Shown: piece after piece, positions 1 to 64,000 of the stretch
How the letters are laid out: each line of letters starts with the position of its first letter
How positions within the stretch are numbered: position 1 is the first letter of the stretch
Source of the DNA: Schmidtea polychroa
Taxonomy: Eukaryota
Reading direction: 5' to 3'
Assembly (NCBI GenBank): GCA_044892525.1
Contig: CM097885.1
Coordinates: forward strand, 34,226,001-34,290,000
Length of the DNA: 64,000 nt
Notes under the pieces: generated by a model
Told to the model about the DNA's origin: nothing
The model's database searches: none
What the model saw: only the letters and a program-made list of their open reading frames with translations
Position numbers and translations under genes: made by a program

Positions 1-394
1 TATTTTTCGGGATTATTTCGACTCAGATGTTAATGTCAATTTTCTGATTAGTCCCTGGCTCTGATGATATCGCAGTCATCGGATGTTTTATCCGGCTTTG
101 AATATTGGAGTGTTCAATTACATCAGTTTTCACCAGTCATTCAACCTGCAATCTGTTTCCTGGGCTGATGTTGAGAATCTGAACCTTCAATACGCAGCAT
201 CGAAACAATATCCCTGCAATAGACAAAAAAAGCATATTTACATGTTTATAAATATATACAACTGCCTTTCTTTTGGAGGGTTCATCTAAAATTCTAAATA
301 TATACAAAGATATTTATACATATACATTGATATTTAAAAACCCGAGAATGACAATGCTTCTGAGATCTTAGAGCAATTTGTTATGGAGATTTTT

Positions 395-3300
395 CTAATT
401 AAGGTCTGCTAAAGTGCCAGTTTTGTGGTAGTACCACCGTCTGGCAGAATGTGTGATGTTACTTATCGTACATTCCTTCAGTAGACTGTTTATTTCTGTG
501 CGTTTAACTCCAATTTTTAAAAGGATTTCAGGAGTTGATGACGGAAAAGAACCCAAAGCTCCGATAATACAAGTGTCAAGTTCGACTTTGAAATCAGGTT
601 TGACAGCTTGTATTTCATTCTTAAGCGATTCGTATTTAATTAAATTTGAAGAGTCAACTAGTTGAAAGTTCTTGACAGAGTCGATAGGACATTTCATGTC
701 AACTAGAAAGATCTTCCTTTTCAACAAATCAGTGATCATTAAATCCACTCGTTCTTTGGAATTCGGAACAAGTGAACAGATATGATCTACTACAACAATC
801 AAGTTGGGATTTTTCATTAATCGATTAGTGATTAATTTCAGACAGTCATCATGTCGCTCTGAGGCAAGGGTCAGATGGACTTTACAAGATTGAATGACAT
901 GTGACATTGTCTCTTCCTCAGTTTGACAACGACGACAAAGTCTTTTACCACCTTTATTGTAAGGCTTCGCATTGACTGAGAGGGAGTTTGTGCGAGCTCT
1001 GTGTATGAAGTTCCAAGCAAATTCAGAGAGAGCACCACGAAAAATTGCGATGTTTATTTTAGGCGAAAGTCTGATTGCTGCAGCTATAATGTTGGAGTTA
1101 TGACTGTTCTCTCCTTTCAAAAGATAGGCATCGCAGAGTGCCATGTGCAAAACCTTAGACGTGGTTTGGCGTAAGTCAGAAGTGAGAATACACGTGCCAC
1201 GCATTGCTGTTGTAATATAAAGCGATGTTTCTTGCTTTGTTACAATAAATGCTATTGAGATTTTGTGATATTTTTCAAAAAATGCAATAGCAGTTCTGAC
1301 TCGCTGGAATCGAGTTTTCTTTCCAGAATGGCAAAGTTTGGATTGCTTACCATTGAGCCAGTCAAGACTCTCCTGTAGTGTAGGGTCTTTTATTCCGAGT
1401 CGAGGTCCAGTGACAAAGCTCAGAGAATCAGTGTTGATCTTTTTCGCAAAGTCACACTTCGATGTTAAGAGTCGAAAGAAATGTGTTATTGTCTGTGTGT
1501 GATATTCGTCAAGAAGGTCTACACAGTTTGCTCCTCCGTTTTCAGTTGAGTTGTAGAAATAACTTACTTCAGAGTGATTTGGCAAAAGTAACATTTTTCT
1601 GAGACAACTCCTCACTTGACTGGTGATGTTGACAGAACGATTACTATTGGCGCTTGGTTTTGAAAGAGCGCTAGTTTTAATTTCGCGAGTTCTAAAGGGA
1701 AAAATCAAACGTGAATGGACAAAGATCTTATAAGCTTTAAGTTTTTGCCATCCAAGTAGGTCAGAGTCGGCAAGTTTTTTCGTGTCAGATACGACCTTCT
1801 CAAGAATGTCATATGGATTCTGATCAGTCTCTTCACCAACAAGCACTCCAAGATACTGATAAAATTCATTAGGTTGTAATTTTTTGATTTTAATGCTGTC
1901 AATCGAAATTTCACTATCTATTTCAAGGTTTGGCAATTGAAGATATGCACACTTTTCAGGGCGATATTCAAAGCCAATTTCAGCTGCAGTTGCTACAGCT
2001 ATATCGGTGATTTTCTGAAGTTCTTCAACAGACTTTGTAACTAAAGCTATGTCATCTGCATATGCAAGGATCTTAATTGGAGATTTCCCAATCCTGAAAG
2101 GTCTACAATCGGATCGCGATACAGCTTCAAGTACTGGATTAATGGCCAAAGCAAACAATATCATCGATATTGGACATCCTTGTTTGACACCTTGTTTAAT
2201 AGGGATGTTTGGTGTCAGAATATTACCACAGCTGTAAAAGGTACTTGTGTTGGAATATAACATCTGGATGATGGATGCAAATTCCTCGCTTACTCCAATG
2301 AATCGGAGTAAGGACCACATGTATTCATGGGGAACACTACCAAAGGCATCTTTTATATCAAGCCAAGCAATTGCAAGAGGCTTATTTACGCTGTATTTTG
2401 AGTGTTCTAGTGCAGCAGAAAGAATTGAATTATGCTCAACACATCCATCATGTTGTGAGCCACCTTTTTGACCGATATGTAAAAGATCATTCGAGTTTAT
2501 CCAACTTGTCAGACGACTAGCTAAACAAGATGCGAAAACCTTGTAAATGACAGAAAGTAAGGAAATTGGACGCCAAGACGAGACGTCATCATATTTTCCA
2601 TCTTTATCCGGCTTAGGAGTTAGAAGTGTTTTGAAGGTCTTCCAACTGTCTGGTATGGTCTTGTTTAAAATGATTTTATTGTACAAGAAAGTAAGCAATT
2701 TACCCTCGGGATCAAGAGACAACAAGTCACGATATTGTATTCCATCAATACCAGGACTTGTGTTCTCAGCTTTCTTTAGTTCGATAAGTACTTCATCACA
2801 TGTGAGCAAAATTAAACGAAGTTTAATTTGGGAACGTTTACAGAATTCAAATATTTTATCCCATGATTTTTCTAAAGGGGTTTTGTGCATGAAATTCATG
2901 ACAATATTTTGAAATTTTGGCATCACTGTGATATTTGTATTGTTGAAGATTTTATTGACTGTTGACTTCATATCAGTCATGAATTTTGCGATTAATTTAC
3001 CCTTGTTGATTTTTGAAGGTAATTTCTTTTTATTTCCCAAGTATGGTTTATGAGTTGATTTTAATTTGTCAGGGAATTGCTCAATGATAACGTCAATGAT
3101 TTCGTTTACATTGAAATCTGTCACTCTCCTCAGTAGTTCTAATGCTCTGAGTTTACGCAATTCTAAATTTGCATTCCCCTCTTTATTTTTGTTACTGTTT
3201 GTTGGTCTTACAGTCTTTTTCCTATTAAAATCATTTACAATTGGGATAAATGAGCTGACGACATTACCAATTTCGTGTAAGTTCAAATTTGTAAGAGGTA

Positions 3301-4999
3301 AGTCTTTAGCATAGTTTTGGATGAACGCGCATATCAGGATTTGACTAACTAGACCTGATCCTCGAGTGTCATGAGGACAATTACCAGTATATAATACACG
3401 GCCAGGTGATTCTCTGATTTCATTAATTTTGTTCCTAAGAATTTTGCAGGTAGGAAGATAACTTTCATTACCACTCAGTGTCGTCGGATTTAGAAGATAG
3501 TGCTCATCAGTTTGGTAATCAATGATAAACAAGATTTCCCTTGATTTTTCTGGTGCTACGATAGTAAATATGACTTGTGCCTTGATCAACGATTCACAAT
3601 CTAAAAATTCATTTAAATATCTAGTGCAATCGTCAAGAATCGCAGTGCACATTGTAGCATTTAAAAACATGAACTTTGTGGGTAAGTTTAATTTATGAAT
3701 GTATTTTGATGTGATTTCATCATTAATTTTACAGTTAATTAAGTTTAAATTCCTGGAGATCTCGTTTGTTTGTTGTATTTTATAAGATTTAAGGGAGTCA
3801 CTGATACTTCTACGACAAACCTGATTGTCAAAAAGTAATTTTTCGACCAATTCAATGACAGCAGAAGCAAATATATCTGGGTCAACAGATGTGATGGAAA
3901 TGTGGTCGATGTTGTGGAGACTATTGAAGTTGATCTTCGTTTGAGAAAGGAAAAATTTATTCATATAGTCTGTCATGTTTTCTCCTATGCCGATTAGTCT
4001 CTCAGTTAGAACTCTGTTGTTAAAGTTGAAAATGTAACTGATTCCTAAAACGAAAGAGAAAAGATACAGACTCCAATTCGTGTCGTCTGGAATGACGCTG
4101 ATGACATGTTCTATTCCAGCAAATTGTTTAAACGTGACATTTTCCCTGATGAATATATCGTTTTGTGCAATAATATTCAATGTCAGTTCATGAGAAAGAA
4201 CAGTAATATTGCTTTTATCTTTATACCATTCACTAATCAGGTATGTGATACATGAGCTCTGTTTCTGGAGATACATCAGGTTACCATTCCTCACCTTCTT
4301 AACTCCATTCCGTTTGATTGTCTCCATGAATTTTGGAAGGCCACCCCCCGAAGTTTTGGGATCTTTTTGTTGTTGAGTAAGTTTAAACTGGTGGACCTCT
4401 TTCCTGATAGTTTCGATGAAGCAGCCCGACAAGCTCTGCCATTCTCCACAAATCATCATGGCATATGCGCAGATGTATGGCCCACAATCATAGCTATTAT
4501 TTTGATATAAAAGGTTATTATGAGGATGAAAAGTCATGGCTGCTTTAAGGTCAAACAATTCATTCAGAGCCATTGTGATCTTAAGAGCAATTGTTTTATT
4601 CGTAAAACTATGCCGATTTAGAAGGATTGGATCGATGAAGTAAGAAATTAGGGAAGATTTACAATAAACGAACAAGATCCAATGAGATTTGTTGATGTTA
4701 AGGGGGCATAATATTACTTGTGCTTTCAAGACTCTTTCCGGAATTGGGAAAGTGTCATTCTCGAGGTTAGAGCACAAAATCTCAACGATAAAACATTTGA
4801 TATACGCAAATTCTGGGTTGATGATGTGATTTTCGAGAAAATTATCAATATCATCATCAGTGAACCAGATCTTTGGGTCGCGTTTTACCATCAAATTTTT
4901 ATTATTATTTATGATGTCGTGATGTTTATTAGAATTTTTTGTGCTGTCTGCATCAGTCTCCTTAGAGATTGGGGCAGATGTTGAGACTGATGCAGGCAC
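395..4999 (-). CDS. Retrotransposon polyprotein: Ulp1/C48-like protease, reverse transcriptase, CCHC zinc knuckle, restriction-like endonuclease
   Basis: Uninterrupted 1534-codon ORF. RT motifs SPGIDG, WRPISLL, WLDIKDAFGSVPH, GVKQGCPIS, LAYADD, YQYLG; C-terminal CRRC-x7-H-x4-C, RHD, RVD..DMK..KY. The called start is GTG two codons after an in-frame TGA; the first in-frame ATG is at 4891. Confidence 0.95.
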   Translation of the reverse strand: MPASVSTSAPISKETDADSTKNSNKHHDIINNNKNLMVKRDPKIWFTDDDIDNFLENHIINPEFAYIKCFIVEILCSNLENDTFPIPERVLKAQVILCPLNINKSHWILFVYCKSSLISYFIDPILLNRHSFTNKTIALKITMALNELFDLKAAMTFHPHNNLLYQNNSYDCGPYICAYAMMICGEWQSLSGCFIETIRKEVHQFKLTQQQKDPKTSGGGLPKFMETIKRNGVKKVRNGNLMYLQKQSSCITYLISEWYKDKSNITVLSHELTLNIIAQNDIFIRENVTFKQFAGIEHVISVIPDDTNWSLYLFSFVLGISYIFNFNNRVLTERLIGIGENMTDYMNKFFLSQTKINFNSLHNIDHISITSVDPDIFASAVIELVEKLLFDNQVCRRSISDSLKSYKIQQTNEISRNLNLINCKINDEITSKYIHKLNLPTKFMFLNATMCTAILDDCTRYLNEFLDCESLIKAQVIFTIVAPEKSREILFIIDYQTDEHYLLNPTTLSGNESYLPTCKILRNKINEIRESPGRVLYTGNCPHDTRGSGLVSQILICAFIQNYAKDLPLTNLNLHEIGNVVSSFIPIVNDFNRKKTVRPTNSNKNKEGNANLELRKLRALELLRRVTDFNVNEIIDVIIEQFPDKLKSTHKPYLGNKKKLPSKINKGKLIAKFMTDMKSTVNKIFNNTNITVMPKFQNIVMNFMHKTPLEKSWDKIFEFCKRSQIKLRLILLTCDEVLIELKKAENTSPGIDGIQYRDLLSLDPEGKLLTFLYNKIILNKTIPDSWKTFKTLLTPKPDKDGKYDDVSSWRPISLLSVIYKVFASCLASRLTSWINSNDLLHIGQKGGSQHDGCVEHNSILSAALEHSKYSVNKPLAIAWLDIKDAFGSVPHEYMWSLLRFIGVSEEFASIIQMLYSNTSTFYSCGNILTPNIPIKQGVKQGCPISMILFALAINPVLEAVSRSDCRPFRIGKSPIKILAYADDIALVTKSVEELQKITDIAVATAAEIGFEYRPEKCAYLQLPNLEIDSEISIDSIKIKKLQPNEFYQYLGVLVGEETDQNPYDILEKVVSDTKKLADSDLLGWQKLKAYKIFVHSRLIFPFRTREIKTSALSKPSANSNRSVNITSQVRSCLRKMLLLPNHSEVSYFYNSTENGGANCVDLLDEYHTQTITHFFRLLTSKCDFAKKINTDSLSFVTGPRLGIKDPTLQESLDWLNGKQSKLCHSGKKTRFQRVRTAIAFFEKYHKISIAFIVTKQETSLYITTAMRGTCILTSDLRQTTSKVLHMALCDAYLLKGENSHNSNIIAAAIRLSPKINIAIFRGALSEFAWNFIHRARTNSLSVNAKPYNKGGKRLCRRCQTEEETMSHVIQSCKVHLTLASERHDDCLKLITNRLMKNPNLIVVVDHICSLVPNSKERVDLMITDLLKRKIFLVDMKCPIDSVKNFQLVDSSNLIKYESLKNEIQAVKPDFKVELDTCIIGALGSFPSSTPEILLKIGVKRTEINSLLKECTISNITHSARRWYYHKTGTLADLN
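480..937 (-). other. CCHC zinc knuckle plus PD-(D/E)xK restriction-like endonuclease
   Basis: CRRCQTEEETMSHVIQSC (884-937), RHD (~848-856), R-V-D (Asp 743-745; the usual Pro is Val), D-M-K (692-700), then KY and IIGALG as in R2/NeSL/R4 C-termini. Confidence 0.85.
1840..2800 (-). other. Non-LTR reverse transcriptase domain
   Basis: YADD encoded at 2051-2062; the other conserved RT blocks are present in the expected order. Confidence 0.95.
4385..4870 (-). other. Ulp1/SENP-like (peptidase C48, clan CE) cysteine protease domain, catalytic residues intact
   Basis: WFTDDDIDNFL start motif; ILCPLNINKSHWILF (His codon 4682-4684); YFIDP (Asp); QNNSYDCGPYIC (Gln; Cys codon 4484-4486). Confidence 0.88.
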
Positions 5000-5005
5000 G
5001 CACCT

Positions 5006-7123
5006 TCATTTAATCTTGGAGACTACTTTCCTCGTTTTCCTACTTGGTCTTGTTAGTAGGTCCTCCTGTTGATCACAACTGGAAATTGCGGGAGTAGATG
5101 GGATTATATCCAAATCAACAGGCAGCTGTCGTTTCAGAGTCGCATGTTCTTGTAGATCACCCTCCAGAATGTCGTTAATCTCTATGGGTCGAGATGGCTC
5201 TTTCACAGCTGTTTCCACCGAGTTATCTAATCCAGGTGTGTTTCTCCTCTGCTCACCATTACTTTCAATCACAGATGTCAAGAGGACATCAAGCATGTCT
5301 GTGATAATGCAAGTCATATTTGGTGTGCAAATTTTCCTACAATGCTTAGGTATACGGTAGGAGAATTTACTGTTAGATAAAAATTTCTTTTTGTCTCTAA
5401 TGATAAAAAAGAGAAATCTTTTAGCTTTTATCATCTCTTCTTCGGATGTACCTAATTCCATTTCATTAATGTTGCGGCCCAAATTCTCAAGAACCTTAAG
5501 TTGGGCAGCCTTTTGTGGACAGATTTCATCAATTTTGTCAAGAAAGGAATTGATTTTATAGATGGTTTCTGGAGAGATAATGTTGTGTATTCTATCGATC
5601 TCCTCTGACAGTTTCCACTGTCGAAGTTTTAGTAGTCTTTCCTGACAACTAGAAGAGTAGTATGAAAGACTGGGGATCATATTAATCATCTCCGGACCCC
5701 AATTTTCGATGTTGTCGCACCTTAATGTATTGCAATTTTCAATTTTAGTAATTGAGTGCATCAAAAAACAATTACGTAAATAGTTTTTAACGTACTCATC
5801 AAATGTAGGATTTGAAATGTGTATTATGGTGCCTTTTAAATTTAAATAGTTGATATAATATATTATGTCAACCAGTTTAGATGGGGAGTTTGGCTGAGTC
5901 AGAAGAGAGTTAAGTATGGGGTCATCTTCTGACATTTTAACAAAATTAACCAATCCCAGGTTGAACATTATATCAGACGCATTTTCAGAATGTGGGACTT
6001 TAGGAATTTCAGTAATTTTATTAGTTTTAATAAATTTGCCCTTCACAAACGAGATCTCATTAGGGAAATTTTTTTCTAATTTTAAATCATTAATTAATTT
6101 AGTTAATAAATCAGGATTCTTATTTATATTCTCAGAAAAATATAATTCCTGAATTTCAGGAAACGATTTATATAACTCTTTCAACTGTGATCGCGAAAGT
6201 TCTAAGGTTTGAAGACTGGTGTTCTCATTACCAGAGTCACAGCTATTGAAAAGATCTAACAAGATAAAATCACCTTCAGAAAATGTTATCTGTGATCTTA
6301 TCAGGAAATCAGGAAGTTCACGTCGTTGTTTCATTCCATTCAAGATGTTATTTGTCTGTGCCGCTCTTTGATTTATATTTTTGATGGTAGCCGTCTCTGC
6401 GAGCTTATGTGAGAGGGAATACAAAAATCTTTTAATTACAGAGGATGCAGGGATAAAACTATCAACATATTTGTTAGTTTTAACAATATTTGAATCTATT
6501 AGCGAAATTTTCAATGCACTAGAAGTCTTTATCTCGATCGGGGCTTTCGCTTTATAGTTCAATTTATGGGAAACGCATATGTTGTGGTTTCTGTAAAAGA
6601 AATGTGAAAAATCCACGATCGACAAAGGATTATCATTTCCAGATATAGAAGCTAATTCTTTATTTATTGTTTGAAATTTATTCAGAGTTTCCCGAGACTT
6701 AATTAATTTACCTAATTTTGGAAAAAGTTTTATCAAATTTATTTTCTCCGTCCTTGAAAGAGTTCTTACATAAGAATGGAAAATTGAATTTGAGTATTTT
6801 TTGTTATTAATCAAATTTTTGCTTTTAAAATATTTTGTATTTTGATACATTTTATTTTTCAAAAGGCCTTTGTTTTCTTTAGCCAAAAAATTTGAATCGT
6901 TTTTTTCAACTTTAATTATATTTAATTTTGATTTGTTTAAGTTATTTAATTTAATATTAGATAACATTTGTTCTTCAAATTTAGGTAAATAAAATTCTAC
7001 TTTTCGAATTTTATTATTAACAGTTATTTTTAATTTAGGTTCCAGATCTCCACATGCCTGAGCCTGATGTTCAAGAGAAGGGCCACTCCGGGTAACCGAA
7101 TGGGAACTCGATTTTTTTTTTTT
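5006..7123 (-). CDS. Upstream retrotransposon ORF of unknown function, in frame with the RT ORF
   Basis: 653 aa from ATG 6967. Manual translation shows the frame stays open upstream to 7123, inside the A14 tract. It ends at TGA 5006-5008, followed in frame by AGG TGC GTG CCT into the RT ORF. Confidence 0.75.
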   Translation of the reverse strand, partial: KKKKSSSHSVTRSGPSLEHQAQACGDLEPKLKITVNNKIRKVEFYLPKFEEQMLSNIKLNNLNKSKLNIIKVEKNDSNFLAKENKGLLKNKMYQNTKYFKSKNLINNKKYSNSIFHSYVRTLSRTEKINLIKLFPKLGKLIKSRETLNKFQTINKELASISGNDNPLSIVDFSHFFYRNHNICVSHKLNYKAKAPIEIKTSSALKISLIDSNIVKTNKYVDSFIPASSVIKRFLYSLSHKLAETATIKNINQRAAQTNNILNGMKQRRELPDFLIRSQITFSEGDFILLDLFNSCDSGNENTSLQTLELSRSQLKELYKSFPEIQELYFSENINKNPDLLTKLINDLKLEKNFPNEISFVKGKFIKTNKITEIPKVPHSENASDIMFNLGLVNFVKMSEDDPILNSLLTQPNSPSKLVDIIYYINYLNLKGTIIHISNPTFDEYVKNYLRNCFLMHSITKIENCNTLRCDNIENWGPEMINMIPSLSYYSSSCQERLLKLRQWKLSEEIDRIHNIISPETIYKINSFLDKIDEICPQKAAQLKVLENLGRNINEMELGTSEEEMIKAKRFLFFIIRDKKKFLSNSKFSYRIPKHCRKICTPNMTCIITDMLDVLLTSVIESNGEQRRNTPGLDNSVETAVKEPSRPIEINDILEGDLQEHATLKRQLPVDLDIIPSTPAISSCDQQEDLLTRPSRKTRKVVSKIK

Positions 7124-7610
7124 TTAAAAATAAATTTTTATTTAAATTTTTTACTTCATTTCTAGTTAAGTAATTAGTATAATTAGGATCATTATTATCA
7201 TTATATATATATGTTCTAGATCCAGCATTTAAGGGTTTATTTATAATTTTAGGTTTAATTATATTTAAAGACTTTGAATTATTTCTTAATTTAGTAATAT
7301 AAGAAATTTTTTTATTTAATTTATGTTTTTGATTTTGAAAATCATTTACTTTATTTTGATAAGAATTATATCTATCAGAATGAAATCCATTACTAAAATT
7401 GTTTTTAAATTCATTATCTTTTACAAAATTATTTAAAAGAGAAGCATTGGCATTCTCAGGTTTTAAACTGTAATCTAGATTTATATAGTTCAAAAATAAA
7501 TCAATCTTACGTTTAATTTCCAGAAATCCATCCTCAATCGAAAACATCCTCCTTGACAAGTCCAAAAGGCCATCTTCCACGGAAATCAGTCCAGAATCTA
7601 ATCTAGGCAT
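7071..7610 (-). CDS. 5'-most retrotransposon ORF segment (coiled-coil-like N-terminus, Asn/Lys-rich), probably fused to the next ORF across the A14 tract
   Basis: ORF track gives 7071..7658. ATG 7610 (MPRLDSG) is the start retained in the inverted copy. Overlaps the next open frame between 7071 and 7123. Confidence 0.6.
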   Translation of the reverse strand: MPRLDSGLISVEDGLLDLSRRMFSIEDGFLEIKRKIDLFLNYINLDYSLKPENANASLLNNFVKDNEFKNNFSNGFHSDRYNSYQNKVNDFQNQKHKLNKKISYITKLRNNSKSLNIIKPKIINKPLNAGSRTYIYNDNNDPNYTNYLTRNEVKNLNKNLFLKKKKIEFPFGYPEWPFS

Positions 7611-8044
7611 ATTTTCATTTGAACGTTGTGCATATAAATAGTTTTTGTCGATATCCATTTGTTAAGATTAACAATCAATTTGCTACTTATAGATTGAAAG
7701 TAGTTATAATAATTTCAAATTTTCGTCTGTCACAAAATATGCCTAGATTAGATTCTGGACTGATTTCCATGGAAGATGGCCTTTTGGACTTGTCAAGTAG
7801 GATGTTTTCTATTGAGGATGGATATCTGGAAATTAAACGTAAGATTGATTTATTTTTGAACTATATAAATCTAGATTACAGTTTAAAACCTGAGAATGCC
7901 AATGCTTCTCTTTTAAATAATTTTGTAAAAGATAATGAATTTAAAAACAATTTTAGTAATGGATTTCATTCTGATAGATATAATTCTTATCAAAATAAAG
8001 TAAATGATTTTCAAAATCAAAAACATAAATTAAATAAAAAAATT
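7305..8044. repeat. Long inverted repeat: arms 7305-7615 and 7734-8044 (311 bp, 4 mismatches), 118-bp spacer
   Basis: Base-by-base comparison; paired positions sum to 15349. Both arms translate as MPRLDSGLIS...HKLNKKI on opposite strands. Confidence 0.97.
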
Positions 8045-8114
8045 CATTATCATTTGAATTCAGATCAATATAATATTTCAATTTCAATATTTGACAAGTG
8101 ACATAAATTTTTTC

Positions 8115-8119
8115 AAAAA
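8115..8119 (-). terminator. RNA polymerase III terminator (T5) after tRNA-Phe, present in each unit
   Basis: Minus strand reads ...GGCA-ATTAAA-TTTTT-G: five T starting 7 nt downstream of the discriminator base. Confidence 0.75.
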
Positions 8120-8125
8120 TTTAAT

Positions 8126-8198
8126 TGCCGCGAACCGGGATCGAACCAGTGACCTTTAGATCTTCAGTCTAACGCTCTCCCAACTGAGCTATCGCGGC
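8126..8198 (-). tRNA. tRNA-Phe-GAA: tRNA-Phe(GAA), first copy of the array (repeats every 255 bp)
   Basis: GCCGCGATAGCTCAGTTGGGAGAGCGTTAGACTGAAGATCTAAAGGTCACTGGTTCGATCCCGGTTCGCGGCA: 73 nt; perfect acceptor stem GCCGCGA/TCGCGGC; anticodon loop CTGAAGA; T-loop TTCGATC; intact A and B boxes; no intron; no encoded CCA. Confidence 0.98.
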
Positions 8199-11100
8199 TT
8201 ATTTACAATAACAGACATCAGCTCATCACTGGTAAATTCCACTAGAGCTTTATTTTCAAATTTTCATCAAACACCAATCTTATTTCCAACGTTCAAATTC
8301 ATTATCATTTGAATTCAGATCAATATAATATTTCAATTTCAATATTTGACAAGTGACATAAATTTTTTCAAAAATTTAATTGCCGCGAACCGGGATCGAA
8401 CCAGTGACCTTTAGATCTTCAGTCTAACGCTCTCCCAACTGAGCTATCGCGGCTTATTTACAATAACAGACATCAGCTCATCACTGGTAAATTCCACTAG
8501 AGCTTTATTTTCAAATTTTCATCAAACACCAATCTTATTTCCAACGTTCAAATTCATTATCATTTGAATTCAGATCAATATAATATTTCAATTTCAATAT
8601 TTGACAAGTGACATAAATTTTTTCAAAAATTTAATTGCCGCGAACCGGGATCGAACCAGTGACCTTTAGATCTTCAGTCTAACGCTCTCCCAACTGAGCT
8701 ATCGCGGCTTATTTACAATAACAGACATCAGCTCATCACTGGTAAATTCCACTAGAGCTTTATTTTCAAATTTTCATCAAACACCAATCTTATTTCCAAC
8801 GTTCAAATTCATTATCATTTGAATTCAGATCAATATAATATTTCAATTTCAATATTTGACAAGTGACATAAATTTTTTCAAAAATTTAATTGCCGCGAAC
8901 CGGGATCGAACCAGTGACCTTTAGATCTTCAGTCTAACGCTCTCCCAACTGAGCTATCGCGGCTTATTTACAATAACAGACATCAGCTCATCACTGGTAA
9001 ATTCCACTAGAGCTTTATTTTCAAATTTTCATCAAACACCAATCTTATTTCCAACGTTCAAATTCATTATCATTTGAATTCAGATCAATATAATATTTCA
9101 ATTTCAATATTTGACAAGTGACATAAATTTTTTCAAAAATTTAATTGCCGCGAACCGGGATCGAACCAGTGACCTTTAGATCTTCAGTCTAACGCTCTCC
9201 CAACTGAGCTATCGCGGCTTATTTACAATAACAGACATCAGCTCATCACTGGTAAATTCCACTAGAGCTTTATTTTCAAATTTTCATCAAACACCAATCT
9301 TATTTCCAACGTTCAAATTCATTATCATTTGAATTCAGATCAATATAATATTTCAATTTCAATATTTGACAAGTGACATAAATTTTTTCAAAAATTTAAT
9401 TGCCGCGAACCGGGATCGAACCAGTGACCTTTAGATCTTCAGTCTAACGCTCTCCCAACTGAGCTATCGCGGCTTATTTACAATAACAGACATCAGCTCA
9501 TCACTGGTAAATTCCACTAGAGCTTTATTTTCAAATTTTCATCAAACACCAATCTTATTTCCAACGTTCAAATTCATTATCATTTGAATTCAGATCAATA
9601 TAATATTTCAATTTCAATATTTGACAAGTGACATAAATTTTTTCAAAAATTTAATTGCCGCGAACCGGGATCGAACCAGTGACCTTTAGATCTTCAGTCT
9701 AACGCTCTCCCAACTGAGCTATCGCGGCTTATTTACAATAACAGACATCAGCTCATCACTGGTAAATTCCACTAGAGCTTTATTTTCAAATTTTCATCAA
9801 ACACCAATCTTATTTCCAACGTTCAAATTCATTATCATTTGAATTCAGATCAATATAATATTTCAATTTCAATATTTGACAAGTGACATAAATTTTTTCA
9901 AAAATTTAATTGCCGCGAACCGGGATCGAACCAGTGACCTTTAGATCTTCAGTCTAACGCTCTCCCAACTGAGCTATCGCGGCTTATTTACAATAACAGA
10001 CATCAGCTCATCACTGGTAAATTCCACTAGAGCTTTATTTTCAAATTTTCATCAAACACCAATCTTATTTCCAACGTTCAAATTCATTATCATTTGAATT
10101 CAGATCAATATAATATTTCAATTTCAATATTTGACAAGTGACATAAATTTTTTCAAAAATTTAATTGCCGCGAACCGGGATCGAACCAGTGACCTTTAGA
10201 TCTTCAGTCTAACGCTCTCCCAACTGAGCTATCGCGGCTTATTTACAATAACAGACATCAGCTCATCACTGGTAAATTCCACTAGAGCTTTATTTTCAAA
10301 TTTTCATCAAACACCAATCTTATTTCCAACGTTCAAATTCATTATCATTTGAATTCAGATCAATATAATATTTCAATTTCAATATTTGACAAGTGACATA
10401 AATTTTTTCAAAAATTTAATTGCCGCGAACCGGGATCGAACCAGTGACCTTTAGATCTTCAGTCTAACGCTCTCCCAACTGAGCTATCGCGGCTTATTTA
10501 CAATAACAGACATCAGCTCATCACTGGTAAATTCCACTAGAGCTTTATTTTCAAATTTTCATCAAACACCAATCTTATTTCCAACGTTCAAATTCATTAT
10601 CATTTGAATTCAGATCAATATAATATTTCAATTTCAATATTTGACAAGTGACATAAATTTTTTCAAAAATTTAATTGCCGCGAACCGGGATCGAACCAGT
10701 GACCTTTAGATCTTCAGTCTAACGCTCTCCCAACTGAGCTATCGCGGCTTATTTACAATAACAGACATCAGCTCATCACTGGTAAATTCCACTAGAGCTT
10801 TATTTTCAAATTTTCATCAAACACCAATCTTATTTCCAACGTTCAAATTCATTATCATTTGAATTCAGATCAATATAATATTTCAATTTCAATATTTGAC
10901 AAGTGACATAAATTTTTTCAAAAATTTAATTGCCGCGAACCGGGATCGAACCAGTGACCTTTAGATCTTCAGTCTAACGCTCTCCCAACTGAGCTATCGC
11001 GGCTTATTTACAATAACAGACATCAGCTCATCACTGGTAAATTCCACTAGAGCTTTATTTTCAAATTTTCATCAAACACCAATCTTATTTCCAACGTTCA

Positions 11101-14100
11101 AATTCATTATCATTTGAATTCAGATCAATATAATATTTCAATTTCAATATTTGACAAGTGACATAAATTTTTTCAAAAATTTAATTGCCGCGAACCGGGA
11201 TCGAACCAGTGACCTTTAGATCTTCAGTCTAACGCTCTCCCAACTGAGCTATCGCGGCTTATTTACAATAACAGACATCAGCTCATCACTGGTAAATTCC
11301 ACTAGAGCTTTATTTTCAAATTTTCATCAAACACCAATCTTATTTCCAACGTTCAAATTCATTATCATTTGAATTCAGATCAATATAATATTTCAATTTC
11401 AATATTTGACAAGTGACATAAATTTTTTCAAAAATTTAATTGCCGCGAACCGGGATCGAACCAGTGACCTTTAGATCTTCAGTCTAACGCTCTCCCAACT
11501 GAGCTATCGCGGCTTATTTACAATAACAGACATCAGCTCATCACTGGTAAATTCCACTAGAGCTTTATTTTCAAATTTTCATCAAACACCAATCTTATTT
11601 CCAACGTTCAAATTCATTATCATTTGAATTCAGATCAATATAATATTTCAATTTCAATATTTGACAAGTGACATAAATTTTTTCAAAAATTTAATTGCCG
11701 CGAACCGGGATCGAACCAGTGACCTTTAGATCTTCAGTCTAACGCTCTCCCAACTGAGCTATCGCGGCTTATTTACAATAACAGACATCAGCTCATCACT
11801 GGTAAATTCCACTAGAGCTTTATTTTCAAATTTTCATCAAACACCAATCTTATTTCCAACGTTCAAATTCATTATCATTTGAATTCAGATCAATATAATA
11901 TTTCAATTTCAATATTTGACAAGTGACATAAATTTTTTCAAAAATTTAATTGCCGCGAACCGGGATCGAACCAGTGACCTTTAGATCTTCAGTCTAACGC
12001 TCTCCCAACTGAGCTATCGCGGCTTATTTACAATAACAGACATCAGCTCATCACTGGTAAATTCCACTAGAGCTTTATTTTCAAATTTTCATCAAACACC
12101 AATCTTATTTCCAACGTTCAAATTCATTATCATTTGAATTCAGATCAATATAATATTTCAATTTCAATATTTGACAAGTGACATAAATTTTTTCAAAAAT
12201 TTAATTGCCGCGAACCGGGATCGAACCAGTGACCTTTAGATCTTCAGTCTAACGCTCTCCCAACTGAGCTATCGCGGCTTATTTACAATAACAGACATCA
12301 GCTCATCACTGGTAAATTCCACTAGAGCTTTATTTTCAAATTTTCATCAAACACCAATCTTATTTCCAACGTTCAAATTCATTATCATTTGAATTCAGAT
12401 CAATATAATATTTCAATTTCAATATTTGACAAGTGACATAAATTTTTTCAAAAATTTAATTGCCGCGAACCGGGATCGAACCAGTGACCTTTAGATCTTC
12501 AGTCTAACGCTCTCCCAACTGAGCTATCGCGGCTTATTTACAATAACAGACATCAGCTCATCACTGGTAAATTCCACTAGAGCTTTATTTTCAAATTTTC
12601 ATCAAACACCAATCTTATTTCCAACGTTCAAATTCATTATCATTTGAATTCAGATCAATATAATATTTCAATTTCAATATTTGACAAGTGACATAAATTT
12701 TTTCAAAAATTTAATTGCCGCGAACCGGGATCGAACCAGTGACCTTTAGATCTTCAGTCTAACGCTCTCCCAACTGAGCTATCGCGGCTTATTTACAATA
12801 ACAGACATCAGCTCATCACTGGTAAATTCCACTAGAGCTTTATTTTCAAATTTTCATCAAACACCAATCTTATTTCCAACGTTCAAATTCATTATCATTT
12901 GAATTCAGATCAATATAATATTTCAATTTCAATATTTGACAAGTGACATAAATTTTTTCAAAAATTTAATTGCCGCGAACCGGGATCGAACCAGTGACCT
13001 TTAGATCTTCAGTCTAACGCTCTCCCAACTGAGCTATCGCGGCTTATTTACAATAACAGACATCAGCTCATCACTGGTAAATTCCACTAGAGCTTTATTT
13101 TCAAATTTTCATCAAACACCAATCTTATTTCCAACGTTCAAATTCATTATCATTTGAATTCAGATCAATATAATATTTCAATTTCAATATTTGACAAGTG
13201 ACATAAATTTTTTCAAAAATTTAATTGCCGCGAACCGGGATCGAACCAGTGACCTTTAGATCTTCAGTCTAACGCTCTCCCAACTGAGCTATCGCGGCTT
13301 ATTTACAATAACAGACATCAGCTCATCACTGGTAAATTCCACTAGAGCTTTATTTTCAAATTTTCATCAAACACCAATCTTATTTCCAACGTTCAAATTC
13401 ATTATCATTTGAATTCAGATCAATATAATATTTCAATTTCAATATTTGACAAGTGACATAAATTTTTTCAAAAATTTAATTGCCGCGAACCGGGATCGAA
13501 CCAGTGACCTTTAGATCTTCAGTCTAACGCTCTCCCAACTGAGCTATCGCGGCTTATTTACAATAACAGACATCAGCTCATCACTGGTAAATTCCACTAG
13601 AGCTTTATTTTCAAATTTTCATCAAACACCAATCTTATTTCCAACGTTCAAATTCATTATCATTTGAATTCAGATCAATATAATATTTCAATTTCAATAT
13701 TTGACAAGTGACATAAATTTTTTCAAAAATTTAATTGCCGCGAACCGGGATCGAACCAGTGACCTTTAGATCTTCAGTCTAACGCTCTCCCAACTGAGCT
13801 ATCGCGGCTTATTTACAATAACAGACATCAGCTCATCACTGGTAAATTCCACTAGAGCTTTATTTTCAAATTTTCATCAAACACCAATCTTATTTCCAAC
13901 GTTCAAATTCATTATCATTTGAATTCAGATCAATATAATATTTCAATTTCAATATTTGACAAGTGACATAAATTTTTTCAAAAATTTAATTGCCGCGAAC
14001 CGGGATCGAACCAGTGACCTTTAGATCTTCAGTCTAACGCTCTCCCAACTGAGCTATCGCGGCTTATTTACAATAACAGACATCAGCTCATCACTGGTAA

Positions 14101-17100
14101 ATTCCACTAGAGCTTTATTTTCAAATTTTCATCAAACACCAATCTTATTTCCAACGTTCAAATTCATTATCATTTGAATTCAGATCAATATAATATTTCA
14201 ATTTCAATATTTGACAAGTGACATAAATTTTTTCAAAAATTTAATTGCCGCGAACCGGGATCGAACCAGTGACCTTTAGATCTTCAGTCTAACGCTCTCC
14301 CAACTGAGCTATCGCGGCTTATTTACAATAACAGACATCAGCTCATCACTGGTAAATTCCACTAGAGCTTTATTTTCAAATTTTCATCAAACACCAATCT
14401 TATTTCCAACGTTCAAATTCATTATCATTTGAATTCAGATCAATATAATATTTCAATTTCAATATTTGACAAGTGACATAAATTTTTTCAAAAATTTAAT
14501 TGCCGCGAACCGGGATCGAACCAGTGACCTTTAGATCTTCAGTCTAACGCTCTCCCAACTGAGCTATCGCGGCTTATTTACAATAACAGACATCAGCTCA
14601 TCACTGGTAAATTCCACTAGAGCTTTATTTTCAAATTTTCATCAAACACCAATCTTATTTCCAACGTTCAAATTCATTATCATTTGAATTCAGATCAATA
14701 TAATATTTCAATTTCAATATTTGACAAGTGACATAAATTTTTTCAAAAATTTAATTGCCGCGAACCGGGATCGAACCAGTGACCTTTAGATCTTCAGTCT
14801 AACGCTCTCCCAACTGAGCTATCGCGGCTTATTTACAATAACAGACATCAGCTCATCACTGGTAAATTCCACTAGAGCTTTATTTTCAAATTTTCATCAA
14901 ACACCAATCTTATTTCCAACGTTCAAATTCATTATCATTTGAATTCAGATCAATATAATATTTCAATTTCAATATTTGACAAGTGACATAAATTTTTTCA
15001 AAAATTTAATTGCCGCGAACCGGGATCGAACCAGTGACCTTTAGATCTTCAGTCTAACGCTCTCCCAACTGAGCTATCGCGGCTTATTTACAATAACAGA
15101 CATCAGCTCATCACTGGTAAATTCCACTAGAGCTTTATTTTCAAATTTTCATCAAACACCAATCTTATTTCCAACGTTCAAATTCATTATCATTTGAATT
15201 CAGATCAATATAATATTTCAATTTCAATATTTGACAAGTGACATAAATTTTTTCAAAAATTTAATTGCCGCGAACCGGGATCGAACCAGTGACCTTTAGA
15301 TCTTCAGTCTAACGCTCTCCCAACTGAGCTATCGCGGCTTATTTACAATAACAGACATCAGCTCATCACTGGTAAATTCCACTAGAGCTTTATTTTCAAA
15401 TTTTCATCAAACACCAATCTTATTTCCAACGTTCAAATTCATTATCATTTGAATTCAGATCAATATAATATTTCAATTTCAATATTTGACAAGTGACATA
15501 AATTTTTTCAAAAATTTAATTGCCGCGAACCGGGATCGAACCAGTGACCTTTAGATCTTCAGTCTAACGCTCTCCCAACTGAGCTATCGCGGCTTATTTA
15601 CAATAACAGACATCAGCTCATCACTGGTAAATTCCACTAGAGCTTTATTTTCAAATTTTCATCAAACACCAATCTTATTTCCAACGTTCAAATTCATTAT
15701 CATTTGAATTCAGATCAATATAATATTTCAATTTCAATATTTGACAAGTGACATAAATTTTTTCAAAAATTTAATTGCCGCGAACCGGGATCGAACCAGT
15801 GACCTTTAGATCTTCAGTCTAACGCTCTCCCAACTGAGCTATCGCGGCTTATTTACAATAACAGACATCAGCTCATCACTGGTAAATTCCACTAGAGCTT
15901 TATTTTCAAATTTTCATCAAACACCAATCTTATTTCCAACGTTCAAATTCATTATCATTTGAATTCAGATCAATATAATATTTCAATTTCAATATTTGAC
16001 AAGTGACATAAATTTTTTCAAAAATTTAATTGCCGCGAACCGGGATCGAACCAGTGACCTTTAGATCTTCAGTCTAACGCTCTCCCAACTGAGCTATCGC
16101 GGCTTATTTACAATAACAGACATCAGCTCATCACTGGTAAATTCCACTAGAGCTTTATTTTCAAATTTTCATCAAACACCAATCTTATTTCCAACGTTCA
16201 AATTCATTATCATTTGAATTCAGATCAATATAATATTTCAATTTCAATATTTGACAAGTGACATAAATTTTTTCAAAAATTTAATTGCCGCGAACCGGGA
16301 TCGAACCAGTGACCTTTAGATCTTCAGTCTAACGCTCTCCCAACTGAGCTATCGCGGCTTATTTACAATAACAGACATCAGCTCATCACTGGTAAATTCC
16401 ACTAGAGCTTTATTTTCAAATTTTCATCAAACACCAATCTTATTTCCAACGTTCAAATTCATTATCATTTGAATTCAGATCAATATAATATTTCAATTTC
16501 AATATTTGACAAGTGACATAAATTTTTTCAAAAATTTAATTGCCGCGAACCGGGATCGAACCAGTGACCTTTAGATCTTCAGTCTAACGCTCTCCCAACT
16601 GAGCTATCGCGGCTTATTTACAATAACAGACATCAGCTCATCACTGGTAAATTCCACTAGAGCTTTATTTTCAAATTTTCATCAAACACCAATCTTATTT
16701 CCAACGTTCAAATTCATTATCATTTGAATTCAGATCAATATAATATTTCAATTTCAATATTTGACAAGTGACATAAATTTTTTCAAAAATTTAATTGCCG
16801 CGAACCGGGATCGAACCAGTGACCTTTAGATCTTCAGTCTAACGCTCTCCCAACTGAGCTATCGCGGCTTATTTACAATAACAGACATCAGCTCATCACT
16901 GGTAAATTCCACTAGAGCTTTATTTTCAAATTTTCATCAAACACCAATCTTATTTCCAACGTTCAAATTCATTATCATTTGAATTCAGATCAATATAATA
17001 TTTCAATTTCAATATTTGACAAGTGACATAAATTTTTTCAAAAATTTAATTGCCGCGAACCGGGATCGAACCAGTGACCTTTAGATCTTCAGTCTAACGC

Positions 17101-20100
17101 TCTCCCAACTGAGCTATCGCGGCTTATTTACAATAACAGACATCAGCTCATCACTGGTAAATTCCACTAGAGCTTTATTTTCAAATTTTCATCAAACACC
17201 AATCTTATTTCCAACGTTCAAATTCATTATCATTTGAATTCAGATCAATATAATATTTCAATTTCAATATTTGACAAGTGACATAAATTTTTTCAAAAAT
17301 TTAATTGCCGCGAACCGGGATCGAACCAGTGACCTTTAGATCTTCAGTCTAACGCTCTCCCAACTGAGCTATCGCGGCTTATTTACAATAACAGACATCA
17401 GCTCATCACTGGTAAATTCCACTAGAGCTTTATTTTCAAATTTTCATCAAACACCAATCTTATTTCCAACGTTCAAATTCATTATCATTTGAATTCAGAT
17501 CAATATAATATTTCAATTTCAATATTTGACAAGTGACATAAATTTTTTCAAAAATTTAATTGCCGCGAACCGGGATCGAACCAGTGACCTTTAGATCTTC
17601 AGTCTAACGCTCTCCCAACTGAGCTATCGCGGCTTATTTACAATAACAGACATCAGCTCATCACTGGTAAATTCCACTAGAGCTTTATTTTCAAATTTTC
17701 ATCAAACACCAATCTTATTTCCAACGTTCAAATTCATTATCATTTGAATTCAGATCAATATAATATTTCAATTTCAATATTTGACAAGTGACATAAATTT
17801 TTTCAAAAATTTAATTGCCGCGAACCGGGATCGAACCAGTGACCTTTAGATCTTCAGTCTAACGCTCTCCCAACTGAGCTATCGCGGCTTATTTACAATA
17901 ACAGACATCAGCTCATCACTGGTAAATTCCACTAGAGCTTTATTTTCAAATTTTCATCAAACACCAATCTTATTTCCAACGTTCAAATTCATTATCATTT
18001 GAATTCAGATCAATATAATATTTCAATTTCAATATTTGACAAGTGACATAAATTTTTTCAAAAATTTAATTGCCGCGAACCGGGATCGAACCAGTGACCT
18101 TTAGATCTTCAGTCTAACGCTCTCCCAACTGAGCTATCGCGGCTTATTTACAATAACAGACATCAGCTCATCACTGGTAAATTCCACTAGAGCTTTATTT
18201 TCAAATTTTCATCAAACACCAATCTTATTTCCAACGTTCAAATTCATTATCATTTGAATTCAGATCAATATAATATTTCAATTTCAATATTTGACAAGTG
18301 ACATAAATTTTTTCAAAAATTTAATTGCCGCGAACCGGGATCGAACCAGTGACCTTTAGATCTTCAGTCTAACGCTCTCCCAACTGAGCTATCGCGGCTT
18401 ATTTACAATAACAGACATCAGCTCATCACTGGTAAATTCCACTAGAGCTTTATTTTCAAATTTTCATCAAACACCAATCTTATTTCCAACGTTCAAATTC
18501 ATTATCATTTGAATTCAGATCAATATAATATTTCAATTTCAATATTTGACAAGTGACATAAATTTTTTCAAAAATTTAATTGCCGCGAACCGGGATCGAA
18601 CTAGTGACCTTTAGATCTTCAGTCTAACGCTCTCCCAACTGAGCTATCGCGGCTTATTTACAATAACAGACATCAGCTCATCACTGGTAAATTCCACTAG
18701 AGCTTTATTTTCAAATTTTCATCAAACACCAATCTTATTTCCAACGTTCAAATTCATTATCATTTGAATTCAGATCAATATAATATTTCAATTTCAATAT
18801 TTGACAAGTGACATAAATTTTTTCAAAAATTTAATTGCCGCGAACCGGGATCGAACCAGTGACCTTTAGATCTTCAGTCTAACGCTCTCCCAACTGAGCT
18901 ATCGCGGCTTATTTACAATAACAGACATCAGCTCATCACTGGTAAATTCCACTAGAGCTTTATTTTCAAATTTTCATCAAACACCAATCTTATTTCCAAC
19001 GTTCAAATTCATTATCATTTGAATTCAGATCAATATAATATTTCAATTTCAATATTTGACAAGTGACATAAATTTTTTCAAAAATTTAATTGCCGCGAAC
19101 CGGGATCGAACCAGTGACCTTTAGATCTTCAGTCTAACGCTCTCCCAACTGAGCTATCGCGGCTTATTTACAATAACAGACATCAGCTCATCACTGGTAA
19201 ATTCCACTAGAGCTTTATTTTCAAATTTTCATCAAACACCAATCTTATTTCCAACGTTCAAATTCATTATCATTTGAATTCAGATCAATATAATATTTCA
19301 ATTTCAATATTTGACAAGTGACATAAATTTTTTCAAAAATTTAATTGCCGCGAACCGGGATCGAACCAGTGACCTTTAGATCTTCAGTCTAACGCTCTCC
19401 CAACTGAGCTATCGCGGCTTATTTACAATAACAGACATCAGCTCATCACTGGTAAATTCCACTAGAGCTTTATTTTCAAATTTTCATCAAACACCAATCT
19501 TATTTCCAACGTTCAAATTCATTATCATTTGAATTCAGATCAATATAATATTTCAATTTCAATATTTGACAAGTGACATAAATTTTTTCAAAAATTTAAT
19601 TGCCGCGAACCGGGATCGAACCAGTGACCTTTAGATCTTCAGTCTAACGCTCTCCCAACTGAGCTATCGCGGCTTATTTACAATAACAGACATCAGCTCA
19701 TCACTGGTAAATTCCACTAGAGCTTTATTTTCAAATTTTCATCAAACACCAATCTTATTTCCAACGTTCAAATTCATTATCATTTGAATTCAGATCAATA
19801 TAATATTTCAATTTCAATATTTGACAAGTGACATAAATTTTTTCAAAAATTTAATTGCCGCGAACCGGGATCGAACCAGTGACCTTTAGATCTTCAGTCT
19901 AACGCTCTCCCAACTGAGCTATCGCGGCTTATTTACAATAACAGACATCAGCTCATCACTGGTAAATTCCACTAGAGCTTTATTTTCAAATTTTCATCAA
20001 ACACCAATCTTATTTCCAACGTTCAAATTCATTATCATTTGAATTCAGATCAATATAATATTTCAATTTCAATATTTGACAAGTGACATAAATTTTTTCA

Positions 20101-23100
20101 AAAATTTAATTGCCGCGAACCGGGATCGAACCAGTGACCTTTAGATCTTCAGTCTAACGCTCTCCCAACTGAGCTATCGCGGCTTATTTACAATAACAGA
20201 CATCAGCTCATCACTGGTAAATTCCACTAGAGCTTTATTTTCAAATTTTCATCAAACACCAATCTTATTTCCAACGTTCAAATTCATTATCATTTGAATT
20301 CAGATCAATATAATATTTCAATTTCAATATTTGACAAGTGACATAAATTTTTTCAAAAATTTAATTGCCGCGAACCGGGATCGAACCAGTGACCTTTAGA
20401 TCTTCAGTCTAACGCTCTCCCAACTGAGCTATCGCGGCTTATTTACAATAACAGACATCAGCTCATCACTGGTAAATTCCACTAGAGCTTTATTTTCAAA
20501 TTTTCATCAAACACCAATCTTATTTCCAACGTTCAAATTCATTATCATTTGAATTCAGATCAATATAATATTTCAATTTCAATATTTGACAAGTGACATA
20601 AATTTTTTCAAAAATTTAATTGCCGCGAACCGGGATCGAACCAGTGACCTTTAGATCTTCAGTCTAACGCTCTCCCAACTGAGCTATCGCGGCTTATTTA
20701 CAATAACAGACATCAGCTCATCACTGGTAAATTCCACTAGAGCTTTATTTTCAAATTTTCATCAAACACCAATCTTATTTCCAACGTTCAAATTCATTAT
20801 CATTTGAATTCAGATCAATATAATATTTCAATTTCAATATTTGACAAGTGACATAAATTTTTTCAAAAATTTAATTGCCGCGAACCGGGATCGAACCAGT
20901 GACCTTTAGATCTTCAGTCTAACGCTCTCCCAACTGAGCTATCGCGGCTTATTTACAATAACAGACATCAGCTCATCACTGGTAAATTCCACTAGAGCTT
21001 TATTTTCAAATTTTCATCAAACACCAATCTTATTTCCAACGTTCAAATTCATTATCATTTGAATTCAGATCAATATAATATTTCAATTTCAATATTTGAC
21101 AAGTGACATAAATTTTTTCAAAAATTTAATTGCCGCGAACCGGGATCGAACCAGTGACCTTTAGATCTTCAGTCTAACGCTCTCCCAACTGAGCTATCGC
21201 GGCTTATTTACAATAACAGACATCAGCTCATCACTGGTAAATTCCACTAGAGCTTTATTTTCAAATTTTCATCAAACACCAATCTTATTTCCAACGTTCA
21301 AATTCATTATCATTTGAATTCAGATCAATATAATATTTCAATTTCAATATTTGACAAGTGACATAAATTTTTTCAAAAATTTAATTGCCGCGAACCGGGA
21401 TCGAACCAGTGACCTTTAGATCTTCAGTCTAACGCTCTCCCAACTGAGCTATCGCGGCTTATTTACAATAACAGACATCAGCTCATCACTGGTAAATTCC
21501 ACTAGAGCTTTATTTTCAAATTTTCATCAAACACCAATCTTATTTCCAACGTTCAAATTCATTATCATTTGAATTCAGATCAATATAATATTTCAATTTC
21601 AATATTTGACAAGTGACATAAATTTTTTCAAAAATTTAATTGCCGCGAACCGGGATCGAACCAGTGACCTTTAGATCTTCAGTCTAACGCTCTCCCAACT
21701 GAGCTATCGCGGCTTATTTACAATAACAGACATCAGCTCATCACTGGTAAATTCCACTAGAGCTTTATTTTCAAATTTTCATCAAACACCAATCTTATTT
21801 CCAACGTTCAAATTCATTATCATTTGAATTCAGATCAATATAATATTTCAATTTCAATATTTGACAAGTGACATAAATTTTTTCAAAAATTTAATTGCCG
21901 CGAACCGGGATCGAACCAGTGACCTTTAGATCTTCAGTCTAACGCTCTCCCAACTGAGCTATCGCGGCTTATTTACAATAACAGACATCAGCTCATCACT
22001 GGTAAATTCCACTAGAGCTTTATTTTCAAATTTTCATCAAACACCAATCTTATTTCCAACGTTCAAATTCATTATCATTTGAATTCAGATCAATATAATA
22101 TTTCAATTTCAATATTTGACAAGTGACATAAATTTTTTCAAAAATTTAATTGCCGCGAACCGGGATCGAACCAGTGACCTTTAGATCTTCAGTCTAACGC
22201 TCTCCCAACTGAGCTATCGCGGCTTATTTACAATAACAGACATCAGCTCATCACTGGTAAATTCCACTAGAGCTTTATTTTCAAATTTTCATCAAACACC
22301 AATCTTATTTCCAACGTTCAAATTCATTATCATTTGAATTCAGATCAATATAATATTTCAATTTCAATATTTGACAAGTGACATAAATTTTTTCAAAAAT
22401 TTAATTGCCGCGAACCGGGATCGAACCAGTGACCTTTAGATCTTCAGTCTAACGCTCTCCCAACTGAGCTATCGCGGCTTATTTACAATAACAGACATCA
22501 GCTCATCACTGGTAAATTCCACTAGAGCTTTATTTTCAAATTTTCATCAAACACCAATCTTATTTCCAACGTTCAAATTCATTATCATTTGAATTCAGAT
22601 CAATATAATATTTCAATTTCAATATTTGACAAGTGACATAAATTTTTTCAAAAATTTAATTGCCGCGAACCGGGATCGAACCAGTGACCTTTAGATCTTC
22701 AGTCTAACGCTCTCCCAACTGAGCTATCGCGGCTTATTTACAATAACAGACATCAGCTCATCACTGGTAAATTCCACTAGAGCTTTATTTTCAAATTTTC
22801 ATCAAACACCAATCTTATTTCCAACGTTCAAATTCATTATCATTTGAATTCAGATCAATATAATATTTCAATTTCAATATTTGACAAGTGACATAAATTT
22901 TTTCAAAAATTTAATTGCCGCGAACCGGGATCGAACCAGTGACCTTTAGATCTTCAGTCTAACGCTCTCCCAACTGAGCTATCGCGGCTTATTTACAATA
23001 ACAGACATCAGCTCATCACTGGTAAATTCCACTAGAGCTTTATTTTCAAATTTTCATCAAACACCAATCTTATTTCCAACGTTCAAATTCATTATCATTT

Positions 23101-26100
23101 GAATTCAGATCAATATAATATTTCAATTTCAATATTTGACAAGTGACATAAATTTTTTCAAAAATTTAATTGCCGCGAACCGGGATCGAACCAGTGACCT
23201 TTAGATCTTCAGTCTAACGCTCTCCCAACTGAGCTATCGCGGCTTATTTACAATAACAGACATCAGCTCATCACTGGTAAATTCCACTAGAGCTTTATTT
23301 TCAAATTTTCATCAAACACCAATCTTATTTCCAACGTTCAAATTCATTATCATTTGAATTCAGATCAATATAATATTTCAATTTCAATATTTGACAAGTG
23401 ACATAAATTTTTTCAAAAATTTAATTGCCGCGAACCGGGATCGAACTAGTGACCTTTAGATCTTCAGTCTAACGCTCTCCCAACTGAGCTATCGCGGCTT
23501 ATTTACAATAACAGACATCAGCTCATCACTGGTAAATTCCACTAGAGCTTTATTTTCAAATTTTCATCAAACACCAATCTTATTTCCAACGTTCAAATTC
23601 ATTATCATTTGAATTCAGATCAATATAATATTTCAATTTCAATATTTGACAAGTGACATAAATTTTTTCAAAAATTTAATTGCCGCGAACCGGGATCGAA
23701 CCAGTGACCTTTAGATCTTCAGTCTAACGCTCTCCCAACTGAGCTATCGCGGCTTATTTACAATAACAGACATCAGCTCATCACTGGTAAATTCCACTAG
23801 AGCTTTATTTTCAAATTTTCATCAAACACCAATCTTATTTCCAACGTTCAAATTCATTATCATTTGAATTCAGATCAATATAATATTTCAATTTCAATAT
23901 TTGACAAGTGACATAAATTTTTTCAAAAATTTAATTGCCGCGAACCGGGATCGAACCAGTGACCTTTAGATCTTCAGTCTAACGCTCTCCCAACTGAGCT
24001 ATCGCGGCTTATTTACAATAACAGACATCAGCTCATCACTGGTAAATTCCACTAGAGCTTTATTTTCAAATTTTCATCAAACACCAATCTTATTTCCAAC
24101 GTTCAAATTCATTATCATTTGAATTCAGATCAATATAATATTTCAATTTCAATATTTGACAAGTGACATAAATTTTTTCAAAAATTTAATTGCCGCGAAC
24201 CGGGATCGAACCAGTGACCTTTAGATCTTCAGTCTAACGCTCTCCCAACTGAGCTATCGCGGCTTATTTACAATAACAGACATCAGCTCATCACTGGTAA
24301 ATTCCACTAGAGCTTTATTTTCAAATTTTCATCAAACACCAATCTTATTTCCAACGTTCAAATTCATTATCATTTGAATTCAGATCAATATAATATTTCA
24401 ATTTCAATATTTGACAAGTGACATAAATTTTTTCAAAAATTTAATTGCCGCGAACCGGGATCGAACCAGTGACCTTTAGATCTTCAGTCTAACGCTCTCC
24501 CAACTGAGCTATCGCGGCTTATTTACAATAACAGACATCAGCTCATCACTGGTAAATTCCACTAGAGCTTTATTTTCAAATTTTCATCAAACACCAATCT
24601 TATTTCCAACGTTCAAATTCATTATCATTTGAATTCAGATCAATATAATATTTCAATTTCAATATTTGACAAGTGACATAAATTTTTTCAAAAATTTAAT
24701 TGCCGCGAACCGGGATCGAACCAGTGACCTTTAGATCTTCAGTCTAACGCTCTCCCAACTGAGCTATCGCGGCTTATTTACAATAACAGACATCAGCTCA
24801 TCACTGGTAAATTCCACTAGAGCTTTATTTTCAAATTTTCATCAAACACCAATCTTATTTCCAACGTTCAAATTCATTATCATTTGAATTCAGATCAATA
24901 TAATATTTCAATTTCAATATTTGACAAGTGACATAAATTTTTTCAAAAATTTAATTGCCGCGAACCGGGATCGAACCAGTGACCTTTAGATCTTCAGTCT
25001 AACGCTCTCCCAACTGAGCTATCGCGGCTTATTTACAATAACAGACATCAGCTCATCACTGGTAAATTCCACTAGAGCTTTATTTTCAAATTTTCATCAA
25101 ACACCAATCTTATTTCCAACGTTCAAATTCATTATCATTTGAATTCAGATCAATATAATATTTCAATTTCAATATTTGACAAGTGACATAAATTTTTTCA
25201 AAAATTTAATTGCCGCGAACCGGGATCGAACCAGTGACCTTTAGATCTTCAGTCTAACGCTCTCCCAACTGAGCTATCGCGGCTTATTTACAATAACAGA
25301 CATCAGCTCATCACTGGTAAATTCCACTAGAGCTTTATTTTCAAATTTTCATCAAACACCAATCTTATTTCCAACGTTCAAATTCATTATCATTTGAATT
25401 CAGATCAATATAATATTTCAATTTCAATATTTGACAAGTGACATAAATTTTTTCAAAAATTTAATTGCCGCGAACCGGGATCGAACCAGTGACCTTTAGA
25501 TCTTCAGTCTAACGCTCTCCCAACTGAGCTATCGCGGCTTATTTACAATAACAGACATCAGCTCATCACTGGTAAATTCCACTAGAGCTTTATTTTCAAA
25601 TTTTCATCAAACACCAATCTTATTTCCAACGTTCAAATTCATTATCATTTGAATTCAGATCAATATAATATTTCAATTTCAATATTTGACAAGTGACATA
25701 AATTTTTTCAAAAATTTAATTGCCGCGAACCGGGATCGAACCAGTGACCTTTAGATCTTCAGTCTAACGCTCTCCCAACTGAGCTATCGCGGCTTATTTA
25801 CAATAACAGACATCAGCTCATCACTGGTAAATTCCACTAGAGCTTTATTTTCAAATTTTCATCAAACACCAATCTTATTTCCAACGTTCAAATTCATTAT
25901 CATTTGAATTCAGATCAATATAATATTTCAATTTCAATATTTGACAAGTGACATAAATTTTTTCAAAAATTTAATTGCCGCGAACCGGGATCGAACCAGT
26001 GACCTTTAGATCTTCAGTCTAACGCTCTCCCAACTGAGCTATCGCGGCTTATTTACAATAACAGACATCAGCTCATCACTGGTAAATTCCACTAGAGCTT

Positions 26101-29100
26101 TATTTTCAAATTTTCATCAAACACCAATCTTATTTCCAACGTTCAAATTCATTATCATTTGAATTCAGATCAATATAATATTTCAATTTCAATATTTGAC
26201 AAGTGACATAAATTTTTTCAAAAATTTAATTGCCGCGAACCGGGATCGAACCAGTGACCTTTAGATCTTCAGTCTAACGCTCTCCCAACTGAGCTATCGC
26301 GGCTTATTTACAATAACAGACATCAGCTCATCACTGGTAAATTCCACTAGAGCTTTATTTTCAAATTTTCATCAAACACCAATCTTATTTCCAACGTTCA
26401 AATTCATTATCATTTGAATTCAGATCAATATAATATTTCAATTTCAATATTTGACAAGTGACATAAATTTTTTCAAAAATTTAATTGCCGCGAACCGGGA
26501 TCGAACCAGTGACCTTTAGATCTTCAGTCTAACGCTCTCCCAACTGAGCTATCGCGGCTTATTTACAATAACAGACATCAGCTCATCACTGGTAAATTCC
26601 ACTAGAGCTTTATTTTCAAATTTTCATCAAACACCAATCTTATTTCCAACGTTCAAATTCATTATCATTTGAATTCAGATCAATATAATATTTCAATTTC
26701 AATATTTGACAAGTGACATAAATTTTTTCAAAAATTTAATTGCCGCGAACCGGGATCGAACCAGTGACCTTTAGATCTTCAGTCTAACGCTCTCCCAACT
26801 GAGCTATCGCGGCTTATTTACAATAACAGACATCAGCTCATCACTGGTAAATTCCACTAGAGCTTTATTTTCAAATTTTCATCAAACACCAATCTTATTT
26901 CCAACGTTCAAATTCATTATCATTTGAATTCAGATCAATATAATATTTCAATTTCAATATTTGACAAGTGACATAAATTTTTTCAAAAATTTAATTGCCG
27001 CGAACCGGGATCGAACCAGTGACCTTTAGATCTTCAGTCTAACGCTCTCCCAACTGAGCTATCGCGGCTTATTTACAATAACAGACATCAGCTCATCACT
27101 GGTAAATTCCACTAGAGCTTTATTTTCAAATTTTCATCAAACACCAATCTTATTTCCAACGTTCAAATTCATTATCATTTGAATTCAGATCAATATAATA
27201 TTTCAATTTCAATATTTGACAAGTGACATAAATTTTTTCAAAAATTTAATTGCCGCGAACCGGGATCGAACCAGTGACCTTTAGATCTTCAGTCTAACGC
27301 TCTCCCAACTGAGCTATCGCGGCTTATTTACAATAACAGACATCAGCTCATCACTGGTAAATTCCACTAGAGCTTTATTTTCAAATTTTCATCAAACACC
27401 AATCTTATTTCCAACGTTCAAATTCATTATCATTTGAATTCAGATCAATATAATATTTCAATTTCAATATTTGACAAGTGACATAAATTTTTTCAAAAAT
27501 TTAATTGCCGCGAACCGGGATCGAACCAGTGACCTTTAGATCTTCAGTCTAACGCTCTCCCAACTGAGCTATCGCGGCTTATTTACAATAACAGACATCA
27601 GCTCATCACTGGTAAATTCCACTAGAGCTTTATTTTCAAATTTTCATCAAACACCAATCTTATTTCCAACGTTCAAATTCATTATCATTTGAATTCAGAT
27701 CAATATAATATTTCAATTTCAATATTTGACAAGTGACATAAATTTTTTCAAAAATTTAATTGCCGCGAACCGGGATCGAACCAGTGACCTTTAGATCTTC
27801 AGTCTAACGCTCTCCCAACTGAGCTATCGCGGCTTATTTACAATAACAGACATCAGCTCATCACTGGTAAATTCCACTAGAGCTTTATTTTCAAATTTTC
27901 ATCAAACACCAATCTTATTTCCAACGTTCAAATTCATTATCATTTGAATTCAGATCAATATAATATTTCAATTTCAATATTTGACAAGTGACATAAATTT
28001 TTTCAAAAATTTAATTGCCGCGAACCGGGATCGAACTAGTGACCTTTAGATCTTCAGTCTAACGCTCTCCCAACTGAGCTATCGCGGCTTATTTACAATA
28101 ACAGACATCAGCTCATCACTGGTAAATTCCACTAGAGCTTTATTTTCAAATTTTCATCAAACACCAATCTTATTTCCAACGTTCAAATTCATTATCATTT
28201 GAATTCAGATCAATATAATATTTCAATTTCAATATTTGACAAGTGACATAAATTTTTTCAAAAATTTAATTGCCGCGAACCGGGATCGAACCAGTGACCT
28301 TTAGATCTTCAGTCTAACGCTCTCCCAACTGAGCTATCGCGGCTTATTTACAATAACAGACATCAGCTCATCACTGGTAAATTCCACTAGAGCTTTATTT
28401 TCAAATTTTCATCAAACACCAATCTTATTTCCAACGTTCAAATTCATTATCATTTGAATTCAGATCAATATAATATTTCAATTTCAATATTTGACAAGTG
28501 ACATAAATTTTTTCAAAAATTTAATTGCCGCGAACCGGGATCGAACCAGTGACCTTTAGATCTTCAGTCTAACGCTCTCCCAACTGAGCTATCGCGGCTT
28601 ATTTACAATAACAGACATCAGCTCATCACTGGTAAATTCCACTAGAGCTTTATTTTCAAATTTTCATCAAACACCAATCTTATTTCCAACGTTCAAATTC
28701 ATTATCATTTGAATTCAGATCAATATAATATTTCAATTTCAATATTTGACAAGTGACATAAATTTTTTCAAAAATTTAATTGCCGCGAACCGGGATCGAA
28801 CCAGTGACCTTTAGATCTTCAGTCTAACGCTCTCCCAACTGAGCTATCGCGGCTTATTTACAATAACAGACATCAGCTCATCACTGGTAAATTCCACTAG
28901 AGCTTTATTTTCAAATTTTCATCAAACACCAATCTTATTTCCAACGTTCAAATTCATTATCATTTGAATTCAGATCAATATAATATTTCAATTTCAATAT
29001 TTGACAAGTGACATAAATTTTTTCAAAAATTTAATTGCCGCGAACCGGGATCGAACCAGTGACCTTTAGATCTTCAGTCTAACGCTCTCCCAACTGAGCT

Positions 29101-32100
29101 ATCGCGGCTTATTTACAATAACAGACATCAGCTCATCACTGGTAAATTCCACTAGAGCTTTATTTTCAAATTTTCATCAAACACCAATCTTATTTCCAAC
29201 GTTCAAATTCATTATCATTTGAATTCAGATCAATATAATATTTCAATTTCAATATTTGACAAGTGACATAAATTTTTTCAAAAATTTAATTGCCGCGAAC
29301 CGGGATCGAACCAGTGACCTTTAGATCTTCAGTCTAACGCTCTCCCAACTGAGCTATCGCGGCTTATTTACAATAACAGACATCAGCTCATCACTGGTAA
29401 ATTCCACTAGAGCTTTATTTTCAAATTTTCATCAAACACCAATCTTATTTCCAACGTTCAAATTCATTATCATTTGAATTCAGATCAATATAATATTTCA
29501 ATTTCAATATTTGACAAGTGACATAAATTTTTTCAAAAATTTAATTGCCGCGAACCGGGATCGAACCAGTGACCTTTAGATCTTCAGTCTAACGCTCTCC
29601 CAACTGAGCTATCGCGGCTTATTTACAATAACAGACATCAGCTCATCACTGGTAAATTCCACTAGAGCTTTATTTTCAAATTTTCATCAAACACCAATCT
29701 TATTTCCAACGTTCAAATTCATTATCATTTGAATTCAGATCAATATAATATTTCAATTTCAATATTTGACAAGTGACATAAATTTTTTCAAAAATTTAAT
29801 TGCCGCGAACCGGGATCGAACCAGTGACCTTTAGATCTTCAGTCTAACGCTCTCCCAACTGAGCTATCGCGGCTTATTTACAATAACAGACATCAGCTCA
29901 TCACTGGTAAATTCCACTAGAGCTTTATTTTCAAATTTTCATCAAACACCAATCTTATTTCCAACGTTCAAATTCATTATCATTTGAATTCAGATCAATA
30001 TAATATTTCAATTTCAATATTTGACAAGTGACATAAATTTTTTCAAAAATTTAATTGCCGCGAACCGGGATCGAACCAGTGACCTTTAGATCTTCAGTCT
30101 AACGCTCTCCCAACTGAGCTATCGCGGCTTATTTACAATAACAGACATCAGCTCATCACTGGTAAATTCCACTAGAGCTTTATTTTCAAATTTTCATCAA
30201 ACACCAATCTTATTTCCAACGTTCAAATTCATTATCATTTGAATTCAGATCAATATAATATTTCAATTTCAATATTTGACAAGTGACATAAATTTTTTCA
30301 AAAATTTAATTGCCGCGAACCGGGATCGAACCAGTGACCTTTAGATCTTCAGTCTAACGCTCTCCCAACTGAGCTATCGCGGCTTATTTACAATAACAGA
30401 CATCAGCTCATCACTGGTAAATTCCACTAGAGCTTTATTTTCAAATTTTCATCAAACACCAATCTTATTTCCAACGTTCAAATTCATTATCATTTGAATT
30501 CAGATCAATATAATATTTCAATTTCAATATTTGACAAGTGACATAAATTTTTTCAAAAATTTAATTGCCGCGAACCGGGATCGAACCAGTGACCTTTAGA
30601 TCTTCAGTCTAACGCTCTCCCAACTGAGCTATCGCGGCTTATTTACAATAACAGACATCAGCTCATCACTGGTAAATTCCACTAGAGCTTTATTTTCAAA
30701 TTTTCATCAAACACCAATCTTATTTCCAACGTTCAAATTCATTATCATTTGAATTCAGATCAATATAATATTTCAATTTCAATATTTGACAAGTGACATA
30801 AATTTTTTCAAAAATTTAATTGCCGCGAACCGGGATCGAACCAGTGACCTTTAGATCTTCAGTCTAACGCTCTCCCAACTGAGCTATCGCGGCTTATTTA
30901 CAATAACAGACATCAGCTCATCACTGGTAAATTCCACTAGAGCTTTATTTTCAAATTTTCATCAAACACCAATCTTATTTCCAACGTTCAAATTCATTAT
31001 CATTTGAATTCAGATCAATATAATATTTCAATTTCAATATTTGACAAGTGACATAAATTTTTTCAAAAATTTAATTGCCGCGAACCGGGATCGAACCAGT
31101 GACCTTTAGATCTTCAGTCTAACGCTCTCCCAACTGAGCTATCGCGGCTTATTTACAATAACAGACATCAGCTCATCACTGGTAAATTCCACTAGAGCTT
31201 TATTTTCAAATTTTCATCAAACACCAATCTTATTTCCAACGTTCAAATTCATTATCATTTGAATTCAGATCAATATAATATTTCAATTTCAATATTTGAC
31301 AAGTGACATAAATTTTTTCAAAAATTTAATTGCCGCGAACCGGGATCGAACCAGTGACCTTTAGATCTTCAGTCTAACGCTCTCCCAACTGAGCTATCGC
31401 GGCTTATTTACAATAACAGACATCAGCTCATCACTGGTAAATTCCACTAGAGCTTTATTTTCAAATTTTCATCAAACACCAATCTTATTTCCAACGTTCA
31501 AATTCATTATCATTTGAATTCAGATCAATATAATATTTCAATTTCAATATTTGACAAGTGACATAAATTTTTTCAAAAATTTAATTGCCGCGAACCGGGA
31601 TCGAACCAGTGACCTTTAGATCTTCAGTCTAACGCTCTCCCAACTGAGCTATCGCGGCTTATTTACAATAACAGACATCAGCTCATCACTGGTAAATTCC
31701 ACTAGAGCTTTATTTTCAAATTTTCATCAAACACCAATCTTATTTCCAACGTTCAAATTCATTATCATTTGAATTCAGATCAATATAATATTTCAATTTC
31801 AATATTTGACAAGTGACATAAATTTTTTCAAAAATTTAATTGCCGCGAACCGGGATCGAACCAGTGACCTTTAGATCTTCAGTCTAACGCTCTCCCAACT
31901 GAGCTATCGCGGCTTATTTACAATAACAGACATCAGCTCATCACTGGTAAATTCCACTAGAGCTTTATTTTCAAATTTTCATCAAACACCAATCTTATTT
32001 CCAACGTTCAAATTCATTATCATTTGAATTCAGATCAATATAATATTTCAATTTCAATATTTGACAAGTGACATAAATTTTTTCAAAAATTTAATTGCCG

Positions 32101-35100
32101 CGAACCGGGATCGAACCAGTGACCTTTAGATCTTCAGTCTAACGCTCTCCCAACTGAGCTATCGCGGCTTATTTACAATAACAGACATCAGCTCATCACT
32201 GGTAAATTCCACTAGAGCTTTATTTTCAAATTTTCATCAAACACCAATCTTATTTCCAACGTTCAAATTCATTATCATTTGAATTCAGATCAATATAATA
32301 TTTCAATTTCAATATTTGACAAGTGACATAAATTTTTTCAAAAATTTAATTGCCGCGAACCGGGATCGAACCAGTGACCTTTAGATCTTCAGTCTAACGC
32401 TCTCCCAACTGAGCTATCGCGGCTTATTTACAATAACAGACATCAGCTCATCACTGGTAAATTCCACTAGAGCTTTATTTTCAAATTTTCATCAAACACC
32501 AATCTTATTTCCAACGTTCAAATTCATTATCATTTGAATTCAGATCAATATAATATTTCAATTTCAATATTTGACAAGTGACATAAATTTTTTCAAAAAT
32601 TTAATTGCCGCGAACCGGGATCGAACCAGTGACCTTTAGATCTTCAGTCTAACGCTCTCCCAACTGAGCTATCGCGGCTTATTTACAATAACAGACATCA
32701 GCTCATCACTGGTAAATTCCACTAGAGCTTTATTTTCAAATTTTCATCAAACACCAATCTTATTTCCAACGTTCAAATTCATTATCATTTGAATTCAGAT
32801 CAATATAATATTTCAATTTCAATATTTGACAAGTGACATAAATTTTTTCAAAAATTTAATTGCCGCGAACCGGGATCGAACCAGTGACCTTTAGATCTTC
32901 AGTCTAACGCTCTCCCAACTGAGCTATCGCGGCTTATTTACAATAACAGACATCAGCTCATCACTGGTAAATTCCACTAGAGCTTTATTTTCAAATTTTC
33001 ATCAAACACCAATCTTATTTCCAACGTTCAAATTCATTATCATTTGAATTCAGATCAATATAATATTTCAATTTCAATATTTGACAAGTGACATAAATTT
33101 TTTCAAAAATTTAATTGCCGCGAACCGGGATCGAACCAGTGACCTTTAGATCTTCAGTCTAACGCTCTCCCAACTGAGCTATCGCGGCTTATTTACAATA
33201 ACAGACATCAGCTCATCACTGGTAAATTCCACTAGAGCTTTATTTTCAAATTTTCATCAAACACCAATCTTATTTCCAACGTTCAAATTCATTATCATTT
33301 GAATTCAGATCAATATAATATTTCAATTTCAATATTTGACAAGTGACATAAATTTTTTCAAAAATTTAATTGCCGCGAACCGGGATCGAACCAGTGACCT
33401 TTAGATCTTCAGTCTAACGCTCTCCCAACTGAGCTATCGCGGCTTATTTACAATAACAGACATCAGCTCATCACTGGTAAATTCCACTAGAGCTTTATTT
33501 TCAAATTTTCATCAAACACCAATCTTATTTCCAACGTTCAAATTCATTATCATTTGAATTCAGATCAATATAATATTTCAATTTCAATATTTGACAAGTG
33601 ACATAAATTTTTTCAAAAATTTAATTGCCGCGAACCGGGATCGAACCAGTGACCTTTAGATCTTCAGTCTAACGCTCTCCCAACTGAGCTATCGCGGCTT
33701 ATTTACAATAACAGACATCAGCTCATCACTGGTAAATTCCACTAGAGCTTTATTTTCAAATTTTCATCAAACACCAATCTTATTTCCAACGTTCAAATTC
33801 ATTATCATTTGAATTCAGATCAATATAATATTTCAATTTCAATATTTGACAAGTGACATAAATTTTTTCAAAAATTTAATTGCCGCGAACCGGGATCGAA
33901 CCAGTGACCTTTAGATCTTCAGTCTAACGCTCTCCCAACTGAGCTATCGCGGCTTATTTACAATAACAGACATCAGCTCATCACTGGTAAATTCCACTAG
34001 AGCTTTATTTTCAAATTTTCATCAAACACCAATCTTATTTCCAACGTTCAAATTCATTATCATTTGAATTCAGATCAATATAATATTTCAATTTCAATAT
34101 TTGACAAGTGACATAAATTTTTTCAAAAATTTAATTGCCGCGAACCGGGATCGAACCAGTGACCTTTAGATCTTCAGTCTAACGCTCTCCCAACTGAGCT
34201 ATCGCGGCTTATTTACAATAACAGACATCAGCTCATCACTGGTAAATTCCACTAGAGCTTTATTTTCAAATTTTCATCAAACACCAATCTTATTTCCAAC
34301 GTTCAAATTCATTATCATTTGAATTCAGATCAATATAATATTTCAATTTCAATATTTGACAAGTGACATAAATTTTTTCAAAAATTTAATTGCCGCGAAC
34401 CGGGATCGAACCAGTGACCTTTAGATCTTCAGTCTAACGCTCTCCCAACTGAGCTATCGCGGCTTATTTACAATAACAGACATCAGCTCATCACTGGTAA
34501 ATTCCACTAGAGCTTTATTTTCAAATTTTCATCAAACACCAATCTTATTTCCAACGTTCAAATTCATTATCATTTGAATTCAGATCAATATAATATTTCA
34601 ATTTCAATATTTGACAAGTGACATAAATTTTTTCAAAAATTTAATTGCCGCGAACCGGGATCGAACCAGTGACCTTTAGATCTTCAGTCTAACGCTCTCC
34701 CAACTGAGCTATCGCGGCTTATTTACAATAACAGACATCAGCTCATCACTGGTAAATTCCACTAGAGCTTTATTTTCAAATTTTCATCAAACACCAATCT
34801 TATTTCCAACGTTCAAATTCATTATCATTTGAATTCAGATCAATATAATATTTCAATTTCAATATTTGACAAGTGACATAAATTTTTTCAAAAATTTAAT
34901 TGCCGCGAACCGGGATCGAACCAGTGACCTTTAGATCTTCAGTCTAACGCTCTCCCAACTGAGCTATCGCGGCTTATTTACAATAACAGACATCAGCTCA
35001 TCACTGGTAAATTCCACTAGAGCTTTATTTTCAAATTTTCATCAAACACCAATCTTATTTCCAACGTTCAAATTCATTATCATTTGAATTCAGATCAATA

Positions 35101-38100
35101 TAATATTTCAATTTCAATATTTGACAAGTGACATAAATTTTTTCAAAAATTTAATTGCCGCGAACCGGGATCGAACCAGTGACCTTTAGATCTTCAGTCT
35201 AACGCTCTCCCAACTGAGCTATCGCGGCTTATTTACAATAACAGACATCAGCTCATCACTGGTAAATTCCACTAGAGCTTTATTTTCAAATTTTCATCAA
35301 ACACCAATCTTATTTCCAACGTTCAAATTCATTATCATTTGAATTCAGATCAATATAATATTTCAATTTCAATATTTGACAAGTGACATAAATTTTTTCA
35401 AAAATTTAATTGCCGCGAACCGGGATCGAACCAGTGACCTTTAGATCTTCAGTCTAACGCTCTCCCAACTGAGCTATCGCGGCTTATTTACAATAACAGA
35501 CATCAGCTCATCACTGGTAAATTCCACTAGAGCTTTATTTTCAAATTTTCATCAAACACCAATCTTATTTCCAACGTTCAAATTCATTATCATTTGAATT
35601 CAGATCAATATAATATTTCAATTTCAATATTTGACAAGTGACATAAATTTTTTCAAAAATTTAATTGCCGCGAACCGGGATCGAACCAGTGACCTTTAGA
35701 TCTTCAGTCTAACGCTCTCCCAACTGAGCTATCGCGGCTTATTTACAATAACAGACATCAGCTCATCACTGGTAAATTCCACTAGAGCTTTATTTTCAAA
35801 TTTTCATCAAACACCAATCTTATTTCCAACGTTCAAATTCATTATCATTTGAATTCAGATCAATATAATATTTCAATTTCAATATTTGACAAGTGACATA
35901 AATTTTTTCAAAAATTTAATTGCCGCGAACCGGGATCGAACCAGTGACCTTTAGATCTTCAGTCTAACGCTCTCCCAACTGAGCTATCGCGGCTTATTTA
36001 CAATAACAGACATCAGCTCATCACTGGTAAATTCCACTAGAGCTTTATTTTCAAATTTTCATCAAACACCAATCTTATTTCCAACGTTCAAATTCATTAT
36101 CATTTGAATTCAGATCAATATAATATTTCAATTTCAATATTTGACAAGTGACATAAATTTTTTCAAAAATTTAATTGCCGCGAACCGGGATCGAACCAGT
36201 GACCTTTAGATCTTCAGTCTAACGCTCTCCCAACTGAGCTATCGCGGCTTATTTACAATAACAGACATCAGCTCATCACTGGTAAATTCCACTAGAGCTT
36301 TATTTTCAAATTTTCATCAAACACCAATCTTATTTCCAACGTTCAAATTCATTATCATTTGAATTCAGATCAATATAATATTTCAATTTCAATATTTGAC
36401 AAGTGACATAAATTTTTTCAAAAATTTAATTGCCGCGAACCGGGATCGAACCAGTGACCTTTAGATCTTCAGTCTAACGCTCTCCCAACTGAGCTATCGC
36501 GGCTTATTTACAATAACAGACATCAGCTCATCACTGGTAAATTCCACTAGAGCTTTATTTTCAAATTTTCATCAAACACCAATCTTATTTCCAACGTTCA
36601 AATTCATTATCATTTGAATTCAGATCAATATAATATTTCAATTTCAATATTTGACAAGTGACATAAATTTTTTCAAAAATTTAATTGCCGCGAACCGGGA
36701 TCGAACCAGTGACCTTTAGATCTTCAGTCTAACGCTCTCCCAACTGAGCTATCGCGGCTTATTTACAATAACAGACATCAGCTCATCACTGGTAAATTCC
36801 ACTAGAGCTTTATTTTCAAATTTTCATCAAACACCAATCTTATTTCCAACGTTCAAATTCATTATCATTTGAATTCAGATCAATATAATATTTCAATTTC
36901 AATATTTGACAAGTGACATAAATTTTTTCAAAAATTTAATTGCCGCGAACCGGGATCGAACCAGTGACCTTTAGATCTTCAGTCTAACGCTCTCCCAACT
37001 GAGCTATCGCGGCTTATTTACAATAACAGACATCAGCTCATCACTGGTAAATTCCACTAGAGCTTTATTTTCAAATTTTCATCAAACACCAATCTTATTT
37101 CCAACGTTCAAATTCATTATCATTTGAATTCAGATCAATATAATATTTCAATTTCAATATTTGACAAGTGACATAAATTTTTTCAAAAATTTAATTGCCG
37201 CGAACCGGGATCGAACCAGTGACCTTTAGATCTTCAGTCTAACGCTCTCCCAACTGAGCTATCGCGGCTTATTTACAATAACAGACATCAGCTCATCACT
37301 GGTAAATTCCACTAGAGCTTTATTTTCAAATTTTCATCAAACACCAATCTTATTTCCAACGTTCAAATTCATTATCATTTGAATTCAGATCAATATAATA
37401 TTTCAATTTCAATATTTGACAAGTGACATAAATTTTTTCAAAAATTTAATTGCCGCGAACCGGGATCGAACCAGTGACCTTTAGATCTTCAGTCTAACGC
37501 TCTCCCAACTGAGCTATCGCGGCTTATTTACAATAACAGACATCAGCTCATCACTGGTAAATTCCACTAGAGCTTTATTTTCAAATTTTCATCAAACACC
37601 AATCTTATTTCCAACGTTCAAATTCATTATCATTTGAATTCAGATCAATATAATATTTCAATTTCAATATTTGACAAGTGACATAAATTTTTTCAAAAAT
37701 TTAATTGCCGCGAACCGGGATCGAACCAGTGACCTTTAGATCTTCAGTCTAACGCTCTCCCAACTGAGCTATCGCGGCTTATTTACAATAACAGACATCA
37801 GCTCATCACTGGTAAATTCCACTAGAGCTTTATTTTCAAATTTTCATCAAACACCAATCTTATTTCCAACGTTCAAATTCATTATCATTTGAATTCAGAT
37901 CAATATAATATTTCAATTTCAATATTTGACAAGTGACATAAATTTTTTCAAAAATTTAATTGCCGCGAACCGGGATCGAACCAGTGACCTTTAGATCTTC
38001 AGTCTAACGCTCTCCCAACTGAGCTATCGCGGCTTATTTACAATAACAGACATCAGCTCATCACTGGTAAATTCCACTAGAGCTTTATTTTCAAATTTTC

Positions 38101-41100
38101 ATCAAACACCAATCTTATTTCCAACGTTCAAATTCATTATCATTTGAATTCAGATCAATATAATATTTCAATTTCAATATTTGACAAGTGACATAAATTT
38201 TTTCAAAAATTTAATTGCCGCGAACCGGGATCGAACCAGTGACCTTTAGATCTTCAGTCTAACGCTCTCCCAACTGAGCTATCGCGGCTTATTTACAATA
38301 ACAGACATCAGCTCATCACTGGTAAATTCCACTAGAGCTTTATTTTCAAATTTTCATCAAACACCAATCTTATTTCCAACGTTCAAATTCATTATCATTT
38401 GAATTCAGATCAATATAATATTTCAATTTCAATATTTGACAAGTGACATAAATTTTTTCAAAAATTTAATTGCCGCGAACCGGGATCGAACCAGTGACCT
38501 TTAGATCTTCAGTCTAACGCTCTCCCAACTGAGCTATCGCGGCTTATTTACAATAACAGACATCAGCTCATCACTGGTAAATTCCACTAGAGCTTTATTT
38601 TCAAATTTTCATCAAACACCAATCTTATTTCCAACGTTCAAATTCATTATCATTTGAATTCAGATCAATATAATATTTCAATTTCAATATTTGACAAGTG
38701 ACATAAATTTTTTCAAAAATTTAATTGCCGCGAACCGGGATCGAACCAGTGACCTTTAGATCTTCAGTCTAACGCTCTCCCAACTGAGCTATCGCGGCTT
38801 ATTTACAATAACAGACATCAGCTCATCACTGGTAAATTCCACTAGAGCTTTATTTTCAAATTTTCATCAAACACCAATCTTATTTCCAACGTTCAAATTC
38901 ATTATCATTTGAATTCAGATCAATATAATATTTCAATTTCAATATTTGACAAGTGACATAAATTTTTTCAAAAATTTAATTGCCGCGAACCGGGATCGAA
39001 CCAGTGACCTTTAGATCTTCAGTCTAACGCTCTCCCAACTGAGCTATCGCGGCTTATTTACAATAACAGACATCAGCTCATCACTGGTAAATTCCACTAG
39101 AGCTTTATTTTCAAATTTTCATCAAACACCAATCTTATTTCCAACGTTCAAATTCATTATCATTTGAATTCAGATCAATATAATATTTCAATTTCAATAT
39201 TTGACAAGTGACATAAATTTTTTCAAAAATTTAATTGCCGCGAACCGGGATCGAACCAGTGACCTTTAGATCTTCAGTCTAACGCTCTCCCAACTGAGCT
39301 ATCGCGGCTTATTTACAATAACAGACATCAGCTCATCACTGGTAAATTCCACTAGAGCTTTATTTTCAAATTTTCATCAAACACCAATCTTATTTCCAAC
39401 GTTCAAATTCATTATCATTTGAATTCAGATCAATATAATATTTCAATTTCAATATTTGACAAGTGACATAAATTTTTTCAAAAATTTAATTGCCGCGAAC
39501 CGGGATCGAACCAGTGACCTTTAGATCTTCAGTCTAACGCTCTCCCAACTGAGCTATCGCGGCTTATTTACAATAACAGACATCAGCTCATCACTGGTAA
39601 ATTCCACTAGAGCTTTATTTTCAAATTTTCATCAAACACCAATCTTATTTCCAACGTTCAAATTCATTATCATTTGAATTCAGATCAATATAATATTTCA
39701 ATTTCAATATTTGACAAGTGACATAAATTTTTTCAAAAATTTAATTGCCGCGAACCGGGATCGAACCAGTGACCTTTAGATCTTCAGTCTAACGCTCTCC
39801 CAACTGAGCTATCGCGGCTTATTTACAATAACAGACATCAGCTCATCACTGGTAAATTCCACTAGAGCTTTATTTTCAAATTTTCATCAAACACCAATCT
39901 TATTTCCAACGTTCAAATTCATTATCATTTGAATTCAGATCAATATAATATTTCAATTTCAATATTTGACAAGTGACATAAATTTTTTCAAAAATTTAAT
40001 TGCCGCGAACCGGGATCGAACCAGTGACCTTTAGATCTTCAGTCTAACGCTCTCCCAACTGAGCTATCGCGGCTTATTTACAATAACAGACATCAGCTCA
40101 TCACTGGTAAATTCCACTAGAGCTTTATTTTCAAATTTTCATCAAACACCAATCTTATTTCCAACGTTCAAATTCATTATCATTTGAATTCAGATCAATA
40201 TAATATTTCAATTTCAATATTTGACAAGTGACATAAATTTTTTCAAAAATTTAATTGCCGCGAACCGGGATCGAACCAGTGACCTTTAGATCTTCAGTCT
40301 AACGCTCTCCCAACTGAGCTATCGCGGCTTATTTACAATAACAGACATCAGCTCATCACTGGTAAATTCCACTAGAGCTTTATTTTCAAATTTTCATCAA
40401 ACACCAATCTTATTTCCAACGTTCAAATTCATTATCATTTGAATTCAGATCAATATAATATTTCAATTTCAATATTTGACAAGTGACATAAATTTTTTCA
40501 AAAATTTAATTGCCGCGAACCGGGATCGAACCAGTGACCTTTAGATCTTCAGTCTAACGCTCTCCCAACTGAGCTATCGCGGCTTATTTACAATAACAGA
40601 CATCAGCTCATCACTGGTAAATTCCACTAGAGCTTTATTTTCAAATTTTCATCAAACACCAATCTTATTTCCAACGTTCAAATTCATTATCATTTGAATT
40701 CAGATCAATATAATATTTCAATTTCAATATTTGACAAGTGACATAAATTTTTTCAAAAATTTAATTGCCGCGAACCGGGATCGAACCAGTGACCTTTAGA
40801 TCTTCAGTCTAACGCTCTCCCAACTGAGCTATCGCGGCTTATTTACAATAACAGACATCAGCTCATCACTGGTAAATTCCACTAGAGCTTTATTTTCAAA
40901 TTTTCATCAAACACCAATCTTATTTCCAACGTTCAAATTCATTATCATTTGAATTCAGATCAATATAATATTTCAATTTCAATATTTGACAAGTGACATA
41001 AATTTTTTCAAAAATTTAATTGCCGCGAACCGGGATCGAACCAGTGACCTTTAGATCTTCAGTCTAACGCTCTCCCAACTGAGCTATCGCGGCTTATTTA

Positions 41101-44100
41101 CAATAACAGACATCAGCTCATCACTGGTAAATTCCACTAGAGCTTTATTTTCAAATTTTCATCAAACACCAATCTTATTTCCAACGTTCAAATTCATTAT
41201 CATTTGAATTCAGATCAATATAATATTTCAATTTCAATATTTGACAAGTGACATAAATTTTTTCAAAAATTTAATTGCCGCGAACCGGGATCGAACCAGT
41301 GACCTTTAGATCTTCAGTCTAACGCTCTCCCAACTGAGCTATCGCGGCTTATTTACAATAACAGACATCAGCTCATCACTGGTAAATTCCACTAGAGCTT
41401 TATTTTCAAATTTTCATCAAACACCAATCTTATTTCCAACGTTCAAATTCATTATCATTTGAATTCAGATCAATATAATATTTCAATTTCAATATTTGAC
41501 AAGTGACATAAATTTTTTCAAAAATTTAATTGCCGCGAACCGGGATCGAACCAGTGACCTTTAGATCTTCAGTCTAACGCTCTCCCAACTGAGCTATCGC
41601 GGCTTATTTACAATAACAGACATCAGCTCATCACTGGTAAATTCCACTAGAGCTTTATTTTCAAATTTTCATCAAACACCAATCTTATTTCCAACGTTCA
41701 AATTCATTATCATTTGAATTCAGATCAATATAATATTTCAATTTCAATATTTGACAAGTGACATAAATTTTTTCAAAAATTTAATTGCCGCGAACCGGGA
41801 TCGAACCAGTGACCTTTAGATCTTCAGTCTAACGCTCTCCCAACTGAGCTATCGCGGCTTATTTACAATAACAGACATCAGCTCATCACTGGTAAATTCC
41901 ACTAGAGCTTTATTTTCAAATTTTCATCAAACACCAATCTTATTTCCAACGTTCAAATTCATTATCATTTGAATTCAGATCAATATAATATTTCAATTTC
42001 AATATTTGACAAGTGACATAAATTTTTTCAAAAATTTAATTGCCGCGAACCGGGATCGAACCAGTGACCTTTAGATCTTCAGTCTAACGCTCTCCCAACT
42101 GAGCTATCGCGGCTTATTTACAATAACAGACATCAGCTCATCACTGGTAAATTCCACTAGAGCTTTATTTTCAAATTTTCATCAAACACCAATCTTATTT
42201 CCAACGTTCAAATTCATTATCATTTGAATTCAGATCAATATAATATTTCAATTTCAATATTTGACAAGTGACATAAATTTTTTCAAAAATTTAATTGCCG
42301 CGAACCGGGATCGAACCAGTGACCTTTAGATCTTCAGTCTAACGCTCTCCCAACTGAGCTATCGCGGCTTATTTACAATAACAGACATCAGCTCATCACT
42401 GGTAAATTCCACTAGAGCTTTATTTTCAAATTTTCATCAAACACCAATCTTATTTCCAACGTTCAAATTCATTATCATTTGAATTCAGATCAATATAATA
42501 TTTCAATTTCAATATTTGACAAGTGACATAAATTTTTTCAAAAATTTAATTGCCGCGAACCGGGATCGAACCAGTGACCTTTAGATCTTCAGTCTAACGC
42601 TCTCCCAACTGAGCTATCGCGGCTTATTTACAATAACAGACATCAGCTCATCACTGGTAAATTCCACTAGAGCTTTATTTTCAAATTTTCATCAAACACC
42701 AATCTTATTTCCAACGTTCAAATTCATTATCATTTGAATTCAGATCAATATAATATTTCAATTTCAATATTTGACAAGTGACATAAATTTTTTCAAAAAT
42801 TTAATTGCCGCGAACCGGGATCGAACCAGTGACCTTTAGATCTTCAGTCTAACGCTCTCCCAACTGAGCTATCGCGGCTTATTTACAATAACAGACATCA
42901 GCTCATCACTGGTAAATTCCACTAGAGCTTTATTTTCAAATTTTCATCAAACACCAATCTTATTTCCAACGTTCAAATTCATTATCATTTGAATTCAGAT
43001 CAATATAATATTTCAATTTCAATATTTGACAAGTGACATAAATTTTTTCAAAAATTTAATTGCCGCGAACCGGGATCGAACCAGTGACCTTTAGATCTTC
43101 AGTCTAACGCTCTCCCAACTGAGCTATCGCGGCTTATTTACAATAACAGACATCAGCTCATCACTGGTAAATTCCACTAGAGCTTTATTTTCAAATTTTC
43201 ATCAAACACCAATCTTATTTCCAACGTTCAAATTCATTATCATTTGAATTCAGATCAATATAATATTTCAATTTCAATATTTGACAAGTGACATAAATTT
43301 TTTCAAAAATTTAATTGCCGCGAACCGGGATCGAACCAGTGACCTTTAGATCTTCAGTCTAACGCTCTCCCAACTGAGCTATCGCGGCTTATTTACAATA
43401 ACAGACATCAGCTCATCACTGGTAAATTCCACTAGAGCTTTATTTTCAAATTTTCATCAAACACCAATCTTATTTCCAACGTTCAAATTCATTATCATTT
43501 GAATTCAGATCAATATAATATTTCAATTTCAATATTTGACAAGTGACATAAATTTTTTCAAAAATTTAATTGCCGCGAACCGGGATCGAACCAGTGACCT
43601 TTAGATCTTCAGTCTAACGCTCTCCCAACTGAGCTATCGCGGCTTATTTACAATAACAGACATCAGCTCATCACTGGTAAATTCCACTAGAGCTTTATTT
43701 TCAAATTTTCATCAAACACCAATCTTATTTCCAACGTTCAAATTCATTATCATTTGAATTCAGATCAATATAATATTTCAATTTCAATATTTGACAAGTG
43801 ACATAAATTTTTTCAAAAATTTAATTGCCGCGAACCGGGATCGAACCAGTGACCTTTAGATCTTCAGTCTAACGCTCTCCCAACTGAGCTATCGCGGCTT
43901 ATTTACAATAACAGACATCAGCTCATCACTGGTAAATTCCACTAGAGCTTTATTTTCAAATTTTCATCAAACACCAATCTTATTTCCAACGTTCAAATTC
44001 ATTATCATTTGAATTCAGATCAATATAATATTTCAATTTCAATATTTGACAAGTGACATAAATTTTTTCAAAAATTTAATTGCCGCGAACCGGGATCGAA

Positions 44101-47100
44101 CCAGTGACCTTTAGATCTTCAGTCTAACGCTCTCCCAACTGAGCTATCGCGGCTTATTTACAATAACAGACATCAGCTCATCACTGGTAAATTCCACTAG
44201 AGCTTTATTTTCAAATTTTCATCAAACACCAATCTTATTTCCAACGTTCAAATTCATTATCATTTGAATTCAGATCAATATAATATTTCAATTTCAATAT
44301 TTGACAAGTGACATAAATTTTTTCAAAAATTTAATTGCCGCGAACCGGGATCGAACCAGTGACCTTTAGATCTTCAGTCTAACGCTCTCCCAACTGAGCT
44401 ATCGCGGCTTATTTACAATAACAGACATCAGCTCATCACTGGTAAATTCCACTAGAGCTTTATTTTCAAATTTTCATCAAACACCAATCTTATTTCCAAC
44501 GTTCAAATTCATTATCATTTGAATTCAGATCAATATAATATTTCAATTTCAATATTTGACAAGTGACATAAATTTTTTCAAAAATTTAATTGCCGCGAAC
44601 CGGGATCGAACCAGTGACCTTTAGATCTTCAGTCTAACGCTCTCCCAACTGAGCTATCGCGGCTTATTTACAATAACAGACATCAGCTCATCACTGGTAA
44701 ATTCCACTAGAGCTTTATTTTCAAATTTTCATCAAACACCAATCTTATTTCCAACGTTCAAATTCATTATCATTTGAATTCAGATCAATATAATATTTCA
44801 ATTTCAATATTTGACAAGTGACATAAATTTTTTCAAAAATTTAATTGCCGCGAACCGGGATCGAACCAGTGACCTTTAGATCTTCAGTCTAACGCTCTCC
44901 CAACTGAGCTATCGCGGCTTATTTACAATAACAGACATCAGCTCATCACTGGTAAATTCCACTAGAGCTTTATTTTCAAATTTTCATCAAACACCAATCT
45001 TATTTCCAACGTTCAAATTCATTATCATTTGAATTCAGATCAATATAATATTTCAATTTCAATATTTGACAAGTGACATAAATTTTTTCAAAAATTTAAT
45101 TGCCGCGAACCGGGATCGAACCAGTGACCTTTAGATCTTCAGTCTAACGCTCTCCCAACTGAGCTATCGCGGCTTATTTACAATAACAGACATCAGCTCA
45201 TCACTGGTAAATTCCACTAGAGCTTTATTTTCAAATTTTCATCAAACACCAATCTTATTTCCAACGTTCAAATTCATTATCATTTGAATTCAGATCAATA
45301 TAATATTTCAATTTCAATATTTGACAAGTGACATAAATTTTTTCAAAAATTTAATTGCCGCGAACCGGGATCGAACCAGTGACCTTTAGATCTTCAGTCT
45401 AACGCTCTCCCAACTGAGCTATCGCGGCTTATTTACAATAACAGACATCAGCTCATCACTGGTAAATTCCACTAGAGCTTTATTTTCAAATTTTCATCAA
45501 ACACCAATCTTATTTCCAACGTTCAAATTCATTATCATTTGAATTCAGATCAATATAATATTTCAATTTCAATATTTGACAAGTGACATAAATTTTTTCA
45601 AAAATTTAATTGCCGCGAACCGGGATCGAACCAGTGACCTTTAGATCTTCAGTCTAACGCTCTCCCAACTGAGCTATCGCGGCTTATTTACAATAACAGA
45701 CATCAGCTCATCACTGGTAAATTCCACTAGAGCTTTATTTTCAAATTTTCATCAAACACCAATCTTATTTCCAACGTTCAAATTCATTATCATTTGAATT
45801 CAGATCAATATAATATTTCAATTTCAATATTTGACAAGTGACATAAATTTTTTCAAAAATTTAATTGCCGCGAACCGGGATCGAACCAGTGACCTTTAGA
45901 TCTTCAGTCTAACGCTCTCCCAACTGAGCTATCGCGGCTTATTTACAATAACAGACATCAGCTCATCACTGGTAAATTCCACTAGAGCTTTATTTTCAAA
46001 TTTTCATCAAACACCAATCTTATTTCCAACGTTCAAATTCATTATCATTTGAATTCAGATCAATATAATATTTCAATTTCAATATTTGACAAGTGACATA
46101 AATTTTTTCAAAAATTTAATTGCCGCGAACCGGGATCGAACCAGTGACCTTTAGATCTTCAGTCTAACGCTCTCCCAACTGAGCTATCGCGGCTTATTTA
46201 CAATAACAGACATCAGCTCATCACTGGTAAATTCCACTAGAGCTTTATTTTCAAATTTTCATCAAACACCAATCTTATTTCCAACGTTCAAATTCATTAT
46301 CATTTGAATTCAGATCAATATACTATTTCAATTTCAATATTTGACAAGTGACATAAATTTTTTCAAAAATTTAATTGCCGCGAACCGGGATCGAACCAGT
46401 GACCTTTAGATCTTCAGTCTAACGCTCTCCCAACTGAGCTATCGCGGCTTATTTACAATAACAGACATCAGCTCATCACTGGTAAATTCCACTAGAGCTT
46501 TATTTTCAAATTTTCATCAAACACCAATCTTATTTCCAACGTTCAAATTCATTATCATTTGAATTCAGATCAATATAATATTTCAATTTCAATATTTGAC
46601 AAGTGACATAAATTTTTTCAAAAATTTAATTGCCGCGAACCGGGATCGAACCAGTGACCTTTAGATCTTCAGTCTAACGCTCTCCCAACTGAGCTATCGC
46701 GGCTTATTTACAATAACAGACATCAGCTCATCACTGGTAAATTCCACTAGAGCTTTATTTTCAAATTTTCATCAAACACCAATCTTATTTCCAACGTTCA
46801 AATTCATTATCATTTGAATTCAGATCAATATAATATTTCAATTTCAATATTTGACAAGTGACATAAATTTTTTCAAAAATTTAATTGCCGCGAACCGGGA
46901 TCGAACCAGTGACCTTTAGATCTTCAGTCTAACGCTCTCCCAACTGAGCTATCGCGGCTTATTTACAATAACAGACATCAGCTCATCACTGGTAAATTCC
47001 ACTAGAGCTTTATTTTCAAATTTTCATCAAACACCAATCTTATTTCCAACGTTCAAATTCATTATCATTTGAATTCAGATCAATATAATATTTCAATTTC

Positions 47101-50100
47101 AATATTTGACAAGTGACATAAATTTTTTCAAAAATTTAATTGCCGCGAACCGGGATCGAACCAGTGACCTTTAGATCTTCAGTCTAACGCTCTCCCAACT
47201 GAGCTATCGCGGCTTATTTACAATAACAGACATCAGCTCATCACTGGTAAATTCCACTAGAGCTTTATTTTCAAATTTTCATCAAACACCAATCTTATTT
47301 CCAACGTTCAAATTCATTATCATTTGAATTCAGATCAATATAATATTTCAATTTCAATATTTGACAAGTGACATAAATTTTTTCAAAAATTTAATTGCCG
47401 CGAACCGGGATCGAACCAGTGACCTTTAGATCTTCAGTCTAACGCTCTCCCAACTGAGCTATCGCGGCTTATTTACAATAACAGACATCAGCTCATCACT
47501 GGTAAATTCCACTAGAGCTTTATTTTCAAATTTTCATCAAACACCAATCTTATTTCCAACGTTCAAATTCATTATCATTTGAATTCAGATCAATATAATA
47601 TTTCAATTTCAATATTTGACAAGTGACATAAATTTTTTCAAAAATTTAATTGCCGCGAACCGGGATCGAACCAGTGACCTTTAGATCTTCAGTCTAACGC
47701 TCTCCCAACTGAGCTATCGCGGCTTATTTACAATAACAGACATCAGCTCATCACTGGTAAATTCCACTAGAGCTTTATTTTCAAATTTTCATCAAACACC
47801 AATCTTATTTCCAACGTTCAAATTCATTATCATTTGAATTCAGATCAATATAATATTTCAATTTCAATATTTGACAAGTGACATAAATTTTTTCAAAAAT
47901 TTAATTGCCGCGAACCGGGATCGAACCAGTGACCTTTAGATCTTCAGTCTAACGCTCTCCCAACTGAGCTATCGCGGCTTATTTACAATAACAGACATCA
48001 GCTCATCACTGGTAAATTCCACTAGAGCTTTATTTTCAAATTTTCATCAAACACCAATCTTATTTCCAACGTTCAAATTCATTATCATTTGAATTCAGAT
48101 CAATATAATATTTCAATTTCAATATTTGACAAGTGACATAAATTTTTTCAAAAATTTAATTGCCGCGAACCGGGATCGAACCAGTGACCTTTAGATCTTC
48201 AGTCTAACGCTCTCCCAACTGAGCTATCGCGGCTTATTTACAATAACAGACATCAGCTCATCACTGGTAAATTCCACTAGAGCTTTATTTTCAAATTTTC
48301 ATCAAACACCAATCTTATTTCCAACGTTCAAATTCATTATCATTTGAATTCAGATCAATATAATATTTCAATTTCAATATTTGACAAGTGACATAAATTT
48401 TTTCAAAAATTTAATTGCCGCGAACCGGGATCGAACCAGTGACCTTTAGATCTTCAGTCTAACGCTCTCCCAACTGAGCTATCGCGGCTTATTTACAATA
48501 ACAGACATCAGCTCATCACTGGTAAATTCCACTAGAGCTTTATTTTCAAATTTTCATCAAACACCAATCTTATTTCCAACGTTCAAATTCATTATCATTT
48601 GAATTCAGATCAATATAATATTTCAATTTCAATATTTGACAAGTGACATAAATTTTTTCAAAAATTTAATTGCCGCGAACCGGGATCGAACCAGTGACCT
48701 TTAGATCTTCAGTCTAACGCTCTCCCAACTGAGCTATCGCGGCTTATTTACAATAACAGACATCAGCTCATCACTGGTAAATTCCACTAGAGCTTTATTT
48801 TCAAATTTTCATCAAACACCAATCTTATTTCCAACGTTCAAATTCATTATCATTTGAATTCAGATCAATATAATATTTCAATTTCAATATTTGACAAGTG
48901 ACATAAATTTTTTCAAAAATTTAATTGCCGCGAACCGGGATCGAACCAGTGACCTTTAGATCTTCAGTCTAACGCTCTCCCAACTGAGCTATCGCGGCTT
49001 ATTTACAATAACAGACATCAGCTCATCACTGGTAAATTCCACTAGAGCTTTATTTTCAAATTTTCATCAAACACCAATCTTATTTCCAACGTTCAAATTC
49101 ATTATCATTTGAATTCAGATCAATATAATATTTCAATTTCAATATTTGACAAGTGACATAAATTTTTTCAAAAATTTAATTGCCGCGAACCGGGATCGAA
49201 CCAGTGACCTTTAGATCTTCAGTCTAACGCTCTCCCAACTGAGCTATCGCGGCTTATTTACAATAACAGACATCAGCTCATCACTGGTAAATTCCACTAG
49301 AGCTTTATTTTCAAATTTTCATCAAACACCAATCTTATTTCCAACGTTCAAATTCATTATCATTTGAATTCAGATCAATATAATATTTCAATTTCAATAT
49401 TTGACAAGTGACATAAATTTTTTCAAAAATTTAATTGCCGCGAACCGGGATCGAACCAGTGACCTTTAGATCTTCAGTCTAACGCTCTCCCAACTGAGCT
49501 ATCGCGGCTTATTTACAATAACAGACATCAGCTCATCACTGGTAAATTCCACTAGAGCTTTATTTTCAAATTTTCATCAAACACCAATCTTATTTCCAAC
49601 GTTCAAATTCATTATCATTTGAATTCAGATCAATATAATATTTCAATTTCAATATTTGACAAGTGACATAAATTTTTTCAAAAATTTAATTGCCGCGAAC
49701 CGGGATCGAACCAGTGACCTTTAGATCTTCAGTCTAACGCTCTCCCAACTGAGCTATCGCGGCTTATTTACAATAACAGACATCAGCTCATCACTGGTAA
49801 ATTCCACTAGAGCTTTATTTTCAAATTTTCATCAAACACCAATCTTATTTCCAACGTTCAAATTCATTATCATTTGAATTCAGATCAATATAATATTTCA
49901 ATTTCAATATTTGACAAGTGACATAAATTTTTTCAAAAATTTAATTGCCGCGAACCGGGATCGAACCAGTGACCTTTAGATCTTCAGTCTAACGCTCTCC
50001 CAACTGAGCTATCGCGGCTTATTTACAATAACAGACATCAGCTCATCACTGGTAAATTCCACTAGAGCTTTATTTTCAAATTTTCATCAAACACCAATCT

Positions 50101-53100
50101 TATTTCCAACGTTCAAATTCATTATCATTTGAATTCAGATCAATATAATATTTCAATTTCAATATTTGACAAGTGACATAAATTTTTTCAAAAATTTAAT
50201 TGCCGCGAACCGGGATCGAACCAGTGACCTTTAGATCTTCAGTCTAACGCTCTCCCAACTGAGCTATCGCGGCTTATTTACAATAACAGACATCAGCTCA
50301 TCACTGGTAAATTCCACTAGAGCTTTATTTTCAAATTTTCATCAAACACCAATCTTATTTCCAACGTTCAAATTCATTATCATTTGAATTCAGATCAATA
50401 TAATATTTCAATTTCAATATTTGACAAGTGACATAAATTTTTTCAAAAATTTAATTGCCGCGAACCGGGATCGAACCAGTGACCTTTAGATCTTCAGTCT
50501 AACGCTCTCCCAACTGAGCTATCGCGGCTTATTTACAATAACAGACATCAGCTCATCACTGGTAAATTCCACTAGAGCTTTATTTTCAAATTTTCATCAA
50601 ACACCAATCTTATTTCCAACGTTCAAATTCATTATCATTTGAATTCAGATCAATATAATATTTCAATTTCAATATTTGACAAGTGACATAAATTTTTTCA
50701 AAAATTTAATTGCCGCGAACCGGGATCGAACCAGTGACCTTTAGATCTTCAGTCTAACGCTCTCCCAACTGAGCTATCGCGGCTTATTTACAATAACAGA
50801 CATCAGCTCATCACTGGTAAATTCCACTAGAGCTTTATTTTCAAATTTTCATCAAACACCAATCTTATTTCCAACGTTCAAATTCATTATCATTTGAATT
50901 CAGATCAATATAATATTTCAATTTCAATATTTGACAAGTGACATAAATTTTTTCAAAAATTTAATTGCCGCGAACCGGGATCGAACCAGTGACCTTTAGA
51001 TCTTCAGTCTAACGCTCTCCCAACTGAGCTATCGCGGCTTATTTACAATAACAGACATCAGCTCATCACTGGTAAATTCCACTAGAGCTTTATTTTCAAA
51101 TTTTCATCAAACACCAATCTTATTTCCAACGTTCAAATTCATTATCATTTGAATTCAGATCAATATAATATTTCAATTTCAATATTTGACAAGTGACATA
51201 AATTTTTTCAAAAATTTAATTGCCGCGAACCGGGATCGAACCAGTGACCTTTAGATCTTCAGTCTAACGCTCTCCCAACTGAGCTATCGCGGCTTATTTA
51301 CAATAACAGACATCAGCTCATCACTGGTAAATTCCACTAGAGCTTTATTTTCAAATTTTCATCAAACACCAATCTTATTTCCAACGTTCAAATTCATTAT
51401 CATTTGAATTCAGATCAATATAATATTTCAATTTCAATATTTGACAAGTGACATAAATTTTTTCAAAAATTTAATTGCCGCGAACCGGGATCGAACCAGT
51501 GACCTTTAGATCTTCAGTCTAACGCTCTCCCAACTGAGCTATCGCGGCTTATTTACAATAACAGACATCAGCTCATCACTGGTAAATTCCACTAGAGCTT
51601 TATTTTCAAATTTTCATCAAACACCAATCTTATTTCCAACGTTCAAATTCATTATCATTTGAATTCAGATCAATATAATATTTCAATTTCAATATTTGAC
51701 AAGTGACATAAATTTTTTCAAAAATTTAATTGCCGCGAACCGGGATCGAACCAGTGACCTTTAGATCTTCAGTCTAACGCTCTCCCAACTGAGCTATCGC
51801 GGCTTATTTACAATAACAGACATCAGCTCATCACTGGTAAATTCCACTAGAGCTTTATTTTCAAATTTTCATCAAACACCAATCTTATTTCCAACGTTCA
51901 AATTCATTATCATTTGAATTCAGATCAATATAATATTTCAATTTCAATATTTGACAAGTGACATAAATTTTTTCAAAAATTTAATTGCCGCGAACCGGGA
52001 TCGAACCAGTGACCTTTAGATCTTCAGTCTAACGCTCTCCCAACTGAGCTATCGCGGCTTATTTACAATAACAGACATCAGCTCATCACTGGTAAATTCC
52101 ACTAGAGCTTTATTTTCAAATTTTCATCAAACACCAATCTTATTTCCAACGTTCAAATTCATTATCATTTGAATTCAGATCAATATAATATTTCAATTTC
52201 AATATTTGACAAGTGACATAAATTTTTTCAAAAATTTAATTGCCGCGAACCGGGATCGAACCAGTGACCTTTAGATCTTCAGTCTAACGCTCTCCCAACT
52301 GAGCTATCGCGGCTTATTTACAATAACAGACATCAGCTCATCACTGGTAAATTCCACTAGAGCTTTATTTTCAAATTTTCATCAAACACCAATCTTATTT
52401 CCAACGTTCAAATTCATTATCATTTGAATTCAGATCAATATAATATTTCAATTTCAATATTTGACAAGTGACATAAATTTTTTCAAAAATTTAATTGCCG
52501 CGAACCGGGATCGAACCAGTGACCTTTAGATCTTCAGTCTAACGCTCTCCCAACTGAGCTATCGCGGCTTATTTACAATAACAGACATCAGCTCATCACT
52601 GGTAAATTCCACTAGAGCTTTATTTTCAAATTTTCATCAAACACCAATCTTATTTCCAACGTTCAAATTCATTATCATTTGAATTCAGATCAATATAATA
52701 TTTCAATTTCAATATTTGACAAGTGACATAAATTTTTTCAAAAATTTAATTGCCGCGAACCGGGATCGAACCAGTGACCTTTAGATCTTCAGTCTAACGC
52801 TCTCCCAACTGAGCTATCGCGGCTTATTTACAATAACAGACATCAGCTCATCACTGGTAAATTCCACTAGAGCTTTATTTTCAAATTTTCATCAAACACC
52901 AATCTTATTTCCAACGTTCAAATTCATTATCATTTGAATTCAGATCAATATAATATTTCAATTTCAATATTTGACAAGTGACATAAATTTTTTCAAAAAT
53001 TTAATTGCCGCGAACCGGGATCGAACCAGTGACCTTTAGATCTTCAGTCTAACGCTCTCCCAACTGAGCTATCGCGGCTTATTTACAATAACAGACATCA

Positions 53101-56100
53101 GCTCATCACTGGTAAATTCCACTAGAGCTTTATTTTCAAATTTTCATCAAACACCAATCTTATTTCCAACGTTCAAATTCATTATCATTTGAATTCAGAT
53201 CAATATAATATTTCAATTTCAATATTTGACAAGTGACATAAATTTTTTCAAAAATTTAATTGCCGCGAACCGGGATCGAACCAGTGACCTTTAGATCTTC
53301 AGTCTAACGCTCTCCCAACTGAGCTATCGCGGCTTATTTACAATAACAGACATCAGCTCATCACTGGTAAATTCCACTAGAGCTTTATTTTCAAATTTTC
53401 ATCAAACACCAATCTTATTTCCAACGTTCAAATTCATTATCATTTGAATTCAGATCAATATAATATTTCAATTTCAATATTTGACAAGTGACATAAATTT
53501 TTTCAAAAATTTAATTGCCGCGAACCGGGATCGAACCAGTGACCTTTAGATCTTCAGTCTAACGCTCTCCCAACTGAGCTATCGCGGCTTATTTACAATA
53601 ACAGACATCAGCTCATCACTGGTAAATTCCACTAGAGCTTTATTTTCAAATTTTCATCAAACACCAATCTTATTTCCAACGTTCAAATTCATTATCATTT
53701 GAATTCAGATCAATATAATATTTCAATTTCAATATTTGACAAGTGACATAAATTTTTTCAAAATTTAATTGCCGCGAACCGGGATCGAACCAGTGACCTT
53801 TAGATCTTCAGTCTAACGCTCTCCCAACTGAGCTATCGCGGCTTATTTACAATAACAGACATCAGCTCATCACTGGTAAATTCCACTAGAGCTTTATTTT
53901 CAAATTTTCATCAAACACCAATCTTATTTCCAACGTTCAAATTCATTATCATTTGAATTCAGATCAATATAATATTTCAATTTCAATATTTGACAAGTGA
54001 CATAAATTTTTTCAAAAATTTAATTGCCGCGAACCGGGATCGAACCAGTGACCTTTAGATCTTCAGTCTAACGCTCTCCCAACTGAGCTATCGCGGCTTA
54101 TTTACAATAACAGACATCAGCTCATCACTGGTAAATTCCACTAGAGCTTTATTTTCAAATTTTCATCAAACACCAATCTTATTTCCAACGTTCAAATTCA
54201 TTATCATTTGAATTCAGATCAATATAATATTTCAATTTCAATATTTGACAAGTGACATAAATTTTTTCAAAAATTTAATTGCCGCGAACCGGGATCGAAC
54301 CAGTGACCTTTAGATCTTCAGTCTAACGCTCTCCCAACTGAGCTATCGCGGCTTATTTACAATAACAGACATCAGCTCATCACTGGTAAATTCCACTAGA
54401 GCTTTATTTTCAAATTTTCATCAAACACCAATCTTATTTCCAACGTTCAAATTCATTATCATTTGAATTCAGATCAATATAATATTTCAATTTCAATATT
54501 TGACAAGTGACATAAATTTTTTCAAAAATTTAATTGCCGCGAACCGGGATCGAACCAGTGACCTTTAGATCTTCAGTCTAACGCTCTCCCAACTGAGCTA
54601 TCGCGGCTTATTTACAATAACAGACATCAGCTCATCACTGGTAAATTCCACTAGAGCTTTATTTTCAAATTTTCATCAAACACCAATCTTATTTCAACGT
54701 TCAAATTTCATTAGCATTTGAATTCAGATCAATATAATATTTCAATTTCAATAGTTGACAAGTGAATCCAAGTGACATAAATTTTTTCAAAAATTTAATT
54801 GCCGCGAACCGGGATCGAACCAGTGACCTTTAGATCTTCAGTCTAACGCTCTCCCAACTGAGCTATCGCGGCTTATTTACAATAACAGACATCAGCTCAT
54901 CACTGGTAAATTCCACTAGAGCTTTATTTTCAAATTTTCATCAAACACCAATCTTATTTCCAACGTTCAAATTCATTATCATTTGAATTCAGATCAATAT
55001 AATATTTCAATTTCAATATTTGACAAGTGACATAAATTTTTTCAAAAATTTAATTGCCGCGAACCGGGATCGAACCAGTGACCTTTAGATCTTCAGTCTA
55101 ACGCTCTCCCAACTGAGCTATCGCGGCTTATTTACAATAACAGACATCAGCTCATCACTGGTAAATTCCACTAGAGCTTTATTTCAAATTTTCATCAAAC
55201 ACCAATCTTATTTCCAACGTTCAAATTCATTATCATTTGAATTCAGATCAATATAATATTTCAATTTCAATATTTGACAAGTGACATAAATTTTTTCAAA
55301 AATTTAATTGCCGCGAACCGGGATCGAACCAGTGACCTTTAGATCTTCAGTCTAACGCTCTCCCAACTGAGCTATCGCGGCTTATTTACAATAACAGACA
55401 TCAGCTCATCACTGGTAAATTCCACTAGAGCTTTATTTTCAAATTTTCATCAAACACCAATCTTATTTCCAACGTTCAAATTCATTATCATTTGAATTCA
55501 GATCAATATAATATTTCAATTCAATATTTGACAAGTGACATAAATTTTTTCAAAAATTTAATTGCCGCGAACCGGGATCGAACCAGTGACCTTTAGATCT
55601 TCAGTCTAACGCTCTCCCAACTGAGCTATCGCGGCTTATTTACAATAACAGACATCAGCTCATCACTGGTAAATTCCACTAGAGCTTTATTTTCAAATTT
55701 TCATCAAACACCAATCTTATTTCCAACGTTCAAATTCATTATCATTTGAATTCAGATCAATATAATATTTCAATTTCAATATTTGACAAGTGACATAAAT
55801 TTTTTCAAAAATTTAATTGCCGCGAACCGGGATCGAACCAGTGACCTTTAGATCTTCAGTCTAACGCTCTCCCAACTGAGCTATCGCGGCTTATTTACAA
55901 TAACAGACATCAGCTCATCACTGGTAAATTCCACTAGAGCTTTATTTTCAAATTTTCATCAAACACCCAATCTTATTTCCAACGTTCAAATTCATTATCA
56001 TTTGAATTCAGATCAATATAATATTTCAATTTCAATATTTGACAAGTGACATAAATTTTTTCAAAAATTTAATTGCCGCGAACCGGGATCGAACCAGTGA

Positions 56101-56852
56101 CCTTTAGATCTTCAGTCTAACGCTCTCCCAACTGAGCTATCGCGGCTTATTTACAATAACAGACATCAGCTCATCACTGTTAAATTCCACTAGAGCTTAT
56201 TTTCAAATTTTCATCAAACACCCAATCTTATTTCCAACGTTCAAAATTCATTATCATTTGAATTCAGATCAATATAATATTTCAATTTCAATATTTGACA
56301 AGTGACATAATTTTTTTCAAAAATTTAATTGCCGCGAACCGGGATCGAACCAGTGACCTTTAGATCTTCAGTCTAACGCTCTCCGCCAAACTGAGCTATC
56401 GCGGCTGATTTACAAATACAAGACATCAGCTCATCACTGGTAAATTCCACTAGAGCTTTATTTTCAAATTTTCATCAAACACCAATCTTATTTCCAACGT
56501 TCAATTCATTATCATTTGAATTCAGATCAATATAATATTTCAATTTCAATATTTTGACAAGTGACATAAATTTTTTCAAAAATTTAATTGCCGCGAACCG
56601 GGATCCGAACCAGTGACCTTTAGATCTTCCAGGTCTAACGCTCTCCCCAACTGAGCTATCGCGGCATGTAGTTTACAATAACAGACATCAGCTCCTCACT
56701 GGTAATTTCCACTAGAGCTTATTTTTCAAATTTTACATCAACACCATCTTATTTCCAACGTTACACAATTCCATTATCATTTGAATTCAGATCAATATAA
56801 TATTTCACTTTCAATATTTTGGCAGGTGACATAAATTTTTTCAAAATTTAAT

Positions 56853-56908
56853 TGCCGCGAAACCTTTAGATCTTCAGTCTAACGCTCTCCCAACTGAGCT
56901 ATCGCGGC
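56853..56908 (-). pseudogene. tRNA-Phe copy lacking the T-arm/B-box (17-bp deletion); may be an assembly join artefact
   Basis: Reads gccgcgaa|acctttaga instead of gccgcgaa-ccgggatcgaaccagtg-acctttaga; sits at the abrupt end of an error-rich tract. Confidence 0.5.
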
Positions 56909-59900
56909 TTATTTACAATAACAGACATCAGCTCATCACTGGTAAATTCCACTAGAGCTTTATTTTCAAATTTTCATCAAACACCAATCTTATTTCCAAC
57001 GTTCAAATTCATTATCATTTGAATTCAGATCAATATAATATTTCAATTTCAATATTTGACAAGTGACATAAATTTTTTCAAAAATTTAATTGCCGCGAAC
57101 CGGGATCGAACCAGTGACCTTTAGATCTTCAGTCTAACGCTCTCCCAACTGAGCTATCGCGGCTTATTTACAATAACAGACATCAGCTCATCACTGGTAA
57201 ATTCCACTAGAGCTTTATTTTCAAATTTTCATCAAACACCAATCTTATTTCCAACGTTCAAATTCATTATCATTTGAATTCAGATCAATATAATATTTCA
57301 ATTTCAATATTTGACAAGTGACATAAATTTTTTCAAAAATTTAATTGCCGCGAACCGGGATCGAACCAGTGACCTTTAGATCTTCAGTCTAACGCTCTCC
57401 CAACTGAGCTATCGCGGCTTATTTACAATAACAGACATCAGCTCATCACTGGTAAATTCCACTAGAGCTTTATTTTCAAATTTTCATCAAACACCAATCT
57501 TATTTCCAACGTTCAAATTCATTATCATTTGAATTCAGATCAATATAATATTTCAATTTCAATATTTGACAAGTGACATAAATTTTTTCAAAAATTTAAT
57601 TGCCGCGAACCGGGATCGAACCAGTGACCTTTAGATCTTCAGTCTAACGCTCTCCCAACTGAGCTATCGCGGCTTATTTACAATAACAGACATCAGCTCA
57701 TCACTGGTAAATTCCACTAGAGCTTTATTTTCAAATTTTCATCAAACACCAATCTTATTTCCAACGTTCAAATTCATTATCATTTGAATTCAGATCAATA
57801 TAATATTTCAATTTCAATATTTGACAAGTGACATAAATTTTTTCAAAAATTTAATTGCCGCGAACCGGGATCGAACCAGTGACCTTTAGATCTTCAGTCT
57901 AACGCTCTCCCAACTGAGCTATCGCGGCTTATTTACAATAACAGACATCAGCTCATCACTGGTAAATTCCACTAGAGCTTTATTTTCAAATTTTCATCAA
58001 ACACCAATCTTATTTCCAACGTTCAAATTCATTATCATTTGAATTCAGATCAATATAATATTTCAATTTCAATATTTGACAAGTGACATAAATTTTTTCA
58101 AAAATTTAATTGCCGCGAACCGGGATCGAACCAGTGACCTTTAGATCTTCAGTCTAACGCTCTCCCAACTGAGCTATCGCGGCTTATTTACAATAACAGA
58201 CATCAGCTCATCACTGGTAAATTCCACTAGAGCTTTATTTTCAAATTTTCATCAAACACCAATCTTATTTCCAACGTTCAAATTCATTATCATTTGAATT
58301 CAGATCAATATAATATTTCAATTTCAATATTTGACAAGTGACATAAATTTTTTCAAAAATTTAATTGCCGCGAACCGGGATCGAACCAGTGACCTTTAGA
58401 TCTTCAGTCTAACGCTCTCCCAACTGAGCTATCGCGGCTTATTTACAATAACAGACATCAGCTCATCACTGGTAAATTCCACTAGAGCTTTATTTTCAAA
58501 TTTTCATCAAACACCAATCTTATTTCCAACGTTCAAATTCATTATCATTTGAATTCAGATCAATATAATATTTCAATTTCAATATTTGACAAGTGACATA
58601 AATTTTTTCAAAAATTTAATTGCCGCGAACCGGGATCGAACCAGTGACCTTTAGATCTTCAGTCTAACGCTCTCCCAACTGAGCTATCGCGGCTTATTTA
58701 CAATAACAGACATCAGCTCATCACTGGTAAATTCCACTAGAGCTTTATTTTCAAATTTTCATCAAACACCAATCTTATTTCCAACGTTCAAATTCATTAT
58801 CATTTGAATTCAGATCAATATAATATTTCAATTTCAATATTTGACAAGTGACATAAATTTTTTCAAAAATTTAATTGCCGCGAACCGGGATCGAACCAGT
58901 GACCTTTAGATCTTCAGTCTAACGCTCTCCCAACTGAGCTATCGCGGCTTATTTACAATAACAGACATCAGCTCATCACTGGTAAATTCCACTAGAGCTT
59001 TATTTTCAAATTTTCATCAAACACCAATCTTATTTCCAACGTTCAAATTCATTATCATTTGAATTCAGATCAATATAATATTTCAATTTCAATATTTGAC
59101 AAGTGACATAAATTTTTTCAAAAATTTAATTGCCGCGAACCGGGATCGAACCAGTGACCTTTAGATCTTCAGTCTAACGCTCTCCCAACTGAGCTATCGC
59201 GGCTTATTTACAATAACAGACATCAGCTCATCACTGGTAAATTCCACTAGAGCTTTATTTTCAAATTTTCATCAAACACCAATCTTATTTCCAACGTTCA
59301 AATTCATTATCATTTGAATTCAGATCAATATAATATTTCAATTTCAATATTTGACAAGTGACATAAATTTTTTCAAAAATTTAATTGCCGCGAACCGGGA
59401 TCGAACCAGTGACCTTTAGATCTTCAGTCTAACGCTCTCCCAACTGAGCTATCGCGGCTTATTTACAATAACAGACATCAGCTCATCACTGGTAAATTCC
59501 ACTAGAGCTTTATTTTCAAATTTTCATCAAACACCAATCTTATTTCCAACGTTCAAATTCATTATCATTTGAATTCAGATCAATATAATATTTCAATTTC
59601 AATATTTGACAAGTGACATAAATTTTTTCAAAAATTTAATTGCCGCGAACCGGGATCGAACCAGTGACCTTTAGATCTTCAGTCTAACGCTCTCCCAACT
59701 GAGCTATCGCGGCTTATTTACAATAACAGACATCAGCTCATCACTGGTAAATTCCACTAGAGCTTTATTTTCAAATTTTCATCAAACACCAATCTTATTT
59801 CCAACGTTCAAATTCATTATCATTTGAATTCAGATCAATATAATATTTCAATTTCAATATTTGACAAGTGACATAAATTTTTTCAAAAATTTAATTGCCG

Positions 59901-62900
59901 CGAACCGGGATCGAACCAGTGACCTTTAGATCTTCAGTCTAACGCTCTCCCAACTGAGCTATCGCGGCTTATTTACAATAACAGACATCAGCTCATCACT
60001 GGTAAATTCCACTAGAGCTTTATTTTCAAATTTTCATCAAACACCAATCTTATTTCCAACGTTCAAATTCATTATCATTTGAATTCAGATCAATATAATA
60101 TTTCAATTTCAATATTTGACAAGTGACATAAATTTTTTCAAAAATTTAATTGCCGCGAACCGGGATCGAACCAGTGACCTTTAGATCTTCAGTCTAACGC
60201 TCTCCCAACTGAGCTATCGCGGCTTATTTACAATAACAGACATCAGCTCATCACTGGTAAATTCCACTAGAGCTTTATTTTCAAATTTTCATCAAACACC
60301 AATCTTATTTCCAACGTTCAAATTCATTATCATTTGAATTCAGATCAATATAATATTTCAATTTCAATATTTGACAAGTGACATAAATTTTTTCAAAAAT
60401 TTAATTGCCGCGAACCGGGATCGAACCAGTGACCTTTAGATCTTCAGTCTAACGCTCTCCCAACTGAGCTATCGCGGCTTATTTACAATAACAGACATCA
60501 GCTCATCACTGGTAAATTCCACTAGAGCTTTATTTTCAAATTTTCATCAAACACCAATCTTATTTCCAACGTTCAAATTCATTATCATTTGAATTCAGAT
60601 CAATATAATATTTCAATTTCAATATTTGACAAGTGACATAAATTTTTTCAAAAATTTAATTGCCGCGAACCGGGATCGAACCAGTGACCTTTAGATCTTC
60701 AGTCTAACGCTCTCCCAACTGAGCTATCGCGGCTTATTTACAATAACAGACATCAGCTCATCACTGGTAAATTCCACTAGAGCTTTATTTTCAAATTTTC
60801 ATCAAACACCAATCTTATTTCCAACGTTCAAATTCATTATCATTTGAATTCAGATCAATATAATATTTCAATTTCAATATTTGACAAGTGACATAAATTT
60901 TTTCAAAAATTTAATTGCCGCGAACCGGGATCGAACCAGTGACCTTTAGATCTTCAGTCTAACGCTCTCCCAACTGAGCTATCGCGGCTTATTTACAATA
61001 ACAGACATTAGCTCATCACTGGTAAATTCCACTAGAGCTTTATTTTCAAATTTTCATCAAACACCAATCTTATTTCCAACGTTCAAATTCATTATCATTT
61101 GAATTCAGATCAATATAATATTTCAATTTCAATATTTGACAAGTGACATAAATTTTTTCAAAAATTTAATTGCCGCGAACCGGGATCGAACCAGTGACCT
61201 TTAGATCTTCAGTCTAACGCTCTCCCAACTGAGCTATCGCGGCTTATTTACAATAACAGACATCAGCTCATCACTGGTAAATTCCACTAGAGCTTTATTT
61301 TCAAATTTTCATCAAACACCAATCTTATTTCCAACGTTCAAATTCATTATCATTTGAATTCAGATCAATATAATATTTCAATTTCAATATTTGACAAGTG
61401 ACATAAATTTTTTCAAAAATTTAATTGCCGCGAACCGGGATCGAACCAGTGACCTTTAGATCTTCAGTCTAACGCTCTCCCAACTGAGCTATCGCGGCTT
61501 ATTTACAATAACAGACATCAGCTCATCACTGGTAAATTCCACTAGAGCTTTATTTTCAAATTTTCATCAAACACCAATCTTATTTCCAACGTTCAAATTC
61601 ATTATCATTTGAATTCAGATCAATATAATATTTCAATTTCAATATTTGACAAGTGACATAAATTTTTTCAAAAATTTAATTGCCGCGAACCGGGATCGAA
61701 CCAGTGACCTTTAGATCTTCAGTCTAACGCTCTCCCAACTGAGCTATCGCGGCTTATTTACAATAACAGACATCAGCTCATCACTGGTAAATTCCACTAG
61801 AGCTTTATTTTCAAATTTTCATCAAACACCAATCTTATTTCCAACGTTCAAATTCATTATCATTTGAATTCAGATCAATATAATATTTCAATTTCAATAT
61901 TTGACAAGTGACATAAATTTTTTCAAAAATTTAATTGCCGCGAACCGGGATCGAACCAGTGACCTTTAGATCTTCAGTCTAACGCTCTCCCAACTGAGCT
62001 ATCGCGGCTTATTTACAATAACAGACATCAGCTCATCACTGGTAAATTCCACTAGAGCTTTATTTTCAAATTTTCATCAAACACCAATCTTATTTCCAAC
62101 GTTCAAATTCATTATCATTTGAATTCAGATCAATATAATATTTCAATTTCAATATTTGACAAGTGACATAAATTTTTTCAAAAATTTAATTGCCGCGAAC
62201 CGGGATCGAACCAGTGACCTTTAGATCTTCAGTCTAACGCTCTCCCAACTGAGCTATCGCGGCTTATTTACAATAACAGACATCAGCTCATCACTGGTAA
62301 ATTCCACTAGAGCTTTATTTTCAAATTTTCATCAAACACCAATCTTATTTCCAACGTTCAAATTCATTATCATTTGAATTCAGATCAATATAATATTTCA
62401 ATTTCAATATTTGACAAGTGACATAAATTTTTTCAAAAATTTAATTGCCGCGAACCGGGATCGAACCAGTGACCTTTAGATCTTCAGTCTAACGCTCTCC
62501 CAACTGAGCTATCGCGGCTTATTTACAATAACAGACATCAGCTCATCACTGGTAAATTCCACTAGAGCTTTATTTTCAAATTTTCATCAAACACCAATCT
62601 TATTTCCAACGTTCAAATTCATTATCATTTGAATTCAGATCAATATAATATTTCAATTTCAATATTTGACAAGTGACATAAATTTTTTCAAAAATTTAAT
62701 TGCCGCGAACCGGGATCGAACCAGTGACCTTTAGATCTTCAGTCTAACGCTCTCCCAACTGAGCTATCGCGGCTTATTTACAATAACAGACATCAGCTCA
62801 TCACTGGTAAATTCCACTAGAGCTTTATTTTCAAATTTTCATCAAACACCAATCTTATTTCCAACGTTCAAATTCATTATCATTTGAATTCAGATCAATA

Positions 62901-63720
62901 TAATATTTCAATTTCAATATTTGACAAGTGACATAAATTTTTTCAAAAATTTAATTGCCGCGAACCGGGATCGAACCAGTGACCTTTAGATCTTCAGTCT
63001 AACGCTCTCCCAACTGAGCTATCGCGGCTTATTTACAATAACAGACATCAGCTCATCACTGGTAAATTCCACTAGAGCTTTATTTTCAAATTTTCATCAA
63101 ACACCAATCTTATTTCCAACGTTCAAATTCATTATCATTTGAATTCAGATCAATATAATATTTCAATTTCAATATTTGACAAGTGACATAAATTTTTTCA
63201 AAAATTTAATTGCCGCGAACCGGGATCGAACCAGTGACCTTTAGATCTTCAGTCTAACGCTCTCCCAACTGAGCTATCGCGGCTTATTTACAATAACAGA
63301 CATCAGCTCATCACTGGTAAATTCCACTAGAGCTTTATTTTCAAATTTTCATCAAACACCAATCTTATTTCCAACGTTCAAATTCATTATCATTTGAATT
63401 CAGATCAATATAATATTTCAATTTCAATATTTGACAAGTGACATAAATTTTTTCAAAAATTTAATTGCCGCGAACCGGGATCGAACCAGTGACCTTTAGA
63501 TCTTCAGTCTAACGCTCTCCCAACTGAGCTATCGCGGCTTATTTACAATAACAGACATCAGCTCATCACTGGTAAATTCCACTAGAGCTTTATTTTCAAA
63601 TTTTCATCAAACACCAATCTTATTTCCAACGTTCAAATTCATTATCATTTGAATTCAGATCAATATAATATTTCAATTTCAATATTTGACAAGTGACATA
63701 AATTTTTTCAAAAATTTAAT

Positions 63721-63793
63721 TGCCGCGAACCGGGATCGAACCAGTGACCTTTAGATCTTCAGTCTAACGCTCTCCCAACTGAGCTATCGCGGC
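63721..63793 (-). tRNA. tRNA-Phe-GAA: tRNA-Phe(GAA), last complete copy in the window
   Basis: Identical to the copy at 8126-8198. Confidence 0.97.
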
Positions 63794-64000
63794 TTATTTA
63801 CAATAACAGACATCAGCTCATCACTGGTAAATTCCACTAGAGCTTTATTTTCAAATTTTCATCAAACACCAATCTTATTTCCAACGTTCAAATTCATTAT
63901 CATTTGAATTCAGATCAATATAATATTTCAATTTCAATATTTGACAAGTGACATAAATTTTTTCAAAAATTTAATTGCCGCGAACCGGGATCGAACCAGT

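Follow-up and report, generated by a model that had tools for sequence, protein, structure and literature searches.

The sense RNA of a tRNA-targeting non-LTR retrotransposon of Schmidtea polychroa very probably forms a selected helix between its 5' and 3' regions. The arm sequences make both the selection of this helix, in a clade of seven lineages, and its formation in the sense RNA highly probable. The copy described first lies on the minus strand at the start of the window, by which we mean the whole 64,000-nucleotide stretch analysed here. Its 3' helix arm occupies positions 333-361 (core 337-361), corresponding to +34 to +62 of the 3' UTR and lying ~460 nt inside the 3' end of the element. 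The 5' arm occupies positions 7440-7467, encodes codons 66-74 of the 7071-7661 frame of ORF1 (LKPENANAS) and lies ~240 nt inside the 5' end. We favour, with a probability of roughly 0.6 and by analogy with known cyclising RNAs, the reading in which the RNA loop closed by this helix would mark a ribosome-free template state and bring both ends to one retrotransposition complex.

The pairing in the window copy was recalculated from the sequence. The first-pass annotation had matched 333-361 to 7882-7909 and deduced from this a helix with 7440-7467. Both steps were reproduced: 26 of 29 columns match, 7440-7467 is the exact reverse complement of 7882-7909, and the minus-strand segment, starting at +34 after the ORF2 stop codon, pairs with 7467-7440 through a helix that includes a single G-U pair and is interrupted by a C-U mismatch and a bulged U. 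RNAduplex assigned -34.7 kcal/mol to the pairing of 333-361 with 7440-7467. A BLAST comparison of the 394-nt UTR with the remainder of the element lengthened the match to 38 of 47 positions (315-361 against 7440-7485; E 1e-6), which includes a weak AU-rich extension of the 3' arm (315-332, minus strand) that was lost under the strict model. The latter is a nearest-neighbour model allowing loops of at most 2 nt per side with an extra loop penalty, and was adopted because looser models (RNAduplex on 100-nt UTRs and a permissive model of our own) sprawled and separated the helix poorly from background. Under the strict model the helix scored -32.3 kcal/mol versus -19.4 for the next site, and among the long-distance self-matches of the element only a 317-nt inverted repeat is stronger. 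When folded alone, both arms were mostly engaged in local structure (mean unpaired probability 0.30 and 0.38), leaving room for a switch. An exact pattern search identified, among the matches listed, at least 25 copies carrying both arms ~7.1 kb apart in pairing orientation.

The inverted repeat is a foldback at the 5' end of the window copy. Its inner arm (7299-7615) is normal element sequence and holds the 5' helix arm; its outer, inverted arm (7734-8050) holds 7882-7909, and the two arms differ at 6 of 317 positions. As the 317-nt inverted duplication was found in just four of 40 scored 5' ends, these being identical over the query, 7882-7909 is a feature of one insertion. The complementarity first reported is therefore real, but its partner had to be corrected from the insertion-specific 7882-7909 to the family-wide 7440-7467. 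The foldback (7299-8050) has a piece of tRNA-Val spacer in its loop and the outer arm bears alleles of other copies, so two templates may have contributed to it. With a calculated energy of -492 kcal/mol, the foldback would, if transcribed, bury the 5' arm and outcompete the long-range helix, and the window copy is probably a poor example of the helix for this reason and because its ORF1 is frameshifted.

By sequence, the window element appears to be a LIN25_SM-type non-LTR retrotransposon of the RLE group, directed at tRNA genes, and an added member of the already known planarian R5/LIN lineage. It was assigned as LIN25-like because its tRNA junction and terminal 30 nt match LIN25_SM as displayed in S6 Fig of Kojima and Jurka, 2015 (PMC4640811), a comparison confined to the junction and 3' terminus. 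In the RT tree, lineages A-F and two unnamed proteins formed one supported clade; no named LIN sequence was present among the 21 protein-search hits. ORF2 (395-5005, minus strand; stop codon 395-397) encodes 1536 residues, with an Ulp1-type protease at residues 92-184 (Pfam Peptidase_C48, 25.2 bits, cut-off 20.7) upstream of a non-LTR reverse transcriptase domain at residues 798-1053 (Pfam RVT_1, E 1.2e-26), as in NeSL-type architecture. At the C terminus of ORF2 a CCHC knuckle and a second motif, which we take to be a restriction-like endonuclease, were recognised by eye; Pfam zf-RVT scored below its cut-off and no endonuclease model matched. No match to RNase H or to a recombinase was found in the element.

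ORF1 (5009-7661, minus strand) lies in the same frame as ORF2, upstream of a single TGA, and encodes 882 residues in an intact sister copy. The window copy has its ORF1 split into two frames, an A-run at ~7112-7131 being longer by 7 nt. The N terminus of ORF1 is hypervariable and is followed by a conserved, mostly helical domain of 500 residues (window 5270-6787), for which no family, no homologue in the protein search and no fold in PDB or BFVD was matched. A hint of a viral methyltransferase in ORF1 (Pfam E 1e-4 to 4.5e-4, below the cut-off, two of ten members) was rejected, as the predicted model (pLDDT 70, pTM 0.37) is helical there and matched nothing in PDB or BFVD.

The 3' UTR runs on the minus strand from 394 to 1 and on to window coordinate -128, where the last base of the element is joined to nucleotide 5 of a tRNA-Phe gene. 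It thus extends 523 nt past the stop codon, ending in AATAAA plus 8 nt, and the helix segment lies inside the element. A ~520-nt 3' UTR with a single end point was common to all 20 fetched 3' ends, and the segment complementary to the 5' coding region was carried by all 20 loci, so it is a regular part of the UTR in other copies. The 3' ends mostly abut nucleotide 5 of a tRNA gene (Phe, Val, Ser, Glu, Met or His), and the junctions mapped here match the cut between tRNA nucleotides 4 and 5 and the 3' terminus of LIN25; a pattern search for LIN15-type junctions gave no match. Poly(A) was absent from the 3' junction, and an Rfam scan of nine loci returned tRNA and 5S only, with no ribozyme. The 5' end of the element was placed at ~7705 (7705-7734, minus strand), the ~27 nt before it corresponding to the spacer found upstream of tRNA-Val-flanked copies. 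The target, a tandem tRNA-Phe(GAA) array of a 255-bp unit, occupies 8040-64000 on the minus strand, with 215 matches of a tRNA 21-mer. Just before the window (L066), unrelated sequence breaks this array ~5.5 kb past the target tRNA remnant and is followed by array units and then by another element copy.

Protein searches of the same genome identified seven lineages, namely A1 (the window element), A2, F, B, C, D and E, the last six with RT-endonuclease identities to A1 of 97, 84, 81, 79, 64 and 61%, respectively; all copies of this tRNA/5S clade come from one genome. Lineages A, F, D and E reside in tRNA arrays and B and C in 5S rRNA arrays. The B and C copies L060, L065, L071 and L072, all in 5S rRNA gene arrays, recombine mutually and their arms cross-pair. 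Family D (L083, L086) has a similar 3' terminus and cuts deeper inside the tRNA gene than family A.

For 15 representatives, the 3' region (stop -40 to +250) was scanned against ~7.4 kb upstream. The best duplex of every representative fell within the N-terminal part of ORF1, at a distance of 6.6-7.4 kb from the stop codon; its energy was between -23 and -33 kcal/mol, compared with -13 to -23 for controls in which the sequence was reversed or reverse-complemented. Five of six further copies with their own 5' region also ranked the 5' site first, giving 20 of 21 in total, the only miss being L085, a family D copy whose 5' region has diverged and whose ORF1 is broken. The A2 duplexes (-24.2 and -23.1) were each beaten by one of six shuffles, and no real value of any other lineage was beaten. 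A chance match in AT-rich sequence might be considered, given a G+C content of ~26% at 7001-8000 and shuffles that sometimes reached -25 to -28.5. However, none of 100 dinucleotide shuffles of the 3' region of the window copy reached -32.3 (mean -19.0, sd 2.6), and the same place came first in nearly all copies of seven lineages with different letters, which leaves chance with a negligible probability.

Counting was then extended to 51 clade copies, most of the A, B, C and F copies being searched over the 5' 1.5 kb only: the duplex is present in 41, the 5' region is missing from eight, and the remaining two are a chimera and the miss mentioned above. Two loci were left out of these counts, one having no 3' end in its stretch (L059) and one being an incomplete neighbour (L066). 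No matching 5' region was present in the stretches of L057, L058, L068, L074, L080, L096, L097 and L089, and no 5' duplex was found in them; L074 additionally lacks the 3' arm. The chimera (L101, G000:C1:270740300-270750200) combines an A2 5' part with an E-type 3' part and has ends that do not match; its frame is open over 1888 residues, and two similar frames occur elsewhere. The helix of D and E is longer, AU-rich and composed of several helices at +75 to +197, and is not clearly homologous to that of A, B, C and F; in lineage D, cofolding predicted five inter-end helices totalling 104 pairs. When ~380 nt of the 5' region was cofolded with the whole 3' UTR, the site was predicted to be paired to the other end with a probability of 0.83-0.94 in all seven lineages.

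Distant relatives (25-31% identity) were passed through the same scan and no 5'-end duplex was detected in them, several of their 5' ends being unmapped. This set comprised five copies of an rDNA-targeting family, eight of its sister, two of a third family, L194, L107/L108 and the metagenome locus L114; one batch contained 19 loci, 12 of which came from 80 metagenome loci (mostly unrelated RTs). No usable element was found at L109, L111-L113 and L195-L200. The relatives serve as a negative control of the method and indicate that the trait is restricted to the tRNA/5S clade; as no 5' duplex was detected in rDNA-targeting relatives, the helix is not a general need of the enzyme. A duplex of -36.4 in L210 was rejected, since it lies at +152 to +179, where sister copies already diverge into flanking sequence. 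Two other kinds of pairing were noted. In L110, a member of an rDNA-targeting family, 5374-5395 pairs with 3' UTR +42 to +64 in a 22-bp helix (-29.5, 0/20 shuffles; the same in L201-L204), its partner being endonuclease coding sequence 295 nt before the stop codon, and this helix is not found in a 65%-identical sister. In L107, 2493-2532 pairs with 3' UTR +135 to +176 (-34.5, 0/20 shuffles; the same in L108) through low-complexity AAC/GTT repeats in the middle of ORF1, a duplex absent from the sister L194.

Covariation between the segment and its partner was found across families. An 8 x 8 matrix of 5' against 3' regions was block-diagonal, own pairs reaching -24 to -33 kcal/mol and pairs outside the A1/A2 and B/C blocks -8 to -21, mostly background. 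The helix of A1, A2, B, C and F aligned without gaps on a short shared core. Double-sided change was present in 12 of 22 helix columns (five lineages, 14 variants), and own pairs kept 17-21 of the 22; these counts lean toward pairing, as the 5' register was picked by complementarity, and B and C are recombining sisters and not independent. Between A1, B or C, and F, only 10-12 of 22 letters are shared in the 3' arm and 7-13 of 22 in the 5' arm, and the true assignment of arms was the best of 120 permutations. The 5' arm lies in one codon frame, 7-12 codons past a conserved LN motif, which supports its position independently of complementarity, while the peptide that it encodes varies (NANAS, NFNAS, NANRG, NVNKG, DAIAC). 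Among five B/C 5' modules, identity was 0.81-0.89 just upstream of the arm, 0.73 in the arm, and 0.39 and 0.15 within 22-66 nt downstream.

If the copies were inert, decay should yield G-U and A-C pairs in equal numbers. The core columns held seven G-U and two A-C pairs, and a strand-neutral ungapped test gave nine against two (p 0.047), this version having been picked after an earlier gapped test had been non-significant (17 against 10, p 0.19). The bias bears on the possibility, raised in the first-pass annotation, that the complementarity is a relic of template switching, in which the reverse transcriptase would repeatedly copy its own early cDNA into the 5' region and leave functionless complementary scars. 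The enzyme does make 5' inversions, as the foldback of the window copy attests, 5' modules are swapped and diverge fast between subfamilies, and the pairing register shifts between A1 and A2. However, such scars should appear at varied places, break frames and decay evenly, and the helix has a constant position and codon frame, double-sided changes made in place and an excess of G-U over A-C. We consider a functionless by-product improbable; template switching could nevertheless be the origin of the arms or the means of their renewal. The long-range RNA interaction that had been proposed alongside the relic is thus the one favoured, its specific job, for which circularisation in RNP assembly, full-length selection and translational control had been suggested, being chosen from anatomy and analogy.

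The sense strand was moderately favoured as the pairing strand: the sense duplex was stabler than the antisense duplex in six of seven lineages and 11 of 15 copies, most strongly in D and E. Selection might instead act on DNA, the first-strand cDNA folding its 3' part onto its early part and so bringing the cDNA end to the target for 5' joining. The complement has the same arms, its pairing was predicted at 0.67-0.88, and in four of the 15 copies, including both A2 copies, the antisense duplex equalled or bettered the sense duplex. Against this stand the D and E duplexes, which owing to G-U pairs reach only -11.5 to -15.5 in antisense versus -28 to -30 in sense, and the position of the arm 125-370 nt inside the 5' end in mapped copies and not at the terminus; in addition, no RNase H that could free the cDNA was matched in the element. 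A cDNA-level role is accordingly rated as quite improbable. An even more doubtful variant places the pairing between tandem neighbours, such that, within a read-through transcript, the 3' UTR of one copy would join the 5' region of its neighbour and mark a processing site. Copies do often follow one another head to tail, a single tRNA or 5S gene or a few of them lying in between, but many are preceded by long runs of target genes.

The favoured reading, in which the helix closes the element RNA into a loop, would operate in the following way. Pairing of the arms in sense RNA would form the loop, and translating ribosomes would open it, as the 5' arm belongs to coding sequence and the 3' arm coincides with, or closely follows, the ORF2 stop codon; a linear RNA would be translated and a looped RNA would serve as template. 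The loop would leave the distal 3' UTR (~460 nt) free for the protein with the 5' end parked beside it. Target-primed reverse transcription (TPRT) would unzip the helix after copying those distal ~460 nt, and the freed 5' end, now next to the insertion site, could enter the second-strand steps. Granted that the helix is real, we rate a loop or template role as slightly better than an even bet. The stronger proposal, that cyclisation acts as a built-in timer in which the RNA circularises to leave translation and reverse transcription opens the circle for second-strand cleavage and 5' joining, is put forward tentatively, the odds being against it.

The main alternative, a role in translation, has to be weighed at the junction of the two reading frames. 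The in-frame TGA (5006-5008, minus strand) is kept in all seven lineages and is followed after 3 nt by a stem-loop (4941-5003, minus strand; -29.6 kcal/mol, z -6.1), which recurs in all seven (z -2.0 to -6.1). These features suggest that the TGA is likely read through and make it a candidate for programmed readthrough. An in-frame TGA is likewise present in L110, L201-L203, L205-L209, L107, L194 and L114; two rDNA-type families have CTA after the TGA. The TGA-CTA context is leaky.

A base-paired closed loop might serve to deliver an enhancer in the 3' UTR, or ribosomes being recycled, to the 5' end, or it might license UGA readthrough solely on RNA of full length. Normal ends may be missing from the RNA, given the absence of poly(A) at the junction and of a ribozyme in Rfam; ORF2 needs recoding at the conserved TGA with its stem-loop; and the 3' arm adjoins the ORF2 stop codon in A, B, C and F, lying in F within the last ORF2 codons (-27 to -5). 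In tombusviruses, moreover, readthrough depends on an interaction with the 3' end over 3.5 kb (PMC3234231). However, the partner of the 3' arm is the ORF1 N-terminal region and not the readthrough hairpin: paired against the ORF1/ORF2 junction, the 3' region never gave its best duplex there in intact copies and reached -16 to -18 in family F only, a test blind to a short kissing interaction. A 22-30-bp helix within a coding region would also be expected to hinder elongation, and the scan detected no such duplex in relatives that have the same in-frame TGA. A translational role appears less likely, and the template loop remains the preferred reading.

If correct, this reading bears on how a non-LTR RNA changes from message to template and how second-strand synthesis locates its 5' end, and the helix would carry RNA cyclisation from RNA viruses and LTR elements into the TPRT class. 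The timer, if true, would be the first base-paired end-to-end control of TPRT, acting alongside UGA readthrough, and would supply a design rule for full-length insertions. The 22-bp helix and the natural compensatory variants of seven lineages allow exact and cheap testing by breaking and restoring the pairing. Gene insertion with R2-based systems repeatedly suffers from 5' truncation (PMC13580325).

Among characterised elements, LIN25_SM, a tRNA-Glu-targeting member of the R5/LIN group of NeSL-related planarian RLE elements as described by Kojima and Jurka, 2015 (PMC4640811), shares with the window element the cut site between tRNA nucleotides 4 and 5, a near-identical 3' terminal 30 nt, and the RT and RLE, the RLE of the window element being putative; the Ulp1 protease is also present here as described in that paper for NeSL. 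In contrast to the tRNA-Glu target given there, many tRNA genes and, in B and C, 5S genes are hit here, and the 5'-3' helix is added. The ends of this RNA have traits of cyclisation elements such as the flavivirus CS and Ty1 CYC, with complementarity between the 5' coding region and the 3' end and compensatory change, the latter within one genome. In flaviviruses the 5' cyclisation partner lies within the capsid coding region. Circularisation of the flavivirus genome blocks translation initiation (PMC6765113), and the likeness consists in complementary segments at the coding start and in the 3' UTR and in the proposed switch between a linear, translated and a circular, template form; however, that system is an RdRp virus with experimental demonstration, whereas here the evidence is covariation, with pairing kept and arm letters not conserved. 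The CYC5/CYC3 pairing of Ty1 is a 5'-3' long-range interaction described as required for genome cyclisation (PMC7969010), in an LTR element that is primed by tRNA and undergoes strand transfer inside a particle, whereas the window element uses TPRT and has no LTR. In the tombusvirus system a readthrough stop, a downstream stem-loop and kilobase-range pairing to the 3' end are likewise combined, and the 3.5-kb PRTE-DRTE interaction was proposed to cull truncated genomes (PMC3234231); there, however, the 3' end pairs with the readthrough stem-loop, and here with the ORF1 N-terminal region.

The arms also differ from the internal complementary region of DIRS elements, which is complementary to the extreme termini and accompanied by a tyrosine recombinase: here they are internal at both ends, and no recombinase was matched. 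A further parallel is an RLE element, Bombyx mori R2, whose protein holds 5' and 3' RNA and in which TPRT unfolds the 3' RNA, releasing the function of the 5' RNA (bioRxiv 10.1101/2023.04.07.536001). In R2, as proposed here, RNA from the 5' coding region and the 3' UTR engage one protein in turn, and TPRT triggers the change, but the ends of R2 meet via protein, and the sole long-range pairing named in the accessible text of that preprint is within the 5' RNA. The terms 'circular' and 'long-range' are absent from the available portion of a 2026 R2 review (PMC13580325), and a literature search that excluded subscription papers, Repbase reports and bioRxiv supplements returned no report of end-to-end base-pairing for non-LTR elements. 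End-to-end pairing is known for Ty1 and RNA viruses, and its covarying form in a non-LTR clade, as suggested by the arm sequences, is what appears to be new.

Follow-up and report, generated by a model that had tools for sequence, protein, structure and literature searches.

The window analysed here, that is, the whole stretch of 64,000 nucleotides from contig CM097885.1 of Schmidtea polychroa, contains a minus-strand non-LTR retrotransposon of the R2 group, with Ulp1-like, RT, CCHC and restriction-like endonuclease (RLE) parts, followed by a tandem array of tRNA-Phe(GAA) genes. All features given below are on the minus strand unless otherwise stated. The 3' UTR (1..394) continues for 129 bases to the left of the window, ends in ...AATAAATGTTTTAA and abuts a tRNA-Phe gene from its nucleotide 5 onward, at G000:C1:34225871/72; the element, placed from 395 by a first-pass annotation, extends to G000:C1:34225872. 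At the 3' flank of copy L001, the Rfam tRNA match covers model positions 7-64. ORF2 (395..5005) has 1536 codons from stop to stop, the first ATG being codon 39, and is separated by an in-frame TGA (5006..5008) from ORF1 (5009..7658; about 880 aa). ORF1 is frame-shifted in the window copy at a T14 run (7112-7125), which is T7 in four Val-array copies, and is unbroken, with 882 codons, in copies L041 and L047. A short 5' UTR (7659..7707) leads to the family 5' end at about 7707 (..ACTACTTTCAATC), and both are common to copies in Val, Ser, Tyr and other arrays. Beyond this end are a 28-nt exact match to the spacer of a tRNA-Val array (7708..7735) and, on the plus strand, an inverted copy of the 309 nt at 7305-7613 (7736..8044), forming a 5' junction of the snap-back type.

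The tRNA-Phe(GAA) array (8040..64000) consists of 219.4 copies of a 255-bp unit with 99% matches, in which ARAGORN detected 218 tRNA-Phe(GAA) genes on the minus strand. Its part in the window is free of insertions and includes 204 exact units, and the array extends past the window to about 111,200 (window numbering), with an error-rich patch near 56.3-57.1 kb and a gap. Element-derived DNA joins the array at the spacer position CAACGTTC^AAAT, where 86 of 182 spacer bases remain. The bases AAATT (8040-8044) are common to both sides of this junction and constitute a 5-nt microhomology.

The ORF2 protein has an RT core (1847..2614; Pfam RVT_1, E=1.2e-26; YADD at aa 982) followed by a CCHC zinc knuckle and RLE nuclease motifs (680..940). 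The knuckle, CRRC..H..C, starts at aa 1357, and the nuclease motifs comprise RHD, R-V-D at 1419 and D-x-K at 1436; both are kept across six families, and the region aligned, with a weak score, to domain 2 of the R2 protein 9nl2. This order of RT, CCHC knuckle and PD-(D/E)xK-type restriction-like endonuclease is that of the R2 group, and the best PDB matches of ORF2 are R2 proteins (E=1e-48). Ahead of the RT there is an Ulp1-like cysteine protease (4361..4873; Pfam Peptidase_C48, E=1.7e-5), a feature of the NeSL clade, with H108, Q168 and C174 intact in the window and kept in all six families. Second and third Ulp1-like repeats (3206..4333) have lost the catalytic His/Cys; the hhalign probabilities are 97% between repeats 1 and 3, 92% between 2 and 3 and 25% between 1 and 2. 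Pfam detected neither a zinc-finger nor a Myb domain. For ORF1, Pfam gave no match to a 705-aa part and only a below cut-off match to a 196-aa part, no homologue was found among 8000 scored candidates, and the Atlas gave no match. A metagenome scan gave 22 loci, which at 22-38% identity are too distant to be informative.

The position of the 3' ends shows where the element inserts. Among 30 close copies, 28 have their 3' junction at nucleotide 4/5 of a tRNA gene, two at tRNA-like sequence and none in a spacer; the 28 genes are Phe (3), Val (4), Ser-TGA (6), Ser-GCT (2), Glu (4), Met (1) and His (8). A pattern census of 3' ends returned 135 matches versus 15 for the control. We examined 51 of these matches (the first 30 listed and 20 stretches, one per cluster) and recognized 27 true ends, three ends of a D-loop family and 21 chance matches. 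All but one of the 27 true ends are at tRNA nucleotide 5, Tyr being added to the list of genes, and the remaining one is at tRNA-like sequence; again, none is in a spacer. The element has a single fixed 3' end point within tRNA genes of at least eight kinds, and we hold this, as part of the explanation as a whole, with high confidence. Across three chromosomes, copies from Phe, Val, Ser-TGA, Met and Glu arrays share 98.9-99.5% identity over a 2.1-kb stretch. The tRNA-Ala(TGC) copy L211 lies 2 nt upstream of the usual site, at nucleotide 3. The copy counts overstate the number of insertions because copies within one array are not independent events, as illustrated by L163, which is a mosaic, and the number of distinct targets, about 8-11, is the safer figure.

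The view of a site-specific, NeSL-like RLE element tied to tRNA arrays, put forward in the first-pass annotation, is borne out. The same annotation took the spacer as the target, a safe harbour leaving the tRNA intact; this does not hold, since the junction is fixed inside the tRNA gene (0/30 and 0/27 3' ends in spacer) and the gene hit loses nucleotides 1-4. We suggest that the nick made by the RLE falls on the non-transcribed-sense strand, between nucleotides 4 and 5 of the tRNA, with recognition of N-G-R-T-N-G and probably also of the A-box behind it, and that the RT copies the element RNA from this nick, that is, by TPRT. Each insertion would destroy one tRNA gene, a loss that would be absorbed by arrays with hundreds of copies.

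The 5' ends are found at varied spacer positions in various arrays and lack 5-268 bases of the spacer (26 of the 30 copies could be scored, all with loss). No target duplication was seen at the 5' ends, the remaining four copies being judged by eye. A precise 3' junction and a variable 5' junction in a multicopy target are characteristic of the R2 group, and target-site deletion without duplication is a feature of the NeSL clade, all described members of which are reported with target deletions (PMC3636483, excerpts). Snap-back junctions of matching geometry have been described for R2, which resembles this element also in its precise 3' and variable 5' junctions (PMC11371274, excerpts).

At the 5' end of the window copy, 7734-8044 is 98% complementary to the element's own 7299-7615, and the inverted copy has a 2-nt overlap where it starts. 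Comparison of its two arms gives four differences over 309 bases, at two of which the outer arm matches other copies; a second template or a later conversion may have contributed to the inverted arm. The 28-nt piece matches five other spacers over at most 12 nt and does not occur in the Phe array, and its sequence points to a likely 5' transduction from a Val-array donor. Other 5' ends carry foreign spacer as well: 47 nt of Val spacer in L055, 76 nt of Ser-TGA spacer plus 24 nt of Phe spacer in L169, and 26 nt of Ser-GCT spacer in L210 and L213. A simple Val-donor story is weakened because the window ORF1 is closest to Met and Ser copies, not to Val copies. A 12-nt match of 7617-7628 to reversed spacer was taken as chance, as it lies inside ORF1 and recurs in copies from Met and Ser arrays. 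The idea of a ribozyme-like fold at the 5' end was rejected after folding 7600-7735 alone (z=+0.5).

These pieces could be accounted for if the element RNA began in the upstream spacer of the donor array, the cDNA consequently ending in spacer sequence. An end from the same array could then anneal, and an end from a foreign array would join by microhomology, deleting upstream DNA. In the window copy, with a Val-array donor, the cDNA end would have served as its own template after folding back, adding about 300 nt before it was linked to the Phe spacer at AAATT, with loss of about 100 bp and of tRNA nucleotides 1-4. The transduced spacers would then indicate where transcription starts. The family also supplies a natural, fixed counterpart of the snap-back junctions seen in R2 experiments.

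The spacer junction at 8040 is thus likely a 5' repair scar and not a target. The first-pass annotation was right that element and array abut at 8040-8044, but the DNA present there is an inverted internal copy and not a normal element end. Recurrence at CAACGTTC^AAAT was checked: none of the 3' junctions examined falls there, and the four 5' ends that do, out of 30 examined, represent one clonal event. These four copies are 100% identical over 616 nt, and the window and the three others share the T14 run and therefore descend from one event. It is extremely improbable that the family targets the non-coding spacer at this position and leaves the tRNA genes intact, even though the junction is real and assembled at four places, nearly all 5' ends fall in spacers and a zebrafish element, Dewa, is known to target spacers (PMC3706591, excerpts). 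Besides the absence of 3' ends in spacer, the clonality of the four copies in their 5' part and the inverted origin of the junction DNA, the amount of spacer missing at the 5' ends is far from constant. The Dewa pattern, that is, recurrent insertion at one spacer site with the tRNA intact, was not observed.

Fold-back chimeras arise in long-read data, and the inverted segment and its spacer junction might represent an assembly or chimeric-read artefact. The inverted-arm/Phe-spacer junction is assembled at four places, namely in the window, at G000:C337 and twice in C103, which makes a one-off assembly error unlikely. Two of the four lie at the start of contigs, which may be redundant, and the array has the error-rich patch and the gap mentioned above. 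However, the internal C103 place is flanked by array on both sides and has a distinct 3' half, with 36 differences across the 3' 4.6 kb, and the inversion arms themselves differ at four positions. On balance we regard an artefact as very unlikely.

A second feature of the element is the in-frame TGA between the ORFs, present in all 11 copies examined and in every sister-family copy inspected, which rules out a decay mutation. A splice donor (AAG|GTGCGT) after the TGA was also discarded, being absent in family B. Starting 2 nt past the TGA is a predicted RNA stem-loop (4941..5003), a candidate readthrough signal, with a stability of -29.6 kcal/mol (z=-6.0) equalled by none of 200 shuffles. All eight stem-arm codons are invariant across six families; elsewhere, invariance is limited to 5 of 177 four-fold and 35 of 239 two-fold codons. 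Among nine distinct rows, no stem pair has changed on both sides, and there are no compensatory changes; the stem is supported by conservation and stability, not by covariation, and the six families are not independent.

We consider the conserved stem-loop after a conserved UGA as likely to be a readthrough signal, and ORF2 as likely made by occasional UGA readthrough with the assistance of the stem-loop. Re-initiation, with translation of ORF2 starting at the conserved GUG in the stem or at an AUG further on, is possible, although we find it rather unlikely. In its favour, the GTG at codon 3 is invariant, gene callers place the start at the GTG residue in 10 of the 11 closest database relatives, and an ATG overlaps the TGA in another frame. 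This ATG, however, opens just 15 codons, and the first AUG is found at codons 37-317, beyond the protease domain in family C. Moreover, the stop is invariably TGA and invariably in frame, and the stem starts 2 nt past it. Readthrough, our preferred reading, was not the subject of any title on R2-group elements among the 20 of 68 literature matches listed, nor did the search show a stem-loop UGA recoding signal in a non-LTR retrotransposon. Earlier descriptions of the two ORFs, of the stem-loop or of a wider target range may exist in Repbase reports or in the R5 or NeSL-1 papers. R5 has two ORFs, and a single-ORF rule may not be binding on the R5/LIN lineage. R2-group clades are described as single-ORF (PMC3636483, excerpts), whereas two in-frame ORFs split by a TGA are found here. 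With a sharply conserved stem-loop past the in-frame UGA, recoding in a non-LTR element is open to study with a simple reporter.

Concerning its relatives, the element is probably a young member of the R5/LIN lineage (NeSL clade) and likely the counterpart of LIN25_SM. A quick tree of 79 RT sequences included no named NeSL-1, R5 or LIN reference, and the relatives with RT and C48 are unnamed; orthology to LIN25_SM is likely, judged from tail, site and domain plan. In comparison with R2 (R2Bm, avian R2; PDB 9nl2, 9dou), the RT-CCHC-RLE core is shared. R2 targets one 28S site and has N-terminal zinc fingers and Myb, whereas Pfam found no such domains in this element. Dewa belongs to the APE/Tx1 clade. 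It sits in the spacer of tRNA-Leu arrays and is a true spacer-targeting type, different from the present element (PMC3706591, excerpts). Dewa and the Dada-t DNA transposons are alike in occupying multicopy tRNA arrays, with some Dada sites in the A-box, but the Dada elements are DNA transposons that duplicate their target, and a given family stays with its own tRNA (PMC3706591, excerpts).

LIN25_SM was described in Schmidtea mediterranea, within the R5/LIN lineage of the NeSL clade (Kojima & Jurka 2015; PMC4640811, excerpts). According to S6 Fig of that paper, it ends at TCCC^TGATGG in tRNA-Glu and also at a tRNA-Tyr gene; its 3' junction is at tRNA nucleotide 4/5, in Glu-TTC, Glu-CTC, Tyr and a tRNA-like stretch of Polinton-4. 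The same junction was found here in Glu (L013/14/18/19) and Tyr (L136-L140), and the 3' tails, both without poly(A), agree at 27 of 31 terminal bases by eye. The text of that paper calls LIN25_SM tRNA-Glu-specific, and its 5' boundaries are not shown, whereas the present family has at least eight isotypes, 5' deletions, transduced spacers, a snap-back junction and two ORFs with TGA and stem-loop. LIN15_SM is another RLE element inside tRNA genes of planarian arrays, but it inserts in the D-loop (PMC4640811, excerpts). The suggestion of the first-pass annotation that tRNA-array families may already be catalogued proved correct for LIN25_SM and LIN15_SM; planarian LIN targeting of tRNA genes has been in print since 2015 (PMC4640811, excerpts). 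The spacer safe-harbour claim is false. NeSL-1 and Utopia-1_TSP share the Ulp1-like protease ahead of RT and RLE (PMC4640811, excerpts) and the target-site deletions (PMC3636483, excerpts), but they target spliced-leader or U2 genes (PMC4640811, excerpts), and the present element differs in having three Ulp1-like repeats and an ORF1 of its own. We found no literature on planarian tRNA arrays, and PMC4640811 alone was relevant among 20 of 855 literature matches listed.

Other families of the genome bear on how the target is chosen. The sister subfamily A2, with a tail as LIN25-like as that of this family, ends at nucleotide 5/6 in Leu and Gln and at nucleotide 15 (CATGG) in Ala-AGC. Of its 70 matches, 39 ends were examined, and every one lies within tRNA or tRNA-like sequence. 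Family D, a sister with 84% RT identity (SH-aLRT 100), ends in 5S rRNA in 29 of 30 cases examined (of 150 matches). Mutsu is a 5S-targeting element among the literature matches listed, and no RLE element targeting 5S is named in the excerpts of PMC10946416. A LIN15-like family B is also present, its ORF2 being 54-55% identical to that of this family.

Such a range of targets might suggest that specificity comes mainly from a tether to Pol III genes (TFIIIC/TFIIIB or open chromatin) combined with a short nuclease motif, and not from reading the A-box in a fixed register. By a rough estimate, the 6-base motif alone occurs about 3 million times in the genome, and yet the ends are in Pol III-type genes, including those of A2 and D; the register follows the motif, as in Ala-TGC and in the A2 genes, and no DNA-binding zinc-finger or Myb domain was detected by Pfam. 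On the other hand, an extended A-box-like motif alone could, by estimate, supply much of the specificity, and array copies are also enriched through purifying selection and amplification of the arrays. Furthermore, known RLE elements read DNA directly (PMC3706591, excerpts), and LIN25_SM has off-target sites with just NGAT (S6 Fig, PMC4640811, excerpts). We see the tether as a tentative idea and keep direct recognition of the tRNA site as the preferred reading. Equally speculative is a wider scenario in which the planarian R5/LIN lineage would have radiated across Pol III genes as a class by means of a Pol III tether and a short motif, the 5' spacer pieces recording hops between arrays and the RT being made through programmed UGA readthrough driven by the stem-loop. 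The targets form a natural series that spans at least eight tRNA isotypes, two Ala genes with a shifted register and, in a sister with an RT identity of 84%, 5S rRNA. Such a series allows tests of how the target of an RLE element is altered or relaxed, which matters for gene insertion tools based on R2.

The retrotransposon at the left end of the window (1-8044, minus strand) adjoins a near-perfect tRNA-Phe(GAA) array (8040-64000; period 255, 219 copies). Because the element lies on the minus strand, its array-side junction at 8040 is its 5' side, and in TPRT elements it is the 3' junction that marks the nick, as established for R2 (PMC11371274). The 3' end of the window element lies 129 bases to the left of the window, joined to nucleotide 5 of a tRNA-Phe gene. 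From 1027 candidates, 40 copies were scored, and among the closest 30 of these the 3' end fell at nucleotide 5 of a tRNA gene in 28 (Phe 3, Val 4, Ser-TGA 6, Ser-GCT 2, Glu 4, Met 1, His 8), the other two ending at tRNA-like sequence where Rfam gives no tRNA call. The element is real, but the target given for it in the first-pass annotation, the non-coding spacer of the array, is wrong. A search with the terminal 18-mer returned 135 matches, against 15 for a control; the 51 inspected comprised 27 true family ends, 3 ends of a D-loop family and 21 chance matches. All but one of the true ends (26/27) were at tRNA nucleotide 5, with Tyr as an added isotype (misnamed Asn by ARAGORN owing to its intron), and the last was at tRNA-like sequence. 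In one extra copy, located in tRNA-Ala(TGC), the junction is at nucleotide 3; the motif NGATG occurs 2 nt earlier in this gene. Since copies from the same array are not independent, the safe count is eight isotypes at one register plus three other targets.

The meeting of element and array at 8040-8044 was confirmed, although it marks the 5' side and not the target. Read in the sense of the element, the order is Phe spacer (86 of 182 bases retained), a copy of 7305-7613 in antisense, a 28-base piece of tRNA-Val spacer (7708-7735) and then the 5' end of the family, near 7707; AAATT (8040-8044) is common to the inverted copy and the Phe spacer. This geometry equals that of the snap-back junctions described for R2, where the end of the cDNA serves as its own primer before it is joined (PMC11371274), but the inversion arms differ at four sites, two of them shared with other copies, which counts against a pure snap-back. 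The losses at this junction are tRNA nucleotides 1-4 and some 96-101 bases of spacer. The tRNA gene that is hit had been thought to stay intact, but none of 30 5' ends retained nucleotides 1-4 or showed a target duplication, and all 26 that could be scored had 5-268 spacer bases missing. Target deletions are likewise described as typical of NeSL elements (PMC3636483). Recurrence of the junction had been put forward as support for spacer targeting, and our tabulation found the identical 8040-type junction assembled at four places. Nevertheless, these point to a single old event, copied onward by recombination or conversion, and not to repeated targeting, because L163, a locus within a Phe array and one of the four, is identical to the window copy over 4456-8040, T14 frameshift included, yet carries 36 differences on the 3' side of that stretch.

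Related tRNA-array families were suspected to be catalogued already, and they are: Kojima and Jurka (2015) reported LIN15_SM in tRNA-Arg and LIN25_SM in tRNA-Glu, and their S6 Fig places LIN25_SM exactly at nucleotide 4/5, in Tyr and a tRNA-like Polinton sequence as well (PMC4640811). A comparison by eye of the LIN25_SM tail with that of our family showed agreement at 27 of 31 bases (PMC4640811). By its site and tail, the window element works like LIN25_SM and very likely belongs with it. The match to these planarian elements also suggests a planarian-like flatworm as host. Several testable extras remain beyond the known targeting of tRNA genes.

Across arrays of five isotypes, spread over three chromosomes, copies share 98.9-99.5% identity over 2.1 kb. 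Several copies carry foreign spacer at the 5' end: 28 and 47 nt of Val spacer in two copies from Phe arrays, Ser-TGA spacer (76 nt) followed by Phe spacer (24 nt) in L169, and 26 nt of Ser-GCT spacer in L210 and L213. We infer that transcripts begin in the upstream spacer and bring it to the new site. ORF1 of the window copy is closest to Met and Ser copies, so that the copies are mosaics and their donor history is not simple. L210 and L213 are themselves chimeric, with a 5' part from this nucleotide-5 family and a 3' part from sister family B, and their ORF2 of 1888 codons has an additional protease-like segment. L173 (G000:C2:158.41 Mb) is an internally deleted copy lacking about 3.4 kb, RT included, and this type occurs several times over in the Ser-TGA array.

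In a quick RT tree of 79 rows, taken before its search had run to completion, the family groups with sister family A2 (90% RT identity) and then with D (84%), while the D-loop families B and C stand apart. For A2 (L204-L209, L212, L294-L332; arrays of Leu-TAA, Gln-TTG and Ala-AGC), 39/39 inspected ends of 70 matches lie in tRNA genes or tRNA-like cassettes. The junction is at nucleotide 5/6 of Leu and Gln genes but at nucleotide 15 of Ala-AGC, where the site is displaced downstream by about 10 nt, onto CATGG within the D-loop. Family D (L234, L235, L264-L293; e.g., G000:C1:136.7-136.8 Mb, C1:86.6 Mb and C3:114.5-114.8 Mb) has 29 of its 30 inspected ends, from 150 pattern matches, within 5S rRNA, close to nucleotide 21/22. 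Its ends recur every 0.7-2.2 kb on C3, C230 and C283, which suggests many short truncated copies. Family C (L228-L231) occupies Asp and mixed Gly/Asp arrays, where it is inserted immediately ahead of the D-loop GG of tRNA-Asp(GTC). The LIN15-like family B (L171, L236, L237, L049:5830-10000, L213) occupies the D-loop of Arg-ACG, Arg-TCT, Ile, His and Cys genes, and the His array hosts both it and the nucleotide-5 family. Degenerate tRNA-like cassettes, found repeatedly at dispersed sites and retaining A- and B-box-like motifs, are hit by several families (L003, L024, L145, L229, L232, L233, L239, L240, L325-L327).

The insertion register moves with a short motif while the targets remain Pol III-type genes, and this combination leaves room for tethering to such genes. 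We regard tethering as rather unlikely, direct reading of an extended A-box, together with selection, being the simpler account.

ORF2 (395-5005, minus strand, 1536 codons), whose best solved relatives are R2 proteins, encodes an Ulp1-like protease and RT, then CCHC and RLE motifs. It starts with three tandem Ulp1-like repeats (3206-4873), of which only the first has the catalytic residues. ORF1, 882 codons long where unbroken, yielded no recognisable domain in Pfam, homologue and Atlas searches. In 11/11 copies and in all sister families it is closed by a TGA that lies in the ORF2 frame, and a predicted stem-loop begins 2 nt past this codon (-29.6 kcal/mol, z=-6.0; z=-2.3 in a family-B copy). 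Across six families with 54-81% ORF2 identity, 8/8 stem arm codons are identical, against 5/177 four-fold and 35/239 two-fold codons elsewhere; no compensatory changes in the stem were found among 9 distinct rows. The first AUG past the TGA lies at codons 37-317 in the six families, the latter position being that of family C. Judged from sequence, UGA readthrough is somewhat favoured as the way by which ORF2 would be expressed, GUG re-initiation being a less probable route that might nonetheless serve.

Two further copies (G000:C1:34213783-34219756 and C1:34337478-34344025) flank the Phe array, which spans about 103 kb and has 402 tRNA calls. The three copies thus all lie at the edges of this array, and none was found in its interior. 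An error-rich patch of the array at 53500-57100, with indels and one unit miscalled as tRNA-Ser, probably reflects low-quality consensus; further along, at a gap near G000:C1:34304500, there is a run of N.

Follow-up and report, generated by a model that had tools for sequence, protein, structure and literature searches.

The window analysed here, the whole 64,000-nucleotide stretch of Schmidtea polychroa contig CM097885.1 (assembly GCA_044892525.1, positions 34,226,001 to 34,290,000), holds a mobile element whose largest reading frame begins with three copies of a protease fold, only the first of which has its active site complete, raising the question of what the active copy cuts and what the two dead copies are kept for. 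By its predicted domain order, a reverse transcriptase (RT) followed by a CCHC knuckle and a restriction-like endonuclease, the element is classed as an R2-group non-LTR retrotransposon, with the endonuclease assigned following the R2-group architecture described previously (PMC13580325). Its parts and surroundings are as follows.

395..4999, minus strand: ORF2, read from 4999 to 395; the 1536-aa stop-to-stop frame spans 395..5005
4877..4999, minus strand: N-terminal leader of ORF2, with a probable GTG start at 4999, 6 nt past the ORF1 stop
4382..4876, minus strand: copy 1, Ulp1/C48-fold cysteine protease (aa 44-208), with W47, D50, H108, W109, D125, Q168 and C174
4340..4348, minus strand: Gly220-Gly221-Gly222 within a disordered linker (aa 213-247, pLDDT <50), a putative site of self-cleavage
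3776..4258, minus strand: copy 2 (aa 250-410), a catalytically dead repeat of the C48 fold and the most diverged of the three
3248..3742, minus strand: copy 3 (aa 422-586), a catalytically dead repeat of the C48 fold with R489, N506 and S554 at the His, Asp and Cys positions
1826..2770, minus strand: reverse transcriptase, with YADD at aa 982 (Pfam RVT_1, E 1.2e-26, aa 798-1053)
395..937, minus strand: CCHC zinc knuckle (aa 1357-1374) and restriction-like endonuclease with a PD-(D/E)xK-type motif (aa 1419-1438), then the stop
5006..7123, minus strand: ORF1 (705 aa), in the same frame as ORF2 with one TGA between them
7071..7733, minus strand: upstream ORF0 (7071..7661) and presumed 5' region, overlapping ORF1 at a long A run
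7734..8050, plus strand: inverted duplicate (98%) of 7299-7615, joined to tRNA-array spacer
8040..64000, minus strand: flanking host array of about 219 tandem 255-bp units, each with a tRNA-Phe(GAA)

The endonuclease motif (R1419, D1421, D1436, K1438) is invariant across 20 relatives. The element has two long ORFs, as do the R5 elements with their two-ORF layout. The leader of ORF2 is disordered in the model and has a short ADST-type motif in common with its relatives, which are called with an M-P-A start. ORF1 matched no Pfam family, none of 7999 candidates proved homologous to it at E ≤ 0.001, and a regular-expression search upstream of the RT found no zinc-finger pattern in ORF1 or ORF2. 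The overlap of ORF0 and ORF1 at the A run may reflect a frameshift or a homopolymer error. Contigs from four runs of four studies span all 30 bins of a comparison that skipped 7109-7149; the ORF1 stop is not among the 40 differences listed of 313 from those contigs, and the 34 ORF2 variants in this selected subset comprise 20 synonymous and 14 nonsynonymous changes and no stops. The insertion site is represented by a single junction within the spacer of the tRNA-Phe array, complicated by the inverted duplication, with the 3' flank lying beyond the window.

From single sequences the signal for a repeat is weak, the local score of 51 between copies 1 and 3 being matched by 22 of 2000 shuffles, that between copies 1 and 2 by 198 of 2000 and that between copies 2 and 3 by 1150 of 2000, while a Pfam search of ORF2 detected copy 1 and neither of the others. 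Comparison of 14-sequence profiles (hhalign) joined copy 3 to copy 1 at E 1.9e-6 and to copy 2 at E 1.8e-6, and copy 1 to copy 2 at E 1.8e-4 (1.7e-3 in the reverse direction), with all 18 control pairs at E ≥ 0.07. The dead copy of a sister clade with two copies bridges all three (E 1.3e-17 to copy 1, 2.1e-12 to copy 2 and 7.4e-18 to copy 3). Copy 3 was also matched by a profile of 14 C48 proteins from outside such elements (E 1.7e-7), and residues 419-589 of a larger model, in which the structural elements follow the same order as in copy 1, aligned with RavZ (Z 8.5, rmsd 3.6, 156 aligned) and the SdeA DUB (Z 7.1). Pairwise alignment, Pfam and the C48 profile (E 0.012) could not establish copy 2, which was therefore settled by fold search. 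Whereas fold searches with the whole model returned match lists filled by copy 1, copy 2 folded alone (pLDDT 92.4) and searched against 48,161 chains matched SENP5 (Z 13.7, rmsd 3.2, 157 aligned) and Ulp1 (Z 13.2), with a Foldseek E of 2.1e-5. Ranks 1-23 were Ulp/SENP, bacterial CE-type or viral CE-type proteases, some of these clan labels being presumed, and the first clearly unrelated chain appeared at Z 5.3. As a lead only, ESM Atlas features put copy 3 (0.95) and copy 2 (0.92) in the neighbourhood of clusters that bear C48 domains, a measure that is uncalibrated for parts of proteins and whose top cluster carries its family on 17% of members.

At the start of ORF2 there are thus three folds of clan CE (Ulp1/C48), the active site being complete in copy 1 and incomplete in the other two. 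A triplicated module of this kind had been proposed in a preliminary description of the DNA, in which the absence of a clan CE fold from the two downstream segments was named as the outcome that would speak against it; both segments match CE folds, all the motifs quoted there were found in place, and its register (W47 with K426; H108 with N310 and R489; C174 with S554) is correct. Its gapless alignment of copies 1 and 3 holds over about 41 residues, small gaps being required over the whole length. Both dead copies had been described as lacking the catalytic His and Cys: copy 2 has no catalytic His in any of the 14 three-repeat proteins and copy 3 no catalytic Cys in any, but the loss of His from copy 3 applies to the present element (Arg489), the residue being kept in 11/14.

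Copy 1 is a predicted peptidase C48/clan CE protease. It exceeds the Pfam PF02902 cut-off (25.2 bits against 20.7, E 1.7e-5), its model superimposes on Ulp1 (2hl9) with Z 17.2, rmsd 2.9 and 173 aligned residues, and the triad His108-Asp125-Cys174 aligns in order with that of Ulp1 together with the oxyanion Gln168, these residues being kept in 13-14 of the 14 three-repeat proteins (D125, Q168 and C174 in all 14). The Trp tunnel is formed by W47 (12/14), which we take to be the equivalent of Ulp1 W448, and W109 (13/14), two rows being N-terminally short, and D50, the equivalent of D451, is Asp in 13/13 rows with a residue there. The region matching the SUMO-binding surface of Ulp1 (418-447) is variable in length and has pLDDT <50 in copy 1, where it could become ordered on binding. 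In fold, copy 1 resembles cellular SUMO/NEDD8 proteases (Z 16-17) more than it does the maturation proteases of viruses (Z 9.6-10.5).

The linker that follows copy 1 suggests a substrate. A GG or GxG motif, often LxGG, begins 38-52 aa past the catalytic Cys in 22/22 multi-copy proteins, against a background of 61 in 1317 windows (4.6%), and in the present linker G220 and G221 are the only conserved residues. That the glycines recur at this place is a new observation, and because the 22 proteins share descent the count is one of conservation rather than of independent origins. P1 is Gly in 20/22, both exceptions being G-x-G, and P4 is Leu or Ile in 14/22 (compared with 16% L/I/M in the linker window), the remaining 8/22 including the present element with Thr. 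The motif follows none of the dead copies (0/35 windows: copy 2 0/14, copy 3 0/14, the dead copy of two-repeat proteins 0/7). It is also absent from the single-protease elements P0036, P0066, P0070 and L001 and from P0022, a fragment left out of the count in which copy 1 lacks His-Trp and is followed by the start of a copy-3-like domain, so these proteases do not in general require it. The adenovirus proteinase consensus is (M/I/L)XGG|X and (M/I/L)XGX|G (PMC4246237) and pS273R of ASFV cleaves polyproteins at Gly-Gly|Xaa (PMC4584293, PMC1198262); judged by sequence, both variants of the linker motif fit the adenovirus consensus.

The reading favoured here, at a probability of about 0.55, is that ORF2 is a predicted self-processing polyprotein from which the protease cuts itself off while the dead repeats stay on the RT. 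Acting in cis or on another molecule, copy 1 would cleave behind the second position of the Gly motif (T-S-G-G|G, aa 218-222) and then leave, and the two dead repeats, having no Gly site, would remain as the N-terminal module of the mature RT-endonuclease. A polyprotein-processing protease had been named as one alternative in the preliminary description and now gains specific support from the conserved Gly-Gly site, although the glycines can also be read as a hinge. Modelling copy 1 in complex with the Gly linker, run without an alignment, scored 0.00 and speaks for neither reading. The motif might instead act as a built-in pseudo-substrate, filling the copy 1 active site, whether ahead of a cut or following it, and holding the protease inactive until a trigger, so that regulation would count for more than release. 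Its mimicry of a substrate tail on a short flexible stretch past the last helix of copy 1 suits such a role, but cleavage would be the expected outcome of a perfect P2-P1-P1' match beside a complete triad, making this distinctly improbable.

The two dead copies have been retained to different degrees. In copy 3 the Cys (Ser in 12/14, Asn in 2/14), the Asp (Asn in 12/14), the Gln and both Trp are lost family-wide, yet its mean identity (37.9%) is as high as that of copy 1 (34.8%), with linkers at 22-23%, which argues that it is kept by selection. The idea that the additional copies are no more than spacers, or what is left of duplications in decay, draws on copy 2, which is missing in P0008 and P0010 and whose last 65 residues are 17.5% identical among relatives, but the first two-thirds of that copy average 30%, both copies are still predicted to fold with high confidence, and for copy 3 the idea is largely refuted by its conservation; overall it is extremely improbable. 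Copy 3 could also be seen not as dead but as a Ser-His-Asn hydrolase built on the CE scaffold in most relatives, given His in 11/14, Asn in 12/14 and Ser in 12/14 at the triad positions and an invariant S550-G551 in the preceding loop. This is highly improbable, as the oxyanion Gln is lost, the present copy has Arg489 in an otherwise open frame, Leu (P0053) and Tyr (P0011) occupy the His position elsewhere and two relatives have Asn for Ser.

An alternative to self-processing, developed from the preliminary description, is that copy 1 stays tethered and strips SUMO or another ubiquitin-like modifier from host proteins, with copies 2 and 3 binding modifiers and aiming it, the glycines serving as a hinge and the purpose being to counter silencing or steer repair. 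In keeping with this the best fold matches are SUMO/NEDD8 proteases, copy 1 retains its W448 and D451 equivalents, a ubiquitin-pathway role has been proposed for the Ulp1 domains of transposons (PMC2836005), and S554 of copy 3 (12/14) reproduces the Cys to Ser change of the Ulp1 C580S trap, whose SUMO binding requires D451 (PMC3216068). The other features of such a trap are missing, the D451-equivalent position of copy 3 being Asp in 2/14 (Glu in 2 more) and both tunnel Trp positions 0/14, and copy 2 has no counterpart of the D451/Trp-tunnel motif, so that the earlier suggestion of dead copies binding SUMO in the manner of Ulp1, as part of an anti-silencing module, is left without direct support. 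Together with the disorder of the surface-matching stretch in copy 1 and the fixed LxGG-type motif, which a tethered deSUMOylase leaves unexplained, this makes the alternative unlikely, and SUMO, at least as bound by Ulp1, is probably not the partner of the dead repeats.

In the self-processing reading, the dead repeats would occupy the place where R2-group proteins usually bear zinc fingers and, as we infer from their position and conservation, may persist as scaffolds with an intact fold or as modules that bind proteins. Since LxGG resembles ubiquitin-like tails, these may be further substrates of the freed protease. The three-copy layout was found in 13 relatives (21-44% identity), and a tree of the RT, made with a quick method, separates the three-repeat clade (SH-aLRT 99) from the two-repeat clade (98). 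P0008 nests among three-repeat elements; loss of copy 2 is secondary in some relatives. The history would have led from one protease to an active and one dead copy, the dead copy then being duplicated and copy 2 sometimes lost, and the one-, two- and three-copy series offers a clean case of pseudo-enzymes arising and kept within a mobile element. The nearest named RT matches are uncharacterised RTs of Plectus, Centruroides and ticks (27-30% identity), and in 80 loci kept from a JGI metagenome scan a C48 domain was seen only in L001, as a single copy, with no flanks of any multi-copy relative among them.

Among known systems, the NeSL elements of nematodes and Utopia-1_TSP belong to the NeSL clade of the R2 group, and in the published protease alignment (S5 Fig) each of 12 elements contributes a single domain in which both His and Cys are present (Kojima and Jurka, 2015; PMC4640811). 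The present element differs in its three copies, two of them dead, in its conserved Gly site and in one or two extra upstream ORFs; Utopia has one ORF with 1-3 N-terminal zinc fingers, in contrast to the two long ORFs plus ORF0 without N-terminal zinc fingers found here (PMC4640811). The R5/LIN elements of planarians are NeSL-clade relatives, some of which target tRNA genes, and the present element adjoins a tRNA array; compared by description only, the insertion sites of LIN15_SM and LIN25_SM lie within tRNA genes (S6 Fig), whereas the present junction is in the spacer (PMC4640811). Yeast Ulp1, SENP1/2/3/5/7 and NEDP1/SENP8 have the C48 fold, triad order, Trp tunnel and D451 equivalent in common with copy 1, but are single catalytic domains acting on host modifiers, whereas copy 1 is about 165 aa long, has no SUMO-binding surface that is ordered at its N-terminus in the model, and precedes the dead repeats. 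The adenovirus proteinase, ASFV pS273R and poxvirus I7, of the same clan, process their own precursors at sites of the form xGG|X, xGX|G or AG|X, a pattern like that in the linker (PMC4246237, PMC4584293, PMC1198262), but they are weaker structural matches to copy 1 and act as free enzymes on virion precursors with no RT fusion. Ginger1 and Mutator DNA transposons also carry a C48 domain of putative function, single and on a DDE transposase, the available text making no mention of dead repeats (PMC2836005). Within the text accessible to a literature search, repeated or dead protease copies in retrotransposons were not described, and an earlier remark on repeated domains or on self-processing may exist in the NeSL-1 literature or Repbase.

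Ulp1-like domains occur in several transposon groups, and their function is a matter of speculation in the available text of the literature examined. LTR elements and viruses ordinarily mature their proteins by proteolysis; for non-LTR elements no such step is known to be established. With the apparent substrate of the protease at a fixed, conserved place in its own protein, one construct could separate self-processing from deSUMOylation of the host. A wider proposal, doubtful as a whole, is that this lineage matures its RT through a captured Ulp1-fold protease acting at a mimic of a ubiquitin tail, the dead copies replacing zinc fingers as the target-finding module, for instance through binding to a protein that sits at arrays of tRNA genes. 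R2-group proteins are under development as gene-insertion tools (PMC13580325), which gives an N-terminal module free of zinc fingers practical interest.

One element, on the minus strand, occupies the first 8 kb of the window, and the C48 and RVT_1 domains, CCHC knuckle and four invariant residues of its ORF2 together give an R2-group layout. With ORF2 residues numbered from position 5005, the features are:

5006..7123, minus strand, ORF1 (705 aa)
395..5005, minus strand, ORF2 (1536 aa stop to stop; same frame as ORF1, one TGA between)
ORF2 aa 92-184, minus strand, Peptidase_C48 (Pfam E 1.7e-5)
ORF2 aa 798-1053, minus strand, RVT_1 (Pfam)
ORF2 aa 1357-1374, minus strand, CCHC knuckle
ORF2 R1419, D1421, D1436, K1438, minus strand, invariant residues
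8040-64000, same strand as the element, tRNA array (~219 near-identical units of 255 bp in tandem, one tRNA-Phe(GAA) gene per unit)

The M-P-A N-terminus of relatives aligns with a GTG at 4999, pointing to 4999 as the probable ORF2 start. The conserved N-terminus begins at a GTG 6 nt past the single in-frame TGA ending ORF1 (window 4997-5008), with reinitiation, read-through or a non-AUG start being possible routes to ORF2 translation. Neither a Pfam family nor, in the sequence searches run, a homologue was found for ORF1.

The motifs quoted in the preliminary description, which had proposed a triplicated Ulp1-like module, were found at the places it gave. From single sequences the repeat is marginal, the score of copy 1 (aa 44-208) against copy 3 (aa 422-586) being matched by 22/2000 shuffles, copy 1 against copy 2 (aa 250-410) by 198/2000 and copy 2 against copy 3 by 1150/2000. 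The module query gave one match among full-length proteins and 49 among 1.84 billion representatives, and a query with the RT part gave 37; all three segments are present in 13 relatives at 21-44% identity to the window. Using 14-row profiles, hhalign joined copies 1 and 3 at E 1.9e-6 over 139 columns, copies 2 and 3 at E 1.8e-6 and copies 1 and 2 at E 1.8e-4 (1.7e-3 in the reverse direction), and none of 18 control pairings against segments of the RT and endonuclease did better than E 0.07. An outside-family profile of 14 Pfam-confirmed C48 proteins, originally found by likeness to copy 1, matched copy 3 at E 1.7e-7 and copy 2 at just 0.012.

The triplication is confirmed by the 14-row profiles together with fold searches. 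An AlphaFold2 model of 590 residues (16 rows; pLDDT 78.7) shows a single succession of helices and strands that recurs in all three copies, with the leader and the linker at aa 213-247 disordered and a pTM of 0.43 that does not fix the packing between copies. Copy 1 matched Ulp1 (Z 17.2, rmsd 2.9, 173 aligned). Copy 2 folded alone (pLDDT 92.4) and searched against 48,161 chains matched SENP5 best (Z 13.7), followed by Ulp1 (Z 13.2) and further clan CE proteases; no clearly unrelated chain scored above Z 5.3, and Foldseek agreed. In a search with the whole model, RavZ (Z 8.5) and the DUB domain of SdeA (Z 7.1), both of which we take to be CE-type, fit copy 3 better than any other part. By these matches both downstream segments adopt the clan CE fold on which the preliminary description had staked its claim, giving three C48-like folds.

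Active-site residues were counted in 14 three-repeat proteins, the window included. In copy 1, D125, Q168 and C174 were each present in 14/14, H108, W109 and D50 each in 13/14 and W47 in 12/14, all missing residues falling in two N-terminally short rows. The two further copies had been described as lacking the catalytic His and Cys, which holds for the His of copy 2 (0/14; the following Trp is kept in 4/14) and the Cys of copy 3 (0/14), but copy 3 retains its His in 11/14, with Arg489 in the window. With Ser (12/14) or Asn (2/14) at the Cys position (S554) and Asn at the Asp position in 12/14, copy 3 could be imagined as a Ser-His-Asn enzyme; its Gln is found in 0/14, and we regard such activity as very unlikely. 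The Ulp1 C580S trap, which is catalytically dead, needs D451 in order to bind SUMO (available text of PMC3216068). Copy 3 has Asp at that position in only 2/14 and Trp at either tunnel position in 0/14, so that, judged by their residues, copies 2 and 3 are best classed as pseudo-enzymes and not as Ulp1-style SUMO traps. That they are neutral remnants is the least probable reading, as mean pairwise identities among 11 full-length proteins (copy 1 34.8%, copy 3 37.9%, aa 250-355 30.0%, aa 356-421 17.5%, linkers 22-23%, RT 55.4%) indicate that the extra copies are not decaying.

A GG/GxG motif begins 38-52 residues past the catalytic Cys of copy 1 in 22/22 multi-copy proteins (14 three-repeat, 8 two-repeat), against 61/1317 of the remaining 20-residue windows in these proteins. 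P1 is Gly in 20/22, both exceptions being G-x-G, and P4 is Leu/Ile in 14/22, L/I/M making up 16% of that window. Within the linker, G220 and G221 alone are conserved in at least 12/14. As the 22 rows share ancestry, the count reflects conservation, not repeated origin. The equivalent window lacks the motif after copy 2 (0/14), copy 3 (0/14) and the two-repeat dead copy (0/7). Outside the count, seven fragments carry it, while it is absent from the degenerate fragment P0022 and from the single-protease elements P0036, P0066, P0070 and L001 (a metagenomic locus). Of 17 outside-family C48 proteins, eight end too early and the other nine lack the motif at 38-52, one protein having GG at 57.

Both variants of the site are forms cut by a viral clan CE protease, the adenovirus proteinase, which cleaves (M/I/L)XGG^X and (M/I/L)XGX^G, ^ marking the cut (available text of PMC4246237). 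Likewise ASFV pS273R cleaves its polyproteins at Gly-Gly^Xaa and vaccinia I7 cleaves at Ala-Gly^Xaa (PMC4584293, PMC1198262, as far as available). We favour, at a probability of about 0.55, a model in which copy 1 would cut at the predicted G221^G222 and be released, the RT-endonuclease retaining copies 2 and 3 as an N-terminal module. The same motif acting as an autoinhibitory pseudo-substrate is improbable. In R2 and Utopia proteins 1-3 N-terminal zinc fingers are usual (parts available of PMC4640811, PMC13580325), and neither ORF1 nor ORF2 showed any ahead of the RT, which makes the repeats candidate scaffold or targeting modules. Copy 1 is structurally nearer SUMO/NEDD8 proteases (Z 16-17) than viral enzymes (Z 9.6-10.5) and keeps the D451 equivalent, such that once released it may also act on ubiquitin-like tails. 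The anti-silencing model first put forward, a tethered deconjugase with modifier-binding repeats, shares this likeness but meets the residue losses of the dead copies and appears doubtful. The original observation was borne out and its interpretation partly supported. The architecture, folds, residue states and conservation are shown by the analysis; the value of the case lies in a conserved, testable self-substrate and in family-wide pseudo-protease repeats unseen by Pfam.

In the available text of PMC4640811, nematode NeSL elements and Utopia-1_TSP have a single N-terminal Ulp1-like domain, one being aligned for each of 12 elements (S5 Fig). The present element belongs to the R2 group and resembles the NeSL type in the way it works; the description of Utopia (one ORF, zinc fingers) does not fit it. 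Ginger1 and Mutator transposons carry Ulp1 domains too, for which a role has only been proposed (available text of PMC2836005). The literature surveyed, as far as available and with Repbase outside its scope, does not describe any retrotransposon with repeated or dead copies of a protease, or with a Gly cleavage site.

A single dead copy accompanies the active one in seven other proteins (P0013, P0018, P0019, P0021, P0052 with its cluster mate P0020, and P0063), Pfam detecting two C48 stretches in each of P0018, P0019 and P0063, and several dead copies having D/N-S-G-P instead of D-C-G-P. Their dead-copy profile (7 rows, 5'-short P0064 included) matched copy 1 at E 1.3e-17, copy 2 at 2.1e-12, copy 3 at 7.4e-18 and non-element C48 at 1.4e-13. 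A quick maximum-likelihood tree was built from the RTs of 40 rows. It groups P0008 with the 13 three-repeat rows that have an RT (SH-aLRT 99) and four two-repeat rows with two 5'-short ones (98), and places a single-protease element outside both with weak support (83). The simplest reading would be an order of one, two and then three copies; in P0008 and the fragment P0010, which show just copies 1 and 3, copy 2 was probably lost. In P0030 (aa 1-200) a GGG stands immediately before a protease domain keeping His and Cys, a hint of a two-active-copy state. The sole visible domain of P0062 (aa 1-140) retains DCGP, and P0066 has LSGG near aa 655, far upstream of its domain. L001 (765-4220) holds a distant member of the R2 group whose one C48 domain immediately precedes the RT; a zinc-finger-like motif lies in a separate frame upstream.

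At the 5' end, an upstream frame of 196 aa (ORF0, 7071-7661) overlaps ORF1 at a T5-A13 run (7113-7130), after which the sequence becomes richer in GC; the overlap would reflect a programmed frameshift or else an error in the homopolymer. A 317-bp inverted duplication (98%) of the ORF0 start at 7299-8050, whose outer arm shares ~11 nt with the tRNA-array spacer, suggests that the 5' junction was rearranged. Planarian LIN15_SM and LIN25_SM insert inside tRNA genes (S6 Fig, available text of PMC4640811), whereas here the sole visible junction is in the array spacer behind the inverted duplication. In the 3' untranslated region, 47 nt (315-361) are 81% like 5'-region pieces at 7440-7485 and 7864-7909. 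At ORF2 aa 1298 (1112-1114) the element carries Gly, against Trp in at least 90% of the 20 relatives aligned, and the change may be specific to this copy.

Follow-up and report, generated by a model that had tools for sequence, protein, structure and literature searches.

A possible snap-back 5′ junction of a predicted NeSL-type retrotransposon at a tRNA-Phe array of Schmidtea polychroa, with diverged target-like DNA in its spacer

The way in which site-specific retrotransposons attach their 5′ ends to the target is still partly open, and it matters for gene insertion based on R2. For R2 proteins, a snap-back is described in the accessible part of PMC11371274 (Zhang et al. 2024), in which the 3′ end of the cDNA primes on the cDNA and the upstream target is thereby joined to antisense sequence. 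According to the same portion of that paper, this is most often templated by cDNA and, for one protein, takes place mostly after full-length cDNA. The class appears likewise in the available parts of PMC11331408 and PMC11204384. A stretch of 6-27 nt of upstream 28S is inferred for the RNAs of melanogaster-type R1 (PMC2718515, in excerpt), and diverged 28S-like 3′ UTRs are described for seven R2 families (PMC5035012, in excerpt). In Schmidtea mediterranea, LIN9_SM belongs to the R5/LIN lineage of the NeSL clade, and its junctions are given in S6 Fig of PMC4640811 (Kojima & Jurka 2015). Among the 12 rows for its 5′ end in that figure, a common diverged flank that resembles 28S is present in 8, 3 others are mixed or have one variant, and 1 is equal to 28S, by our own count, in which two accessions are repeated and for which a diverged rDNA paralogue is a possible source. 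By hand reading of the figure, the target-like flank of LIN9_SM appears to give an in-frame ATG and 14 codons to the first frame. Searches of the open-access literature that combined snap-back, cDNA, retrotransposon, junction and TPRT led to R2 only, among the matches listed. The open-access searches gave nothing on target-derived start codons, which is a weak negative, and nothing by title on NeSL leaders among the matches listed.

The locus described here lies in a window of 64,000 nt, by which we mean the whole stretch of DNA that was analysed. It consists of an element on the minus strand, in tRNA-gene sense, to the left of a tandem tRNA array. The main features, in window coordinates, are as follows.

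395-5005, minus strand: ORF2, 1536 codons from stop to stop, with predicted Ulp1-like protease, RT, CCHC zinc knuckle and restriction-like endonuclease
5006-7123, minus strand: 705-codon open frame ending in TGA, in frame with ORF2, without Pfam match
7071-7658, minus strand: first open frame of the element, starting at ATG 7658-7656 or ATG 7610-7608
7305-7615, minus strand: arm 1, the sense start of the coding region of the element
7616-7733, minus strand: 118-nt spacer, putatively both the fold-back loop and the 5′ leader of the element
7734-8044, plus strand: arm 2, an inverted 311-nt duplicate of arm 1 with 4 substitutions
8040-8044, plus strand: microhomology of exactly 5 nt between arm 2 and the array, with 9/11 positions matching out to 8050
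8040-64000, minus strand: tandem array of 219.4 units of 255 bp, each with one tRNA-Phe(GAA) gene that reads in the direction of the element
8292-8313: quasi-palindrome of every array unit, with 7-bp arms and an 8-nt centre, which spans the joint position

ORF2 has Pfam matches to PF00078 (E 1.2e-26) and PF02902 (E 1.7e-5, above its cut-off), and its profile finds R2 proteins best among PDB structures (E 2.9e-85), with Ulp1/SENP structures at 7e-9. Nine relatives of 1344-1541 aa share 35-51% identity with it, and C1357, C1360, H1369, C1374, R1384-H1385, D1421, D1436 and K1438 are invariant in all 10 of the aligned proteins. Of the criteria for the NeSL clade, ORF2 shows both the succession of RT, CCHC knuckle and PD..D/ExK-type endonuclease and the Ulp1-like protease, the latter by PF02902 and by the Ulp1/SENP structures, and its domain plan is that given for NeSL families in the accessible part of PMC4640811. 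By this domain plan the element is classed as a predicted NeSL-type non-LTR retrotransposon. Visual inspection of the alignment suggests further, decayed Ulp1-like repeats downstream of the first protease domain, within 3200-5005 (minus strand).

A homologue search and Pfam gave nothing for the 705-codon frame, which a lone TGA (5008-5006, minus strand) divides from ORF2 in the same frame. In most relatives the ORF2 call starts at a motif that lies three codons past the TGA, and here reads GTG, which suggests that readthrough or a non-AUG start may be conserved. Between the first frame and the 705-codon frame there is a one-base offset at an A14 run (7112-7125, element sense), for which a programmed shift, a mutation and a homopolymer error are alternatives. 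Homologue searches with the ORF1 region found no usable relative; one weak low-complexity match (E 6e-4) covers residues 75-115 and not the N-terminus.

At the other end of the element, a T7 run (224-230, minus strand) lies about 170 nt past the ORF2 stop and is followed by more GC-rich DNA. Since LIN24_SM and LIN26_SM end in T runs, the element might end there against non-array DNA. In the 394 nt after ORF2 the best target-like sequence scores 15.9 bits, which natural windows reach as well, and past ORF2 the window shows no array, and hence no 3′ junction with one. Relatives with DNA context come from 31 loci, all of them distant, with best segments 24-48% identical, and a tRNA was found at 0 of these 31 and an Rfam match at none of the 11 that were scanned. 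A search of sequencing runs with 400-8040 found part of it in 14 of the 22 runs listed, and 10 runs hold at least half of its words (6 studies), shares that are not placeable on the spacer. No RNA run holding 400-8040 was among the matches listed.

The array is near-uniform. All 218 tRNA genes called in it are on the minus strand and 217 are Phe(GAA), 205 of the 217 anchored units are identical, and the target stretch 8251-8313 has 213 exact copies within the window. Units at 18582, 23427 and 28017, spaced 19 and 18 units apart, have an identical single substitution, which is a trace of higher-order duplication in the array. At 53500-57100 one-base indels are scattered through the units, together with a 10-nt insert and a damaged tRNA call, and this region looks like weak assembly consensus.

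In element sense, the junction runs from the array into an antisense copy of the first 311 coding bases, and then through the 118-nt spacer into the full element. Both arms translate as the start of the first frame of the element, with ATGs at 7610-7608 and 7739-7741; they are coding, not UTRs, and correspond to the first 311 nt of that frame. The arms differ at 4/311 nt, all within the first 91 nt (chance 0.007), and three of the four differences alter an amino acid. Placed on the array unit, the joint falls in the intergenic spacer, inside the quasi-palindrome and 97-101 nt upstream of where the tRNA begins. Microhomology such as that at the joint is common, as 10 element sites score equally. 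Twin priming does not readily account for this arrangement. In that process both cDNAs come from one RNA, the inverted and sense parts should be different stretches of it, and a 311-nt stretch in both orientations around an intact loop, as found here, is not the usual product.

We consider that the locus is the 5′ junction of one NeSL-type insertion, with a folded-back cDNA and a spacer that represents a loop or leader with old, diverged, captured target DNA, and give this reading a probability of roughly 45%. An antisense copy of the element is fused to upstream target and the sense original is kept, the arrangement by which a snap-back is recognized, and by our analysis of the layout arm 2 would most likely have come from snap-back on cDNA. 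As arm 2 is a 311-nt copy of the frame start with a 5-nt joint, a single snap-back suffices and no second element is needed. The layout is that of an R2 snap-back 5′ junction, so the spacer is most likely one loop, the leader, and not two head-to-head leaders; because such a loop is the 3′ end of the cDNA, the spacer would be the leader of the RNA. At the presumed priming site a 4-bp pairing is possible, but folding gives this site no preference, with rank 4 of 16 T runs at 20 C and 8 of 16 at 37 C, a weak point of the snap-back reading.

Three patches in and beside the spacer resemble the array.

7617-7653, minus strand: patch M1, 26/37 to array plus strand 8262-8298 without gaps, with an exact 12-mer at 7617-7628
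7713-7736, plus strand: patch M2, 19/24 to array plus strand 8254-8277, with an exact 12-mer at 7713-7724
7611-7623, minus strand: patch M3, at the joint of leader and ORF, 12/13 to array minus strand 8313-8301

The coordinates bear out the original prediction that the minus strand of 7617-7628 is identical to array 8287-8298 and that plus-strand 7713-7736 matches 8254-8277 at 19/24, and for the gapless match over 7617-7653, put there at about 27/37, the extent is as described and the count is 26. Identity to the array is 70% for M1 and 79% for M2. In M3, 7 of the 13 matches follow from the quasi-palindrome of the target, and the other 5/6 have a chance of about 0.015. M1 sits within the N-terminal extension of the first frame. 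From the upstream ATG at 7658, an in-frame extension of 16 codons runs through M1; 4483/20000 shuffles give as long a one, which is chance level, and this ATG was therefore discarded as evidence.

M1 and M2 each lie immediately 5′ of an arm, resemble the plus strand of the array and stop where that arm begins, and M1 ends at the array position where arm 2 joins. These positions speak for an alternative in which the locus has two head-to-head 5′ ends and the boundary of the family is at the arm start. Two RNAs, from sub-lineages with their own target-like leaders, would have been copied from both sides of one break (or in two insertions), and one of them primed internally at nt 311. The 5′ clustering of the arm differences is like that in R1 sub-lineages with fast-diverging 5′ ends (PMC2718515, in excerpt). 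LIN9_SM, antisense to the host gene, also has a target-like flank up to the insertion site and an in-frame ATG 14 codons before the element (PMC4640811 S6 Fig, hand reading). However, such an origin requires a 3′-truncated retrocopy together with a full-length copy in the opposite orientation, and priming by R2 protein depends on a 3′ module of the RNA in the accessible part of PMC11371274. The two halves of the spacer are also not detectably related (693/1000 shuffles score as high), a result that likewise gives no support to the spacer as a decayed inverted repeat of itself, and with three of the four arm differences altering an amino acid there is no sign of a selected sister lineage. We regard two head-to-head ends as unlikely. 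The original prediction had placed target-like DNA before each of two head-to-head 5′ ends; the above-chance likeness to the array, on both strands, stands, and the second 5′ end is the less supported part. Against snap-back, arm 2 starts 1-3 nt from both patch ends and 5 nt before the ATG, which under snap-back is coincidence, and the clustering of the substitutions in the first 91 of 311 nt is not predicted by a single fresh copy unless synthesis was error-prone.

The likeness of the spacer to the array was compared with chance in several ways. In plain counts, with dinucleotide shuffles against the whole array unit, a 12-mer or longer arose in 160/5000 shuffles and two such 12-mers in 3/5000, while 26/37 or better was reached in 2/500 and 19/24 or better in 13/500; taken singly, each match is modest by these counts. 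A composition-aware ungapped score against the intergenic spacer, with 62 non-overlapping 121-nt element windows as controls, gave 21.3 and 20.0 bits, values reached by 10 and 22 of 3000 shuffles, and both strands together were matched by 0/3000 shuffles and by 0/62 natural windows (best 18.4 bits). A shuffle comparison was among the checks that the original prediction had named, and these put the matches above chance. In the gapped composition-aware version, 17, 31 and jointly 1 of 2000 shuffles did as well, and 0/64 windows. Anchored at the arm start and the array joint, a post-hoc test, the minus-strand match was equalled by 0/20000 shuffles; the plus-strand match is off the joint, with 7.0 bits when anchored, and stops 17 nt short of it. 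On either strand, the likeness of the spacer to the part of the array near the joint goes beyond chance, and the significance of M1 and M2 is carried by their position and pairing.

A third exact 12-mer, at 7407-7418 and again at 7931-7942, lies in the coding arm in antisense; it equals array 8295-8306, with which the array starts at the joint, and its 17.7 bits are a value that natural windows also reach. When a naive +2/-2 gapped score is used, the spacer (30/32) is equalled or exceeded by many AT-rich windows of the element, with values up to 45. A single 12-mer is thus weak evidence, and both observations would fit with matches that arose by chance in AT-rich DNA; the error-like array units at ~53.5-57 kb would similarly suit an inverted arm that is an assembly chimera from a fold-back read. 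The composition-aware and anchored tests argue against chance, and the 4 substitutions between the arms are unexpected from a chimera of one molecule, so we hold either artefact to be very improbable.

Beyond M2, the plus strand of 7659-7736 aligns colinearly with the tRNA 5′ flank 8199-8277 at 48/81 columns (0/3000 shuffles, driven by M2). This points to a possible origin of the spacer as host DNA, either a decayed edge unit of this array or the 5′ flank of another tRNA array that is paralogous and diverged, carried from a donor site or left in place. Yet the part left of M2 (from 7659 on, vs 8199-8253) is borderline, being equalled by 129-178/3000 shuffles and 35/508 AT-rich natural windows, and the opposite orientation of M1 is left unexplained. 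There is also no tRNA remnant in the spacer and no such diverged unit among the 217 array units, and host flank seems improbable to us. Since the patches are 70-79% identical and the array units are nearly all identical, the patches were not copied whole from the array recently.

Of the two origins offered by the original prediction, a paralogous array flank or a target-like leader, both stay the leading ones; the close comparison with the co-transcribed target of R2 found no support in the form proposed. A leader of the R2 type would be identical to the present upstream target, and here 26/37 and 19/24 positions match a target with 213 exact copies. Such a leader would also have a self-cleaving ribozyme at its 5′ end, and no Rfam ribozyme family was found in 1-8400 up to E 5, where a diverged type outside Rfam is possible. 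As a structured RNA or ribozyme the spacer was likewise rejected, with fold z values of 0.26 (RNA) and 0.20 (DNA), no better than shuffles. An open plus-strand frame through the spacer was dismissed as well, having no ATG and being matched by 824/20000 shuffles.

Past the exact core of M1, 14/25 positions match (128/20000 shuffles as good), as old homology would give, which favours a leader with captured target. That the likeness goes on, with mismatches, past the exact cores counts against a one-off repair insert, in which Pol theta-type synthesis would have laid down random bases and short target-copied patches from both strands before a snap-back, with the cDNA end at about 7616. For such an insert, both exact 12-mers derive from array positions no further than 45 nt from the joint, one per strand, and the cover of the spacer by array 10-mers or longer is 24 nt (2/3000 shuffles). 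In vitro, the tracts made by Pol theta mix random with templated bases and can be up to 138 nt long (accessible part of PMC4912351), and the clustered substitutions suit error-prone synthesis. However, 94/118 nt have no local template of at least 10 nt, and the two small hairpins are at chance level (503/3000 shuffles have two or more); overall, a repair insert appears quite improbable. A patchwork of local templates is also unsupported for the middle 84 nt, where there is no excess (526 and 2438 of 3000 shuffles reach the observed cover).

Under snap-back, the endonuclease would nick in or near the array and reverse transcription would run to about 7737, where the RNA has its 5′ end. Being only partly target-like, the cDNA 3′ end would not be annealed and extended there and would prime on the T run at 7612-7615 instead, from which a polymerase (host Pol theta or the RT) would copy to 7305, and the new end would be joined to the array at 8040-8044. 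The patches in the leader may be fossils of earlier junction events in the lineage; the quasi-palindromic target would explain why there is one patch per orientation, and M1 may by now be translated as N-terminal codons. With the element oriented like the tRNA genes, M1 is the antisense of the flank and is excluded as annealing homology, which leaves M2 or M3 as the patches that could anneal; the native orientation and the nick site decide which patch, if any, does so. Candidate nick sites are the middle of the quasi-palindrome near 8299/8300 for an element in tRNA sense, 8294/8295 for an antisense one, and a position within the tRNA gene as for LIN15/LIN25.

The finding is one junction, and the family-level claim is a candidate. 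That candidate is a family which cuts a quasi-palindromic site in the tRNA spacer, not in the gene, and builds its 5′ end from target captured in both orientations, which would supply the ORF1 start and first codons, as LIN9_SM appears to do; it is a doubtful proposition at present. If the snap-back reading is true, this would be a natural NeSL-type snap-back junction and the products of engineered R2 would occur in genomes too. A constant, diverged target-like leader, if true, would be a record of earlier targets and would indicate how elements lacking a ribozyme gain leaders, and perhaps start codons. With a family such as the candidate, target capture would be a recurring source of leaders and start codons in the lineage. 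The ingredients are each known; the open-access searches turned up no natural NeSL-type insertion that combines them at the spacer of a tRNA array, and absence there is weak evidence.

Among known systems, L1 twin priming is like this locus in its 5′-inverted segment and its microhomology to the target (PMC2912911 and PMC4245944, in excerpt). In R2 leaders that retain 28S and in melanogaster-type R1, upstream target at the RNA 5′ end can anneal and thereby fix the 5′ junction (PMC11331408 and PMC2718515, in the parts available). As far as those parts go, the leaders of R2 and R1 do not differ from the present target, and those of R2 are cut out by an HDV-like ribozyme, whereas here identity is 70-79% and there is no ribozyme match. 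LIN15_SM, LIN25_SM and NeSL-1_TV are, like this element, RLE elements at tRNA genes and in tRNA sense (PMC4640811 S6 Fig); their 3′ junctions are inside tRNA genes (PMC4640811), whereas the joint described here is 97-101 nt upstream of the gene, in the intergenic spacer. LIN9_SM shares with this locus a diverged target-like sequence directly 5′ of the element and apparently in frame, by our own reading of the figure text. It differs in having 28S rDNA as its target, a flank much closer to that target, many copies and one orientation only. R2 snap-back junctions have the same succession as this locus, with upstream target, antisense element copy, loop, sense 5′ end and short microhomology at the joint. 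Those junctions (PMC11371274; PMC11331408; PMC11204384) come from engineered insertions into 28S rDNA in human cells, whereas here a natural, Ulp1-bearing insertion of predicted NeSL type lies in a tRNA-array spacer and has a 311-nt arm with 4 substitutions.
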